This document shows positions 1 through 50,215 of a stretch of 50,215 nt of DNA, piece by piece; position 1 is the first letter of the stretch, and each line of letters begins with the position of its first letter. This DNA comes from a virus. Its lineage: Duplodnaviria; Caudoviricetes. The notes below the pieces were generated by a model. The model made no database searches, was not told where the DNA came from, and saw only the letters and a list, made by a program, of their open reading frames with translations. The DNA is taken from IMG/VR virus record IMGVR_UViG_3300017734_000011, positions 1-50,215 of that record. One strand, written 5' to 3'. A program made the position numbers and the translations under genes.

Positions 1-459
1 AAGGTAGGTAGACCTAAATTTGTAGTTACAAAAGAAATGTGTGATAAGGCTGAAGCCTATGCAGCACAAGGATTAACACAAGAACAAATAGCTATGGCGT
101 TAGGTATAGGACTATCTACTCTATACGAAAAGCAGAATGAATTTACAGAGTTTGCAGAAGCTATAAAAAGAGGAAAGGGTAAAGGCATACAGACTATAAC
201 AAATAGGCTTTATGAAAAGGCTCTTGAAGGAGATAATACTGCAATGATCTTTTACCTAAAAAATAGAGCAGGATGGCAAGATAAGATAGAGAAAGAAACA
301 ATAGTAGAGCATAAACAAGTAATAGACTTAACTAGGATATCAGATGAGGAACTTGACAACCTTGAACGAACCCTTAGAAGAGCTTCAACGCAGAGCCTCC
401 AAAGAGAAGATGAGAAGGTCATTGAAGGTGTTCACAAAGAGATCGTGGCAAGCGATTGA
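1..459 (+). CDS. terS: terminase small subunit (5'-truncated by window edge)
   Basis: Frame is open from base 1 (KVGRPKF...). N-terminal HTH (LTQEQIAMALGIGLSTLYE) and AMIFYLKNRAGWQD motif typical of TerS; directly upstream of TerL. Confidence 0.85.
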   Translation, partial: KVGRPKFVVTKEMCDKAEAYAAQGLTQEQIAMALGIGLSTLYEKQNEFTEFAEAIKRGKGKGIQTITNRLYEKALEGDNTAMIFYLKNRAGWQDKIEKETIVEHKQVIDLTRISDEELDNLERTLRRASTQSLQREDEKVIEGVHKEIVASD

Positions 460-1849
460 GCCAGGTAGAGAATTTTACGACAATTGGCATATAGATGCAG
501 TTTCAGAACATCTACAAGCAGTCGTAGAAGGTGATATCAAAAGACTTATAATTAATATTCCACCAAGACACATGAAATCTATAAGTGTTGCAGTAGCATT
601 GCCCGCTTGGACTTGGACTATACAGCCATCTAAAAGGTTCTTGTTTGCTAGTTATGCTGGATCATTGTCTATAAGAGATAGTGTTAAATGTAGAAGGCTT
701 ATCGAAAGCCCTTGGTACAAAAGACATTTTGGTGATACATTCTCATTAACCACAGATCAAAACCAAAAACAAAGATTTGAGAATGATAAAACTGGTCAAA
801 GGATTGCAACCTCAGTAGATGGAGCACTAACTGGTGAAGGTGGTGACATAATTGTTATTGATGACCCTCACAACGTAAGAGAGGCTGAATCATCAACAGT
901 TAGAGAAGGCGTTCTAGAGTGGTGGGATCAGGCTATGCAAACTAGACTGAATGACCCAAAAACTGGAGCATTTATTATAATTATGCAGAGGGTTCATGAG
1001 AACGACCTTACTGGACACATATTAGCGAATGAGTACAATGATTGGGATCATTTATGTTTACCTGCGAGATACGAAATTGGTCACCCAACGCCAACTAGAT
1101 CATCGCTTGGCTTTAGCGACCCAAGAACTCAAGAAGGGGAGTTGTTGTGGGAGAAGAGGATTGATGAGAAAACTCTTGATAATTTGGAAAAAAGTTTGGG
1201 TTCATACGCTAGTGCTGGTCAATTGCAACAAAGACCAATGCCCAAAGGAGGTGGTATCCTCAAAGCAGAATGGTGGGTTCCCTGGGAGAAAGATGAACTT
1301 CCAGAGATTGAATACTTGGTACAAAGCTACGATACTGCGTTCAGTACTAAAGAAACAAGTAGCTACAGTGCAAGAACAACGTGGGGCATCTTTAGGCAAA
1401 ATGGACAAGTAAACGCCATAGTTGTAGAAATGTGGTATGACAAGGTAACTTACCCAGAGTTAAGAAAACTAGCACAAGAAGCATATGATGACTGGCAGCC
1501 AGATACAGTGTTAATAGAAAAGAAAGCTAGTGGTCAAAGTTTGCTACAAGATTTAAGGATGGGTGGTATACCAGTACTAGCTTATTCACCAGATAGAGAC
1601 AAGATTGCAAGGGCACATAGTAGTTCTGCATTGTTAGAGGATGGAAGAATATTCTATCCACAAGGAAAAAAATGGGCTAAAAACCTAATAGATATATGTT
1701 CAGCCTTCCCTGCGGGTGATAATGATGATATAGTTGACACTTGTACACAGGCTTGGCTAAGATTAAGAAAAGGTTGGTTCATCACTCATTCTACAGATTA
1801 TGATGAACAAGATGAAGTTCAGGAGAGAAGGATGACAATATATGGCTAG
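344..1849 (+). CDS. terL: terminase large subunit
   Basis: Walker A variant NIPPRHMKS, Walker B IIVIDDPH, coupling motif IMQR, RNase H-like nuclease residues (SYDTA, IEKKASG, NDDIVD). Confidence 0.95.
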   Translation: MRNLTTLNEPLEELQRRASKEKMRRSLKVFTKRSWQAIEPGREFYDNWHIDAVSEHLQAVVEGDIKRLIINIPPRHMKSISVAVALPAWTWTIQPSKRFLFASYAGSLSIRDSVKCRRLIESPWYKRHFGDTFSLTTDQNQKQRFENDKTGQRIATSVDGALTGEGGDIIVIDDPHNVREAESSTVREGVLEWWDQAMQTRLNDPKTGAFIIIMQRVHENDLTGHILANEYNDWDHLCLPARYEIGHPTPTRSSLGFSDPRTQEGELLWEKRIDEKTLDNLEKSLGSYASAGQLQQRPMPKGGGILKAEWWVPWEKDELPEIEYLVQSYDTAFSTKETSSYSARTTWGIFRQNGQVNAIVVEMWYDKVTYPELRKLAQEAYDDWQPDTVLIEKKASGQSLLQDLRMGGIPVLAYSPDRDKIARAHSSSALLEDGRIFYPQGKKWAKNLIDICSAFPAGDNDDIVDTCTQAWLRLRKGWFITHSTDYDEQDEVQERRMTIYG

Positions 1850-4292
1850 AGAACCTCAAGTAATTCCTTTTGCAGAAGGTATGCCTTCAGACGACTTTCA
1901 AATAGAAGACATTGGAAATGATGAGGTTTTGGTAGGCGATCCATCTTTAGATATTTTGGATGAGGAAGACACATCCTTTGACCAAAATCTCGCAGAAACA
2001 ATTGATGCAAAAGAATTAAATGCAGTAGCAAGCCAATTAATTACGAGTTACGAAGCAGACAAAGAAGCAAGGTCTCAATGGGAAGATAGATACAAGCAAG
2101 GCTTAGAGACACTAGATGTACATGGTGGTCAAGAAGAAGAGGAAGACCAAAGAGCTACAAGAGGATTAAGCAACGTAGTTCATCCTATGATAGCAGAAGC
2201 AGCTACACAATTTAATGCAAGAGCAATAGCAGAATTATACCCAAGTGGCGGGCCAGTTAAGACAATAATAGTTGGTGACCCAAGCGAAGAGATGGAAGAA
2301 CAAGCTCGTAGAGTTAAAGACTTTATGAACTATCAGATTACTCAAGACATGCCAGAGTATTTCCCTGACTTAGACCAAATGTTATTTCAGTTACCATTAA
2401 TTGGACATACATTTAAGAAAGTTTGGTGGGATGCTAATTTAGACAGACAATGCTCACAATTTGTAAAAGCAGAAGACTTTGTAGTTTCTCCAGAGAGTAA
2501 AGACCTTTACACATCAAGCAGATATACACACGTTATTCGTATGCCTAAGAATGACTTTAACAAATATGTTAAGGCTGGGTTCTATTTACCAAGTAAATAC
2601 AGTGGAGAAGATATAGACCCTAGTGGTGATGTAGGTAGTGAGATAGAGGGCGTTGATCCTTATGGAGATAGCGAAGACGAAGTAATGACGCTTCTAGAAA
2701 TACATGCGTATCAATCATTTGATGGCATAGATACTATGGAAGAAGATGATGAAGATAACATGGTCGCCCTTCCTTATGTAATTACAATTGATTACGATGC
2801 AGAAAAGATAGTAAGCGTAAGGCGTAATTGGAGAGAAGAAGACCCTAAGCAAAAGAGAAGAGATTGGTTTGTAAGTTACAAGTTCCTACCTGGGACTGGT
2901 TTCTATGGTTTTGGCTTGTATCACATGATAGGTGGGCTAGGCAAAGCAGCTACTGGATCACTAAGAGCGTTATTAGATTCAGCAGCTTTCGCTAACATGC
3001 AAGGTGGATTTAAGCTCAAAGGCAGAGTTACTGGTGGAGAAATGCAGATAAACCCTGGTGAGTTTGCAGACTTAGATGCCACTGTGGATGATGTAAACAA
3101 AGCTATTATGCCTCTACCTTTTAAAGAGCCTTCAAGCACCTTGTTCAATCTTATGAACGCTATCGCTGATGCTGGAAGAAGGTTTGCTAGTACTGCAGAC
3201 CTAAATGTTGGCGATGTTAACCCAAATGCTCCCGTTGGGTCTACAGTTGCACTGATTGAGCAAGGTAGTAAAGCCTTCAGTGCGATACATAAAAGATTAC
3301 ACTATTCGCAAGGGCAAGAGTTCAAGATGCTTGCCAAGCTAAATGCAGAATATTTGCCAGAGAGTTTTACTTTTGCATTAGGTGGTGTAAGTGAAACTAT
3401 ATTTTCTAGAGACTTTGACGATAGAATAGATGTTATTCCAGTCAGTGACCCTAACATTTTTAGTAGTGCACAAAGAATTGCACAAGCCCAAGCAGTGTTG
3501 CAAATGGCTACCACTAGCCCACAATTATTCGATCAGTATGAATCTAACAAAAGAATGTTAGAAGCAATTCGTATAAATAACATAGATGAAATCTTGAAGA
3601 AGCCAGACGATGCATCAAGGTTAGACCCAATAACTGAAAATACTGCCTTGATGTATGGTAAAGCCATAAGAGCCTTTCCAGACCAAGATCACGAAGCTCA
3701 CATTGCAGTACACTTACAGTTTCTGCAAGACCCATCTTTAGCTGGGAACCCAGGAGCGGCAGCTATGCAACCAATTATGATAGCCCATATAGCTGAACAC
3801 ATAGCCTTGTTATACAGACAAAAGATGCAAGCGAGTATTGGCGTATCCCTACCAACCTTGCCAGAGCTTCGTGACCCTAAGTTTAAGTTTGAAGATATTA
3901 ATCCAGATATGGATAGAATCATAAGCGAAAGAGCAGCAGAAGTTGTGGCTAAAGCACCTCAGATGGAAGCAATTGCACCATTGGCAAAAATGATGCAACA
4001 ACAGCAGCAACAACAAAATCCATTACAATATGCACAAGAGTTAGCGAAACTAGAAGCTGAAGCCCTCAAAGCTAGAACGCAAGTGCAGATACAAGCTGAC
4101 CAAGCAAAGGCACAACAGAAACTAGCTATTAATGAAGCAGAAGCGAAACAAGATTTGCAGATAGAGCAAGCCAAGCTACAAGCAGACTTACAAGCCAAAG
4201 TAGCCAAGTTGGAACTTGAACTGCAGATGGAGCGTGAAAAAAACCAAGCTGAAATACAAAAGGAGATTATCAATGATGCCTCAAGACAATAG
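1842..4292 (+). CDS. portal protein (P22-like, long C-terminal coiled coil)
   Basis: 816 aa directly after TerL; GHTFKKVWWD and FYGFGL motifs; Gln/Ala-rich C-terminal helix. Confidence 0.9.
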   Translation: MAREPQVIPFAEGMPSDDFQIEDIGNDEVLVGDPSLDILDEEDTSFDQNLAETIDAKELNAVASQLITSYEADKEARSQWEDRYKQGLETLDVHGGQEEEEDQRATRGLSNVVHPMIAEAATQFNARAIAELYPSGGPVKTIIVGDPSEEMEEQARRVKDFMNYQITQDMPEYFPDLDQMLFQLPLIGHTFKKVWWDANLDRQCSQFVKAEDFVVSPESKDLYTSSRYTHVIRMPKNDFNKYVKAGFYLPSKYSGEDIDPSGDVGSEIEGVDPYGDSEDEVMTLLEIHAYQSFDGIDTMEEDDEDNMVALPYVITIDYDAEKIVSVRRNWREEDPKQKRRDWFVSYKFLPGTGFYGFGLYHMIGGLGKAATGSLRALLDSAAFANMQGGFKLKGRVTGGEMQINPGEFADLDATVDDVNKAIMPLPFKEPSSTLFNLMNAIADAGRRFASTADLNVGDVNPNAPVGSTVALIEQGSKAFSAIHKRLHYSQGQEFKMLAKLNAEYLPESFTFALGGVSETIFSRDFDDRIDVIPVSDPNIFSSAQRIAQAQAVLQMATTSPQLFDQYESNKRMLEAIRINNIDEILKKPDDASRLDPITENTALMYGKAIRAFPDQDHEAHIAVHLQFLQDPSLAGNPGAAAMQPIMIAHIAEHIALLYRQKMQASIGVSLPTLPELRDPKFKFEDINPDMDRIISERAAEVVAKAPQMEAIAPLAKMMQQQQQQQNPLQYAQELAKLEAEALKARTQVQIQADQAKAQQKLAINEAEAKQDLQIEQAKLQADLQAKVAKLELELQMEREKNQAEIQKEIINDASRQ

Positions 4293-4683
4293 AATGATGA
4301 CAGGGGCGACTATGACCCCAAACGAAATGGCTAGAGAGAACATTCCACCAAATATGGATATGGGTCTTGAAAGTATGCCATTGGACATGGATGCCATAAA
4401 CGAAGTTCGTTTACTTATGGACTTGGGATTAAATCCACAAGATGCTATGGAAGCAGTAGTAAGAAAACGAGCAATGGGCACAGTGAGACCAGAAGAATTT
4501 GGTGGTCAGCAAATGCAAGCTCCTATGCCAAGACCTCAGACAATGGGTGGTCAGCAAATGCCACAACAATTAGGTGCATTACCTCAAATGCCACCTCAAG
4601 CACCACCACCAAGACCTGTTCAAAGAATGGATTCAGATAGAACCCAAGATATGGAAATGCAAAAATTCAATATGGGCACATAG
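4273..4683 (+). CDS. hypothetical Met/Pro/Gln-rich protein
   Basis: AGGAG at 4261 favours ATG 4273 over the ORF-track start; low complexity; contains QLGALP. Confidence 0.7.
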   Translation: MMPQDNRMMTGATMTPNEMARENIPPNMDMGLESMPLDMDAINEVRLLMDLGLNPQDAMEAVVRKRAMGTVRPEEFGGQQMQAPMPRPQTMGGQQMPQQLGALPQMPPQAPPPRPVQRMDSDRTQDMEMQKFNMGT

Positions 4684-4692
4684 GATATATAA

Positions 4693-5730
4693 ATGGCTAG
4701 AGGCGACCAATACGGGGGCTATGGGGCGTTAAGTGACGCTTTAGGCAAAACTGATATGAGCATTGCAGATAAAGGATTAGGTATTGCTACAGGCTTTGGC
4801 ATTGGTAAAGGTCTTACAGAAATAAGCAATCCTCTTGGCGTAGCTTATAGCATTGGTAAAAGCGTTATGGGAATGACGCCTCAGCAACAAGCAGCTCAAG
4901 TCATGGGTAAAGAGTTTGGCTTTCAAGATGTTGTCAATACATTAAATCCATTTGGCACAACCAATGTAGATAAGCTTGCAACACAATTAGATGTAGATAA
5001 AAGTGGTAATTTAAGTCCAAGCGAAATATCACAAGGTATTGGTTATGGATATGGAAACGTACATGATGTTGTGTCAAGTATATCACCATTTGGTCCTGGA
5101 ACTAATGTAACTAACCCACAAACTTACACTTATAGCAAAAGCCAAGCACAAAGCATAGGTTCTGGAATTGGTAGTGGTGTTGGAGCAACTGGTGATCGTG
5201 GTGGAGCAAAAGGTGTAGGATATAGTGGAAGTAAGGGTGGATTTCTTGGATTTGGTAAGGCAGAAGGGGTTGATTCTAGTCAAAGCCAACAAACAGGAGC
5301 TCAAACTTCAATTACAGATACAACATCGCCTGGTAAAGACTTGTCAAATACATTTAGTGATGACGCAGCAACTCCCTCTGATTCATCAACTTACATATGT
5401 ACTGCACTATACGAAATGGGTGATATGAAAAAATATATCTACAAATATGATCAGATATATGGAAAACGTGTAGACCCATTGGTGTATAAAGGCTATTGTG
5501 TATGGGGAAAATATGTAGCTACAAAAATGAGAAACAAAGGAATAGTCTACAAAATCGCTAAGCCTTTAGCGTTAGCTTGGGCAAAACAAATGGCTTATGA
5601 CTTATCTAAGGGAAGATATGGCAAGAAGAGCAAGGTAGTTAAGGTTATAAGTAAAGTAGGCGAAGGCGTATGTTACGCTTTGGGATTTGTATCTAATATC
5701 AAGCAACTTATAGGAGAAAAACATGGCTGA
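4693..5730 (+). CDS. Gly/Ser-rich putative virion protein with C-terminal ICxxL...GYxxW domain
   Basis: 345 aa ORF with SD; the C-terminal ~100 aa align by eye with the C-terminus of 34795..36264. Confidence 0.75.
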   Translation: MARGDQYGGYGALSDALGKTDMSIADKGLGIATGFGIGKGLTEISNPLGVAYSIGKSVMGMTPQQQAAQVMGKEFGFQDVVNTLNPFGTTNVDKLATQLDVDKSGNLSPSEISQGIGYGYGNVHDVVSSISPFGPGTNVTNPQTYTYSKSQAQSIGSGIGSGVGATGDRGGAKGVGYSGSKGGFLGFGKAEGVDSSQSQQTGAQTSITDTTSPGKDLSNTFSDDAATPSDSSTYICTALYEMGDMKKYIYKYDQIYGKRVDPLVYKGYCVWGKYVATKMRNKGIVYKIAKPLALAWAKQMAYDLSKGRYGKKSKVVKVISKVGEGVCYALGFVSNIKQLIGEKHG

Positions 5731-6007
5731 TATCAACATAGAAAACATGGAAGAGAACGCTGAACTTTTCATGGAAAAAATGGGCTTCCCTCATAATGCA
5801 CCAGGTTTAGAACTATCTGACGATCAGTTAGTTAACTTTCTATTGTTATGTTACCAAGGTATGATGCTTCCAGACGAAGATGAGGAAGAGGATTACGAAG
5901 AGATGGATGGAGACGTTAAGGTCAAAGTCATGAAAGTAGATAGTGGCGATATGAGAGGCGTCATGGATGAGATACTTGGTCATGGCTCACCAAAGATAGG
6001 AATGTAG
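5723..6007 (+). CDS. hypothetical acidic protein
   Basis: AGGAG SD, overlaps previous stop, 94 aa. Confidence 0.75.
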   Translation: MADINIENMEENAELFMEKMGFPHNAPGLELSDDQLVNFLLLCYQGMMLPDEDEEEDYEEMDGDVKVKVMKVDSGDMRGVMDEILGHGSPKIGM

Positions 6008-6009
6008 AT

Positions 6010-6144
6010 ATGCCAGGAAAAGTATATTCACCAAAACAAAAAAAGATTGCTAACATGGCAAAGCCAAAGAACAAGCTTACTGGTGCAGATTTTAAAAAAC
6101 TATCTATGATAAAGAAAAAGAAGTCTAAAACAAAGAAGGCATAA
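6010..6144 (+). CDS. small Lys-rich protein (44 aa, not in ORF track)
   Basis: Hand translation MPGKVYSPKQKKIANMAKPKNKLTGADFKKLSMIKKKKSKTKKA; fills the gap between neighbours exactly. Confidence 0.75.
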   Translation: MPGKVYSPKQKKIANMAKPKNKLTGADFKKLSMIKKKKSKTKKA

Positions 6145-7401
6145 ATGGCTAAAGGTAAGTTTCTATTAGAATTTCTGACTAAGAACTTTAAGCCTTTATT
6201 CAGTGAGAATGAACTTGGTGCTTTAGGTAATGTAGCCACTACAGAGCAAATCAAGAAAGAATTTGGAGCATTGCCTAAGTTTGAGATAACTGGCGATGAC
6301 ATACTTGGAGCTTTTGGAAATAGAACAAGAGCTATAGATATGTATAAAGATAACGCTCTTCCATTTCAAAGAGGTTACACTAAACTTGTTAGAGACCCAC
6401 TAAAAGATTTTAGTATGAGAGGGCAAGTTGGAGCTTTGCAACAAAACCCTACACTTGCTACAGATGCATCTGTTTTACAAGGCAAAACAATAATACCCAT
6501 AGTTGGAGATAGAACAAGCAGAGATGTAATAATAACAGGCATTGGAGATTTAGACTTTGACAAGCCAGTTAGAACATTTGGTGGTGTTCAATTTATGGAT
6601 GATCCAAATCAAGGTTGGGCATCTATGATGGAGGCTATGAAGTCTTTTAACAAAAAAGTTGAGACTGTGGAAGAGATGGGTGGTAAGCCTGTTGGTATGA
6701 CAACAACTATGGGAGAAAGAGGTGGAGACTTCTCTTTAGACACTGCAAATGTAATTATAGAATCATTAAAGGTTAAGAAAAATACTAAGAAAAACCTAAA
6801 TGAAATGACAAAAATTATTAAAAACCAACAATATAGAAAGGGTGAAAAAACATCTCAGCCTTTTGAAAAAGTACCTAATCTTAATAATGTTGAAGAATTT
6901 GCAAACTATTTCAGAACTTTACCTGGATCTGCAAGAGCAGAGTTGGTAAAGCTATTCGATAAAGGAGAAATGCAAAATTTAGGAGCACCAAATATAGGGC
7001 AAATAAGAATAGCAACTTCTAACCCAGGTCTACTAGATGCAGACTTTCTTGGTATGGGAGCAAGATTTACTGATTTAAAATCAGGTGTAGTGCCAAGTAA
7101 ACATCCAACATATGATTCACAAATCATGAAAGCTTCAGATGCAGAGGTGTATACGTTTGGTACAAATATTCCAAAAACAATTATGCTAAGAGAGCCTATG
7201 GCTAAAGTTAGATCAGAGGGCAAGGGGCTAGGTCAATTCAAATCTATGCCTGCAGATTACAGAAAGTTAGCCATGAATACCCCAGTCCAAGTAGCAGATC
7301 AACAGTTAATAGATGAGGCGTCTAAATTTCTAGAAATACAAAGAACACTAGGCGATGAAGAAGCATATAAGTACGCACAAAGTTTAATACCAGCAACATA
7401 G
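6145..7401 (+). CDS. hypothetical protein, putative virion cargo
   Basis: 418 aa; three GAL motifs in the first ~100 aa followed by a globular domain (GDRT, GGVQFM, WASM, HPTY). Confidence 0.8.
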   Translation: MAKGKFLLEFLTKNFKPLFSENELGALGNVATTEQIKKEFGALPKFEITGDDILGAFGNRTRAIDMYKDNALPFQRGYTKLVRDPLKDFSMRGQVGALQQNPTLATDASVLQGKTIIPIVGDRTSRDVIITGIGDLDFDKPVRTFGGVQFMDDPNQGWASMMEAMKSFNKKVETVEEMGGKPVGMTTTMGERGGDFSLDTANVIIESLKVKKNTKKNLNEMTKIIKNQQYRKGEKTSQPFEKVPNLNNVEEFANYFRTLPGSARAELVKLFDKGEMQNLGAPNIGQIRIATSNPGLLDADFLGMGARFTDLKSGVVPSKHPTYDSQIMKASDAEVYTFGTNIPKTIMLREPMAKVRSEGKGLGQFKSMPADYRKLAMNTPVQVADQQLIDEASKFLEIQRTLGDEEAYKYAQSLIPAT

Positions 7402-7409
7402 GAGATAAC

Positions 7410-7589
7410 ATGTCTAAGAAACCAGGATTATACGCTAACATACATGCGAAGAGAAAAAGAATAGCTGCAGGCAGCGGAGAGAAAATGAGAAAAAAGGGTG
7501 AAAAGGGTGCACCAGCTAAGGGTACGTTTGCTAAGATAGCGAAACAAGAAAAGAAAAAGAAAAGCAAGAAAAAAACAAGGAAAGTATAA
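7410..7589 (+). CDS. small Lys-rich protein (59 aa, not in ORF track)
   Basis: AGGAG SD; MSKKPGLYANIHAKRKRIAAGSGEKMRKKG..., a type I recall from marine phages. Confidence 0.8.
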   Translation: MSKKPGLYANIHAKRKRIAAGSGEKMRKKGEKGAPAKGTFAKIAKQEKKKKSKKKTRKV

Positions 7590-7768
7590 TGGCTAAAGGC
7601 GTTAATCATTACTTCAAAGATGGCACTAAATATACTGGGGCAACACACAAGGATGCCAAAGGTAAAGTTATGTCAGGTGCTAGACATACTAAAAACAGTA
7701 AGTATTTAGTACATATGAAGGATTTATCTGCGACTGCAAAAAAGAAAGCAAAGAAAGCTAATGGCTAA
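7589..7768 (+). CDS. small basic His-containing protein (59 aa, not in ORF track)
   Basis: TAATG coupling; MAKGVNHYFKDGTKYTGATHKDAKGKVMSGARHTKNSKYLVH... Confidence 0.8.
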   Translation: MAKGVNHYFKDGTKYTGATHKDAKGKVMSGARHTKNSKYLVHMKDLSATAKKKAKKANG

Positions 7769-8018
7769 GTATAAAGGTAAAAGTGTATCTCTAAATAAGC
7801 CTAGAAGAATAGCAAAGGGCGAAACATCCTATGGCAAGAAGAAGTCAGTTGTTTATGTAATGGATGGAGATAAAGTAAAGCGTGTGACATTTGGTGACCC
7901 AAACATGCGAATTAAGAAAAACCAAAAAGGAAACAGAAAGAGCTTTAGGTCTAGACATAACTGTGACAATCCAGGACCAAAGACTAAGGCAAGATATTGG
8001 TCATGTAAGGCGTGGTAA
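7761..8018 (+). CDS. small basic protein (FGDPNM...FRSRHNCD...RYWSCKAW type)
   Basis: 85 aa, Lys-rich, motif set familiar from phage hypothetical proteins. Confidence 0.8.
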   Translation: MAKYKGKSVSLNKPRRIAKGETSYGKKKSVVYVMDGDKVKRVTFGDPNMRIKKNQKGNRKSFRSRHNCDNPGPKTKARYWSCKAW

Positions 8019-8019
8019 G

Positions 8020-8787
8020 ATGAACCCATTTGGTGTATTCGCAAAATTAATAAACAAAGGCGTAAGAAGCAAAGATGCAGTGCCATATCAAGGTGCTGGT
8101 GAAGTTTTAGATGATATGCCTACTGAAGAGCAGTTAAGAGAGTTAGGCAACTTACCAACTGAGCAAGAGTTAATAGAAAGAGGCTTTGACCCTTCGACTT
8201 TCTATCATGGAAGCCCAGTAAAAAATATTGATGAGTTTGTGCCACAAGCTTCTGACAGAACTGTTTTTGGAGGATTTAGAGACAAAAGAGTTGGTGAACC
8301 AGTAACATTCTTTAGTCAAGACCCAAGATATGTTGAAGGCTTTGCACTTAAGGGAGGTATGCCTGTAAATAAAGGTGGTCTTACCTACTATATGCCTCAT
8401 GAAAGTTCCAGAATATATCCAGTCAAAATTAAAATGAACAATGTATATGATTATAAAAACCCTCAACACCAAGAAATGTTAGAGCAACAACTAGGAGAAA
8501 GCCTAGATATGGATGTAAAGATTGGTGATGCATTTGTGTTACAAGACCCCAAAATAAGTAAAGCTATAAAAGATTTGGGCTTTGAAGGCTTTCTTACTAA
8601 CGAAACAGCTAGGTTTGGCAATAAAACAGTTGGTTTATTCTATCCAGAGAAGGGCAATGTAAGAAGTGTATTTGCACAATTTGACCCAGAGAAATCAGAC
8701 AAAGGTAATATATATGCTTCTATAATACCACCAATGGCAACTGCAGTAGGTGTTGGAGCACTAGCTGGACTAGATGAGAGCACATAA
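8020..8787 (+). CDS. ADP-ribosyltransferase-like protein (ART-PolyVal type)
   Basis: FYHGS...FFSQDP...IYPVKIK...GFEGF...NVRSVFAQFDP pattern matches the ART domain of polyvalent proteins. True start is probably ATG 8020, right after the previous stop. Confidence 0.7.
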   Translation: MNPFGVFAKLINKGVRSKDAVPYQGAGEVLDDMPTEEQLRELGNLPTEQELIERGFDPSTFYHGSPVKNIDEFVPQASDRTVFGGFRDKRVGEPVTFFSQDPRYVEGFALKGGMPVNKGGLTYYMPHESSRIYPVKIKMNNVYDYKNPQHQEMLEQQLGESLDMDVKIGDAFVLQDPKISKAIKDLGFEGFLTNETARFGNKTVGLFYPEKGNVRSVFAQFDPEKSDKGNIYASIIPPMATAVGVGALAGLDEST

Positions 8788-9359
8788 TGGTAAAACCTAT
8801 AGTAAAAGGAATTACTTACGTTTTAGACGCCCTTGGAAACAAGATAGGAGCATTGCCAAGCACTAGCAAAAGCTTAAGTGAGTATTCTGATATTATTGAC
8901 CAAAGTGTACAGTTAGACACCCCAGACGCTTATAAAAACTTATTTCATACAGATAAAGAGTTTGCCAAAGGTTATGGTGGGGAGTTAAAGTCTGGAGCTT
9001 TGAAATTTGGTAGTGAAGATATGCCTCCATCATTAACAGACAAAGAGCTTACTGATGCTCAAAAAGAGATACAAGAACTTACACAAGATTATCTAAAAGA
9101 CTTGCCAGAAGAAATAACAGTTTATAGATATGGCGATTTAGATGCAAATAGTGGTGTTAGTTCGTTTACATTAAACCCTAATTACAATGTTGATCTTAGC
9201 TTGCCTTGGCAAAAGCGATTGCAAAGTCCACTGCAAGCATTTAAAGTAAAGAAAAAAGATATACTAGCAAGCCCAGACATAAACGCCTTCTTTGGTGGTG
9301 GCAGAACATTTGATGAGCAAGAAGTTATTATTAGCAATGACAAAGTAAAGGTTGAGTAA
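8787..9359 (+). CDS. putative R-S-E class ADP-ribosyltransferase
   Basis: Ordered motifs ITVYRYG, VSSFTLN and DEQEVII correspond to the R, S-x-(S/T) and ExE elements. Confidence 0.6.
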   Translation: MVKPIVKGITYVLDALGNKIGALPSTSKSLSEYSDIIDQSVQLDTPDAYKNLFHTDKEFAKGYGGELKSGALKFGSEDMPPSLTDKELTDAQKEIQELTQDYLKDLPEEITVYRYGDLDANSGVSSFTLNPNYNVDLSLPWQKRLQSPLQAFKVKKKDILASPDINAFFGGGRTFDEQEVIISNDKVKVE

Positions 9360-9553
9360 TGGCTAAGAGAACAAAAATAAAAAAGGTAGCTAACGCTGAA
9401 ATAAGAGCTGCTAAGAAATTTTTAAAATCAAAAGGTCTCGAATCTGATGAGGTAAGCCCAAAGAAGTTTGCTACTGCAGCTAAAAAGCTAGATAAAGGCT
9501 TTCAAGAAACCTTAGAGATATTGGCTAGAACACTATCAGCAGGACAAGTGTAA
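9359..9553 (+). CDS. small basic protein
   Basis: 64 aa, TAATG-coupled on both sides. Confidence 0.75.
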   Translation: MAKRTKIKKVANAEIRAAKKFLKSKGLESDEVSPKKFATAAKKLDKGFQETLEILARTLSAGQV

Positions 9554-10014
9554 TGGATATCAAAGGCTTTTTAAGTAATTTAAAAATGAAAGCACCACAA
9601 GTTGATATTAGTGGTGGTCGCTCAGTAAATCAATTTGTAGTTAATTTGCCAACTAGCACACCTAACATTACAGAAATAAAAAACAGAGCTAGTGGTAGTG
9701 TGGATTTAAATTTTGAAGCACCCTCAATGGTAGAAGGTCAGCCAACTGTATTTGGCATGGGTGGTAGTGGTAATTTTATGGAAGGGCAAGTTAAGTTTCC
9801 AGAAGAACTACAAGTTTATGGTGCTCCTGAAAGTCAACAGTTTGGGCAAGGATTAACAGTGGATCAGATAAGGGCGTATTTAGGTATACCAATTACAGAA
9901 AACACAAGTTTAAATATACAAGGTCAAATAAACCCATACTACTTTGATCCTGTGGATGGAACACCACTTGGAAAAGAGAAGAATATTGGGGCAAACATAG
10001 AGTATAGGTTCTAA
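9553..10014 (+). CDS. hypothetical beta-rich protein ending in a beta-barrel-like signal
   Basis: Alternating Gly/hydrophobic strands; C-terminus IGANIEYRF. Confidence 0.7.
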   Translation: MDIKGFLSNLKMKAPQVDISGGRSVNQFVVNLPTSTPNITEIKNRASGSVDLNFEAPSMVEGQPTVFGMGGSGNFMEGQVKFPEELQVYGAPESQQFGQGLTVDQIRAYLGIPITENTSLNIQGQINPYYFDPVDGTPLGKEKNIGANIEYRF

Positions 10015-12690
10015 ATGGCTGAGACTGAGCTAGATAGATTTTTTAGAGAAAACAGAATTAAGGAAGCACAAAGCGTAGAGCCAAGTGTTTTTGAAAATCC
10101 TCAGTATGCTTCTATGATATACAATTCTAATGTGCCTCTAAATCAATTAGAAAAGAATATACAACAATCTCAAGGGGCTACATTAGAGCCATACAATCCT
10201 ACCATGAGAGAAAACATAAAGTATGGCATTAGAGACCTTTTAACATACTTAGGCACACCAGAGGGCACAGCAAGCAATGTGGCTAGAGGTTTTATGGGAA
10301 ACCCTAATGCTGAAGCATTTAGTAAGTCAGTAGGTTTGTTAGACGTTGCACCTATAGTAAACATACCATTCTATTTACAAGAAGCTGGAAGAGGATTTCA
10401 GAGGGCACAAAAAGGAACTGATTATATAGCTCCAGCTATAGAAGGTGGTGCTGCTATATTAGAAGGTGCACTAGTAACAAAACCTTTAGCAAAAAAACTT
10501 AAGGGCTTCTCACAATCACTATCGAAAAAGCTTAGAGGCGATACAGATGTATCAACACCAATCGTAGGAACATTACCTCTTAAATCTGAACCTAAAATGT
10601 TAGCAAGTACAAGAAGAATGCCACCAGGTGGTGGTAATGTTATGACAAACCCAAGAAAGTTAGATGAGTTAGGTTTTTTCTATAAATCAGAAGAAGTTGC
10701 TAACAAAATGAAACAAAACAAAGGTAGTGGAGCTGACTTTAAAAAATATTTTCAGAATCAAGGCGTAACTGAAGCCGAGTTAGCTGATACTGGTCTTGAT
10801 GATCTGTTTAAGGTTACAAGCAGACCTATTACAAAAAAGGACATATTACTTAAAATTAGAATGAATAAACTGCAATTATATGAGGATGTTTACCAAGACA
10901 ATCCAGTTGCAGAAGGTTCAAGCCTTATATTTGAGAATATAGCTGACAAAATATCAGAAACACCTTCATATAATAAATTTAGCAATTATGAAATAGATCA
11001 GCTAAATAGAGGTCTAAAAGTATCAGACGAAACACGAGCAGAAACAGAGCTAGTAAATCCTTCAAAAGTTTTGGAAGACACAAAGACAGGATACAGAATA
11101 GTTTATGATGATGAGAGCAACAGCTTTCTTAGTTTTGATAAAGATGCTGATATCTTCGATATTTCCCAATCAGAACAATATAAAATGTTGAGTGATTATG
11201 GCGATGATATGGATGCATTTAGATTTAACGAAATAGCTACTCCAGGCAACATAAACGAATCCATAGTTCAGACAGAAAGTTTTGCTATACAAAATGGCGA
11301 TTATATTGCTAAAGATGCTAGATTTTCAGAGAGCACACAACAAGGTGGCTCTAATTACAGAGAGTTTGTAATAGGTAAGCAATCAAATAACCCAACTTCA
11401 GCAAGATTAGGTGAGTATAGCGATATCGATGATTACCAAAATCCAACTCACTTTCCAAACTATAATCCAATTGTTCACCTTCGTACAAAGGATAGAACAT
11501 TAGAAGATGGAAGCAAAACTCTATATGTAGAAGAATTTCAATCAGATAGAGGTCAGGCAGGAAGACAAAGAGGCTTCGCACCAGGCACTAAATCATATGA
11601 GAAAAATAAACAAAAGTTCGATGAAGTAGATGACGAGTTATTTGGATTAAGAAATTTAAAAATCAAATTAACTGCACCAGAACAAGAGCTTTTGTATTCA
11701 CTGAAGAACCCAGGCAGACCACCAATTAGAGTGCCATTACGAGAAGATGTTTCTGGATTAATGGCTGAAAAATACAATCAAGGTGCAAAAATGCCTGAAA
11801 ACGTATTTGATTACGAAAATAGCAGAATGCCTGATGAATATAAGACTATGACTATGGCTGACTACATAGATTTTGTGAACAGTAATAATTTAGAAGATTC
11901 TATAACAACTTCTTTAGAGCCACTTAAAGCTTTGAGAAAAGCTGGATTTGTAGTTGAGCCTTTTGAAAAAATGCCAAAAGAACTTCAAAGGGATATAGTT
12001 GGCACATTCGTAAGATATACATCACCTAGTAAATATGATTTAAGAGGTAACAATCAATTTTCAGATGCAAAGACATTCGAAGCCTATGCAGACGATTTGA
12101 TAGCAAGAAGATATAGGCTTGACACTAAATTATCTGGCAATATTCCTGGTGGAGATGTGGTTGAAACCACTGAGGGATGGACTAAATTTGGTATAAAAAG
12201 ACTATTGCAGAGAGCAGTTCTAGAAGGTCATGACAGTGTTTCATTCTCACCTGGACAAGTCCAAGTTGATAGATGGGGTAATGAAGGACTACTTGAGCAC
12301 TATGAAGATAAAATACCATCTATGGCGAAGAAGGTTGCAGGAAAAGAAAATGTCAGCAAACAAATTGTAGAAATAAGACCAAAAAATTTACATACAGTCG
12401 TAATGCTAAGGGGTAGTTCACCATTAGATAGAGTGTATCAAGTTAAAGAGGTTGGCACTGATCTACCAGTTGCATCATTTAGAACTTTAGAGCAAGCTCA
12501 AAATAACGCTGATTTTAGAAACGCTACTCAAAAACAATCATCATGGACAATAAAAATTACGCCAGAATTAAAAGAAAAAGTTCTTAAGGGATTATCTCTA
12601 TTTACTATGGGTGCAGGAACTGCAATAGGATTAGAGGAGCAGTTAGGGGCACTAAGCAATATGCCTAGTACCCAAGCTAATGCTACCTAG
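10015..12690 (+). CDS. large polyvalent-type putative virion/ejection protein
   Basis: 891 aa; NYRE...THF...VHLRTKDR...LYVEEFQSD motif set; C-terminal hydrophobic tail with QLGALSNM. Confidence 0.7.
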   Translation: MAETELDRFFRENRIKEAQSVEPSVFENPQYASMIYNSNVPLNQLEKNIQQSQGATLEPYNPTMRENIKYGIRDLLTYLGTPEGTASNVARGFMGNPNAEAFSKSVGLLDVAPIVNIPFYLQEAGRGFQRAQKGTDYIAPAIEGGAAILEGALVTKPLAKKLKGFSQSLSKKLRGDTDVSTPIVGTLPLKSEPKMLASTRRMPPGGGNVMTNPRKLDELGFFYKSEEVANKMKQNKGSGADFKKYFQNQGVTEAELADTGLDDLFKVTSRPITKKDILLKIRMNKLQLYEDVYQDNPVAEGSSLIFENIADKISETPSYNKFSNYEIDQLNRGLKVSDETRAETELVNPSKVLEDTKTGYRIVYDDESNSFLSFDKDADIFDISQSEQYKMLSDYGDDMDAFRFNEIATPGNINESIVQTESFAIQNGDYIAKDARFSESTQQGGSNYREFVIGKQSNNPTSARLGEYSDIDDYQNPTHFPNYNPIVHLRTKDRTLEDGSKTLYVEEFQSDRGQAGRQRGFAPGTKSYEKNKQKFDEVDDELFGLRNLKIKLTAPEQELLYSLKNPGRPPIRVPLREDVSGLMAEKYNQGAKMPENVFDYENSRMPDEYKTMTMADYIDFVNSNNLEDSITTSLEPLKALRKAGFVVEPFEKMPKELQRDIVGTFVRYTSPSKYDLRGNNQFSDAKTFEAYADDLIARRYRLDTKLSGNIPGGDVVETTEGWTKFGIKRLLQRAVLEGHDSVSFSPGQVQVDRWGNEGLLEHYEDKIPSMAKKVAGKENVSKQIVEIRPKNLHTVVMLRGSSPLDRVYQVKEVGTDLPVASFRTLEQAQNNADFRNATQKQSSWTIKITPELKEKVLKGLSLFTMGAGTAIGLEEQLGALSNMPSTQANAT

Positions 12691-12818
12691 TTTAAACTCA
12701 CTAAAGTACCTACAAGCGTTCCTAGCCATATAGCCTTATCAACATGCATATTATTTAATTTGTAAGAACAAGAACTTAGTGATAATAAAAGCAAAATTGT
12801 AATTACAAAACTTTTCAT
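12687..12818 (-). CDS. small lipoprotein (43 aa, not in ORF track)
   Basis: MKSFVITILLLLSLSSCSYK...: basic N-terminus, hydrophobic core, lipobox LSSC; ATGA overlap with upstream gene. Confidence 0.65.
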   Translation of the reverse strand: MKSFVITILLLLSLSSCSYKLNNMHVDKAIWLGTLVGTLVSLN

Positions 12819-13030
12819 TTAATTCTAGCCTTTCTTAATAATTGTGCACAAATAACTCTGTTAAAGTTATGTCTATTAATTAAGTATTTATGCAAAGCCT
12901 TAATATTAGTCTTAGCTCTAATACAAAGAAGATACCCGTAATAAAACCTATGGGCATCCTTGGAGATATAAGCGTCACCTATGCATTGAAATACTGAGGT
13001 GTATCCTTTTATCATACTCATCATTGTCAT
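12815..13030 (-). CDS. hypothetical protein
   Basis: 71 aa, overlapping start/stop with neighbours. Confidence 0.6.
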   Translation of the reverse strand: MTMMSMIKGYTSVFQCIGDAYISKDAHRFYYGYLLCIRAKTNIKALHKYLINRHNFNRVICAQLLRKARIK

Positions 13031-13500
13031 GCCTCTACCTTCTCGTAATAAGCGTTAATAGTCCTAATAGCCTTGACGCCTTCCCAATATGAGTATCTAG
13101 TATCCCAAGTATCGTAAACAATGCCATCTTTCATAGTCATCATATGATTATTTATGCAGACAATAATGTTCTTGAGCTTACTCAATTGGTCAAGTCTTGT
13201 CCTTTCTTTAGAACCAAACTTAATTAATGGCACATATCGATAGCCTTTTCCAAGAATATAATCATGATACACCTTCTTAAAATTACCATTTCTAGGTGTG
13301 GCACTTTTCATCTTCTTAGATACTTTGTTATTTCGTGACTTCTTATAGGCTTTGTTGAGTTGGTATAACTCGTCATAAATAACCTTATAGTCAGTATTGG
13401 TTGAGATGGAGATTGCCCTTACGACACAATCCCCAGCTTCACCTTTAAAGTATTTTGATCTACCACCATCGTGGTATCTGTAATCTACATCCATTAGCAA
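13027..13500 (-). CDS. conserved phage hypothetical (GDCVVRAI...H...DTWD; possible Cys-His-Asp papain-like fold)
   Basis: DGGR, GDCVVRAIS and DGIVYDTWD motifs. Confidence 0.75.
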   Translation of the reverse strand: MLMDVDYRYHDGGRSKYFKGEAGDCVVRAISISTNTDYKVIYDELYQLNKAYKKSRNNKVSKKMKSATPRNGNFKKVYHDYILGKGYRYVPLIKFGSKERTRLDQLSKLKNIIVCINNHMMTMKDGIVYDTWDTRYSYWEGVKAIRTINAYYEKVEA

Positions 13501-13727
13501 CCCTCCCTATATTGTGACCAATACTCTTCCCAAGCCCAATGGCAAACATCACTAATCATGTCGTCATATGCACCTACGATAAATTGACCATTACCAAGTT
13601 TTTTAATTTTATTACAAGTTATATCAAATAACTCAGTAACATTCTCTGATTCTGAAACCATATTAACAGTTATGTTGTTTACGATAGTTTCTTCAATATC
13701 CATTAGAAAGTTTTTGTATTTACTCAT
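13494..13727 (-). CDS. hypothetical early protein
   Basis: First gene after a - strand promoter with AAGGA SD. Confidence 0.75.
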   Translation of the reverse strand: MSKYKNFLMDIEETIVNNITVNMVSESENVTELFDITCNKIKKLGNGQFIVGAYDDMISDVCHWAWEEYWSQYREGC

Positions 13728-13793
13728 TTTGTTTTTCCTTATTTAGTTGTTCGTTGAAATGATTCTATCATATACAAAAAGCAATGTCAACCC
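13728..13793 (-). promoter_or_regulatory. sigma70-type promoter plus conserved leader (copy 1)
   Basis: On - strand: GGG-TTGACA-17 nt-TAGAAT, then AACGAACAACTAAAT and AAGGA SD. Confidence 0.75.
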
Positions 13794-13825
13794 ATAAAAA
13801 ATGTTAAATAAACCCAAATTAGATG

Positions 13826-13897
13826 TTGACATATGTATTTACATTTGCTATAACAATTAAATAGACGAAAAACGATTAACAAAATTTGGAGTAAAAA
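13826..13897 (+). promoter_or_regulatory. sigma70-type promoter plus conserved leader (copy 2)
   Basis: TTGACA(13826)-17 nt-TATAAC(13849); ATGTA-TT-TACAT dyad in spacer; AACGATTAACAAAAT at 13871; GGAG SD. Confidence 0.8.
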
Positions 13898-14023
13898 ATG
13901 AAAGTTAAAGATAGAAAGTCAAAAGTACACTCAACAAGTAGAGGTTGGGAAAAAGCTTTAAAGAAAAGAGGTAATAAAAAGCAAAGACAATTCGACAAGA
14001 AACTTTCAAAAGGAGGATATTAA
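13898..14023 (+). CDS. small basic protein (41 aa, not in ORF track)
   Basis: MKVKDRKSKVHSTSRGWEKALKKRGNKKQRQFDKKLSKGGY after promoter and SD. Confidence 0.7.
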   Translation: MKVKDRKSKVHSTSRGWEKALKKRGNKKQRQFDKKLSKGGY

Positions 14024-14024
14024 T

Positions 14025-14174
14025 ATGGAAGAAGTACAAGCTTTAGTTCACATAACTAATTTAATAGAAGATAAAGGTGTAGAAAAGTGCACACCAAAAA
14101 CTCAAGAGGCGTATGAGATTTTAAAAGAATTAGCACATAAATTAGAAACTGAATATGTAATTTACAGACCATAA
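14025..14174 (+). CDS. hypothetical protein (49 aa, not in ORF track)
   Basis: AAGGAGG SD; MEEVQALVHITNLIEDKG... Confidence 0.7.
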   Translation: MEEVQALVHITNLIEDKGVEKCTPKTQEAYEILKELAHKLETEYVIYRP

Positions 14175-14221
14175 GAAAGTTAATACACTATAAGATAATC
14201 TAATAGACTGGGAGGTTTATT

Positions 14222-14698
14222 ATGAAGATACTTTTGACGCTAACACTGTTAGCAGTGGTCACTATGTTCGCTCATAACTGCCGCAGTGATGAGGTAAACT
14301 GTTTAGCCCTTAATATATACCACGAAGCACGAAATCAGCCTACAGTGGGCAAATTAGCAGTAGCAATGGTGACTTTAAATAGAGTAAAAGACGAAAGGTT
14401 TCCAAACACTGTATGTGGCGTAGTTTTCCAGGGTCATTATAAGAATAATCAGCCAATTAAACACAAATGTCAGTTTAGTTGGTGGTGCGATGGCAAATCA
14501 GACAAGCCAAAAGATTTGCAATCTTGGGAATATTCGTTACAGTTGGCTAAGTCTATACATGAAGGGCATTTAGATAATATAGATTTAGTAAAAGATGCCA
14601 CACATTATCATGCAATTTATGTTAGACCTTATTGGGTTAACGCCAAACGTAAGATAAGGATAATTGCTGATCATGTCTTCTACAGTTGGGAAAAATAA
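14222..14698 (+). CDS. cell wall hydrolase, SleB/Hydrolase_2 family
   Basis: Signal peptide; CLALNIYHEARNQ, VTLNRV, CQFSWWCDGKSD, ATHYHA, HVFY. Confidence 0.92.
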   Translation: MKILLTLTLLAVVTMFAHNCRSDEVNCLALNIYHEARNQPTVGKLAVAMVTLNRVKDERFPNTVCGVVFQGHYKNNQPIKHKCQFSWWCDGKSDKPKDLQSWEYSLQLAKSIHEGHLDNIDLVKDATHYHAIYVRPYWVNAKRKIRIIADHVFYSWEK

Positions 14699-14990
14699 TT
14701 TTGATTTTTGCAAACGATGTGGAACTAGATTAAAACAAGTACAAAAGAGATATGCCGCTAGGTGTTGCTCAGAATGTCTTGTTGCTGAAAATAGACCAAA
14801 CTATGAATATTCTATGGCATGTAGAGAGGCTATGAACGCTGATAGCGATGAATCAGATGGGGGAAACGTATTTGAGGATGACCCAAAAGCAGTCAATGAA
14901 ATAGAGTATGGCAAAGTTACAAAACAGTCAGTAGGTTATGTATATACAGAAAGCCCCATGGCTGAACCAATTGTAGATATAAAAAAATAA
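14673..14990 (+). CDS. hypothetical protein with CxxC...CxxC zinc ribbon
   Basis: CKRC and CSEC; acidic FEDDP tail. Confidence 0.65.
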   Translation: MSSTVGKNNFDFCKRCGTRLKQVQKRYAARCCSECLVAENRPNYEYSMACREAMNADSDESDGGNVFEDDPKAVNEIEYGKVTKQSVGYVYTESPMAEPIVDIKK

Positions 14991-15028
14991 TATTTGGCTT
15001 TTAGTTCATATCAGTTATTATGGATGGC

Positions 15029-15142
15029 ATGAATAGAGCATCATTTCCATCACTAATGACGAAAGGAAACAAAAAAATGTATGGCAAAAAAACTAAGAAA
15101 AAAGTTGTTAAGAAAAAAGGTAAGAAGTATGGAAAAAAGTAA
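15029..15142 (+). CDS. small Lys-rich protein (37 aa, not in ORF track)
   Basis: MNRASFPSLMTKGNKKMYGKKTKKKVVKKKGKKYGKK. Confidence 0.6.
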   Translation: MNRASFPSLMTKGNKKMYGKKTKKKVVKKKGKKYGKK

Positions 15143-15275
15143 AGATGTAGAGATTTTAGTTACTGGCGTCTCTATGTCTGGAGAGGTTAAACTAAATGAA
15201 CACAATAGAACTACTGAAGAGAATAAAGAACAATCTACGAGAACAGAAATCTGCGATAGCAGAGAAGATGATTGA
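15129..15275 (+). CDS. hypothetical protein (overlaps next gene)
   Basis: MEKSKDVEILVTGVSMSGEVK...; start uncertain. Confidence 0.45.
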   Translation: MEKSKDVEILVTGVSMSGEVKLNEHNRTTEENKEQSTRTEICDSREDD

Positions 15276-15393
15276 AGGTAGAGAAACAGACTTTCATTCA
15301 TATCAAAAAGACGTTGGTATAGCCCAAGGACTTGAAGAAGCTTGTGTTATAATCGACAAAACATTAACTGACTTAGATCAAGGAGATGAATAA
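15196..15393 (+). CDS. hypothetical helical protein preceding GroES
   Basis: GGAGAGG SD; YQKDVGIAQGL motif. Confidence 0.8.
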   Translation: MNTIELLKRIKNNLREQKSAIAEKMIEGRETDFHSYQKDVGIAQGLEEACVIIDKTLTDLDQGDE

Positions 15394-15395
15394 AC

Positions 15396-15803
15396 ATGTC
15401 TCATCAACATGACGTAGCGAAGCTATATACCGATGAAGAGTCAAAGGCTACAATCGGTTCCCACCAACTTCCAACACCTATGGGTTGGAAAATTCTAATA
15501 CAACCAAACCAAGCCAAACAAAAAACTAAAAGTGGCATAATACTTCCAGAAAAAGCAAAAGAGAACGAAGCATATCTTACTGCTCATGGAACAGTTGCAG
15601 CTATTGGTGAGCTTGCTTACAGAGAAAGAGAAAGTGGAGCAAGTTGGCGTATCTATAATAAGCCAAAGGTAGGTGATAAGGTCACATATGGTAAATATGC
15701 TGGACAAAAACTTACAATCAATGGCGTTAGATTTCTTTTATTAAACGATGATGAAGTTACAAGCATTCTGCCTGAAGGCGTTGATGTAACTGCATATATA
15801 TAA
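15396..15803 (+). CDS. groES: co-chaperonin GroES (Cpn10)-like
   Basis: LPTPMGWKILI, KTKSGIILP, KVGDKVTYGKYAG, LLNDDEV. Confidence 0.9.
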   Translation: MSHQHDVAKLYTDEESKATIGSHQLPTPMGWKILIQPNQAKQKTKSGIILPEKAKENEAYLTAHGTVAAIGELAYRERESGASWRIYNKPKVGDKVTYGKYAGQKLTINGVRFLLLNDDEVTSILPEGVDVTAYI

Positions 15804-15815
15804 TAGGAGGTTGTA

Positions 15816-16751
15816 ATGGAAGAAAAAAACAGTGCAATCGAAGAGATTGAAAAAGAAATAGAAGAGACTAGGCGTAAGGCTCAGTCAGATGACTTCGAAA
15901 TAGAGATAGCTGAGGAAAAAGAAAATAAAGCTGAAGCTAAATCTGAAGAGAACTCTGAAGAGGTCGAGGAAGTCTCTGAAACTAAAGAAGAGAAAGACAG
16001 AAAGTATAGTGAAGCAGTACAAGCTAGGCTAAACAAAATGTCTGCTCAAAGGCGTCAAGCTGAAACAGAAGCTAAGAAGTATCAAGAAGAAGTCGCTCAA
16101 TTACAAGCTAGGTTAGCTAGATTGGAAAACACAAATGTTGAGCAACAAACTGCTAGAGCACAAAGTGAGTTTGAAAATCGTTACCAACTTACTAAACAAG
16201 CTCTACATAAGGCAGTTGAAGAAGGCGATACTGATGCTCAAGTTAACTTCTCAGAACAATTAGCTGACATGAGAGCAGCTATGAGAGTTAGCGAAATGCA
16301 AAAACAACTAAGGCAACAACAACAAACACAATCGCCTACAGTTGGCAGAGCACAACAAGCTGCAGTTAATCCAGCACCCCCAAAAGCAATGAATTGGTGG
16401 CAACAAAACCAATGGTTTAATGCACAAGGATATGAGAGAGAAACAGCAGCGGCTAGAGCCATAGATGTACAACTCGACTTGGAAGGGTTCGACAAGAACT
16501 CAGACGACTATTATAGCCAATTAAATAGTCGTTTACAAAAGGTGTTTCCAGAGTTAGTATCAAGTAACGACCAAAGTACGAAGAGTAAGAGTAGAAAAAT
16601 AGTAACACCAACTACGGGTGGCTCATCGTATAGAGGTAACAGGGTTCGAATGACACAGGATCAGTTACGAATGGCTAGAGAGCTTGGAATAAATGATGAG
16701 GCAGGTTTGAAAAAATACGCTTCAGAAATTCAGAAAAGTCAAAGGAGTTAA
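15816..16751 (+). CDS. putative capsid scaffolding protein
   Basis: Acidic N-terminus, long coiled coil, position upstream of capsid genes. Confidence 0.7.
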   Translation: MEEKNSAIEEIEKEIEETRRKAQSDDFEIEIAEEKENKAEAKSEENSEEVEEVSETKEEKDRKYSEAVQARLNKMSAQRRQAETEAKKYQEEVAQLQARLARLENTNVEQQTARAQSEFENRYQLTKQALHKAVEEGDTDAQVNFSEQLADMRAAMRVSEMQKQLRQQQQTQSPTVGRAQQAAVNPAPPKAMNWWQQNQWFNAQGYERETAAARAIDVQLDLEGFDKNSDDYYSQLNSRLQKVFPELVSSNDQSTKSKSRKIVTPTTGGSSYRGNRVRMTQDQLRMARELGINDEAGLKKYASEIQKSQRS

Positions 16752-16753
16752 TC

Positions 16754-17236
16754 ATGGCTGAAAATAGAAATGTGAGAGCAAACGAAACCCGAACTGGTGT
16801 ACGAGACGAGGAGTCAAGACCTCAGACACATTGGACACCACCAGCATTGTTGGATGCACCAGAACCGAGACCTGGTTATGTTCAGCGATGGGTAGCTACC
16901 TCGATTCAGGGGAAGGACACACCTGATAACGTATTCAAGAGAATGCGAGAAGGGTGGGAAGCTCGCCCTGCTAGTACTGTGAAAAGTAAGTTGTTCCCAA
17001 CTATTAATCATGGACAGTGGGAAGGTTGTATTGGAATTGAAGGCATGTTGTTATGCGAAATGCCTATAGAGAAGCATAAGCAGATGAAAGCTTACTACTC
17101 TAATAGGAACGTAGAACAAAATGAATCTCTTGCAGGCGACCTCGATGCATTAGGGCAAAGAACTGGACAACGAATCTATCAAGAGAGGAAGAGTTCAGTT
17201 AGTGGTGGCAGACAATTGTCTGCTATGGAAGACTAA
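16754..17236 (+). CDS. conserved head-module hypothetical protein
   Basis: WTPPALLDAP, YVQRWV, REGWE, GMLLCEMP motifs. Confidence 0.75.
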   Translation: MAENRNVRANETRTGVRDEESRPQTHWTPPALLDAPEPRPGYVQRWVATSIQGKDTPDNVFKRMREGWEARPASTVKSKLFPTINHGQWEGCIGIEGMLLCEMPIEKHKQMKAYYSNRNVEQNESLAGDLDALGQRTGQRIYQERKSSVSGGRQLSAMED

Positions 17237-17257
17237 CTATTAACTAGGAGATAAAAA

Positions 17258-17812
17258 ATGGCAAATGTTGATGCTGCTTTTGGGTTTGTACCCGTACGTC
17301 ATCTTAGTGGTAATGGTTACTCTCGTGCAAATGTATATACAATTACTTCGGGTTTAGCTGAGAACATCTTTACTGGTGATCTCTGCATAATCACTGCAGA
17401 TGGTGTAGTAACACCTCATACTGCCACAGAAGTTAATAATATAGGCGTTTTCGCAGGAGTGTCATACACTGCTTCAGATGGCTCTTATGTTTATTCACAA
17501 TACTGGCCGTCAGGAACTGTAGCTACAGATATAAAAGCTTACGTTTATGATGATCCTTATACTGTGTTTAAAGTTCAATCTGCAGGAACTACTGCTCAGA
17601 CAAACATTGGTAACTGTGCTGATGTCGTGGCTGGTGCTGGTTCCACAACCACTGGACAATCTGGATTTGAAATATCAGGAACTATGGCGGCAGGTACTGC
17701 AACCGCTAAGATCATAGCTCTATATGATGCTCCAGACAATGCCTTTGGTGCGAATGCAATCATGGAAGTTCTTATCAATGAGCACTTGCTCAAAGATAGT
17801 GCTGGAATATAA
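17258..17812 (+). CDS. putative capsid decoration/cement protein
   Basis: MANVDAAFGF..., VYDDP motif, Ala/Thr/Gly-rich, directly upstream of the MCP. Confidence 0.7.
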   Translation: MANVDAAFGFVPVRHLSGNGYSRANVYTITSGLAENIFTGDLCIITADGVVTPHTATEVNNIGVFAGVSYTASDGSYVYSQYWPSGTVATDIKAYVYDDPYTVFKVQSAGTTAQTNIGNCADVVAGAGSTTTGQSGFEISGTMAAGTATAKIIALYDAPDNAFGANAIMEVLINEHLLKDSAGI

Positions 17813-17826
17813 GGGAGATTTAAACA

Positions 17827-18729
17827 ATGGCAATGAATAGAGCACAATTTGCAAAAATGCTTGAGCCTGGTTTGAATACCTTGTTCGGCTTAGAATATGA
17901 TAGTTACCCACCAGAGTATGCTGCAGTATTTGAAAGCAACACATCTCAAAAAGCTTTTGAAGAAGATGTATTGTTGACAGGTTTTGGAGCGGCTCCAACT
18001 AAAGACGAAGGTGCAAGCGTAAGTTACGATAGTGCATCACAACAGTGGACTGCTAGATATCAGCATGAAACTATTGCTTTAGCTTTCTCAGTTACTGAAG
18101 AAGCTGAGGAAGATGGTCTTTATGGGTCAATCGCATCTCGTTATACAAAAGCATTAGCTAGGTCTATGGCTTCTACTAAAGAAATCAAAGCAGCAAATGT
18201 TTTAAATAACGCTACAACAACAAATGGTGGCGATGGCGTTTCATTATTGAGCACATCACACCCAACCCAAAATGGCAACCAAAGTAACACTTTAGCTACT
18301 GCGGCTGATTTATCAGAGACTTCTTTAGAGAGCATCTTGATAAACATTGCAGATATGAAGGATGACAGAGGATTAAGAATTGCTGCACAAGGCACAATGC
18401 TTATTATCCCAACTGCCTATACTTTCGTAGCTGAAAGATTACTAGAGAGCCAGTTAAGAACAGGAACTGCTGATAACGATCTCAACGCTATCAAGTCTGG
18501 TGGATACTTACCACAAGGCTATCATGTGATGAGAAGATTAACAGACAGTGATGCATTTTTCGTTAAGACTGATGTTCCTGATGGACTTAAGATGTTCCAA
18601 AGAAGCCCAATGAAAAAGGGCATGGAAGGCGACTTTGAGACTGGAAACATTCGTTATAAAGTGAGAGAAAGATATTCTTTTGGTTTCACTGACTGGCGTG
18701 GTGTTTTTGGTACAGAAGGTGCAGCATAA
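17827..18729 (+). CDS. major capsid protein
   Basis: 300 aa; LEPGLNTLFGLEY, GDGVSLLSTSHP, DFETGNIRYKVRERYSFG..DWRG; followed by a terminator. Confidence 0.9.
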   Translation: MAMNRAQFAKMLEPGLNTLFGLEYDSYPPEYAAVFESNTSQKAFEEDVLLTGFGAAPTKDEGASVSYDSASQQWTARYQHETIALAFSVTEEAEEDGLYGSIASRYTKALARSMASTKEIKAANVLNNATTTNGGDGVSLLSTSHPTQNGNQSNTLATAADLSETSLESILINIADMKDDRGLRIAAQGTMLIIPTAYTFVAERLLESQLRTGTADNDLNAIKSGGYLPQGYHVMRRLTDSDAFFVKTDVPDGLKMFQRSPMKKGMEGDFETGNIRYKVRERYSFGFTDWRGVFGTEGAA

Positions 18730-18742
18730 GAACCTCGCACTT

Positions 18743-18769
18743 GGAGAGGGGCTAGTCTCCTCTCCTTTT
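18743..18769 (+). terminator. intrinsic terminator after MCP
   Basis: GGAGAGG/CCTCTCC stem followed by TTTT. Confidence 0.75.
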
Positions 18770-18777
18770 ACTATTAA

Positions 18778-18815
18778 CCTTGACTGCGAAAGCAGACACT
18801 AGCCAAGACAAGGAG
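18778..18815 (+). ncRNA. candidate structured leader RNA
   Basis: CCTTG/CAAGG outer stem enclosing a CTGC-GAAA-GCAG hairpin; 3' arm overlaps the AAGGAG SD. Confidence 0.4.
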
Positions 18816-18822
18816 AATATAC

Positions 18823-19275
18823 ATGGCTAATACAACATTTACAGGTCCAGTTATATCTAACAATGGATTTCAAGTTGCTCCAGTAGAACTTGCTGATGGT
18901 GACATTACTATTACTAAATTAACACATGGTGGAAGAATTAACTTTGTTCCAGATGGTGGTCAAGACAACACATACACACTTCCAGCACCAGAAGCTGGGG
19001 TATCTTACAGATTTGTGTATGGTGGAGCTGCTGCCGATGCAACAGACGCTATATTCATAACACCTGGCAATGCAAACTTTTATATTGGTGGTGTAACTTT
19101 CTTAGATACTGACAATGAAATTAGTGCAGTATTTGCAGATGGAAACTCTAACAGTAGCTTACAAATAAATGTGCCAGCAGGATTTGATGTAACATTTATA
19201 GGTGTTGATAGCACAAATTATAGAGTTATGGGTTCTGTTACTTCTGCGACTGCCCCAGCGTTTGCTGACCAATAA
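18823..19275 (+). CDS. virion structural protein
   Basis: MANTTFTGPV, YTLPAP motifs; follows MCP. Confidence 0.75.
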   Translation: MANTTFTGPVISNNGFQVAPVELADGDITITKLTHGGRINFVPDGGQDNTYTLPAPEAGVSYRFVYGGAAADATDAIFITPGNANFYIGGVTFLDTDNEISAVFADGNSNSSLQINVPAGFDVTFIGVDSTNYRVMGSVTSATAPAFADQ

Positions 19276-19288
19276 TTAGGGGGTATAA

Positions 19289-19702
19289 ATGGCTGATATA
19301 ACAACCACTACTACTATTGAACAGAATACTAAAGAAGCTATTATTTCTTTTCAATATCAGTATGTAGATACTGGAAACGAATCAGCAGTCCTTAAAATAG
19401 ACGTCTCATCCCTAACACCAAACGCCAATGGCGAAGCGTGTACTGGGGTGAGAATTTTAGAGTGCTGGTGGGTGCTACATGGTTTAACGGTAGAAGTCTT
19501 AGCAGACGCCTCTACTGATATTATCATGTTGCATCTTGCAGAAGACCAACAAGGATATCAAAACTTTGAAAAATTTGGTGGGTTACCTTCTACAAAGTCT
19601 TTTGGCACAAGCCCAACTGGTGATATAAAATTTACTACGACTGGTGCTGGTGCTGTGGGTGATTCCTACCAAGTAGTCTTAAGGGTAGCTAAAAAGTATT
19701 AA
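19289..19702 (+). CDS. virion structural protein
   Basis: ESAVLKIDVSSL, FGGLP, TGDIKFTT motifs. Confidence 0.75.
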   Translation: MADITTTTTIEQNTKEAIISFQYQYVDTGNESAVLKIDVSSLTPNANGEACTGVRILECWWVLHGLTVEVLADASTDIIMLHLAEDQQGYQNFEKFGGLPSTKSFGTSPTGDIKFTTTGAGAVGDSYQVVLRVAKKY

Positions 19703-19713
19703 GGAGAATAAAT

Positions 19714-19782
19714 ATGGCTCAAGTATCTTCAATTAGTAGGGTTGGAACTACTGAGCCATTTTATCTTCATCATGGAGCTTAA
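19714..19782 (+). pseudogene. 22-codon remnant of a structural gene
   Basis: AAGGAG SD; MAQVSSISRVGTTEPFYLHHGA resembles the N-terminus of a much longer phage protein (from recall). Confidence 0.5.
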
Positions 19783-19784
19783 GT

Positions 19785-20459
19785 ATGGCAACAAGTGGTA
19801 CAGTTGCATTTAGACCAGATGTAGAAGAAATAATCACTGAGGCTTTTGAGCGTTGTGGTATTGACGTACAAACAAGAACTGGTGATCAAGCTATATCTGC
19901 AAGAAGAAGCATTAACTTATTGTTTTCTGAGTTCGCTAATAGAGGCATAAACTATTGGACTTTATCACAAAACACGTTGCCATTAGTTAATGGTACTACG
20001 AGTTATACACTTCCAGTGGGAACTATAGATATATTAGACGCAGTTATAAGAGATAGCTCAAGTAACACAGATCAAATTATTAATAGAATTACAATACAAG
20101 ATTATAATCAATTGCCAAACAAAGATACTGCAGGAAAACCAAGTCAGTATATGATAGATAGGCAATATACGCCAGTAGTTTATTTTTGGTCAGTACCTAA
20201 TACATCTACATATTCCTTAGTTTATTGGGCTATGAACCAATTAGAGGATGTTACTTTATCTAATCAAGATGCAGATGTTCCATATAGATGGAGTGACACT
20301 ATATGTGCTGGGTTAGCATCTAAACTAGCTATGAAATACGCACCAGAGAAATTTCAGTTATTAAACGAGATGTATGAAAGGTCTTTTAACTTTGCGGCAT
20401 CTAGTGATAATGATGGCGTAAGCTTGAGGGTTCAGCCAACTGCGTTGAATATGACATAA
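19785..20459 (+). CDS. head-tail adaptor-like protein
   Basis: MATSGT..., EAFERCG, ANRGINYWT, GKPSQY, GLASKLAMK motifs. Confidence 0.7.
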   Translation: MATSGTVAFRPDVEEIITEAFERCGIDVQTRTGDQAISARRSINLLFSEFANRGINYWTLSQNTLPLVNGTTSYTLPVGTIDILDAVIRDSSSNTDQIINRITIQDYNQLPNKDTAGKPSQYMIDRQYTPVVYFWSVPNTSTYSLVYWAMNQLEDVTLSNQDADVPYRWSDTICAGLASKLAMKYAPEKFQLLNEMYERSFNFAASSDNDGVSLRVQPTALNMT

Positions 20460-21481
20460 TGGCGAAATTAGCTAGTGGCAAAAAATCTGTAGCGATAAGC
20501 GATAGAAGTGGTTTTAAGATTAAATATACTGATCTTAAGACAACTTGGGATGGCTTGCGTGTTGAGCCTAGCGAATGGGAACCGAAACATCCACAATTAA
20601 CGCCAGCCAAAAATGTTGTAGATGCTACTGCTTTATTCCAACCACGACCAGACAATGATTCTGAAAATGTATCTATATTTTATGGTTATAGTACGCAAGA
20701 TATATTTGCTTCAAGAGTAGAACGCTCACAAAAAGGTGTAGGTATTGTGGGGGTTGGTTCTGTAGGCTTCTTGGATACAATTAGGGCTGACATGAAAGTA
20801 GATGCCACTGGTGTTGCTGGTACTATGGCTATTGGTGACTTCGTTATTTCAGATAATGAAGATGTCGTTGTTACTGGCGTATCAGCCACTGGAGCAATTG
20901 GAACAGAAATAATTGATATTGGGGCAGAGCCTACAAGTGCAATTGGCACTGGTGCTATAGGCGAAGAAACTTTTGATACACAAACTGGAACATTAACTGG
21001 GGTTGTAGGAACTTCTGCAATTGGAACATACACATTCTTTATAACTACTGATGCTCCAACAACTGGCGTCAATGGCACTGGAGCTATTGGCTCAGAGACA
21101 TTAGAATCAGAGATTAGTGAGACTGGAGTGTCAGCAACTGGAGCTATAGGCGATGAAAGTTTACAAACTGAAGCTAATCCTTCTGGCGAAGCTGGAACAG
21201 GGGCTATAGGTGCAGAAGTTCCAGAGACAGAGTTAAGTGTAACAGGAGTTAATGGTACTGGGGCTACTGAAGCGTTTGGTGTAAGTGGCAATGGCAACAT
21301 ATTACTACAAGTCACTGGCGTAAGTGGTGTAGGTGCAACTGGTGCAGTAGGTGAAGAGATTGGTGTAGCAGAAGCTATTGAAACAGGTCTTTCTGGAACT
21401 GGAGCAATAGGAACATCAAGTGTACAAATAAATATTGGATTTGGTGAGGGCACATGGAGTTCAGGAACATGGGGAAATTAA
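20459..21481 (+). CDS. virion protein: conserved N-terminal module plus TGVxATGAIG repeats
   Basis: AISDRSGF...WEPKHPQ...PRPD followed by about 11 repeats of ~19 aa. Confidence 0.75.
   Translation: MAKLASGKKSVAISDRSGFKIKYTDLKTTWDGLRVEPSEWEPKHPQLTPAKNVVDATALFQPRPDNDSENVSIFYGYSTQDIFASRVERSQKGVGIVGVGSVGFLDTIRADMKVDATGVAGTMAIGDFVISDNEDVVVTGVSATGAIGTEIIDIGAEPTSAIGTGAIGEETFDTQTGTLTGVVGTSAIGTYTFFITTDAPTTGVNGTGAIGSETLESEISETGVSATGAIGDESLQTEANPSGEAGTGAIGAEVPETELSVTGVNGTGATEAFGVSGNGNILLQVTGVSGVGATGAVGEEIGVAEAIETGLSGTGAIGTSSVQINIGFGEGTWSSGTWGN
20800..21420 (+). repeat. degenerate ~57-bp coding tandem repeat
   Basis: Recurrent actgg(a/t/g)gc(a/t)at(t/a)gg encoding TGAIG at ~19-codon spacing. Confidence 0.75.
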
Positions 21482-22108
21482 ATGAACTATACTAACTTAG
21501 TAGCAGACATACAAAATTTTATGGAAGATGATAGTACAGAGTTTCAAAACTCTATACCAGACATTATAACACAAGCAGAGGCTATGATATTTGCTAGATT
21601 GCCTAGTTTGCCTTGTTATAGACAAAAGCAGAGTGGTAACCTTGTGATTGGCACTGCTGAATATGCAGTAGCTAACGCTAGAATGATAAGGCAAGTGTCA
21701 GTAACCAAAGCAGATAGTGATGTAATATACTTAAAACACAGATTAGATTCATATTTAAGAGATTATGTGCCTAACGCCACCACACAAGGCACACCATTTA
21801 TGTATGCGACAAAAGACGCTGACACAAATGGAATTACAATATTACTGGGCCCAGTACCTTCAGCAACACTTGCTTATGAGGTAGACTTCGTGGGTCTAGA
21901 ACCAGGATTGTCAACTGTCGTAGCAAATAATTGGATAGGTGACAATGCAGAGCAAGTATTATTGTCAGCTTGCCTATATGAAAGTTCTTCTTTTCTAAAG
22001 GCACCCGATAGTGTAAACTTGTATAAGGCTCAGTTTGATGAAGCAATAGCTTTGTTTCAACAAGAGATGCAACGTAATTACAGAGCAGAATACGAAGGAG
22101 GTATTTAA
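21482..22108 (+). CDS. tail adaptor/tubular protein
   Basis: MNYTNLVADIQNF, GTPFMYA, LGPVP, LLSACLYE motifs. Confidence 0.7.
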   Translation: MNYTNLVADIQNFMEDDSTEFQNSIPDIITQAEAMIFARLPSLPCYRQKQSGNLVIGTAEYAVANARMIRQVSVTKADSDVIYLKHRLDSYLRDYVPNATTQGTPFMYATKDADTNGITILLGPVPSATLAYEVDFVGLEPGLSTVVANNWIGDNAEQVLLSACLYESSSFLKAPDSVNLYKAQFDEAIALFQQEMQRNYRAEYEGGI

Positions 22109-22111
22109 AAG

Positions 22112-22534
22112 ATGGCAATTACACAAGCAATGGCAACTTCTTTCAAGTCAGAAATATTGCAGGAAGGTCACAACCTAGCAAATGGTGGAGATACTATTAA
22201 GATAGCTCTTTATACAAGCTCTGCTACATTAGGTGCTTCTACAACTGCATATAGCACAACTAACGAGGTGACTGGCACTGGTTATACTGCAGGTGGTGAA
22301 ACTTTAACAAACCAAGCAGTTGCTATAACTGGAACAACAGCACACTTTGATGCTGATGACCCAACATGGACTGGTGCAAGTTTTACAGCACGAGGTGCAC
22401 TAATTTACAATAGTACTAATAGCAACAAAGCTATAGCAATATTAGACTTTGGTGGTAATTTTACTGTATCAAGTGGTACGTTTAGAATTGTATTTCCAGC
22501 AGCAGGAGCAGCAGCGATTATAAGGATAGACTAA
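22112..22534 (+). CDS. virion structural protein
   Basis: MAITQAMATSFK, KIALYT, GYTAGG, ARGALIYN, LDFGG motifs. Confidence 0.75.
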   Translation: MAITQAMATSFKSEILQEGHNLANGGDTIKIALYTSSATLGASTTAYSTTNEVTGTGYTAGGETLTNQAVAITGTTAHFDADDPTWTGASFTARGALIYNSTNSNKAIAILDFGGNFTVSSGTFRIVFPAAGAAAIIRID

Positions 22535-22535
22535 A

Positions 22536-24146
22536 ATGGCAAGCACATATGTTAATGATCTCAGGCTTAATGAATTAGGCACTGGCGATGCTAGTGGTAC
22601 TTGGGGAACTATAACTAACCTTAACTTAGAATTGATAGGTGAGGGATTAAGTTATGGTACTCAAGATTGTTTTACCTCAAATGCAAACGCTACAACCACT
22701 GTAGCAGATGGAGCAAGTGATCCAGCAAGAGCGATGTACTTCAAGGTAACATCTTCTGCCACATTAACTGCAACAAGAACATTAACTATAGCTCCAAATA
22801 CTGTATCAAGACTGCAATTTATAGAAAACGCCACAACTGGTGGTCAGTCTATAAACATATCTCAAGGCAGTGGGGCAAATGTAACAATTCCTACTGGAGC
22901 AACTAAGGCAGTTTACATGGATGGTGCAGGCAGTGGAGCAGCAGTCACAGACGCCTTTGCTGACTTAAATGTTGGAACTATAGATGCCACAACATTACAA
23001 ATAGGTGGCACATCCATTACTGCAACTGCAACAGAGCTAAACTACAATGATATTTCTACATTAGGTCAAGTACAAGCATCAAAGACAGTGACTGCTGATA
23101 GTAGTGGATTTGTTAACTTTGGTGATAATCAAAAAATACGTTTAGGTACAGGTAATGATTTAGAGATTTATCACAATGGCAGTAACAGTTATATAGACGA
23201 TACTGGTACTGGTAATTTATATATTAGAGCATCTGATTCTGTTAGATTACAGAGTTCAACTGGAGAACAAGGTGTTTTAGTTACTTCAAATGGAGCAGTA
23301 ACACTTTATTATGACAACGCCTCTAAACTCGCCACCAAATCAGATGGTGTAGACATCACAGGAGAACTACAGTCAGATAGTCTAGATGTAGATGGCAATG
23401 CAGATATTAGTGGTCAGCTAACTATGGGTGGCAATGTCAATCTGCAAGATAGCGACTACTTACAATTAGGTGCAAGCCAAGACCTACAGATTTATCATGA
23501 TGGTTCTAACTCATTCATAGATGAGAGAGGTACTGGTGATTTATACATAAGAGCAAGTGATGATTTAATTTTAGGAAAATACACTGGCGAAAGTATGATT
23601 GTTTGTAATGTTGATGCAAGTGTAGACCTTTATTATGATAATGCTGTAAAACTTAGCACAGCAACAGATGGTGTATATGTAACTGGAAGAATTCAATCAT
23701 CGACTGGTGTATTTCAAGGTGCTAATACTCTAGATAAAATAGTAATTGGTTCTGATGACATTGATTTTTACATCAACAACAGTAACGAATTTCGTATGCA
23801 ATCAGATGGTGACTTCCATGCAGATGGCGACATAATTGCTTTCTCAACAACTATATCAGACGAAAGACTGAAGACAGACATTGAGAAGATAGAAAATGCT
23901 ACAGACAAAGTAAGTCAGCTAAATGGTTACACATTCACATACAAAGCTGATGGCAAGAAATCAGCAGGTGTTATTGCACAAGAAGTAGAGAAGGTTCTAC
24001 CAAGTGCAGTAAGTGAAAAAGAGTTGCCATTAAAAATGGATGATGGCGTAGCATATAAGACTGTTCAATACGACCAAATCATAGGTCTGCTAATTGAATC
24101 AATCAAAGAACTCAAGCAAGAAATAAATGAATTAAGAGGTAATTAA
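22536..24146 (+). CDS. tail fibre with C-terminal intramolecular chaperone (peptidase S74)
   Basis: Two LxIYHxGSNSxID modules; SDERLKTDI, GVIAQEVEKVLP, LLIESIKEL. Confidence 0.9.
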   Translation: MASTYVNDLRLNELGTGDASGTWGTITNLNLELIGEGLSYGTQDCFTSNANATTTVADGASDPARAMYFKVTSSATLTATRTLTIAPNTVSRLQFIENATTGGQSINISQGSGANVTIPTGATKAVYMDGAGSGAAVTDAFADLNVGTIDATTLQIGGTSITATATELNYNDISTLGQVQASKTVTADSSGFVNFGDNQKIRLGTGNDLEIYHNGSNSYIDDTGTGNLYIRASDSVRLQSSTGEQGVLVTSNGAVTLYYDNASKLATKSDGVDITGELQSDSLDVDGNADISGQLTMGGNVNLQDSDYLQLGASQDLQIYHDGSNSFIDERGTGDLYIRASDDLILGKYTGESMIVCNVDASVDLYYDNAVKLSTATDGVYVTGRIQSSTGVFQGANTLDKIVIGSDDIDFYINNSNEFRMQSDGDFHADGDIIAFSTTISDERLKTDIEKIENATDKVSQLNGYTFTYKADGKKSAGVIAQEVEKVLPSAVSEKELPLKMDDGVAYKTVQYDQIIGLLIESIKELKQEINELRGN

Positions 24147-25436
24147 ATGGCAATTACTCCTTCTGGACAAGTAAAGTTTTCAGATTTAAGAACTGAGTTT
24201 ATAGGGGGGTCAGGTCAAGTACCACTAGGCAGTTTATATAGAGGTGGTTCTAATATTAGAGCTAAAAGTCCTGACAACAATGCTACTAATGATGCCGCAG
24301 ATGTGCCTACAAGTGGTGAATTGCAATTAAGCGATTATTATGGAACTGCTAAAAGTTTTACATTTACATACTCTTCTAATGCAACAGATCAAAACCTATC
24401 TAGTTTATTTGGGTCTACAGATTATGGAGTAGATTATCCAAAAAATGTTGTAATACCTTCTTCAGTTACTTTAGGCACAAATAACACTTCTGAATATGCT
24501 CTTGAGGCAAATAGTGGTGGTGCTGGAACAATTACTATTACAAATAATGGAAGTATTATCGGTGCTGGAGGAGGAGGTGGCTCTGGTGGAAGTGCGAATA
24601 GTGGAACTGGTGGTAATGGTTCTTCTGGAGGAGATGCTTTTAAGGCATCAGTGGCAGTAACTTTAGTTAATAATGGAAGTATGTTAGCTGGAGGTGGAGG
24701 TGGCTCTGGTGGAGGTGGTGGAGGTGTTGGTGGAGATTTAAGTCAGCAACAACAGACAACAGTTACACAAGGTCCGTTCCTTGGCGGTCCAGGTAATAAT
24801 TTCTATGCGTGGGCAACAGCACAGTCGTTTGGAAGCTATTCTGTTCCTTATGGATTCCCATCTCAGCTTGGCACTCAAACGTCTGGAAGATCAAGAGCAC
24901 AATTTGGTCCCGCTACTGGTGCTCCTAGTCTTCCTGAAGGTCCGCTGAATCGAACTTCATTTACTCAAGGTCAGTATACTTATAATAGGGGATCACAATC
25001 AGGAGGTAGGCAAAATGTAAATAAAGAGCAAGGTGAAAATCAATTTCAAATAGGCTACAGAACTACATATAGGGTTTTTAGAACCTTTCCACAATCACAA
25101 CAAACACAAGCATCAGGAGGTTCTGGAGGTGCTGGAGGTGCTGGAGGATTAGGCAGAGGCTTTAATAACCAACCAGGAGGAGATCCAGGGTCTGGAGGAA
25201 GTGGAGGGTCGCCAAGTACTGCAGGAGATGGTGGAACTGGTGGTACTGGAGGAGCAGGTGGTGGATATGGTCAAGCTGGAAGTGCTGGGGCTACTGGAGC
25301 AACGGGAACACCATCAACAACATCAGGAACTGCAGGAGGTTCTGGTGGTTCTGGGGGTTCTAGAGGAAATTACATTGAAGGTTTTTCAAACGTAACTTTT
25401 ACAAATAATGGTACAGTCGCAGGAGGCACAGAATAA
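24147..25436 (+). CDS. Gly-rich tail fibre adhesin (T2/S16 gp38-like)
   Basis: NNGSIIGAGG and NNGSMLAGGGGG polyglycine motifs; ends NNGTVAG; directly follows the S74 fibre. Confidence 0.7.
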   Translation: MAITPSGQVKFSDLRTEFIGGSGQVPLGSLYRGGSNIRAKSPDNNATNDAADVPTSGELQLSDYYGTAKSFTFTYSSNATDQNLSSLFGSTDYGVDYPKNVVIPSSVTLGTNNTSEYALEANSGGAGTITITNNGSIIGAGGGGGSGGSANSGTGGNGSSGGDAFKASVAVTLVNNGSMLAGGGGGSGGGGGGVGGDLSQQQQTTVTQGPFLGGPGNNFYAWATAQSFGSYSVPYGFPSQLGTQTSGRSRAQFGPATGAPSLPEGPLNRTSFTQGQYTYNRGSQSGGRQNVNKEQGENQFQIGYRTTYRVFRTFPQSQQTQASGGSGGAGGAGGLGRGFNNQPGGDPGSGGSGGSPSTAGDGGTGGTGGAGGGYGQAGSAGATGATGTPSTTSGTAGGSGGSGGSRGNYIEGFSNVTFTNNGTVAGGTE

Positions 25437-25816
25437 TGGCAACATATGTTTGGACAATAAACACTTTACATACTAAAGATATTACAAAAAATGGAACTAC
25501 ATATAATGATGCAATACTTAGGGTAGAAGCAACTTTAACTGGAACAAGTGAAACTATTAACAGTATAACTTCTGAAGCAGGTTTTGATTTAGATATAAAT
25601 GTAGATAATATAGACAATAGCTTTACTGTATATGGTTCTGTTACAAAAGCAAATGTAATAAGCTGGATTGAAGGTAGGGTTGGGTCTACCCAATTAGCTG
25701 AGATTAAAACTGAAATTGAAAACAACATAGACTTTAAAGAAAAAATTGATGGATCAATTGCTAAAGGTTCAACTGATTCAGATGGTAATTTTACTGCATC
25801 TTTTCCCTGGTCATAA
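25436..25816 (+). CDS. tail-fibre-associated small protein
   Basis: MATYVWTI...VISWIE...FPW pattern. Confidence 0.65.
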   Translation: MATYVWTINTLHTKDITKNGTTYNDAILRVEATLTGTSETINSITSEAGFDLDINVDNIDNSFTVYGSVTKANVISWIEGRVGSTQLAEIKTEIENNIDFKEKIDGSIAKGSTDSDGNFTASFPWS

Positions 25817-25819
25817 CAT

Positions 25820-25848
25820 TTGACATACATTTTTGTTTCTTATAGATT
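25820..25848 (+). promoter_or_regulatory. putative sigma70 promoter for the oxygenase cassette
   Basis: TTGACA-17 nt-TAGATT in the intergenic gap. Confidence 0.55.
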
Positions 25849-25869
25849 TATCTATAGGGTAGCAAGAAT

Positions 25870-26409
25870 ATGATAAACCAAAAACTTAAACTTTTAGAAA
25901 AAGACCATGCTAAGTGTTTTTCAGAGCACATGGCGTATATTGAAAAATTAATTAATCCCTCCACAGAACCCAGGTTTACTGGAACAAAAAGCGTTTATTC
26001 TGATCCAGTTTTTGAAAATTTGTTACACTTTATTAAACCAAAAGTAGAAGAAGCGTATGGTAAAGAACTAATTCCAACGTATTCTTTTTGGAGAACTTAC
26101 TATAAAACACAAGATTGTCCTCCACATACAGACAGACAATCATGTGAGGTAAGTGTCACTTTATGTATAGACGCATCACATAAAGAAGATATGTGGGCAA
26201 TAAATGTAGACGATAATGTTTTTAAATTAAATACTGGAGAAGGTGTAATTTACAAAGGATGTGAACAAGAGCACTGGAGACATGAATTACAATATGATTG
26301 GCACAGACAAGTTTTTTTACATTACATAGAAAAAGATGGTCAGTTTTATCCAGAGTTTAAATATGATGGTAGACCAAGTTTATATGAAAATATGTCGGTA
26401 TCAACATGA
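25870..26409 (+). CDS. 2OG-Fe(II) oxygenase-like protein
   Basis: PTYSFWRTY, HTDRQSCEVSVT, YKGCEQEHWR, QVFLHY. Confidence 0.85.
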   Translation: MINQKLKLLEKDHAKCFSEHMAYIEKLINPSTEPRFTGTKSVYSDPVFENLLHFIKPKVEEAYGKELIPTYSFWRTYYKTQDCPPHTDRQSCEVSVTLCIDASHKEDMWAINVDDNVFKLNTGEGVIYKGCEQEHWRHELQYDWHRQVFLHYIEKDGQFYPEFKYDGRPSLYENMSVST

Positions 26410-27083
26410 ATTATCCAAGTTTACAAGTAAATAATTTTTTTGAAAAACCTAGTTACATTAAAGAGTTTGCTGAATCACTAGCATACGAAAAACCACCTGG
26501 GAATTATCCAGGACTAAGGGCAGAAGCAAAAGATGAGCAGAGCCAAGATATTATACAAAAAATTAATTGGAGAATCTTAAGACTTTTATACCCCGACTAT
26601 AATCAATTCAAAAACTTGACATATGAAACGACTTCTTCTTTTCAAAAAATAAGGTATGAAGATGCAGAGGCTCATATTTTAAATAAAGAACATCCAGGAA
26701 AAGGGTGGGTACATGGAGATCATGAGTCAAAGTTTACTGCTATAATATATCTTTCAGAAAACAACTTTTGTGGCACTGCTTTGTATTCCCAAAAAAGTGG
26801 ATTTAATCATGCTACATGTGATCCCACTGCAAAAATTGAATATTATAATAAAAGTCCTAATTTAAATATGGATGATTATTATAAAGAATTAAATAATCAT
26901 TTAAATCAGTTCAAATTAGATTGTTTATTTAATTCTTCTTACAACAAGTTAATAGGCTTTGATGGCTCAAACCTACATGGAGCAATGTTAAACTTAAAGC
27001 CAAATGAAGAAAGACTTACGTTTATTAGTTTTTTTAACATAAATGCTCCATACTATCCAATACCAGAAATGAGAAGAACATGA
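26406..27083 (+). CDS. 2OG-Fe(II) oxygenase-like protein
   Basis: YPGLR, GWVHGD, IIYL, GTALY, LHGA, RLTFISF. Confidence 0.8.
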   Translation: MNYPSLQVNNFFEKPSYIKEFAESLAYEKPPGNYPGLRAEAKDEQSQDIIQKINWRILRLLYPDYNQFKNLTYETTSSFQKIRYEDAEAHILNKEHPGKGWVHGDHESKFTAIIYLSENNFCGTALYSQKSGFNHATCDPTAKIEYYNKSPNLNMDDYYKELNNHLNQFKLDCLFNSSYNKLIGFDGSNLHGAMLNLKPNEERLTFISFFNINAPYYPIPEMRRT

Positions 27084-27643
27084 AGAGAAATATTATCGTA
27101 GCTAAAAACGCTATTTCTTCAGATTTATGCAATAAAATAATACAAGTAGCACAATCAGGATTTGCATCAGCGTTAACTGATGGAGGCAGAAACCAACCCA
27201 CCATAAGAAAAAGTGAAACAAGTTTTCTTTGTGGAAGTATAAAATATTTAGATATATACACCCCCATACTTCAGTTAATTAGTAAAGTTAATAATGAGTT
27301 TTATAATTTTGATTTATTAGAACCAGAAAATTTTCAAATAACAAAGTATGATGAAAAAAATCAAGGTTTTTATAAACCACATGAAGATGGTATTTACGAT
27401 AATGTACCATCAAATGAACTAGTAAGAAAACTTTCTGTTTCTATTCAACTAACAGCACCAGAATATTATGAAGGTGGAACGTTTGAGTTCCCAGATGATA
27501 AAGAAAAATTTGTAGTTGAAGACTCTTTAAGCCAAGGAACAGCTATATTTTTCCCTTCTTACATGAAGCATGGGGTTGTTCCAGTAACTAAAGGAACAAG
27601 GTATAGTTTAGTATGTTGGGTTCGTGGTCATAATTTTAGGTAG
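27080..27643 (+). CDS. prolyl 4-hydroxylase-like (PKHD-type) 2OG-Fe(II) oxygenase
   Basis: YKPHED, RKLSVSIQL, YEGG, FPSYMKHGVVPVTKGTRYSLVCW. Confidence 0.92.
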   Translation: MKRNIIVAKNAISSDLCNKIIQVAQSGFASALTDGGRNQPTIRKSETSFLCGSIKYLDIYTPILQLISKVNNEFYNFDLLEPENFQITKYDEKNQGFYKPHEDGIYDNVPSNELVRKLSVSIQLTAPEYYEGGTFEFPDDKEKFVVEDSLSQGTAIFFPSYMKHGVVPVTKGTRYSLVCWVRGHNFR

Positions 27644-27649
27644 AGTAAA

Positions 27650-28339
27650 ATGAACAAAAATGAATTTTTAGAGGCTTGCAAAAAAGAAACATCTTATGGT
27701 GATTTTTTTTATGCTGTATATGACGAATTTTTACCTTGGCAAGAATTTGGTCACATGAAAGACTATATGGAAAGTGAAATGGGTTGGATTATTGCTCCAA
27801 GCATAAATTACAATGATGTTTCTAATAACGATTTTTACATGGTAAATTCTATTTTTAACAATGAAAGACTTGCAAGAGATCAATGGAATACTTCTACTAA
27901 TGTAGAACCTTTTACAGCTTTAGCTTCTAAACTATACATTAATGCTTTAACGAGAATTAAGTGCAATTTTTATGTGGGTGCTAAAGAACATTATATTCAT
28001 GCACCTCATATTGATTACGCATATTACACAGTTGGTGCTTTATTTTTTCTTAGTGATTGTGATGCACCTACTTATTTAGCAGATGGCACAGAAATAGAGT
28101 CAAAAGCAAATAGAATACTAATATTTAATTCAGCTACTCCTCATTCTAGTTCAGCACCTACAAATGTTCCATATAGAATGACAATAAATTTTAATTATTT
28201 TGGTCGTGGTATTAACCCTATATATTTAAGAAACAGACCAAGGTCACAACCAACAATGGTATCTGAGAATTATCCCTTTTTAGATGATCGTCTAAATGAG
28301 TTAAAAAAGTTGCAAAAGTTAAATGAATCAAGCAACTGA
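27650..28339 (+). CDS. 2OG-Fe(II) oxygenase-like protein
   Basis: RIKCN, PHID, ESKANRILIF, PHSS, RMTINFNYF. Confidence 0.85.
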   Translation: MNKNEFLEACKKETSYGDFFYAVYDEFLPWQEFGHMKDYMESEMGWIIAPSINYNDVSNNDFYMVNSIFNNERLARDQWNTSTNVEPFTALASKLYINALTRIKCNFYVGAKEHYIHAPHIDYAYYTVGALFFLSDCDAPTYLADGTEIESKANRILIFNSATPHSSSAPTNVPYRMTINFNYFGRGINPIYLRNRPRSQPTMVSENYPFLDDRLNELKKLQKLNESSN

Positions 28340-29024
28340 TTTACTTTTATTTTCTGGAGGCATAGACAGCACAGTATTACTTAAACACTTTCTACAAGAA
28401 AGAAAAAAAGTAAGAGTTTTGTATATTGAGTTAGGTTGGGCAGAAAGGATGCATGGTAGAGTGCGTTTACAAAATATTGCTGCAAATAATATTCTTCAGT
28501 ATATGAGTAAAAAATATGGTGATTTTGAATATTCACAAGCTACTGTAATGACAACATTAAATGAAGAAAACGAGAGCACCTATTTTGGCACAGATAATCA
28601 ATGGTGTGCTTTTTATGGAGGAATGTTCTGTCAAAATTATAATATTAATCGCATGTGGATGGGTCATTATAGTTTTTCTGATGAAATATTAAGAAAAAAA
28701 TATACAAAACACGAAAACGACACAGATGGTTATGGTTTTCATTGTGAACCAGGAGACTATTCAAAGAAAAAGCTAGGGTTTTATGTTGATGTTGGTGCTA
28801 GACTACAAAATCTAAACATAGACCTTTGTACTCCAGCTATTGTATACAAAGGTGAAGGTGTAGATAGATTTAAAAATAAAAAAGAATTGTGGGATACATT
28901 AGAAATAGATTTGAAAAAAATGGTTAGAAGTTGCCTTTCAACTGAATGGCACTGTAATGACTGTCCTAAATGCAACAACCACAGAAAAATGAATATATAT
29001 GATGATAAAGGTATACCACTATGA
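28323..29024 (+). CDS. queC: QueC-like PP-loop ATP pyrophosphatase
   Basis: LLFSGGIDS PP-loop; C-terminal RSC...HCNDCPKC zinc site. Family is clear but the substrate is not. Confidence 0.6.
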   Translation: MNQATDLLLFSGGIDSTVLLKHFLQERKKVRVLYIELGWAERMHGRVRLQNIAANNILQYMSKKYGDFEYSQATVMTTLNEENESTYFGTDNQWCAFYGGMFCQNYNINRMWMGHYSFSDEILRKKYTKHENDTDGYGFHCEPGDYSKKKLGFYVDVGARLQNLNIDLCTPAIVYKGEGVDRFKNKKELWDTLEIDLKKMVRSCLSTEWHCNDCPKCNNHRKMNIYDDKGIPL

Positions 29025-29644
29025 AGAAAAACGTGCATGTGAAAAACTTTGTTATGACTATAGATAATATGCTTAGTTCTGAGATTTGTGATTTTATTGT
29101 TGAGAATATGAAAAATCCAGAAAAGAATTATAAACAACAAACAACTATAGACAACAGAAAAGGTAGACAAGATACACAAAGGGCAGGAACATTATATTTA
29201 ACACATTTAACTGGTCTACAAGTTTATCAAAATATAAACTTTGGTGGTAACTTAGGTAATATATTTACTAATTGTTTAGTAGAAGGTTTGCAAGTGTATT
29301 CCAATACAATGGCAGAAGCCTTGAAAGAAATATCGGATAATAATATTGTTGATTTTACAGAATTTAAATTTCAAGAAACAACTCAAAGTGGTGGCTTTCA
29401 TGATTGGCATTATGAAAGTGCTAGTCAGCAAACTAAACAAAGATTTTTAGTTTGGAGTATATTTTTAAACGATGTTGAAGAAGGTGGTGAGTTGGAGTTT
29501 TTGTATCACAGTATGAGAGTTAAACCAAAAAAAGGTAGCATGGTGCTATTCCCATCCTCTTTTACTCATACTCATAGGGGTAATCCACCTATATCCAATA
29601 CCAAATATATTGCTACGGGCTGGTACTATGCCTTCTCAGAATAA
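29021..29644 (+). CDS. 2OG-Fe(II) oxygenase
   Basis: GGFHDWHYE, FLNDVEEGGE, FP..FTHTHRGNPP..KYIATGW. Confidence 0.9.
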   Translation: MKKNVHVKNFVMTIDNMLSSEICDFIVENMKNPEKNYKQQTTIDNRKGRQDTQRAGTLYLTHLTGLQVYQNINFGGNLGNIFTNCLVEGLQVYSNTMAEALKEISDNNIVDFTEFKFQETTQSGGFHDWHYESASQQTKQRFLVWSIFLNDVEEGGELEFLYHSMRVKPKKGSMVLFPSSFTHTHRGNPPISNTKYIATGWYYAFSE

Positions 29645-30776
29645 TGAAACAATTACCATACCTGTACATAGAGTCAGTACCATTACAAGCTCTAGTATGG
29701 AAGATTTTAGAATTAAAAATAATTATGGCAGAGAAGGCACACCCACAACTGATTTATTAGCTAATCGTTTATCTGATCTTTACAAATCAGATGGTTGTGT
29801 TTTGACACCTTCTGGAATGACATCTATCACACTTGCACTAATGTCAATCTTAAAATCAAAAGATCATATTTTGATACCAGATTGTATATTAGGCTCTGCA
29901 AGAAGATTCATAGAACAAGAGCTTCCAAGGTTAGAAATTACATATGATTTCTACAATGTTAGAGATTTAAAACAATTAGAAACACTTATAAATAATAATA
30001 CAAAAGCAATATATATAGAAAGTCCAGGCACATATACGTTTGAAATAACAGACATAAAAAAAGTTATAGAAATCTGCCAAAAACATAATTTAAAATCTAT
30101 AGCAGATAATACATGGGGAACAGCTTTACACTTTAATCCATTTGATTTTGGTGTAGATATAGTTGTTGAAGCTATTAGTAAATACGCTTCAGGTCACTCT
30201 GACGTAATGATGGGAGTAGCTTTGGCTAATGAAAACAATTTATTACAATTAAAAAGATGGTATAAAAACTGTGGGATATGTGTCAGTTCAGATGATGCTT
30301 ACTTAGTTCTAAGAGGCTTAGATACATTGTCTATGAGATTAGAAAAATCTTCAAAAAACAGTATAGAAATAGCTAAGTATTTAGAAAAAAATAAACAAAT
30401 AAAACAAGTTATTCATCCTGCTCTACGTCAACATCCAGATCATAAATTATGGAAAAAATATTTTAAAGGTTCTTGTGGTGTGTTTGCTATAGAGTTCCAA
30501 GATAAAATTGATGAATATGCTATAAATCAATTAGCAAATAACTGTAAACTATTTAATATTGGCACATCTTGGGGTGGACACCATAGTTTGTTAGCAACCA
30601 CAGATGTTTCTAAATGCAGAAATTTAAGTACAAGTTATGTACCTTCTGGTCAATATTTAAGAATTTATACTGGAACAGAGGAAGCAAAAGACTTAATAAA
30701 TGATTTAGATAATGCTTTTAATAAAATGAAAGAATACATTTATACAAGAGTTGGTGATGCCCTTTTGTTTTGGTAA
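29628..30776 (+). CDS. metC: cystathionine beta-lyase-like PLP-dependent enzyme
   Basis: YGREGTPT, PSGM, ESPG, DNTW, SKYASGHSDVMMG (PLP lysine), LRGLDTL, GTSWGG, LRIYTGTE. Confidence 0.88.
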   Translation: MPSQNNETITIPVHRVSTITSSSMEDFRIKNNYGREGTPTTDLLANRLSDLYKSDGCVLTPSGMTSITLALMSILKSKDHILIPDCILGSARRFIEQELPRLEITYDFYNVRDLKQLETLINNNTKAIYIESPGTYTFEITDIKKVIEICQKHNLKSIADNTWGTALHFNPFDFGVDIVVEAISKYASGHSDVMMGVALANENNLLQLKRWYKNCGICVSSDDAYLVLRGLDTLSMRLEKSSKNSIEIAKYLEKNKQIKQVIHPALRQHPDHKLWKKYFKGSCGVFAIEFQDKIDEYAINQLANNCKLFNIGTSWGGHHSLLATTDVSKCRNLSTSYVPSGQYLRIYTGTEEAKDLINDLDNAFNKMKEYIYTRVGDALLFW

Positions 30777-30807
30777 TACAAGTAAAGAATTTCGCCATCT
30801 GACAGTA

Positions 30808-30836
30808 TTGCCTAAAAACCTTATTTAATATAATAT
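30808..30836 (+). promoter_or_regulatory. possible promoter for lysis genes
   Basis: TTGCCT-17 nt-TAATAT in an AT-rich gap; could be a chance match. Confidence 0.35.
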
Positions 30837-30866
30837 AATAATATTAATATTTAGAGGTTAAATATA

Positions 30867-31031
30867 ATGACTAAAGTTACTGACGTTAAGTCACAACTAG
30901 ATACACATGAAGCGGTGTGTGCAGAACGCTGGAAGGAAACTATTCTTCGTATTAAAAGAATTGAAAGCATAATGATAGGCTTTGCAAGTACTTTAATTGT
31001 ATTTATGGCAACTATTATATACAAAATGTAA
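30867..31031 (+). CDS. small membrane protein (54 aa, not in ORF track)
   Basis: GAGG SD; HEAVCAERW coiled segment plus one C-terminal TM helix. Confidence 0.8.
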   Translation: MTKVTDVKSQLDTHEAVCAERWKETILRIKRIESIMIGFASTLIVFMATIIYKM

Positions 31032-31032
31032 A

Positions 31033-31341
31033 ATGAAGAAATTTCAAAAAAATAGCAAATACGAAGAATACGATGAAGATGGCGATGGTATCGTAACAGA
31101 CGAAGAGCTATCTCATGTTAAAGAAATTAAAAAAACAGAAGACGAGTTAAGAAAACATTTAGCCCAACTGAGAATGGCTAGATATACATTAATATCTATG
31201 GGCTTGTTTACACTAGCTATGTTTTTTGTAGATATAGAAAGAGTTAAGGCGTTATCTGATATATCTAACCTATTTTATTTATCAGGTGCTGGTATTGTAG
31301 GGGCATATATGGGCACTACTGCATGGATGTCTAGAAAGTGA
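31033..31341 (+). CDS. membrane protein with EF-hand-like DxDGDG loop
   Basis: YDEDGDGIVTDEE followed by two TM segments; start reassigned to ATG 31033. Confidence 0.75.
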   Translation: MKKFQKNSKYEEYDEDGDGIVTDEELSHVKEIKKTEDELRKHLAQLRMARYTLISMGLFTLAMFFVDIERVKALSDISNLFYLSGAGIVGAYMGTTAWMSRK

Positions 31342-31532
31342 CTGTATTCATGCTAGTCTGTTATTTGGGGGCTAATATGGAATTTATATACTTTAAAAAC
31401 ATAAATGACTGTTTGTCCTATAAAAATCAATTGCATAACCAAATTATTAAAAAAAATGATAAAGAGCAAGTTTATCAATGCATGTGTAAATTGGTAGCTA
31501 ATGTAGATACAAATAAAATGAGGGTGTACTAA
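31338..31532 (+). CDS. small Cys-containing hypothetical protein
   Basis: GTGA/TAATG coupling; F.....C...CxC pattern. Confidence 0.65.
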   Translation: MTVFMLVCYLGANMEFIYFKNINDCLSYKNQLHNQIIKKNDKEQVYQCMCKLVANVDTNKMRVY

Positions 31533-31927
31533 TGTTAACTGCATTGATCGGGCCAGTATCTAATTTACTTGGCAAATTCATAGAAGATAAAGACATGAAG
31601 AACAAGTTGGCACATGAAGTGGCAACTATGGCTGAAAACCACGCTCAAGAACTAGCTAAAGGTCAGTTAGAAATAAACAAAGTCGAAGCCCAACATAAAT
31701 CTATATTTGTGGCTGGCTGGAGACCCTTCATTGGTTGGACATGTGGTATCGCTTTATGTTGGCATTTTGTCCTAGCTCCTGTTACAATATTCTTATGTGC
31801 ATATTTAGGAGTAACTATACCAGATTTGCCAAGTTTTGATATGGGGTCACTTATGACCGTTTTGATGGGAATGCTGGGACTTGGCGGGCTCAGAACATAT
31901 GAGAAGCAAAAAGGATTAACTAAGTAA
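31532..31927 (+). CDS. holin, 3TM gene-transfer-agent type
   Basis: FVAGWRPFIGW, LMGMLGLGGLRTYEK. Confidence 0.88.
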   Translation: MLTALIGPVSNLLGKFIEDKDMKNKLAHEVATMAENHAQELAKGQLEINKVEAQHKSIFVAGWRPFIGWTCGIALCWHFVLAPVTIFLCAYLGVTIPDLPSFDMGSLMTVLMGMLGLGGLRTYEKQKGLTK

Positions 31928-32379
31928 TGGATATAGAAGTTTTAAAACAACAATTAATAGAAGACGAAGGTTGTGAGTACGAAATATACCTAGATCATCT
32001 TGGATACAAGACTTGTGGCATTGGGCATCTATGTAGAGCTACAGACCCAGAAAACAATTTAGAAGTAGGAGATTCAGTTTCTGTAGAAAGAGTAAATGAG
32101 TTATTTGCTGAAGACATAGAAAAGGTCTTAGATGACTGCACCATACTCTATGACAACTTTTATGAGTTGCCAGAGGAGGCACAATTAATCATTGCCAATA
32201 TGATGTTCAATCTTGGTCGCCCTCGTTTGAGTGCATTTAAAAAAATGAAAGCTGCAGTAGATGACCATAATTGGATAGAAGCGGCTATACAAATGGAAGA
32301 TAGCAAATGGGCAAAACAAGTGCCTAATAGAGCAAATAGACTTTGTGATAGAATGAGAAATATAGGGTTTGTTACATAA
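31927..32379 (+). CDS. endolysin, T4-type lysozyme (GH24)
   Basis: EG...YLDHLGYKTCGIGH, NMMFNLG, SKWAKQVPNRA. Confidence 0.92.
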   Translation: MDIEVLKQQLIEDEGCEYEIYLDHLGYKTCGIGHLCRATDPENNLEVGDSVSVERVNELFAEDIEKVLDDCTILYDNFYELPEEAQLIIANMMFNLGRPRLSAFKKMKAAVDDHNWIEAAIQMEDSKWAKQVPNRANRLCDRMRNIGFVT

Positions 32380-34286
32380 TGCCATTACAATTAATGCAAA
32401 TAAAACCAGGTATAGTAAAAGATATAACTCAGTATTCTGCAGGTAAGAACGGCCCGTATTGGATAGATGGCAATTTTATTAGGTTTAAAAATGGGTATGC
32501 TGAAAAAATAGGTGGTTGGCAAAAAGAAAGTTATTCAAGAGTAAATAATGCAGGAGATATAACTGATACTGAGACTTCAATAGTTGGTATTGCAAGAAAT
32601 ATGATATCTTGGAGATCAAGTACAGATGGTGAAGATAGAATAGCTATTGGTACACATAATCACCTTTACCTATTAGTTAACACTGCATTATATGATATCA
32701 CGCCTTTACGAAAAACATCTACCAACTTATCAAACCCAATAGCGACAACAGATCAGAGCACCATAGTTACAATTACTGATAATTCTCATGGAGCTTCAGA
32801 AGGTGACTTTGTTGTTATATCTGATGCTACTGCAACTGGAGGTATTTCAGCAGAGACGCTAAATGTTTCAGAAGGATATCAAATAACAATTGTAGATACA
32901 AATTCATATACAATTACAGTGCCCGCTGCAGCGACAAGTACAGTTGCTTCAGGTGGTGGTACTGCAGTAGATATAAAATATTTAATAGGCAAACAAGAGG
33001 GGCTAGGGCAACAGTCTGCAGACCCTGCTTTAGGCTGGGGTGTTGGTAGTTGGGGTTCAGCGGCTTGGGGCACACCTAGAGCTACAAGTGAGAGTGATGT
33101 AAAGCTAGAAAATTCTCAATGGTCTCTTAATTTGTGGGGAGAAGATTTGATTGCCACTGCAAGAAATGGGCAAATATATTATTGGGATGTTAATAATGGC
33201 GAAACAACTAGAGCAACTCTAGTGTCTGCAGAAGCAGACGCTACAAGCGTGCCAACAACTAACAGAATCTCTATTATATCTTTTCCAGATAGACATTTAG
33301 TGTGCATGGGTAGCGATCCTATAGGTAGTTTGGGAAACATAGACCCCATGTTAGTTAGGTGGTCAAATCAAGAAAACTTTGCACAATGGCAACCTACAGT
33401 TACAAATACCGCAGGTGATCAAAGATTAGAAGTAGGAACTAAAATTATAGGTGCAGTAAGTGCTAAGGATGAAACATTTATAGCAACTGATGAAGCTGCG
33501 TATGGTATGAGTTTTATAGGTCCGCCTTTTGTATTCTCTTTTAGATTATTAGCCACAAATTGTGGTGCTGGTGGCAAAAATACAATCATGGCAGTAGATA
33601 ACACTGTATATTGGATGGGTAAATCTAGTTTCTTTATATATGATGGTATTGTCAAAGACTTGCCTTGTTCAGTTCAATATTTTGTGTTTGATAGAATGCA
33701 ACTGGACTACATTGATAAAACAGTGGTAGGTCATAATAAAAAATTTAACGAAATTACTTGGTTTTATGTAAGTGAGGATAACTCAGCAGGAACAAACAAT
33801 CCTGAGCCAGATAGTTATGTTACATTTAATTACCAAGAATTAGCATGGTCTATAGGAACTCTAGAAAGAACTGTTTGGTCAGATGCATTTGGTGTTAGGC
33901 AAGTTCCATTTGCTTTTGATAAGGATGGTATACTTTATAATCATGAAACAGGCACAAGTGACAATGGTTCAGCTATGAATACTTTTGTAGAAAGTTCAGC
34001 TATGGAAATATCTCAAGCTGGTGATAATACATTTATGGTAGATAAAATTATACCAGACTTAAACACCACAAGTACATCAAGCTTGTCTTTGACACTCAAA
34101 ACCAGAAAGTATCCTAATGCTGCAGATATAACAAAAGGTCCGTTTACAATTACAGATCAGACTGAAAAAGTTAGCACTAGGGCAAAAGGTAGGCAAATGA
34201 CAGTTAAAATAGAGAGTGCAGGTACAGAAGATACTTGGCAATTGGGCGATTTTAGAATAAACACAAGACAGGATGGTTTTAGATGA
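32379..34286 (+). CDS. tail nozzle / packaged-DNA stabilisation protein (P22 gp10-like)
   Basis: 635 aa, beta-rich; VRWSNQE, YWMG, EITWFY, RAKGRQ, WQLG motifs; precedes the ejection genes. Confidence 0.7.
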   Translation: MPLQLMQIKPGIVKDITQYSAGKNGPYWIDGNFIRFKNGYAEKIGGWQKESYSRVNNAGDITDTETSIVGIARNMISWRSSTDGEDRIAIGTHNHLYLLVNTALYDITPLRKTSTNLSNPIATTDQSTIVTITDNSHGASEGDFVVISDATATGGISAETLNVSEGYQITIVDTNSYTITVPAAATSTVASGGGTAVDIKYLIGKQEGLGQQSADPALGWGVGSWGSAAWGTPRATSESDVKLENSQWSLNLWGEDLIATARNGQIYYWDVNNGETTRATLVSAEADATSVPTTNRISIISFPDRHLVCMGSDPIGSLGNIDPMLVRWSNQENFAQWQPTVTNTAGDQRLEVGTKIIGAVSAKDETFIATDEAAYGMSFIGPPFVFSFRLLATNCGAGGKNTIMAVDNTVYWMGKSSFFIYDGIVKDLPCSVQYFVFDRMQLDYIDKTVVGHNKKFNEITWFYVSEDNSAGTNNPEPDSYVTFNYQELAWSIGTLERTVWSDAFGVRQVPFAFDKDGILYNHETGTSDNGSAMNTFVESSAMEISQAGDNTFMVDKIIPDLNTTSTSSLSLTLKTRKYPNAADITKGPFTITDQTEKVSTRAKGRQMTVKIESAGTEDTWQLGDFRINTRQDGFR

Positions 34287-34471
34287 GCGAAACTGCACCA
34301 ACCAATATCAGTATTAGGATGCCAACTCCTACTAGGGAGTATCAAATAACGTGGGCTAATAATTTAGTTTCTTCAATAGATTTGCAGAATAGAAGCTCTA
34401 TACTAGCTCAGAATGCATCAAACAAGGCTACAGAGGACATAGCAGAAGCCTTGTCATGGTTCTATGCCTAA
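34283..34471 (+). CDS. hypothetical tail protein
   Basis: ATGA overlap, 62 aa. Confidence 0.65.
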   Translation: MSETAPTNISIRMPTPTREYQITWANNLVSSIDLQNRSSILAQNASNKATEDIAEALSWFYA

Positions 34472-34784
34472 TAGTTATAAAAATGCATTACTTGATTTAA
34501 CCACAACAAGCGAAACAACTTTATACACTGTGCCAACTGCAACAAGTACAATATTTAAGTCTATAATCGTGTCTGATGATAGTGGAAGTGGTGATAGTAT
34601 AACTTTAACCTTAACAAATGGGGCTAATGTGTTTAGTATATACAAAACAAAGACTGTAGGTGCAAATGGAACAGAAGAATTGCTATCACAACCTTTAGTG
34701 TTAGAAGAAGGTCAAGTCCTCAAAGTAACTGCAACAACTGCAAATAGATTGCATGTTGTGGGTAGCTTCATAGAGGTTACATAA
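34464..34784 (+). CDS. virion structural protein
   Basis: MPNSYKN, LYTVP, LVLEEG, LHVVGS pattern. Confidence 0.7.
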   Translation: MPNSYKNALLDLTTTSETTLYTVPTATSTIFKSIIVSDDSGSGDSITLTLTNGANVFSIYKTKTVGANGTEELLSQPLVLEEGQVLKVTATTANRLHVVGSFIEVT

Positions 34785-34794
34785 GGAGTTTAAA

Positions 34795-36264
34795 ATGGCT
34801 GTGCAATATGATGAATTTGGAAATGTATTGAACTTAACTGATTCACTTGATACGCCAAAAACATATAACATTTACGAAAACAGAGCCTACTCAAGTGGTC
34901 AAGGTACAAATTTGCAAAATGTCTATGGCACAAAAGCTATGCCTATGTTTGAGTTTATCAGACAAATTAAAGTTGGTGAGCGTACCTACGATCCCACAAG
35001 AGAAGAAGATAGACGATACAAAGATATGTATGAGAACTATCGTGGACTAGAGCCTGAAGCTCCATCATGGGAACAAGCTATAGGAGCTAGTGTAGCACCA
35101 CAAGTAGGATCAGGATTGCTTCAAGGTGTCGTAAATCCAGGAGAGTATTATGGTGGCAATGCATTTGATAGAGCGATAGAAGGAGTTAAAGATTCCTTTA
35201 GTAGTAGTCCTCAACAAAGAGTAACAAGTAGAATTGCAGATTTCGATCCAGAGCAGTATGTTTTAGGAAATGACCAAGCTTTTATTCCAGAGCTTGCTGA
35301 TCTAGAGGTTGCAAAATCCACAGGCAATCTTGATTTATATAAAGAACTAAAAACGCCATTAGATATGGGTGGTAAATTTAAAACGCCACAACAAAAATTA
35401 GAAGCAGAGACGTCAGACTTTTTTGGTTTTAAAAGACCAGACCAAACTGTATACGATGCAAACGAATTGAACTTAAGAGGTCTTCAGCTTAATCCTGAAG
35501 GTCAACTTACTACTATAGATGCATTTAATGAGCCAGTGGCATATCTCGATAGCTTTGATAACGTATCAGATACATTCGCAACAAATCCACAAGATTTTGG
35601 CATGAGTTATAGTGATCCAATTACATCGGCATCTGCTTTAACAAGCTCATCGCCACTAGCAACTGGGTTTCAAGGCTATGCTGAAAATGTCGTAGAAAAC
35701 TTAAATCCAGCAAGTGCTTTTGGAAAATCAAACTTTGCAGGAGCAGGAGGAGCAGGAGTAGCGTCTGCTGCGGTTACCCTTTTGGCGACTGGTGATGTTG
35801 AAAAAGCAGCAAAGACTGGTGTTGGTACGTTTGTTGGTAAAGCTTTAGGAACTGCATTGTTTATGGGTAACCCAATAGGTGGAGTTATTGGTGGTATGAT
35901 TGGTGGGGCACTTGGTGGTCGTGTGATATGTAATGAATTGAATAAACAAGGCTTGATAACAAGAAAAGAGCTTATAAATGACTATAAGTTCACTAGAGAT
36001 TATTTATCTACAAAACATGTTAATGGCTATCATCTATGGGCATTGTGGATGGTAAAACAAATGAGAAAAGGTAAATATGTTAAATTTTGGACACATGTGG
36101 TGAAACATCGTGCAAACGAAATAGCTTACATATATGGTGAAAGAAATAAACCAGATTACCTTGGAAAACTTTATAGGAAAATCTTTGAGCCCGTTTGTTG
36201 GACTTTAGGCTTATTTTGTAAAGAAACAGATTGGTCAGTATTATATAAAACAAAGGAGATTTAA
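34795..36264 (+). CDS. putative ejection protein with glycine-zipper helices and C-terminal ICxxL...GYxxW domain
   Basis: GGVIGGMIGGALGG followed by RVICNEL...GYHLW. Confidence 0.7.
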   Translation: MAVQYDEFGNVLNLTDSLDTPKTYNIYENRAYSSGQGTNLQNVYGTKAMPMFEFIRQIKVGERTYDPTREEDRRYKDMYENYRGLEPEAPSWEQAIGASVAPQVGSGLLQGVVNPGEYYGGNAFDRAIEGVKDSFSSSPQQRVTSRIADFDPEQYVLGNDQAFIPELADLEVAKSTGNLDLYKELKTPLDMGGKFKTPQQKLEAETSDFFGFKRPDQTVYDANELNLRGLQLNPEGQLTTIDAFNEPVAYLDSFDNVSDTFATNPQDFGMSYSDPITSASALTSSSPLATGFQGYAENVVENLNPASAFGKSNFAGAGGAGVASAAVTLLATGDVEKAAKTGVGTFVGKALGTALFMGNPIGGVIGGMIGGALGGRVICNELNKQGLITRKELINDYKFTRDYLSTKHVNGYHLWALWMVKQMRKGKYVKFWTHVVKHRANEIAYIYGERNKPDYLGKLYRKIFEPVCWTLGLFCKETDWSVLYKTKEI

Positions 36265-36266
36265 TT

Positions 36267-36638
36267 ATGGCTGAAGATATGAGAATGATGGGAGAAAGAA
36301 TGCCTATGGAAGCTCAAATGGGTGTTAGAGAAAGAATGCCTGCAAACCCACAACTAGACATGGGTATGCCATCAGAGGCAAATGAAGTGATAATGCGACC
36401 AAGTGAGGGTATCAAAAACGCATTATTCATGAGACTGAGTAATATGACTCCAGAAGAGTTGCAAATGTTAGACAGAGCAATTACGCCAGAGGTTGCTAGT
36501 GTTTTGGTTAAGTTGTTGCCAGAAATGCAACAGTTAATCGAGATGGTTGAGCAAAGTGGTGCAGGCGATGCTATGGAAGAAGATCAAATGGGATTAGGCG
36601 ATATGCCTAAAGACATGGGTGCGTTGGGTAACGTGTAA
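36267..36638 (+). CDS. hypothetical Met-rich acidic protein
   Basis: GGAG SD; ends MGALGNV. Confidence 0.75.
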   Translation: MAEDMRMMGERMPMEAQMGVRERMPANPQLDMGMPSEANEVIMRPSEGIKNALFMRLSNMTPEELQMLDRAITPEVASVLVKLLPEMQQLIEMVEQSGAGDAMEEDQMGLGDMPKDMGALGNV

Positions 36639-37078
36639 TGCAAGTAGTAAGGGCTGGTGCTAATGAAATATCAGCTTTGTACGTTATGCTTAAAGAAATG
36701 CATAGTAACACAGAAACAGATGTAGCACCTATCGATGAATATAAATTAGTAAGTAAAATCAATGAAGTAGTCCATAAAGGTTTGGTTTTGGTAAGCGTCA
36801 AAGATAATATGATTACTGGATCTATAGGAGGAATGACTACAAGTGATTGGTGGTCGAATCAGCCATTCCTTTCAGATATGTGGTTTTATGTCAATCCTTC
36901 ACAAAGAAAATCTGATGCTGCTATATCATTGATAAAGGCATTTATCAAAGTGGGAAAAGATGCTAAACTAAAAGTAAGATTAGGTCATATTTATTCTGGC
37001 GACTTAGATCGAAAGGATAAATTCTATGAAAGATTAGGGCTAGTTAAAGCTGGCTCTACATATGTGGAGAAAGAATAA
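36638..37078 (+). CDS. GNAT-family acetyltransferase
   Basis: WFYVNPSQRKS (motif A) and KFYERLG. Confidence 0.8.
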   Translation: MQVVRAGANEISALYVMLKEMHSNTETDVAPIDEYKLVSKINEVVHKGLVLVSVKDNMITGSIGGMTTSDWWSNQPFLSDMWFYVNPSQRKSDAAISLIKAFIKVGKDAKLKVRLGHIYSGDLDRKDKFYERLGLVKAGSTYVEKE

Positions 37079-38553
37079 TGGGTGGATTATGCCAAACACA
37101 AGTTCAGCCACTTCCAGATTATAGTGAAGTCGTAACAGATACGCAGTTACCTGGTTGGGTTTCTGAAGGTGGCAAAAGGCTTTTTGAAGAAGCATCATCA
37201 CTAGCAAGAGGTGAATATCCAGCATATGAAGATGCAAGGATTGCATCATATACAGACCCAGTCACTGGAGAAACATCTAAGTTATCACCAGACGAGTTAG
37301 CGGCCCAGCAACTTCTTAGAGATGGTGCAAGTGGTTATCAAAGTTACATCGATAGTGCTTCAGAGATGGCTAAGGGCTTGGGTCAAGGTTTTGAAGGTAT
37401 GTCCACAAGTGAGCTAATTGGTGATCCATATAGTGGTGCATCAAGAGACGAATTGCTTGGGGGTGCATTGCCAACGTATCAAGGTGCATCAAGAGCAGAT
37501 TTAATAGGTAGCTCTCTTCCTGCATACCAAGGTGCAAGTCGTGAAGATTTATTAGGTAATTACACTGGAGCTACAAGACAAGAATTGGTAGGCGAAAGTA
37601 TGTCGCCATTTACTATGGAAACTGCACAACCATTTTTAGATATATATCAAGGTGCACAAGACGCTTCAGTATCAGAGTTAGAAAGACAAACTGCAAGAGC
37701 TAATGCTAGGAACAGAGCATCAGCAGCTAGGTCTGGAGCTTTTGGTGGATCAAGATTAGGGATACAAGAAGCCCTAACACAAAGCGAAGGGGCAAGAGGG
37801 GCGGCAGATTTAAGAGCACAGGCAGCAGCACAAGGTCTGCAGTTTGCGGCTGGAAGATATGACCAAGATAGAGCACAATCAGAGCGTGATAGGCAAGCAA
37901 GGTTTGGAGCAGAAAACTTACTTCGTGGTCAGTTTATGCAAGATAGAGAAGGCAGATTTACTGCAGAAAACTTAATGAGAAGCCAATACGAACAAGATAG
38001 GGCACAAGCAGAAAGAGATAGATCAGCTAGATTTGGTGCTGAAGATGTGTTGAGAGGTCGTTTTGAGCAAGACAGAGCACAAGCTGAGAGAGATAGAAGT
38101 GCACGTTTTGGTGCAGAAGACGTTATGCGTTCTAGATATGACGCAGAAAGACAAGCTAGGTTTGGGGCACAAGACGCAGCAAGATCAGCATTTGAAACAG
38201 AAGAGGCTAGTAGGCTAAGGGCTACAGAAGCCTTGCAAGGTTTTGCACCACTTACACAAGCTCTAAGTGATCAGGCAGCATCAGGTTTATTTACCTCTGG
38301 GCAAGCACAAAGAGAGCTAGACCAAAGAGCGTTAGATATGGCTTATGCTGACTATGTAGAGCAAAGACAATATCCATATGATCAAATTAACTTTGCATTA
38401 GGGGTGCTTCAAGGTGTTCCATATGACACAAGAAATATAAGTCTTACACAAGGTCAACAGTTTATTCAGTCACCTAGTATATATGGTCAAACTATAGGTG
38501 GATTAGGTTCGCTGGGAAGTGCATACTTCTTGGCACAGAATAGAGGTCAATAA
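37078..38553 (+). CDS. putative DNA ejection/pilot protein with internal repeats
   Basis: GAFGGSR motif, Ala/Gln-rich helices, C-terminal GGLGSLG. Confidence 0.7.
   Translation: MGGLCQTQVQPLPDYSEVVTDTQLPGWVSEGGKRLFEEASSLARGEYPAYEDARIASYTDPVTGETSKLSPDELAAQQLLRDGASGYQSYIDSASEMAKGLGQGFEGMSTSELIGDPYSGASRDELLGGALPTYQGASRADLIGSSLPAYQGASREDLLGNYTGATRQELVGESMSPFTMETAQPFLDIYQGAQDASVSELERQTARANARNRASAARSGAFGGSRLGIQEALTQSEGARGAADLRAQAAAQGLQFAAGRYDQDRAQSERDRQARFGAENLLRGQFMQDREGRFTAENLMRSQYEQDRAQAERDRSARFGAEDVLRGRFEQDRAQAERDRSARFGAEDVMRSRYDAERQARFGAQDAARSAFETEEASRLRATEALQGFAPLTQALSDQAASGLFTSGQAQRELDQRALDMAYADYVEQRQYPYDQINFALGVLQGVPYDTRNISLTQGQQFIQSPSIYGQTIGGLGSLGSAYFLAQNRGQ
37864..38200 (+). repeat. coding tandem repeats (QDRAQAERDRSARFGAE)
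   Basis: Five RF(G/T)A(E/Q) units with 18- or 25-aa period. Confidence 0.8.
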
Positions 38554-38555
38554 GC

Positions 38556-40169
38556 ATGAGTCAAGTTACGCTGACACAAAAAGACATTGATGAAATTGCT
38601 CCAGAAAACATAAAGTACTTTCAGCAACAGTTAGGTTTAGATAAATTAGTTCCAGGCACATATCAATATGGAAGTGGTGCAACTGCAAACAACCAAACTA
38701 CAAACACTCAAAGTTTTGGTGCGTCAGGCACAACACCACAAGCCCTCACTGGTGGTGCTTTAAACAATATTACTGATTATATACCTCAAGCTCAAACTTT
38801 AATGAGCACATTGTATGGCAAAACACCAGAGCAACAAGAAAGAGAAGACAGAATAAACACTGGACTTATGTTTCTTAACTTCTTTACTAAGATGGGTGCA
38901 GAGTCATCAAAGCCAGGTGCGACTGCATTTGGAGCAGCTAATATTGCTGGTGCAGATACTGCTAAAATGTATATAGATAGAATAAACAAAGAAAGAGAAA
39001 GAAAGCTAAAAGAGAGGCAAGGCGTAGTAAGTCTAGCCACACAACTTTATTCTAAAGACAAACCAACTGGTGCACCTAAAAATTACACTGTAGTAGATGC
39101 TAATATAGTCAATAGAACTTTTGGAACTAACCTTAAAGAAGGTGATCCAATTGCCTTATCAACAAAGCAATTTGCCAAAGTACCTACAGGATCACTAGTG
39201 GGATATCAAGCACCAAAAACTTCTACAGTTAAGCAAATGGGTGCTGGCGATGCTATTAATTATATGACTGAAATTCAAGCTACTCGCTATCTACTTAACA
39301 AAGGATTGGAACGAGACAATCCAAATTTCGAAAATATTAGAAATAGACTTATTACACAAGATGAAAACCTTTTAGGAACGCCTGTAATAATATCTGGTAA
39401 ACCTGCAGAAATAAATTTCACATCCAAAGATGGTTCAATAATTGATGCTGTTATTTCTCAAATTAAAGGTTCAGAAAAAACAGACTATGCACAATACAAG
39501 ACAAAAAAATTACAAGAAATTGCAAAAACAGATGCAGAGTATATCGAAAAAGTAACAAGATTTTTACCAAATCTACAAAATGCTATGGATACTCTACTAG
39601 ACCCCAATGTTAAAACTGGTGGTATAGAAGGTGCTTTATTACCAGCAAAACAATTCTTGAAGAGCATGTTTGGCTTCAAGGATGAAGATTTAAAAGATCA
39701 AGAGTTCTTAAGGTCTATATCTTTCCAATTAGCACCGCAAATGAGACCCAAAGGATCAGGCTCTACCTCAGATATGGAATTTAAAGCATATCAACAAGCC
39801 ATATTAGAGCTAGGCAACACCAAATTCGCTAACTATATCAACTTGTATTCTTTGAAAAAGATGACTGAAAATGCAATACAACTAAATCAGTTAGAGGCGG
39901 AGCTTTTAGTTGATCCTAAAAACTACTCAAGAAAATATATCAACGAAAAAATAAAAGAGTTCGACAAAGGAATATTTGAAAAATTTAATGCATATGTAGA
40001 AGAAGAAGGTAAGCTTGTGCCCAAATATGATAATGATGAAGTGAAAGAGCAGGCGTTTCAAGAGTATTGGGCAAGCCTACCAAATGGTGCAGTTTTTCGT
40101 AACGCTGACGAAAAAGGACAAAAAATTGTTGAAGATTCGGGACCTTTTTTAATCAAAGGCTTGAGATAA
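38556..40169 (+). CDS. putative internal virion/ejection protein
   Basis: 537 aa helical; GSGSTSDME motif; position. Confidence 0.65.
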   Translation: MSQVTLTQKDIDEIAPENIKYFQQQLGLDKLVPGTYQYGSGATANNQTTNTQSFGASGTTPQALTGGALNNITDYIPQAQTLMSTLYGKTPEQQEREDRINTGLMFLNFFTKMGAESSKPGATAFGAANIAGADTAKMYIDRINKERERKLKERQGVVSLATQLYSKDKPTGAPKNYTVVDANIVNRTFGTNLKEGDPIALSTKQFAKVPTGSLVGYQAPKTSTVKQMGAGDAINYMTEIQATRYLLNKGLERDNPNFENIRNRLITQDENLLGTPVIISGKPAEINFTSKDGSIIDAVISQIKGSEKTDYAQYKTKKLQEIAKTDAEYIEKVTRFLPNLQNAMDTLLDPNVKTGGIEGALLPAKQFLKSMFGFKDEDLKDQEFLRSISFQLAPQMRPKGSGSTSDMEFKAYQQAILELGNTKFANYINLYSLKKMTENAIQLNQLEAELLVDPKNYSRKYINEKIKEFDKGIFEKFNAYVEEEGKLVPKYDNDEVKEQAFQEYWASLPNGAVFRNADEKGQKIVEDSGPFLIKGLR

Positions 40170-42505
40170 TGGGAATTACATTAAACAAACTACCAGGTGC
40201 TATTGACCCCAACAAAACAGAAATAGAAGACGAGTTTGAGGATGGTCAAGAGCCAATATTTGACACTCAAAAAAACATTGAGGAAAACGTAAGCCAACTT
40301 GGCGATATTGTTACTAGAATACCAGGGCAACTATATGACATGGCTACTGGCGACTATATGCAAGTTGAGTTTCCAGAAGCTAAAGAAACCACAGACATTG
40401 AAGATGTGGGATTTTTCGAAAGTTTAGTTCCTAACATAAAATTAATGTTTGCAAGAAATGATTTAGGCAAAGCTGAGATAATAGCTGATTCTTTTCAAGG
40501 TGACCAAAGGTTTGGTGGGGTAGCTATCGATAGATTTAAAAACCCATTTATAGTTTGGAATGGCGAAAGGTATTACATTAATAAACCAGGTATTAGTAAG
40601 CAAGATGCAGGAACATTGGTTGGGGAAATAATTAAGTACATGCCAGCCTCTAGGTTTGTAAGTGGAGCAAAGACGATCACTGGCAAGATAGCGTCAGGTT
40701 TACCATCATATACAGCTACAGAAATGGCAGGGCAAGCAATTGAAGGTGCTTTGACACCAAAGGTCACTGAAGCTAAAGACAAAACCTTCACAGAAGGTTT
40801 AAAAGAAGCTACTGGTATGGGAGCACTGGCAACTGGCATAGACATTGTAACACCACCAATATTAAGAGCCCCAGTAGAAGCAGTAAAAGGAGCTACAAGG
40901 GTAGGGGCGAGAACTCTTGGAAAGGAAATACCAGAGTTTGCAAAAAGCTCTATACAAGCATCTAAATATCCATTAACTCAAGGTCAGAGAACGTCAGAGC
41001 CATACACACCATTAAAAGGTAGTGCAACATCTCAATTTACGCCAGAGCTAGAAGCAGAAGATATTGTAAGAAATGCCGCAACTACTGATCCATCAGCCAA
41101 AGCTATTTTAAGAGGTTTTGATGAAAATCAATTAAATATAATTAGAGAAGATGCAAAAGCATTACAAGAGGAAATTGGCTCTGGAACTATGACAGGCATT
41201 GAATCTGAATCAATTCCTCTCACGGCTATAAGTGAAATTAAAAGCATAGTTACTGGAACTTCTAGAGACTTAAAGAAAAAGGCAGGACAAGGTTATGACT
41301 TGGTTAAGTATGCTTTGAAACAACCCATAGTTTCATCTCAAGGCATAAAAGCAATGTCACAAAATCTTTTGAAAATAATAGATAATGAGTTTGAGCAAGG
41401 CTTGACAGGATCTACCAGTATTAATTCTATGCCACTTTTAAAAGAACAAATAGACAATATAAAAAAATTAGCAACTACTGAGACAGATAAACCTTTTAGT
41501 CAACTAGCTGCTTACCAAAAGGAAATAAACAGAATATTTAGAACAGCAACTCCAGGATCGCCAGAGCAAAGAATACTTGGACAACTTAAAACATCTATAG
41601 ATGATTTTGTTTTTAATGGCATTGAGCAAGGATTTATTACTGGGAATCAAGCTATTCTAGACACATTAAAACAATCAAAAGATTTATATAGGCAATATAT
41701 TGGGCTAACAGGCAAAAAAACAACTAAAGAAATATCTGAACAGTCAACAAATAATATTCTAAGAAAGTTATCTAGTGAAGGAATGGAAGCTGATGCAGTC
41801 GTAAATGCTTTTTTTGGTCATACAAAATTTCAACCTGCATCTGTTATGGCTAATGTTCTTAAAAGATTTAAACAAGGTCTTCCAGAGGAAAAATATTCTG
41901 AAGTTACCTCCTTGCTTAAGGATGCTATTTTAGAAAAGGCATTTTCTGGGAAAGGTAAATCTGGCGTAACAAGAACAAACATTGTTAACAATTTCAACGA
42001 AGTTTTTAAACGAAACAAAAATTATATAAATGAGTTATTCACAAAAGACGAAATTAAAAAGATAGAACAATTTAGAAATAATGTGATGCCTACCTTGTGG
42101 GCTGAAATACAAAAAAATCAAAGTGGATCAGGGTATTTAGTATTAAGTGGCATGGCGAAAGCTGGTATTTTAAATTATGCAAAAACCTTGCCTGGAATGA
42201 AATTATTAGGTGTCTCTGATCAGATACAAATGGGGCAAACTCTATCAAGTATAAATAAAGCAAGAGATATGATAAAGCAGTATATCACTAGAGCAGACAA
42301 GCCATTATTTGATTTCCCGCTGCCAGCAATTAGAGAAGGAAGGCTTACAGTAGAGCCTAAAGGTGTATTTGTGAAACAAGCAGTTACTGCACCAGGTAGA
42401 GAAGAGATTATAGGTACTGAAGAAGTTGATACAACTGCAATTAAACCCTTAGTCGAAAGTATATCACAAAAGAGCATAGGCAAAATACTTGAAGCTATAA
42501 GGTAA
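40169..42505 (+). CDS. putative large ejection protein
   Basis: 778 aa helical; INKPG and PLTQGQ motifs; position. Confidence 0.65.
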   Translation: MGITLNKLPGAIDPNKTEIEDEFEDGQEPIFDTQKNIEENVSQLGDIVTRIPGQLYDMATGDYMQVEFPEAKETTDIEDVGFFESLVPNIKLMFARNDLGKAEIIADSFQGDQRFGGVAIDRFKNPFIVWNGERYYINKPGISKQDAGTLVGEIIKYMPASRFVSGAKTITGKIASGLPSYTATEMAGQAIEGALTPKVTEAKDKTFTEGLKEATGMGALATGIDIVTPPILRAPVEAVKGATRVGARTLGKEIPEFAKSSIQASKYPLTQGQRTSEPYTPLKGSATSQFTPELEAEDIVRNAATTDPSAKAILRGFDENQLNIIREDAKALQEEIGSGTMTGIESESIPLTAISEIKSIVTGTSRDLKKKAGQGYDLVKYALKQPIVSSQGIKAMSQNLLKIIDNEFEQGLTGSTSINSMPLLKEQIDNIKKLATTETDKPFSQLAAYQKEINRIFRTATPGSPEQRILGQLKTSIDDFVFNGIEQGFITGNQAILDTLKQSKDLYRQYIGLTGKKTTKEISEQSTNNILRKLSSEGMEADAVVNAFFGHTKFQPASVMANVLKRFKQGLPEEKYSEVTSLLKDAILEKAFSGKGKSGVTRTNIVNNFNEVFKRNKNYINELFTKDEIKKIEQFRNNVMPTLWAEIQKNQSGSGYLVLSGMAKAGILNYAKTLPGMKLLGVSDQIQMGQTLSSINKARDMIKQYITRADKPLFDFPLPAIREGRLTVEPKGVFVKQAVTAPGREEIIGTEEVDTTAIKPLVESISQKSIGKILEAIR

Positions 42506-42510
42506 ATGAC

Positions 42511-43281
42511 ATGGTTGTCGCAGAAATTTTAACTGGTATAGCATTAGTCAAAAAAAGCGTTGACTTTATAAAAGAAAACATCTCCACAGTTCAAGATATC
42601 CAAGGCATAGCAAAACAAATAGATGGCTTTTTTCTAGGCGAAGAGCAGATGAATAAAGGTCAAGGCAAGGGCATGTCTATTATGGAGCAATTTGGCTCAG
42701 TCGAATCAAGTGCTACAGATTATATAGACAGAAAGCTTCTTGAGGAGAAACGTCAGGAGTTAAAGAATTTAATCAATCTTAGATTTGGGCCGCAGGCATG
42801 GGATCAGATACTTGCAGAACGTGCAGAAAGAATTAATAAAGCCAAAGAAGCACAACGACAAGCTAGAATAGAAGCTAAGAAAAGACAAGATGAGCTACTT
42901 GAAACTGTAAAATGGGTAGGAATTACTTTTATATGTATTGGTGTGTTGTTAGGTGGTTTAGTAGTAGGCGTAAAAGTATTTGCTAAAGGTAATACTTATC
43001 AGTCAAAAAACACACAATTTAAAGGACTTACTAAACAACAACAACTGAATCAAGGTTTAGTAACGCCACCTACAATGACACTATGCAGACTTATGAAGCA
43101 GAAAGTTTACAAAGATAAAATGGCTTGTATCTATCGAGGTGCAAATAAAACCTATGAAATGGAATTTACTGATATTCGAGTGGGATGCCCAAAAAGCTAT
43201 CGTTGTGTGTTAAATGAAAATGGCAAAGAACCATCTATTGATGATATTATGGATAGCCTCAGATCAATAAAGGGTGATTAG
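42511..43281 (+). CDS. membrane-anchored hypothetical protein
   Basis: Coiled coil, one TM helix, C-terminal four-Cys domain. Confidence 0.7.
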   Translation: MVVAEILTGIALVKKSVDFIKENISTVQDIQGIAKQIDGFFLGEEQMNKGQGKGMSIMEQFGSVESSATDYIDRKLLEEKRQELKNLINLRFGPQAWDQILAERAERINKAKEAQRQARIEAKKRQDELLETVKWVGITFICIGVLLGGLVVGVKVFAKGNTYQSKNTQFKGLTKQQQLNQGLVTPPTMTLCRLMKQKVYKDKMACIYRGANKTYEMEFTDIRVGCPKSYRCVLNENGKEPSIDDIMDSLRSIKGD

Positions 43282-43855
43282 TGGCGTTATATTTAGGGTT
43301 ATATGATTTTCTGTCTTCACCTATATACTCATGTGAATAACATAATCTGTCTTTTTCTATAGTGTGGTGATTTATATAACTATTACCATTGGTGCTTTTA
43401 CTTCTATCTAGTAGGTTAGCTGAAGTAGCTTTCCATATAGGCGAACTTTCTCTGTATAGCCCCATCCTCATGTGTGATGTTTTGCTAAAATATCTGTAAC
43501 CTTGCTCAATATGTAAGTCAGCTATAGCGTCAGAAAATCGAGTTCCAATGCCTAGCCCTTGAAAGTCTGGTATTATTACAGTTCTGCATTCTCTCCATTT
43601 CTTTCTAATATCGCCTTCATATAAAGGTGGAGTTTTGCCTGGAAAACTTATAGTTGCACTAAAACCAATAATATTACCTTCCCATACTGCAAAGAAGCAT
43701 CTAGTAGATAAAGGCAAGTCCTCGCTCAGATAATGATGTTTTTTAAATACATCCCATAGCCTTCTGTCGCCATGAATTATATCTACATTTATTTTAGGCT
43801 TAGTAAGTTTTGTAGATAGATATCTAGATTTACCTTTGTGATATTCCCATTTCAT
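43259..43855 (-). CDS. GNAT/Mom-like acetyltransferase (paralog of the adjacent gene's C-terminus)
   Basis: FKKHHYL, RTVIIPDFQGLGIG, YFSKTSH. Confidence 0.75.
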   Translation of the reverse strand: MKWEYHKGKSRYLSTKLTKPKINVDIIHGDRRLWDVFKKHHYLSEDLPLSTRCFFAVWEGNIIGFSATISFPGKTPPLYEGDIRKKWRECRTVIIPDFQGLGIGTRFSDAIADLHIEQGYRYFSKTSHMRMGLYRESSPIWKATSANLLDRSKSTNGNSYINHHTIEKDRLCYSHEYIGEDRKSYNPKYNATNHPLLI

Positions 43856-45000
43856 TAGAACAAACTTTGTTGTGGGTCATCGGGTCGATTATACTTAGGG
43901 TCATAGGACTTGTTGTTTTCCCCTATGTATTCATGAGAATAACAAATCCTATCTCTTTCTAATGGTATAAGACGCTTCTTATGGTCATGTATATCACTAC
44001 TTCTATCTTTTAAATTACTAGCACTCGCTCTCCATAGAGGTGACTTTTGTCTGTACTCACCCATCCTAATATGCGAGGTCTTAGAATAGTAACGAACATT
44101 TTTCTCTATCATCATATCTGCAATAGCGTCAGATAGCCTTACACCTATCCCTAGCCCTTGAAAGTCTGGAAGGACTACTGTTCTAGCCTCACGCCATTTG
44201 AGACGCTTGTCGCCTTCGTAAAGAGGTGGTGTCCAACCTGGCAAAGACATTACAGAAGCAAAACCAATAATCCTATCGTTCCATACTGCCAAATAGCAAT
44301 GTGCAGAGGCAGGGAGGTCTTCAGTTAGATAGTGATGCTTTTTAAATAATTCCCAGTGGTTTCTGTTCCCTTTGACAATTTTAACTTCAATGGGTTGCCG
44401 AACTAACCCCCTTGATGCGAATCGCTTCACATCAGTGTTAAATACCCAATCTGGCTGCAGCCATTCTAATATATCATCATGACAAGTAGCTAATACAATA
44501 TTCTTAAGACCTTTACGTTTTACATACTTATACAAAGACAACGAACATGATTTAGCTACGTCTCTGTTTACAACTGAGGTAAACTCATCAATGACAATAT
44601 TGCTACCTAGCCTTCTAGCTAGGTCACATCTAAACCCCTCACCATTAGACAATACATGACGAGGTTTAGCCCAAGTAGGAACAGTATTAAGACCAACTGC
44701 ACCAAATCGTTCTATGGCGTCTTCTACGCTATCAAAATGAGATGCTATAGTTCTGTTATTATCCCAAGTCAATTCTTCTTCTTTACCATACTTAGCAAGC
44801 ATAGAGGACTTACCACTACCACTTGAGCCATATATAACACCAATAGAAAAGTCTTCTTTAAAAGGCTCAAAATGAGGTAACTCAAATTCAGTAACCCCAT
44901 CAAATTTATAATCAAAGTTCTTAAATATCTCTTTATCTATATCAGTTAGCTCTACCTCACTTCTTAATATAGTTTTCTTGTATCCATATAAATCTTCCAA
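43855..45000 (-). CDS. ABC-type ATPase fused to a GNAT domain
   Basis: Walker A GSSGSGKS, signature LSNGE, Walker B IVIDEF, H-loop TCH, then PDFQGLGIG. Confidence 0.85.
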   Translation of the reverse strand: MEDLYGYKKTILRSEVELTDIDKEIFKNFDYKFDGVTEFELPHFEPFKEDFSIGVIYGSSGSGKSSMLAKYGKEEELTWDNNRTIASHFDSVEDAIERFGAVGLNTVPTWAKPRHVLSNGEGFRCDLARRLGSNIVIDEFTSVVNRDVAKSCSLSLYKYVKRKGLKNIVLATCHDDILEWLQPDWVFNTDVKRFASRGLVRQPIEVKIVKGNRNHWELFKKHHYLTEDLPASAHCYLAVWNDRIIGFASVMSLPGWTPPLYEGDKRLKWREARTVVLPDFQGLGIGVRLSDAIADMMIEKNVRYYSKTSHIRMGEYRQKSPLWRASASNLKDRSSDIHDHKKRLIPLERDRICYSHEYIGENNKSYDPKYNRPDDPQQSLF

Positions 45001-45017
45001 AATATCCTCCTTAAAGT

Positions 45018-45036
45018 AAAGGGAGCTTTCGCTCCC
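45018..45036 (-). terminator. intrinsic terminator
   Basis: On - strand GGGAGC-GAAA-GCTCCC-TTT just after the DUF932 stop. Confidence 0.7.
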
Positions 45037-45042
45037 CTATTA

Positions 45043-45957
45043 TTATGCATTTTCGAGTTGTTTCCACTTATTACTATTAATCATAGACCTAACATCGTTT
45101 TGTCTACGTTGCTGAACTATATGATTGTTAGTGCTATTAGCTTTTACATCACCTAAGTGTGTAGACCATGCAGTTGCAGACTGATATGCACACCAAAGAG
45201 AGCCTTTAGCACCATTTCTGCCATAATCACCCTTACCATGAATTTGAGCTACCTCAGCCTCATATAAACCCATTAAATGATATAATTGTTTTTTGTTAGT
45301 GTCTGACTGACCACTAGCTAATTTAATTTCGTTAGCTTGGCTTTTAGCTATAGTAGATTTGAACAGATCGATAACTTGATCATCTTCTACTTTAGTATCC
45401 CACCACTTGTTGAAAGTCTGAGCTTCATTAGTAATCGCACTAACTGCATTCTGTATCTTTTTGTTAGAGGCGTCTACGTTGAAGTGTGTAGTATGTCTGT
45501 TAGCAGTATAAGCAATCTTTTGACCACTTACTAAGGTATTGAAACATACATGGTTCATCCAACCAAAGAAGGACTGAAACTTCCATCTAGCGTTGTAACT
45601 ATTTCTAGCTACAAACTTAAGTGACAAATCATGGTCGCCAACTTGAGTGTTATGTGCTGGAAGTAACAATTCCATCTTAGCCATAGCACCATTTTCGTAG
45701 GTATCTACTTTGATTTCGTGATCTGTAAAATCTAGACCACCACTTTTCATAGCCTCGATAGCTCCACCAAATGCATCTATATGATGTATTGGCTTGTATC
45801 TAGAACCTACGATACCAAGAGGATCACCTTCTTGCTGACCATAGGTATTAAGGCGAACTACTTTTCTGCCCATATGTGAAGGGATACCTTGGATATCCCT
45901 CACATCGATTTTAAATGATACGTCTTGTAACGCTTCTTCCATTTTAGTATCTAACAT
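45043..45957 (-). CDS. DUF932-family protein
   Basis: LGIVGSRYKP, NSYN, VCFNTL, RHT, SLWCAYQSATAWSTH. Confidence 0.8.
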   Translation of the reverse strand: MLDTKMEEALQDVSFKIDVRDIQGIPSHMGRKVVRLNTYGQQEGDPLGIVGSRYKPIHHIDAFGGAIEAMKSGGLDFTDHEIKVDTYENGAMAKMELLLPAHNTQVGDHDLSLKFVARNSYNARWKFQSFFGWMNHVCFNTLVSGQKIAYTANRHTTHFNVDASNKKIQNAVSAITNEAQTFNKWWDTKVEDDQVIDLFKSTIAKSQANEIKLASGQSDTNKKQLYHLMGLYEAEVAQIHGKGDYGRNGAKGSLWCAYQSATAWSTHLGDVKANSTNNHIVQQRRQNDVRSMINSNKWKQLENA

Positions 45958-46340
45958 TATGCTACTCCTGCTAATTTAAATAATTTTCTATGTCTGAACT
46001 CGATATTGTATTCCCAAGCTAATTGGTCGCCATCATATCGATAGTCAGGCTCTAACTCATCTGCTTCAATTATCCATCTGATTGCAGTTCTGTAGTTTTT
46101 AGCACCTAGCTTGCAAACCCTCTTTATTCTTTCAGCAAGCATTGAAGCGTTATCTTTTTTGGCTTGAGCTTCTTCAGCATCGTTCTTAACCATATCATCG
46201 ATAAGGTTATCCCAAATAGCTTGTTTGGCATCTTGATCTGCAATTTCCCACTGAAACCAAAAATTATCTCTAGGTCTGTGACCCCAAGCATCTTTGTGTA
46301 AATCTGACACTAGATCGTCTGAGTAAGTATATTTAGTCAT
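45957..46340 (-). CDS. conserved phage hypothetical early protein
   Basis: SDLHKDAWGHRPR motif; AGGAG SD and promoter. Confidence 0.8.
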   Translation of the reverse strand: MTKYTYSDDLVSDLHKDAWGHRPRDNFWFQWEIADQDAKQAIWDNLIDDMVKNDAEEAQAKKDNASMLAERIKRVCKLGAKNYRTAIRWIIEADELEPDYRYDGDQLAWEYNIEFRHRKLFKLAGVA

Positions 46341-46408
46341 TTGTTTCTCCTAATTTTGTTGATCGTTATTTTATTAATATAATATATGTATATACATAAA
46401 GCAACCCC
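46341..46408 (-). promoter_or_regulatory. promoter plus conserved leader (copy 3)
   Basis: GGG-TTGCTT-17 nt-TATATT; perfect palindrome TATGTATATACATA (46385-46398); AACGATCAACAAAATTAGGAG. Confidence 0.75.
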
Positions 46409-46422
46409 TAAAAAGAGTTTTT

Positions 46423-46608
46423 TTATATTTTATTTATAAATTCTAATTTTGCATATATTATAGAAGCAACCTTAACCATATTCTCTATGCGATTAAGGCT
46501 TTCTTCTTTCGACAAATTACCTTGATTTGTGTCTGATTTAAACTTTTGTAATAGCTTTCTGAGATGCAAAGCCTCATCTGAAGCTTCTTTAACAAGCAAG
46601 TTAGCCAT
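46423..46608 (-). CDS. hypothetical protein
   Basis: AAGGA SD, overlapping gene chain. Confidence 0.6.
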   Translation of the reverse strand: MANLLVKEASDEALHLRKLLQKFKSDTNQGNLSKEESLNRIENMVKVASIIYAKLEFINKI

Positions 46609-46804
46609 ATGGTATTTCCTTAATTAACATTTTATCTCTTATATAACTACCATGTTTATAACCTTGTTTATAATAATCAGAGAAAGTCTTTTCAGTATCT
46701 TGCTCTTCATTAATAATTGCATCATGTACACCATCTTTGAAGTAAGCTAAATATTCTCTACGTTTATGGCGTAAAACTTCATTTTCATTATTTCCATTAG
46801 TCAT
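46601..46804 (-). CDS. hypothetical protein
   Basis: GVHDA and YYKQGYKHG motifs. Confidence 0.7.
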   Translation of the reverse strand: MTNGNNENEVLRHKRREYLAYFKDGVHDAIINEEQDTEKTFSDYYKQGYKHGSYIRDKMLIKEIPYG

Positions 46805-47060
46805 ACAAAAAATCTCCTTGCATTGGGTCGTGAGTTAAAGGTTTGAAAGTTATATTTATTAACTTATAAGTTCCTTTGAATTTAGATTGTATAGGCTTTG
46901 GGTTAGGCTTAAGTGCTTTTAATTCCTCTACGTTTAACTGCATCTGTTTGTCATTATGAGTTATAATAATACCACCCATCTTTATTGCTTTTTCTAGCTC
47001 ATAGTCTCTTATGCTAACGTATTTACCTTGCCATAGTTTAGTTACTAATCTTTTGTACAT
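46797..47060 (-). CDS. hypothetical protein
   Basis: AAGGAGG SD; KLWQGKYVSIRDYE. Confidence 0.75.
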   Translation of the reverse strand: MYKRLVTKLWQGKYVSIRDYELEKAIKMGGIIITHNDKQMQLNVEELKALKPNPKPIQSKFKGTYKLINITFKPLTHDPMQGDFLYD

Positions 47061-47074
47061 TTTACGCCTCCTTA

Positions 47075-47407
47075 TTAACCCAACATATTATCTCTTTTTT
47101 GTTTCTCATATTGAGTAACTCGTGCTTCTTTTTCTTGTAGCTTTAACTTGGTTTCTAGATTATCCAACTTTTCGTCTGACATATCGTGATAGTAACCATC
47201 ATGACTTCTAAAAGAATCAATTAGATAGAGAAGGTCAGCTATCTCATATTTATTTAACAAGTTTTTATTATGAGAGTTGGCGTACCTAATAATCTTTCTC
47301 GTATGATCTGAGATATGTGAAAAAAGATCATCATCCTTTATATTTCTTGCCATTGTTTTTATAAAGGTCGCACTTCCTTTAATTAGCTCAGTTCTATAGT
47401 TTTTCAT
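47075..47407 (-). CDS. hypothetical protein
   Basis: 110 aa in an overlapping chain. Confidence 0.65.
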   Translation of the reverse strand: MKNYRTELIKGSATFIKTMARNIKDDDLFSHISDHTRKIIRYANSHNKNLLNKYEIADLLYLIDSFRSHDGYYHDMSDEKLDNLETKLKLQEKEARVTQYEKQKRDNMLG

Positions 47408-47840
47408 CGTAATACCCCTCTTGATTTTCTTCTTTACTCATCCATTCTTCCCATTCTCTTCTGCCTACTTCTCTTGAAGCAAGTCTTTTTCTTTTAATTT
47501 TTCTTTTAGTTTTATCTGACCCAAAAATTAATGGAGTTACAGTCTGACTTAGTTTCATTGCACCCTCAAAATCTCTAGATAAATTTAAAAAACATTGCTC
47601 TTCTACAAGTGCCTCAGCTACATAATCTTCTCTCTTTTTCGTCATCCAATAATTATTTATTGTTTTTTGAAGAATATTCGTAAGTTCAAAGGTTATCTTA
47701 ACTGCCTCATCGTCATTTAAATTAGGCGTTGGACTACCACCTATATTATAGAATAAGGTCATATCTTTAATGCTCCAATCATTCTTAATAAAATCCCACG
47801 CTTGACTTTTGCCAAGTTTTACTTTTCTACCCCAACTCAT
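47394..47840 (-). CDS. hypothetical protein
   Basis: GGAGG SD, 148 aa. Confidence 0.7.
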   Translation of the reverse strand: MSWGRKVKLGKSQAWDFIKNDWSIKDMTLFYNIGGSPTPNLNDDEAVKITFELTNILQKTINNYWMTKKREDYVAEALVEEQCFLNLSRDFEGAMKLSQTVTPLIFGSDKTKRKIKRKRLASREVGRREWEEWMSKEENQEGYYDEKL

Positions 47841-47842
47841 AT

Positions 47843-47974
47843 TTAACCTCCAAAATTAGCGTTGTAACAAACATTATCTATTAGGCATAAAAACCAAAAT
47901 AAATAATAAAAGAAATACATGGTGGCTATAGCTGATGCTATAACCCCCATAAATTTTAAGACACTAAGCAACAT
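47843..47974 (-). CDS. small membrane protein (43 aa, not in ORF track)
   Basis: MLLSVLKFMGVIASAIATMYFFYYLFWFLCLIDNVCYNANFGG fills the gap between neighbours. Confidence 0.6.
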   Translation of the reverse strand: MLLSVLKFMGVIASAIATMYFFYYLFWFLCLIDNVCYNANFGG

Positions 47975-48254
47975 TGTTGTCAATCCTAAGTTCATCTTGC
48001 CTAGCAACTTCTTGATCTATAAGAAACTGTGGATCAAAACCTTTAGTCTGCATGAAACTCTCATACTCTTTATATGTCATTTCATCAGCTTTTGTTTGTT
48101 CATCTATTAGCTTACGTTTTTCAGCTAACATATTCTTTACTTGCTTTAGAGCTTGAGTGAGGAAGTAATCATCAGCACCATATAGTGCTCTATGAGAGTT
48201 TAGGTCTGCTTCAATTCTTTCTAAAGTAGCACCATCTCTAAGTAGTTCGTTCAT
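47964..48254 (-). CDS. hypothetical early protein
   Basis: AGGAG SD and conserved leader. Confidence 0.75.
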   Translation of the reverse strand: MNELLRDGATLERIEADLNSHRALYGADDYFLTQALKQVKNMLAEKRKLIDEQTKADEMTYKEYESFMQTKGFDPQFLIDQEVARQDELRIDNNVA

Positions 48255-48319
48255 ATCGTTTCTCCTAATTTTGTTAATCGTTAATTATTTATTGCATATG
48301 TAAATATATAAGTCAACCC
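48255..48319 (-). promoter_or_regulatory. promoter plus conserved leader (copy 4)
   Basis: GGG-TTGACT with a weaker -10; AACGATTAACAAAATTAGGAG. Confidence 0.7.
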
Positions 48320-48321
48320 AA

Positions 48322-48345
48322 TAAAAGGGGTAATTAAACCCCTTA
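48322..48345 (-). terminator. intrinsic terminator
   Basis: AAGGGGT/ACCCCTT stem followed on - strand by TTATT, right after the stop at 48348. Confidence 0.65.
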
Positions 48346-48347
48346 TG

Positions 48348-48695
48348 TTAGTTTATTGGAACTAGGTAGCCTAAGTCAGAGTAAGCACCATTTACATGTA
48401 CAGAAAACTCTTTGTCGCCTCTACCCTTAATACGAACTATGTCGCCATGATTTATTGGTAACTCTTTAGAAAGCCTTTCGCCTTCAGCACGATCTGCATC
48501 AGTGTAAACTGCTTTGATGCAAGCACCTACTGACATAATCCAAATCTTATCTTCAGATTGGTCTTCGAAAAGATAGCATTTAGAAAAACCTCTATTGTGA
48601 TTAACATTAAAAGTTAACTCTTGGTGCTCACTTTTTCTGTTAAGAATGCTATCACCATTTTTATCCCAAATGCTTTCTATATCTAAATATCTCAT
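48348..48695 (-). CDS. hypothetical early protein (monocistronic cassette)
   Basis: GGAG SD favours ATG 48695; has its own promoter and terminator. Confidence 0.75.
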   Translation of the reverse strand: MRYLDIESIWDKNGDSILNRKSEHQELTFNVNHNRGFSKCYLFEDQSEDKIWIMSVGACIKAVYTDADRAEGERLSKELPINHGDIVRIKGRGDKEFSVHVNGAYSDLGYLVPIN

Positions 48696-48760
48696 TTTTA
48701 TCTCCATTTTGTTGTTCGTTATTTTTTTAATATAATTTTTGTAGACACAAATGTCAACCC
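48696..48760 (-). promoter_or_regulatory. promoter plus conserved leader (copy 5)
   Basis: GGG-TTGACA-17 nt-TATATT; TTGT-N4-ACAA dyad; AACGAACAACAAAATGGAG. Confidence 0.75.
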
Positions 48761-48804
48761 TTATAAGATGTTTTTATAAAATAAATTTAGATGGAATTTA
48801 GTGT

Positions 48805-48880
48805 GAGGTGATTAGGCAATATAAATCTGGAGGAAACCTAACCACCTCTATCCACGCTCAGAGGTAGAGATCAGCGTGGA
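48805..48880 (-). ncRNA. candidate two-hairpin structured RNA
   Basis: 8-bp stem TCCACGCT/AGCGTGGA and 12-bp stem GAGGTGGTTAGG/CCTAATCACCTC (one G-U). Confidence 0.45.
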
Positions 48881-48881
48881 A

Positions 48882-49217
48882 TTATAACTTTATTGACCTA
48901 TAGTTAGCTGACATTGTTTGCCAAGCGTTAATCTTGGCTTCAGCAGCTATTCTCATAAATCTTAACTTCTCATCTCTTTCTATAGCAATTTGCATTGCTC
49001 GTAAATGTTTTACATATTCGTCACTAGCATAAGCTTCTCTTTCTTGTGCTGACACTGAAATATCTAAATGATCTTTCATAATAAGTGCTTTTAATGATTT
49101 TCTGTATTCTTCTAGATATATTCTTTCTGCTTTAGCTTTAGCTACCTCCGCAGCGGAATCTCTTAAATAATCTAATGCTTTTGATACTTCTTTTTCTGAA
49201 ATTATTTGTTCGTTCAT
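48882..49217 (-). CDS. coiled-coil hypothetical protein (UvsY-like architecture)
   Basis: All-helical; AQEREAYAS and WQTMSAN motifs. Confidence 0.7.
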   Translation of the reverse strand: MNEQIISEKEVSKALDYLRDSAAEVAKAKAERIYLEEYRKSLKALIMKDHLDISVSAQEREAYASDEYVKHLRAMQIAIERDEKLRFMRIAAEAKINAWQTMSANYRSIKL

Positions 49218-49567
49218 TTTTTAAATCTTTCTTGGTTATATGGCGAGATACTCCACCAATATGTAGCTTTATCTCTACCAAAATCTTCATGCAAATCGTA
49301 CTTGCCCCAAAAACTATCTTCGTCACCTTGAGTGTCATGTAACTCAGCGTGATGATAATAACACAATGGAATTGCATTGTTGTCGCTTGATTTCATGCCC
49401 ATACCTCTTTTGCCTTCATATGGCTTCAGAAGATGATGAGCTTGAACATTACCTCTACACCAATCAGCAGCTATGCCATTTAGACAACATACTTGTTTAG
49501 CTACAAACATAAGGTGTTTTTTGTTTTTAACTTTAACAGATTTAGGTATTAACATCTTAGAAACCAA
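49214..49567 (-). CDS. DUF968/Ref-like HNH-fold nuclease
   Basis: CC, QAHHL, GMGMKSSD, IPLCYYHH.ELH. Confidence 0.75.
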   Translation of the reverse strand: MVSKMLIPKSVKVKNKKHLMFVAKQVCCLNGIAADWCRGNVQAHHLLKPYEGKRGMGMKSSDNNAIPLCYYHHAELHDTQGDEDSFWGKYDLHEDFGRDKATYWWSISPYNQERFKK

Positions 49568-49967
49568 TATCTTCTATATTGTTGTTATAAAGCACATTTT
49601 TCTCACTATTTGGATCATTGTCTATGCTATCTTCATTATTAGTGAATTCTCTAGCTTTTAGGCTAGTGTAGGCGTTCCCTGCTTCAGATACATCTTTCCA
49701 AGCAGAAATAGTCATAGCACCACTATTCATGATTTTATTAACTACACCTTTAGCATCTGGAGATTTATCAGTCTGTTTACTGTCGTTTGCCTTCAGAGTT
49801 CCTATAGCTCTATAAAGCTCAACCATAGGCTGACCATCTTTGTTTTTACGTTTTACGCCAATAATTCTATGCTCTTCACCCTCAAGGTTTAATTTGCCTT
49901 GTTGTACAATTTGCCAATCATCAGTGTTTTTATATAATATCCCAGAATTTGTGTTATCTTTTTGCAT
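49557..49967 (-). CDS. putative single-stranded DNA-binding protein
   Basis: NSGILY, KSPD..G, ISAWK, YTSL, acidic tail ending EDIGF; AAGGAG SD favours ATG 49967. Confidence 0.55.
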   Translation of the reverse strand: MQKDNTNSGILYKNTDDWQIVQQGKLNLEGEEHRIIGVKRKNKDGQPMVELYRAIGTLKANDSKQTDKSPDAKGVVNKIMNSGAMTISAWKDVSEAGNAYTSLKAREFTNNEDSIDNDPNSEKNVLYNNNIEDIGF

Positions 49968-49968
49968 T

Positions 49969-50214
49969 TTATTCTCCTTTAAAAAGTTTAATATATTGTT
50001 CACATTTTTTTATCATAGTTGTGGCGTTCTTTTTATGTTGTTCGCCAAGCTCTTCAGCCCACAATTTAATATCTTGCAACTGAATTATAGTAGCAGAACA
50101 ACAAGAATGATTGCTCTTTATCATGCTTATAGCTTTATTTAATTCACCTAGATAAGTTCCAAATGCAGATACAGATGAAGCAATATTGCCATCTTTGTTA
50201 AATAAAACATACTT
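49969..50214 (-). CDS. C-terminal part of a gene running off the window
   Basis: Open frame of 82 codons from the window end (KYVLFNKDGN...KCEQYIKLFKGE*). Confidence 0.55.
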   Translation of the reverse strand, partial: KYVLFNKDGNIASSVSAFGTYLGELNKAISMIKSNHSCCSATIIQLQDIKLWAEELGEQHKKNATTMIKKCEQYIKLFKGE

Positions 50215-50215
50215 A

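Follow-up and report, generated by a model that had tools for sequence, protein, structure and literature searches.

What allows a phage to choose the proteins that travel inside its head is the question raised by this locus, where a short peptide, a hydrophobic residue followed by Gly-Ala-Leu (GAL), recurs on proteins that otherwise appear unrelated. A preliminary description of the same DNA had listed 12 copies, all of which are present in the genes to which they were assigned, and had read the peptide as a packaging or processing address that lets the phage load interchangeable effectors into its head. The window analyzed here is the whole stretch of viral DNA, which at 50,215 bases is the entire contig of its record, and genes are called by their start positions (see the table).

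GAL occurs 20 times in the window, compared with 6.64 copies expected from the composition of each protein, and ranks first among the 5396 tripeptides seen. Seventeen of the 20 fall in two gene groups, the block that follows the portal gene (10 seen versus 1.06 expected) and the ejection module (7 versus 1.68), and these include five copies missing from the earlier list: SGALKF in 8787, EGALVT in 10015, GGALGG in 34795, EGALLP in 38556, and EGALTP in 40169. The remaining 51 proteins hold 3 copies where 3.89 are expected. As had been reported, TerL, 22112, and 27650 have one GAL each, and there is none in the portal, the MCP, or the scaffold-like protein 15816; 16754 and 17258 also lack it, and homologues of all five proteins in a second set of loci contain 0 GAL. 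In the comparison with a composition-matched background that the preliminary description had proposed as a check, the window by itself is suggestive, as an uncorrected P of 2e-5 becomes approximately 0.1 after correction; it is relatives of the phage that make the enrichment decisive.

Among post-portal representatives from 80 related IMG/VR loci, GAL is the top tripeptide, seen 109 times versus 15.3 expected (representatives were clustered at 50% identity, so that copies in related proteins partly depend on one another), and the other proteins of those loci are near expectation at 8 versus 6.2. The block is hypervariable among these relatives, yet GAL is present in every one of the 30 loci whose block spans at least 800 residues, in 31 of 73 unrelated families defined by BLAST, and in 26 of the 42 families having a member of at least 100 residues. 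When the profiles of two carrier families are compared, only the 7-residue tag aligns. The carriers are as unrelated, and as confined to two modules, as first described. An origin by chance, or as a by-product of low-complexity sequence rich in Gly, Ala, and Leu, would suit the borderline corrected significance of the window and the poor scores of several window copies, but it is refuted by the relatives, in which the excess is seven-fold over per-protein composition and six-fold over local shuffling (300 shuffles of 20-residue segments gave 17.9 +/- 4.1 copies, with a maximum of 32). Nor are the permuted tripeptides GLA, LAG, and AGL enriched in the same post-portal proteins (9, 14, and 13 versus 15.3), and a Gly/Ala-rich fiber family has 18 copies of GAL versus 20.5 expected.

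Specificity also extends to the residues around GAL, at positions +4, +5, and +6. Copies from relatives yield the logo hydrophobic-G-A-L-[G/P/S/A]-[N/D]-[L/I/V]-[P/G], and when the flanks are held fixed, the first residue is G in 37 of 42 matches, the third is L in 37 of 50, and the middle one is A in 37 of 48, with Ser in only 3 of those 48. The G, A, and L codons vary from copy to copy, so conservation acts on the protein level, as the preliminary description had argued from codon differences; the same variation rules out a DNA-level boundary repeat. Mimicry of GroES was rejected as well, as the mobile loop of phage GroES reads SGIILPEK and differs from the tag. We conclude that the GAL peptide is a genuine motif under selection at the level of the protein.

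Strong and weak copies in the window can be told apart with a weight matrix built from 90 instances in relatives whose portals are less than 80% identical. At 12 bits or more it finds only 8 sites, compared with 0.75 expected per shuffled proteome, and the best of these is the tail of 36267 (DMGALGNV-stop, 17.9 bits). Copies in 8787, 37078, 40169 (GMGALATGI), and 34795 score below 11 bits and may be chance or degenerate copies; with both of its copies in this range, 8787 is an uncertain member of the set.

The position of the tag in the chain is flexible. In the post-portal proteins of relatives, the first 15 residues from the N terminus hold 19 of 109 copies, versus 7.9 expected, and the last 15 before the C terminus hold 18 of 94; the remainder are internal. 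Many copies sit 4 to 10 residues from the chain end or at the very C terminus itself, and the site switches between N and C termini among orthologues, those of 6145 carrying the tag at the N terminus, at the C terminus (GALNxIPEEDGT-stop), or at both. Order-promoting residues are depleted in the tag flanks (0.218 versus a null of 0.239 +/- 0.009), and because this depletion is modest, a disordered context is directly seen in one protein only, the 8020 product, which is the one carrier that was folded. Its AF2 model has a folded core (residues 55-220) between tails of pLDDT below 50 (residues 1-34 and 220-255), and the tag sits in such a tail. The C-terminal context reads GVGALAGLDEST-stop, and this tail is kept in 7 of 10 aligned homologues.

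Features of the window that bear on the GAL tag (all coordinates are window positions; scores are from the weight matrix)
Gene	Coordinates	Strand	Product	Tag, position, and score	Database match
Portal	1842..4292	+	Portal, 816 aa, C-terminal coiled-coil tail		PHROG 1216 portal, E 2.7e-35
4273	4273..4683	+	Small Met/Pro/Gln-rich post-portal protein	LGALPQMP, 4570-4593, 14.7 bits	
4693	4693..5730	+	345-aa Gly/Ser-rich protein	N-terminal YGALSDAL, 4720-4743, 12.6 bits	
6145	6145..7401	+	418-aa conserved block family protein	Three in N-terminal 100 residues: 6214-6237, 13.9 bits; 6262-6285, 12.5 bits; 6427-6450, 13.3 bits	
8020	8020..8787	+	ADP-ribosyltransferase-like protein	C-terminal VGALAGLD, then EST-stop, 8752-8775, 16.3 bits	
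8787	8787..9359	+	190-aa protein	IGALPSTS, 8844-8867 (weak); also SGALKFGS	
10015	10015..12690	+	891-aa protein	C-terminal LGALSNMP, 12643-12666, 13.6 bits	
15816	15816..16751	+	Scaffold-like protein; acidic N terminus, coiled coil, Trp-rich domain, basic C-terminal helices	No GAL	
34795	34795..36264	+	489-aa ejection-module protein with Gly-zipper segment		
36267	36267..36638	+	123-aa ejection-module protein	C-terminal MGALGNV-stop, 36615-36635	
37078	37078..38553	+	491-aa ejection protein with RFGAE repeats		PHROG 4287 DNA ejection protein
38556	38556..40169	+	537-aa ejection-module protein	Tag-like GGALNNIT, 38751-38774, 11.0 bits	

With the portal gene as its upstream border, the tagged block starts with 4273, whose GAL (QQLGALPQMP) is at residue 120 of the 4216 ORF; G-A-L counts among only five columns that never vary when the short form of this positional family is aligned. 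The copy in 4693 (GGYGALSDAL) has counterparts in relatives with N-terminal forms such as MAKKFGALQSI, and the three in 6145 read ELGALGNVA, EFGALPKFE, and QVGALQQNP. In 8787 the first GAL lies in the context KIGALPSTS, and in 10015 the tag EQLGALSNMP is 14 residues from the end, with a second GAL, at residue 151, scoring low. The likely start of the ADP-ribosyltransferase-like gene is 8020, an ORF listed from 7891 overlapping the 7761 gene. Its protein matches ART-PolyVal at E 1.6e-4 with 22.9 bits, under the Pfam cut-off of 31.2 bits, which homologues exceed, and the top Foldseek matches to its model are ART/RES toxins, which are weak at E 2.6e-3. A domain scan of the 102 block representatives of at least 100 residues, from a total of 140, found ART-PolyVal-like domains in 6 with an E value no worse than 1e-4, 3 of them above the Pfam cut-off, and an SLT transglycosylase in one. 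Most carriers are single-domain-sized genes. Enzyme-like effectors (ART-PolyVal-like, SLT) are among them, and the turnover of the block fits the earlier idea of interchangeable effectors.

In the ejection module, representatives contain 38 copies of GAL versus 15.9 expected, compared with 10 versus 20.5 for all other proteins of those loci. The tag is common to four of five ejection-module families, and head and tail core proteins are without it: GAL is found in 78-94% of members in the families of 34795, 36267, 37078, and 38556, versus 0-6% for GNAT, 34283, 34464, 42511, and the head and tail core proteins, with the exception of single fixed GALs within folded domains of 22112, 32379, 20459, and 22536. 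The window copy of 34795 is only GGALGGRV, within the Gly-zipper segment, and relatives have N-terminal MATAGALTGL and internal NIGALANVG forms (69 copies versus 19.1 expected in 55 unique sequences). The 37078 protein likewise has a weak copy, GGALPTYQ, and at the conserved site near the C terminus of its family the window reads LGVLQGVP (38398-38421) where relatives read FALGALQGVPY (41 versus 18.1 in 37 sequences). Relatives of 38556 carry GGAL-x-x-[LI] in the same N-terminal region as the window copy (28 versus 9.3), and the tail MGALG[GN]M of 36267 is kept in 23 of 24 aligned sequences, counting that of the window.

The 36267 family also reveals a lineage with another tag. Among the best 150 of its 230 representatives, 53 have the GAL tail and 30 have S-R-G-L-M-G in its place, the helical core of the carrier being kept while the tag differs between lineages. 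The replacement recurs in neighboring ejection-module proteins of the two sister-lineage genomes that this result covers; in a complete 60-kb sister genome, S-R-G-L-M-G occurs 4 times there versus 0.2 expected, with no further copy in 19,404 residues. A small-alignment search for such loci returned one viral contig and three metagenome loci, one of them long enough for use, and a single-protein search for further sister-lineage genomes gave no match. The use in concert of a different peptide points to a single shared partner that reads the tag.

Retention of the motif in homologous phages, raised as a test in the preliminary description, was found in the 80 related loci, in the ejection-module families, and in CRP-901 and CRP-902, whose portal is 72% identical to that of the window and whose GAL copies lie on block proteins non-homologous to the window's. 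A more distant relative, HTVC023P, has a capsid protein 59% identical to the window's and a homologous scaffold-like protein, but GAL is not enriched in it (10 versus 6.4 expected) and extended tag patterns find no match, so the tag system is lineage-limited or the code has changed. Caulobacter phage RW has a mild excess (16 versus 7.9), with 9 of the 16 copies in four ejection-module proteins.

On balance, we lean toward a model in which the GAL peptide is a short docking tag on head-internal proteins, bound by a common procapsid partner without any cutting. The tag would mark the proteins carried within the head by a CRP-901-type podophage lineage, namely, the ejection proteins and a fast-changing accessory set whose genes directly follow that of the portal. 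Displayed on a linker or on a flexible tail at either terminus, it would bind one common partner in the assembling procapsid, any tagged protein would be co-assembled, and no proteolysis would be required. Gene position and weak family matches suggest that the carriers are virion-internal, and we infer that the tag itself causes their loading. The literature searched contained no proteomics of CRP-901-type or HTVC023P-type virions and no description of a GAL tag, and a term search of the text of the CRP-901 paper found neither mass spectrometry nor mention of the motif.

The most likely partner would be the scaffold-like protein 15816, our candidate reader of the tag; the portal, a different internal protein, or the interior surface of the capsid protein could serve instead. 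The 15816 protein belongs to no Pfam family, and its only PHROG match is of unknown function. A complex prediction that paired it with residues 1-60 of 6145, which hold two tags, scored 0.05 against a mark of 0.32, below which scores are uninformative either way. Profiles of 15816, 17258, and 16754 found no meaningful match among solved structures; in the ESM Atlas, 17258 points weakly (0.84) to phage cement proteins, and 16754 matches unnamed viral clusters only.

Other functions for a shared peptide have to be weighed against this model. If a protease of head maturation, or some other processing enzyme, cut at the motif as T4 gp21 does at L/I-x-E, carriers would be trimmed or split into pieces within the head, for which T4 and phiKZ-like/SPN3US phages offer precedent; small G-A core residues suit a protease site, and some copies do lie in linkers or, like those of 6145, in multiples near the N terminus. 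We nevertheless consider proteolysis quite improbable. Searches with Pfam and PHROGs found no protease family among the 67 window ORFs, and the complete CRP-901 and CRP-902 genomes have no annotated head protease, their only 'peptidase' being a 155-aa protein in the lysis region. The 16754 protein has no conserved Ser/His set, and its AF2 model (mean pLDDT 59.6) has no Foldseek match better than E 0.88, so it is not recognizable as a protease or as a member of another class. The capsid protein, portal, and scaffold-like protein are without the motif, unlike those of protease-using phages, and cutting at the many copies close to a chain end would remove almost nothing. No support was obtained for the processing half of the original proposal.

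The tag could also act after assembly, either as an exit or translocation signal that sets the order of passage through the portal, tail, and ejectosome channel or as a peptide by which ejected proteins dock to a membrane or protein of the host. The modules that hold all confident carriers are ones whose products should be ejected, terminal placement suits threading, and a concerted change of tag fits any common reader, a channel component included. However, we know of no precedent for a sequence-coded exit signal in phage ejection, and a host target would leave the differences in tag on a kept helical core unexplained unless hosts differ, making such a role unlikely in our view. A small chance likewise falls to the tag being a mutual assembly element of an internal body, or pre-ejectosome, whose hub would be made by an internal protein, for instance by the helical core of the 36267 family or of the small post-portal protein, and not by the scaffold or shell. 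In podophage pre-ejectosomes with solved structures, the proteins form interlocked stacks that sit on the portal (PMC12002296). Both small carrier families consist of a conserved helix with one or two tags and closely follow a large gene, the start of 4273 overlapping the end of the portal gene and that of 36267 lying 3 bases past the 34795 stop. By itself, this alternative gives no account of how numerous and changing enzymes could be placed in an ordered stack, and it overlaps the docking-tag model, differing only in the identity of the reader.

Several known systems invite comparison with a docking tag. The capsid-targeting sequence (CTS) of T4 is N-terminal only, works via the core formed by the scaffold, and is cut off at L/I-x-E by the gp21 protease. 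Like the CTS of IPI-III and Alt, the GAL tag would be a short peptide on unrelated head-internal proteins that are ejected with DNA, with interchangeable cargo. Its sequence is unrelated, however; it can be N-terminal, C-terminal, or internal and is sometimes repeated, ejection proteins carry it as well, and no protease was found. What survives of the analogy with T4 drawn earlier is the idea of a short address, but not the strictly N-terminal placement and removal by a protease.

Encapsulins offer another likeness, since they load their cargo through terminal peptides of the GSLxIGSLK type, which attach to the inside of the shell (PMC10960027). These peptides (GSLxIGSLK, LTVGSLRR, GGDLGIRK) are about 7 to 10 terminal residues that combine Gly, a small residue, and Leu with spaced hydrophobics, on flexible tails of unrelated cargo, and are read without cutting by an HK97-type shell. 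The GAL tag likewise is a short conserved peptide on proteins unrelated to one another, is biased toward chain ends, and lies on a tail of low pLDDT in the one folded carrier. The spacing is G-S-L-x-I in encapsulins and G-A-L-x-N-L here, the encapsulin peptide terminates in Lys/Arg whereas acidic residues often come after the C-terminal tags of the phages, and encapsulin cargo genes adjoin the shell gene whereas GAL genes adjoin the portal gene and lie in the ejection module. We can only tentatively propose, as an idea with somewhat less than an even chance, a lineage-specific, encapsulin-like, protease-free cargo code (GAL, or SRGLMG in the sister lineage, and perhaps others) that works at either terminus and is read by one co-evolving procapsid receptor.

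Podophage P22 also manages without a head protease, and its ejection proteins gp7, gp16, and gp20 enter procapsids through the scaffolding protein, independently of the portal (PMC8402733). The portion of that account available to us names no shared peptide signal and maps binding to large N-terminal parts of gp7 and gp20; P22 is also without a variable cargo block. The polyvalent proteins and portal-linked, MuF-type effectors of phages are, according to Iyer et al. 2017 (PMC5512222), encoded beside the portal and thought to be delivered with DNA. Effector domains such as ART-PolyVal next to the portal are common to both, but giant multidomain chains or MuF fusions there contrast with mostly separate tagged genes here, and Phage_Mu_F matched none of the 67 window ORFs and none of the 102 scanned representatives of the block.

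How podophages choose the proteins that they enclose and inject is a question largely without answer outside T4, and for P22 only the need for scaffold is known. A portable tag defined by sequence would make that choice directly testable, and in an abundant marine group, the relatives of Roseobacter phages CRP-901 and CRP-902. It would give a sequence-only rule for predicting injected effectors, including ADP-ribosyltransferase-like enzymes with a likely anti-defense role, and would supply a very small element with which foreign proteins could be loaded into phage capsids. If the cargo code is real, a new effector gene needs only a tag of 7 to 8 residues to have its product carried in the virion, and this would account for both the hypervariable block of effectors after the portal and the gene turnover seen there. 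The parallel with encapsulins would, in turn, bear on how HK97-type shells acquired cargo loading.

The window, 50,215 bases, is the entire record of a marine podophage whose portal is 72% identical to the portals of Roseobacter phages CRP-901 and CRP-902 and 38 to 42% identical to those of HTVC023P-type pelagiphages. In its proteins the tripeptide Gly-Ala-Leu (GAL) occurs 20 times versus 6.64 expected from per-protein composition, ranking first in over-representation among the 5396 tripeptides seen. The post-portal block holds 10 copies (1.06 expected) and the ejection module 7 (1.68 expected), versus 3 in the remaining 51 proteins (3.89 expected). All 12 copies listed in the preliminary description were recovered, along with five more in the same genes, and codons for G, A, and L all vary between copies, as it had stated. 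On its own the window is suggestive, the GAL excess being inconclusive once corrected for multiple tests.

Gene order in the window, with genes named by start coordinate
Feature	Position	Remarks
Small and large terminase subunits		First in window, upstream of portal
Portal	1842-4292	After terminase genes
Post-portal block	4273-12690	Function mostly unrecognized
5723 homologues	5723	Acidic, 94 aa; conserved island without tag
7761 homologues	7761	Basic, Cys-containing, 85 aa, 73-100% identical; conserved island without tag
9359 homologues	9359	Basic, 64 aa; conserved island without tag
Short reverse-strand cluster, cell-wall hydrolase, GroES		Between post-portal block and 15816
Scaffold-like protein	15816	Downstream of GroES
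Two conserved proteins	16754, 17258	Between 15816 and capsid protein; no assigned role
Mu gpT-like capsid protein	17827	
SU10-type adaptor, tail and fiber, auxiliary metabolic, and lysis genes		Between capsid protein and 32379
Large structural protein	32379	Upstream of ejection-type module
Ejection-type module	34795-43281	

The C-terminal part of the portal (residues ~715 to 810) comprises a Gln-rich stretch and then a long predicted coiled-coil tail, reminiscent of the P22 portal barrel; the HTVC023P portal tail is similar. The auxiliary cluster (25870-30776) encodes a ferrochelatase-like protein, DUF6445, two or three 2OG-Fe(II) oxygenases, a QueC-like fragment, and a full Cys/Met-metabolism PLP enzyme (E 1.4e-96).

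Relatives settle that the GAL enrichment is real. A portal search of IMG/VR yielded 80 loci (best-segment identity of at least 68%), from which 361 plus-strand block ORFs were clustered at 50% identity into 140 representatives (33,493 residues). These contain 109 GALs versus 15.3 expected, a count in which related copies remain at this level of clustering, and GAL is their top tripeptide by a wide margin. Whole-protein shuffles gave 15.6 ± 3.8 copies and local 20-residue shuffles 17.9 ± 4.1 (maximum of 32 in 300), the permuted tripeptides GLA, LAG, and AGL were not enriched in the block representatives, and 121 control representatives of all other ORFs of at least 80 residues from the same loci held 8 versus 6.2 expected. 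Every locus with at least 800 block residues (30 of 30) carries at least one GAL. The block and ejection module together account for 17 of 23 GALs in CRP-901 and 10 of 17 in CRP-902, and the GAL-carrying block proteins of these two phages have no BLAST match to window block proteins. Both the composition-matched enrichment and the retention in homologous phages by which the preliminary description proposed to judge the tag were thus found.

A second set of 80 loci, recovered with the 32379 protein, has a syntenic ejection module, and here 78% of 55 unique homologues of 34795 carry GAL, as do 94% of 35 of 36267, 92% of 37 of 37078, and 79% of 29 of 38556. Of 24 aligned 36267-family sequences, including the window's own, 23 end in MGALG[GN]M. 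In the 37078-38553 ejection protein, degenerate repeats based on RFGAE[DN] follow one another, spaced by (E)QDRAQAERDR. Homologues of 34283, 34464, the GNAT protein 36638, and 42511 have GAL in 0 to 6%, and those of the capsid protein, adaptor, 16754, 17258, and others in this set have none; the single fixed GALs that 22112 and 32379 have in folded regions resemble any other conserved residues. After 50% clustering, ejection representatives hold 38 GALs versus 15.9 expected, and all other representatives of the set hold 10 versus 20.5, an under-representation absent from the first control set (8 versus 6.2). Avoidance of stray tags outside the module is possible, if not established.

The proteins carrying the tag in the block are diverse. 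Among phages with 68 to 97% identical portals, both the gene content and the length of the portal-GroES region are hypervariable, and only the three small homologues of 5723, 7761, and 9359 recur; candidate roles for these islands are adaptor, chaperone, or DNA-binding internal protein. BLAST linkage (E 1e-3) sorts the block representatives into 73 families, of which 31 carry GAL (26 of the 42 having a member of at least 100 residues), bearing out the claim that the tag sits on otherwise unrelated proteins. Pfam recognizes little among them: in the 102 of 140 representatives with at least 100 residues, ART-PolyVal matched six (three above cut-off), and SLT transglycosylase, 2OG-Fe(II) oxygenase, and DUF5824 matched one each.

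Placement of the tag varies even within families. Members of the 6145 family align over the folded core, with the tag N-terminal, C-terminal, or, in one member, at both ends, and 7 of 10 aligned members of an ADP-ribosyltransferase-like family end after the core in GV-GAL-xG[LIV]-[DE]x[ST]-stop. The short post-portal proteins form a family in which nothing but P, F, and G-A-L is invariant across the alignment; its profile, compared with that of the 36267 family, aligns over the seven tag residues alone. Another peptide, PINPAAFGGLP, is conserved close to the N terminus of these short proteins (L041:8468-8692 and 17 homologues, alignment A10); because FGGLP reads FGALP in one member (L059), two tags per protein are possible, and the 70- to 100-residue proteins may comprise two tags, a Pro/Gln-rich linker, and one amphipathic helix. 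AF2 models residues 55-220 of the window 8020-8787 protein as a folded core flanked by tails with pLDDT of <50, the C-terminal one holding the tag. Foldseek matches to this model, all weak, were best to ART-fold toxins (MbcT, E 2.6e-3) and included a chain of the cyanophage A4 pre-ejectosome (E 1.2e-2). ORF calling followed a simple rule that took the longest ORF, and the one here (7891-8787) overlaps the conserved 7761 gene (7761-8018) by 128 bases; its start is likely at 8020 (MNPFGVFAKLI...). That peptide resembles a degenerate copy of the homologues' N-terminal tag, MGIFGALDNL or MAGFGALDNL.

Across the 109 block copies, the core is preceded by F, L, V, or M and followed at +3 by G, P, S, or A, at +4 by N (5-fold) or D, at +5 by L, I, or V (67 of 109), and at +6 by P (3.9-fold) or G. 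With flanks fixed, the core is strict: G is first in 37 of 42 matches, A is in the middle in 37 of 48, and L is third in 37 of 50. Copies lie within 15 residues of the N terminus in 19 of 109 cases (7.9 expected) and of the C terminus in 18 of 94, the latter often followed by an acidic tail, e.g., GALNTIPEEDGT-stop; some proteins have tandem copies. Order-promoting residues are modestly depleted in the flanks of all copies (0.218 versus 0.239 ± 0.009 at random positions). Scored with a weight matrix built from 90 copies in relatives with <80% portal identity, the window has 8 sites of at least 12 bits, versus 0.75 per shuffled proteome; only 1 of 20,199 control positions reaches 12 bits. These sites lie in the 4273 gene, 4693, 6145 (three), the 8020 gene, 10015, and 36267; the 38556 site scored 11.0 bits, and the other window GALs, scoring lower, may be chance or degenerate copies.

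Other lineages carry other peptides. Among the best 150 of 230 representatives found with a 36267-family profile (E of ≤1e-3), 53 carry GAL in their final 14 residues, 30 retain the helical core and end in [SA]-x-G-L-[MVITS]-[GR], typically NPLxxxxVSRGLMG-stop, and 67 have neither tail, many looking truncated. Further tail classes among those 67 are G[LI]A[GQ]QR[MFL]G and [KT][ST][RK]L[GN]x[VI]. A complete 60-kb SRGLMG-type genome, its portal unrelated to the window's, has S[RKQ]GL[MVIT] four times versus 0.2 expected, all in three adjacent ejection-module proteins (25093-27439) and absent from the other 76 ORFs. A second contig (L174 4618-12286) has the strict pattern in three neighboring proteins, including the N terminus of a giant protein; the contig's homologue of 36267 terminates in the looser SRGLSGF. 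Judged by sequence, the peptide differs between lineages and is common within one phage, with two genomes on the sister-lineage side; changing in concert, it behaves as expected of a tag with a single shared reader. HTVC023P shows no GAL enrichment, which confines the GAL code to the CRP-901-type lineage. NLP is enriched in HTVC023P (9 versus 2.0; gp81 to gp83 and gp40), and GIMTNLP stands at its site orthologous to the conserved FALGALQGVPY of the 37078 family; this phage may use a diverged form of the code.

How such a tag would act can be framed in several ways, and we lean toward a protease-independent docking tag that would recruit putative internal proteins as the procapsid assembles, without proteolysis. 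A cutting site seems improbable: no protease was detected among window proteins with Pfam or PHROGs or is annotated in CRP-901 or CRP-902, and the 300-residue capsid protein has no N-terminal extension. It is also unlikely that the tag directs exit or docking to the host, and a role in assembly within the internal body is similarly doubtful.

For the docking tag, the favored reader would be the scaffold-like protein 15816, whose acidic N terminus, coiled coil, Trp-rich domain, and basic C-terminal helices give it the look of a scaffold. It is favored because of the P22 precedent, as described in passages of PMC8402733, and because C-terminal tags often precede acidic residues that might pair with the basic C-terminal part of the scaffold. 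Alternative readers would be the portal, an internal hub, or the inner face of the capsid protein, for which encapsulin, in passages of PMC10960027, offers a model. Of the neighboring proteins, 16754 had no fold match and 17258 gave only a weak cement-protein lead. Caulobacter phage RW, which is culturable and has a 38.5% identical portal, shows a mild GAL excess (16 versus 7.9), with 9 of 16 copies in four ejection-module proteins (gp63 to gp66), including MMGALQGV at the conserved 37078-family site, and could serve as a tractable test system.
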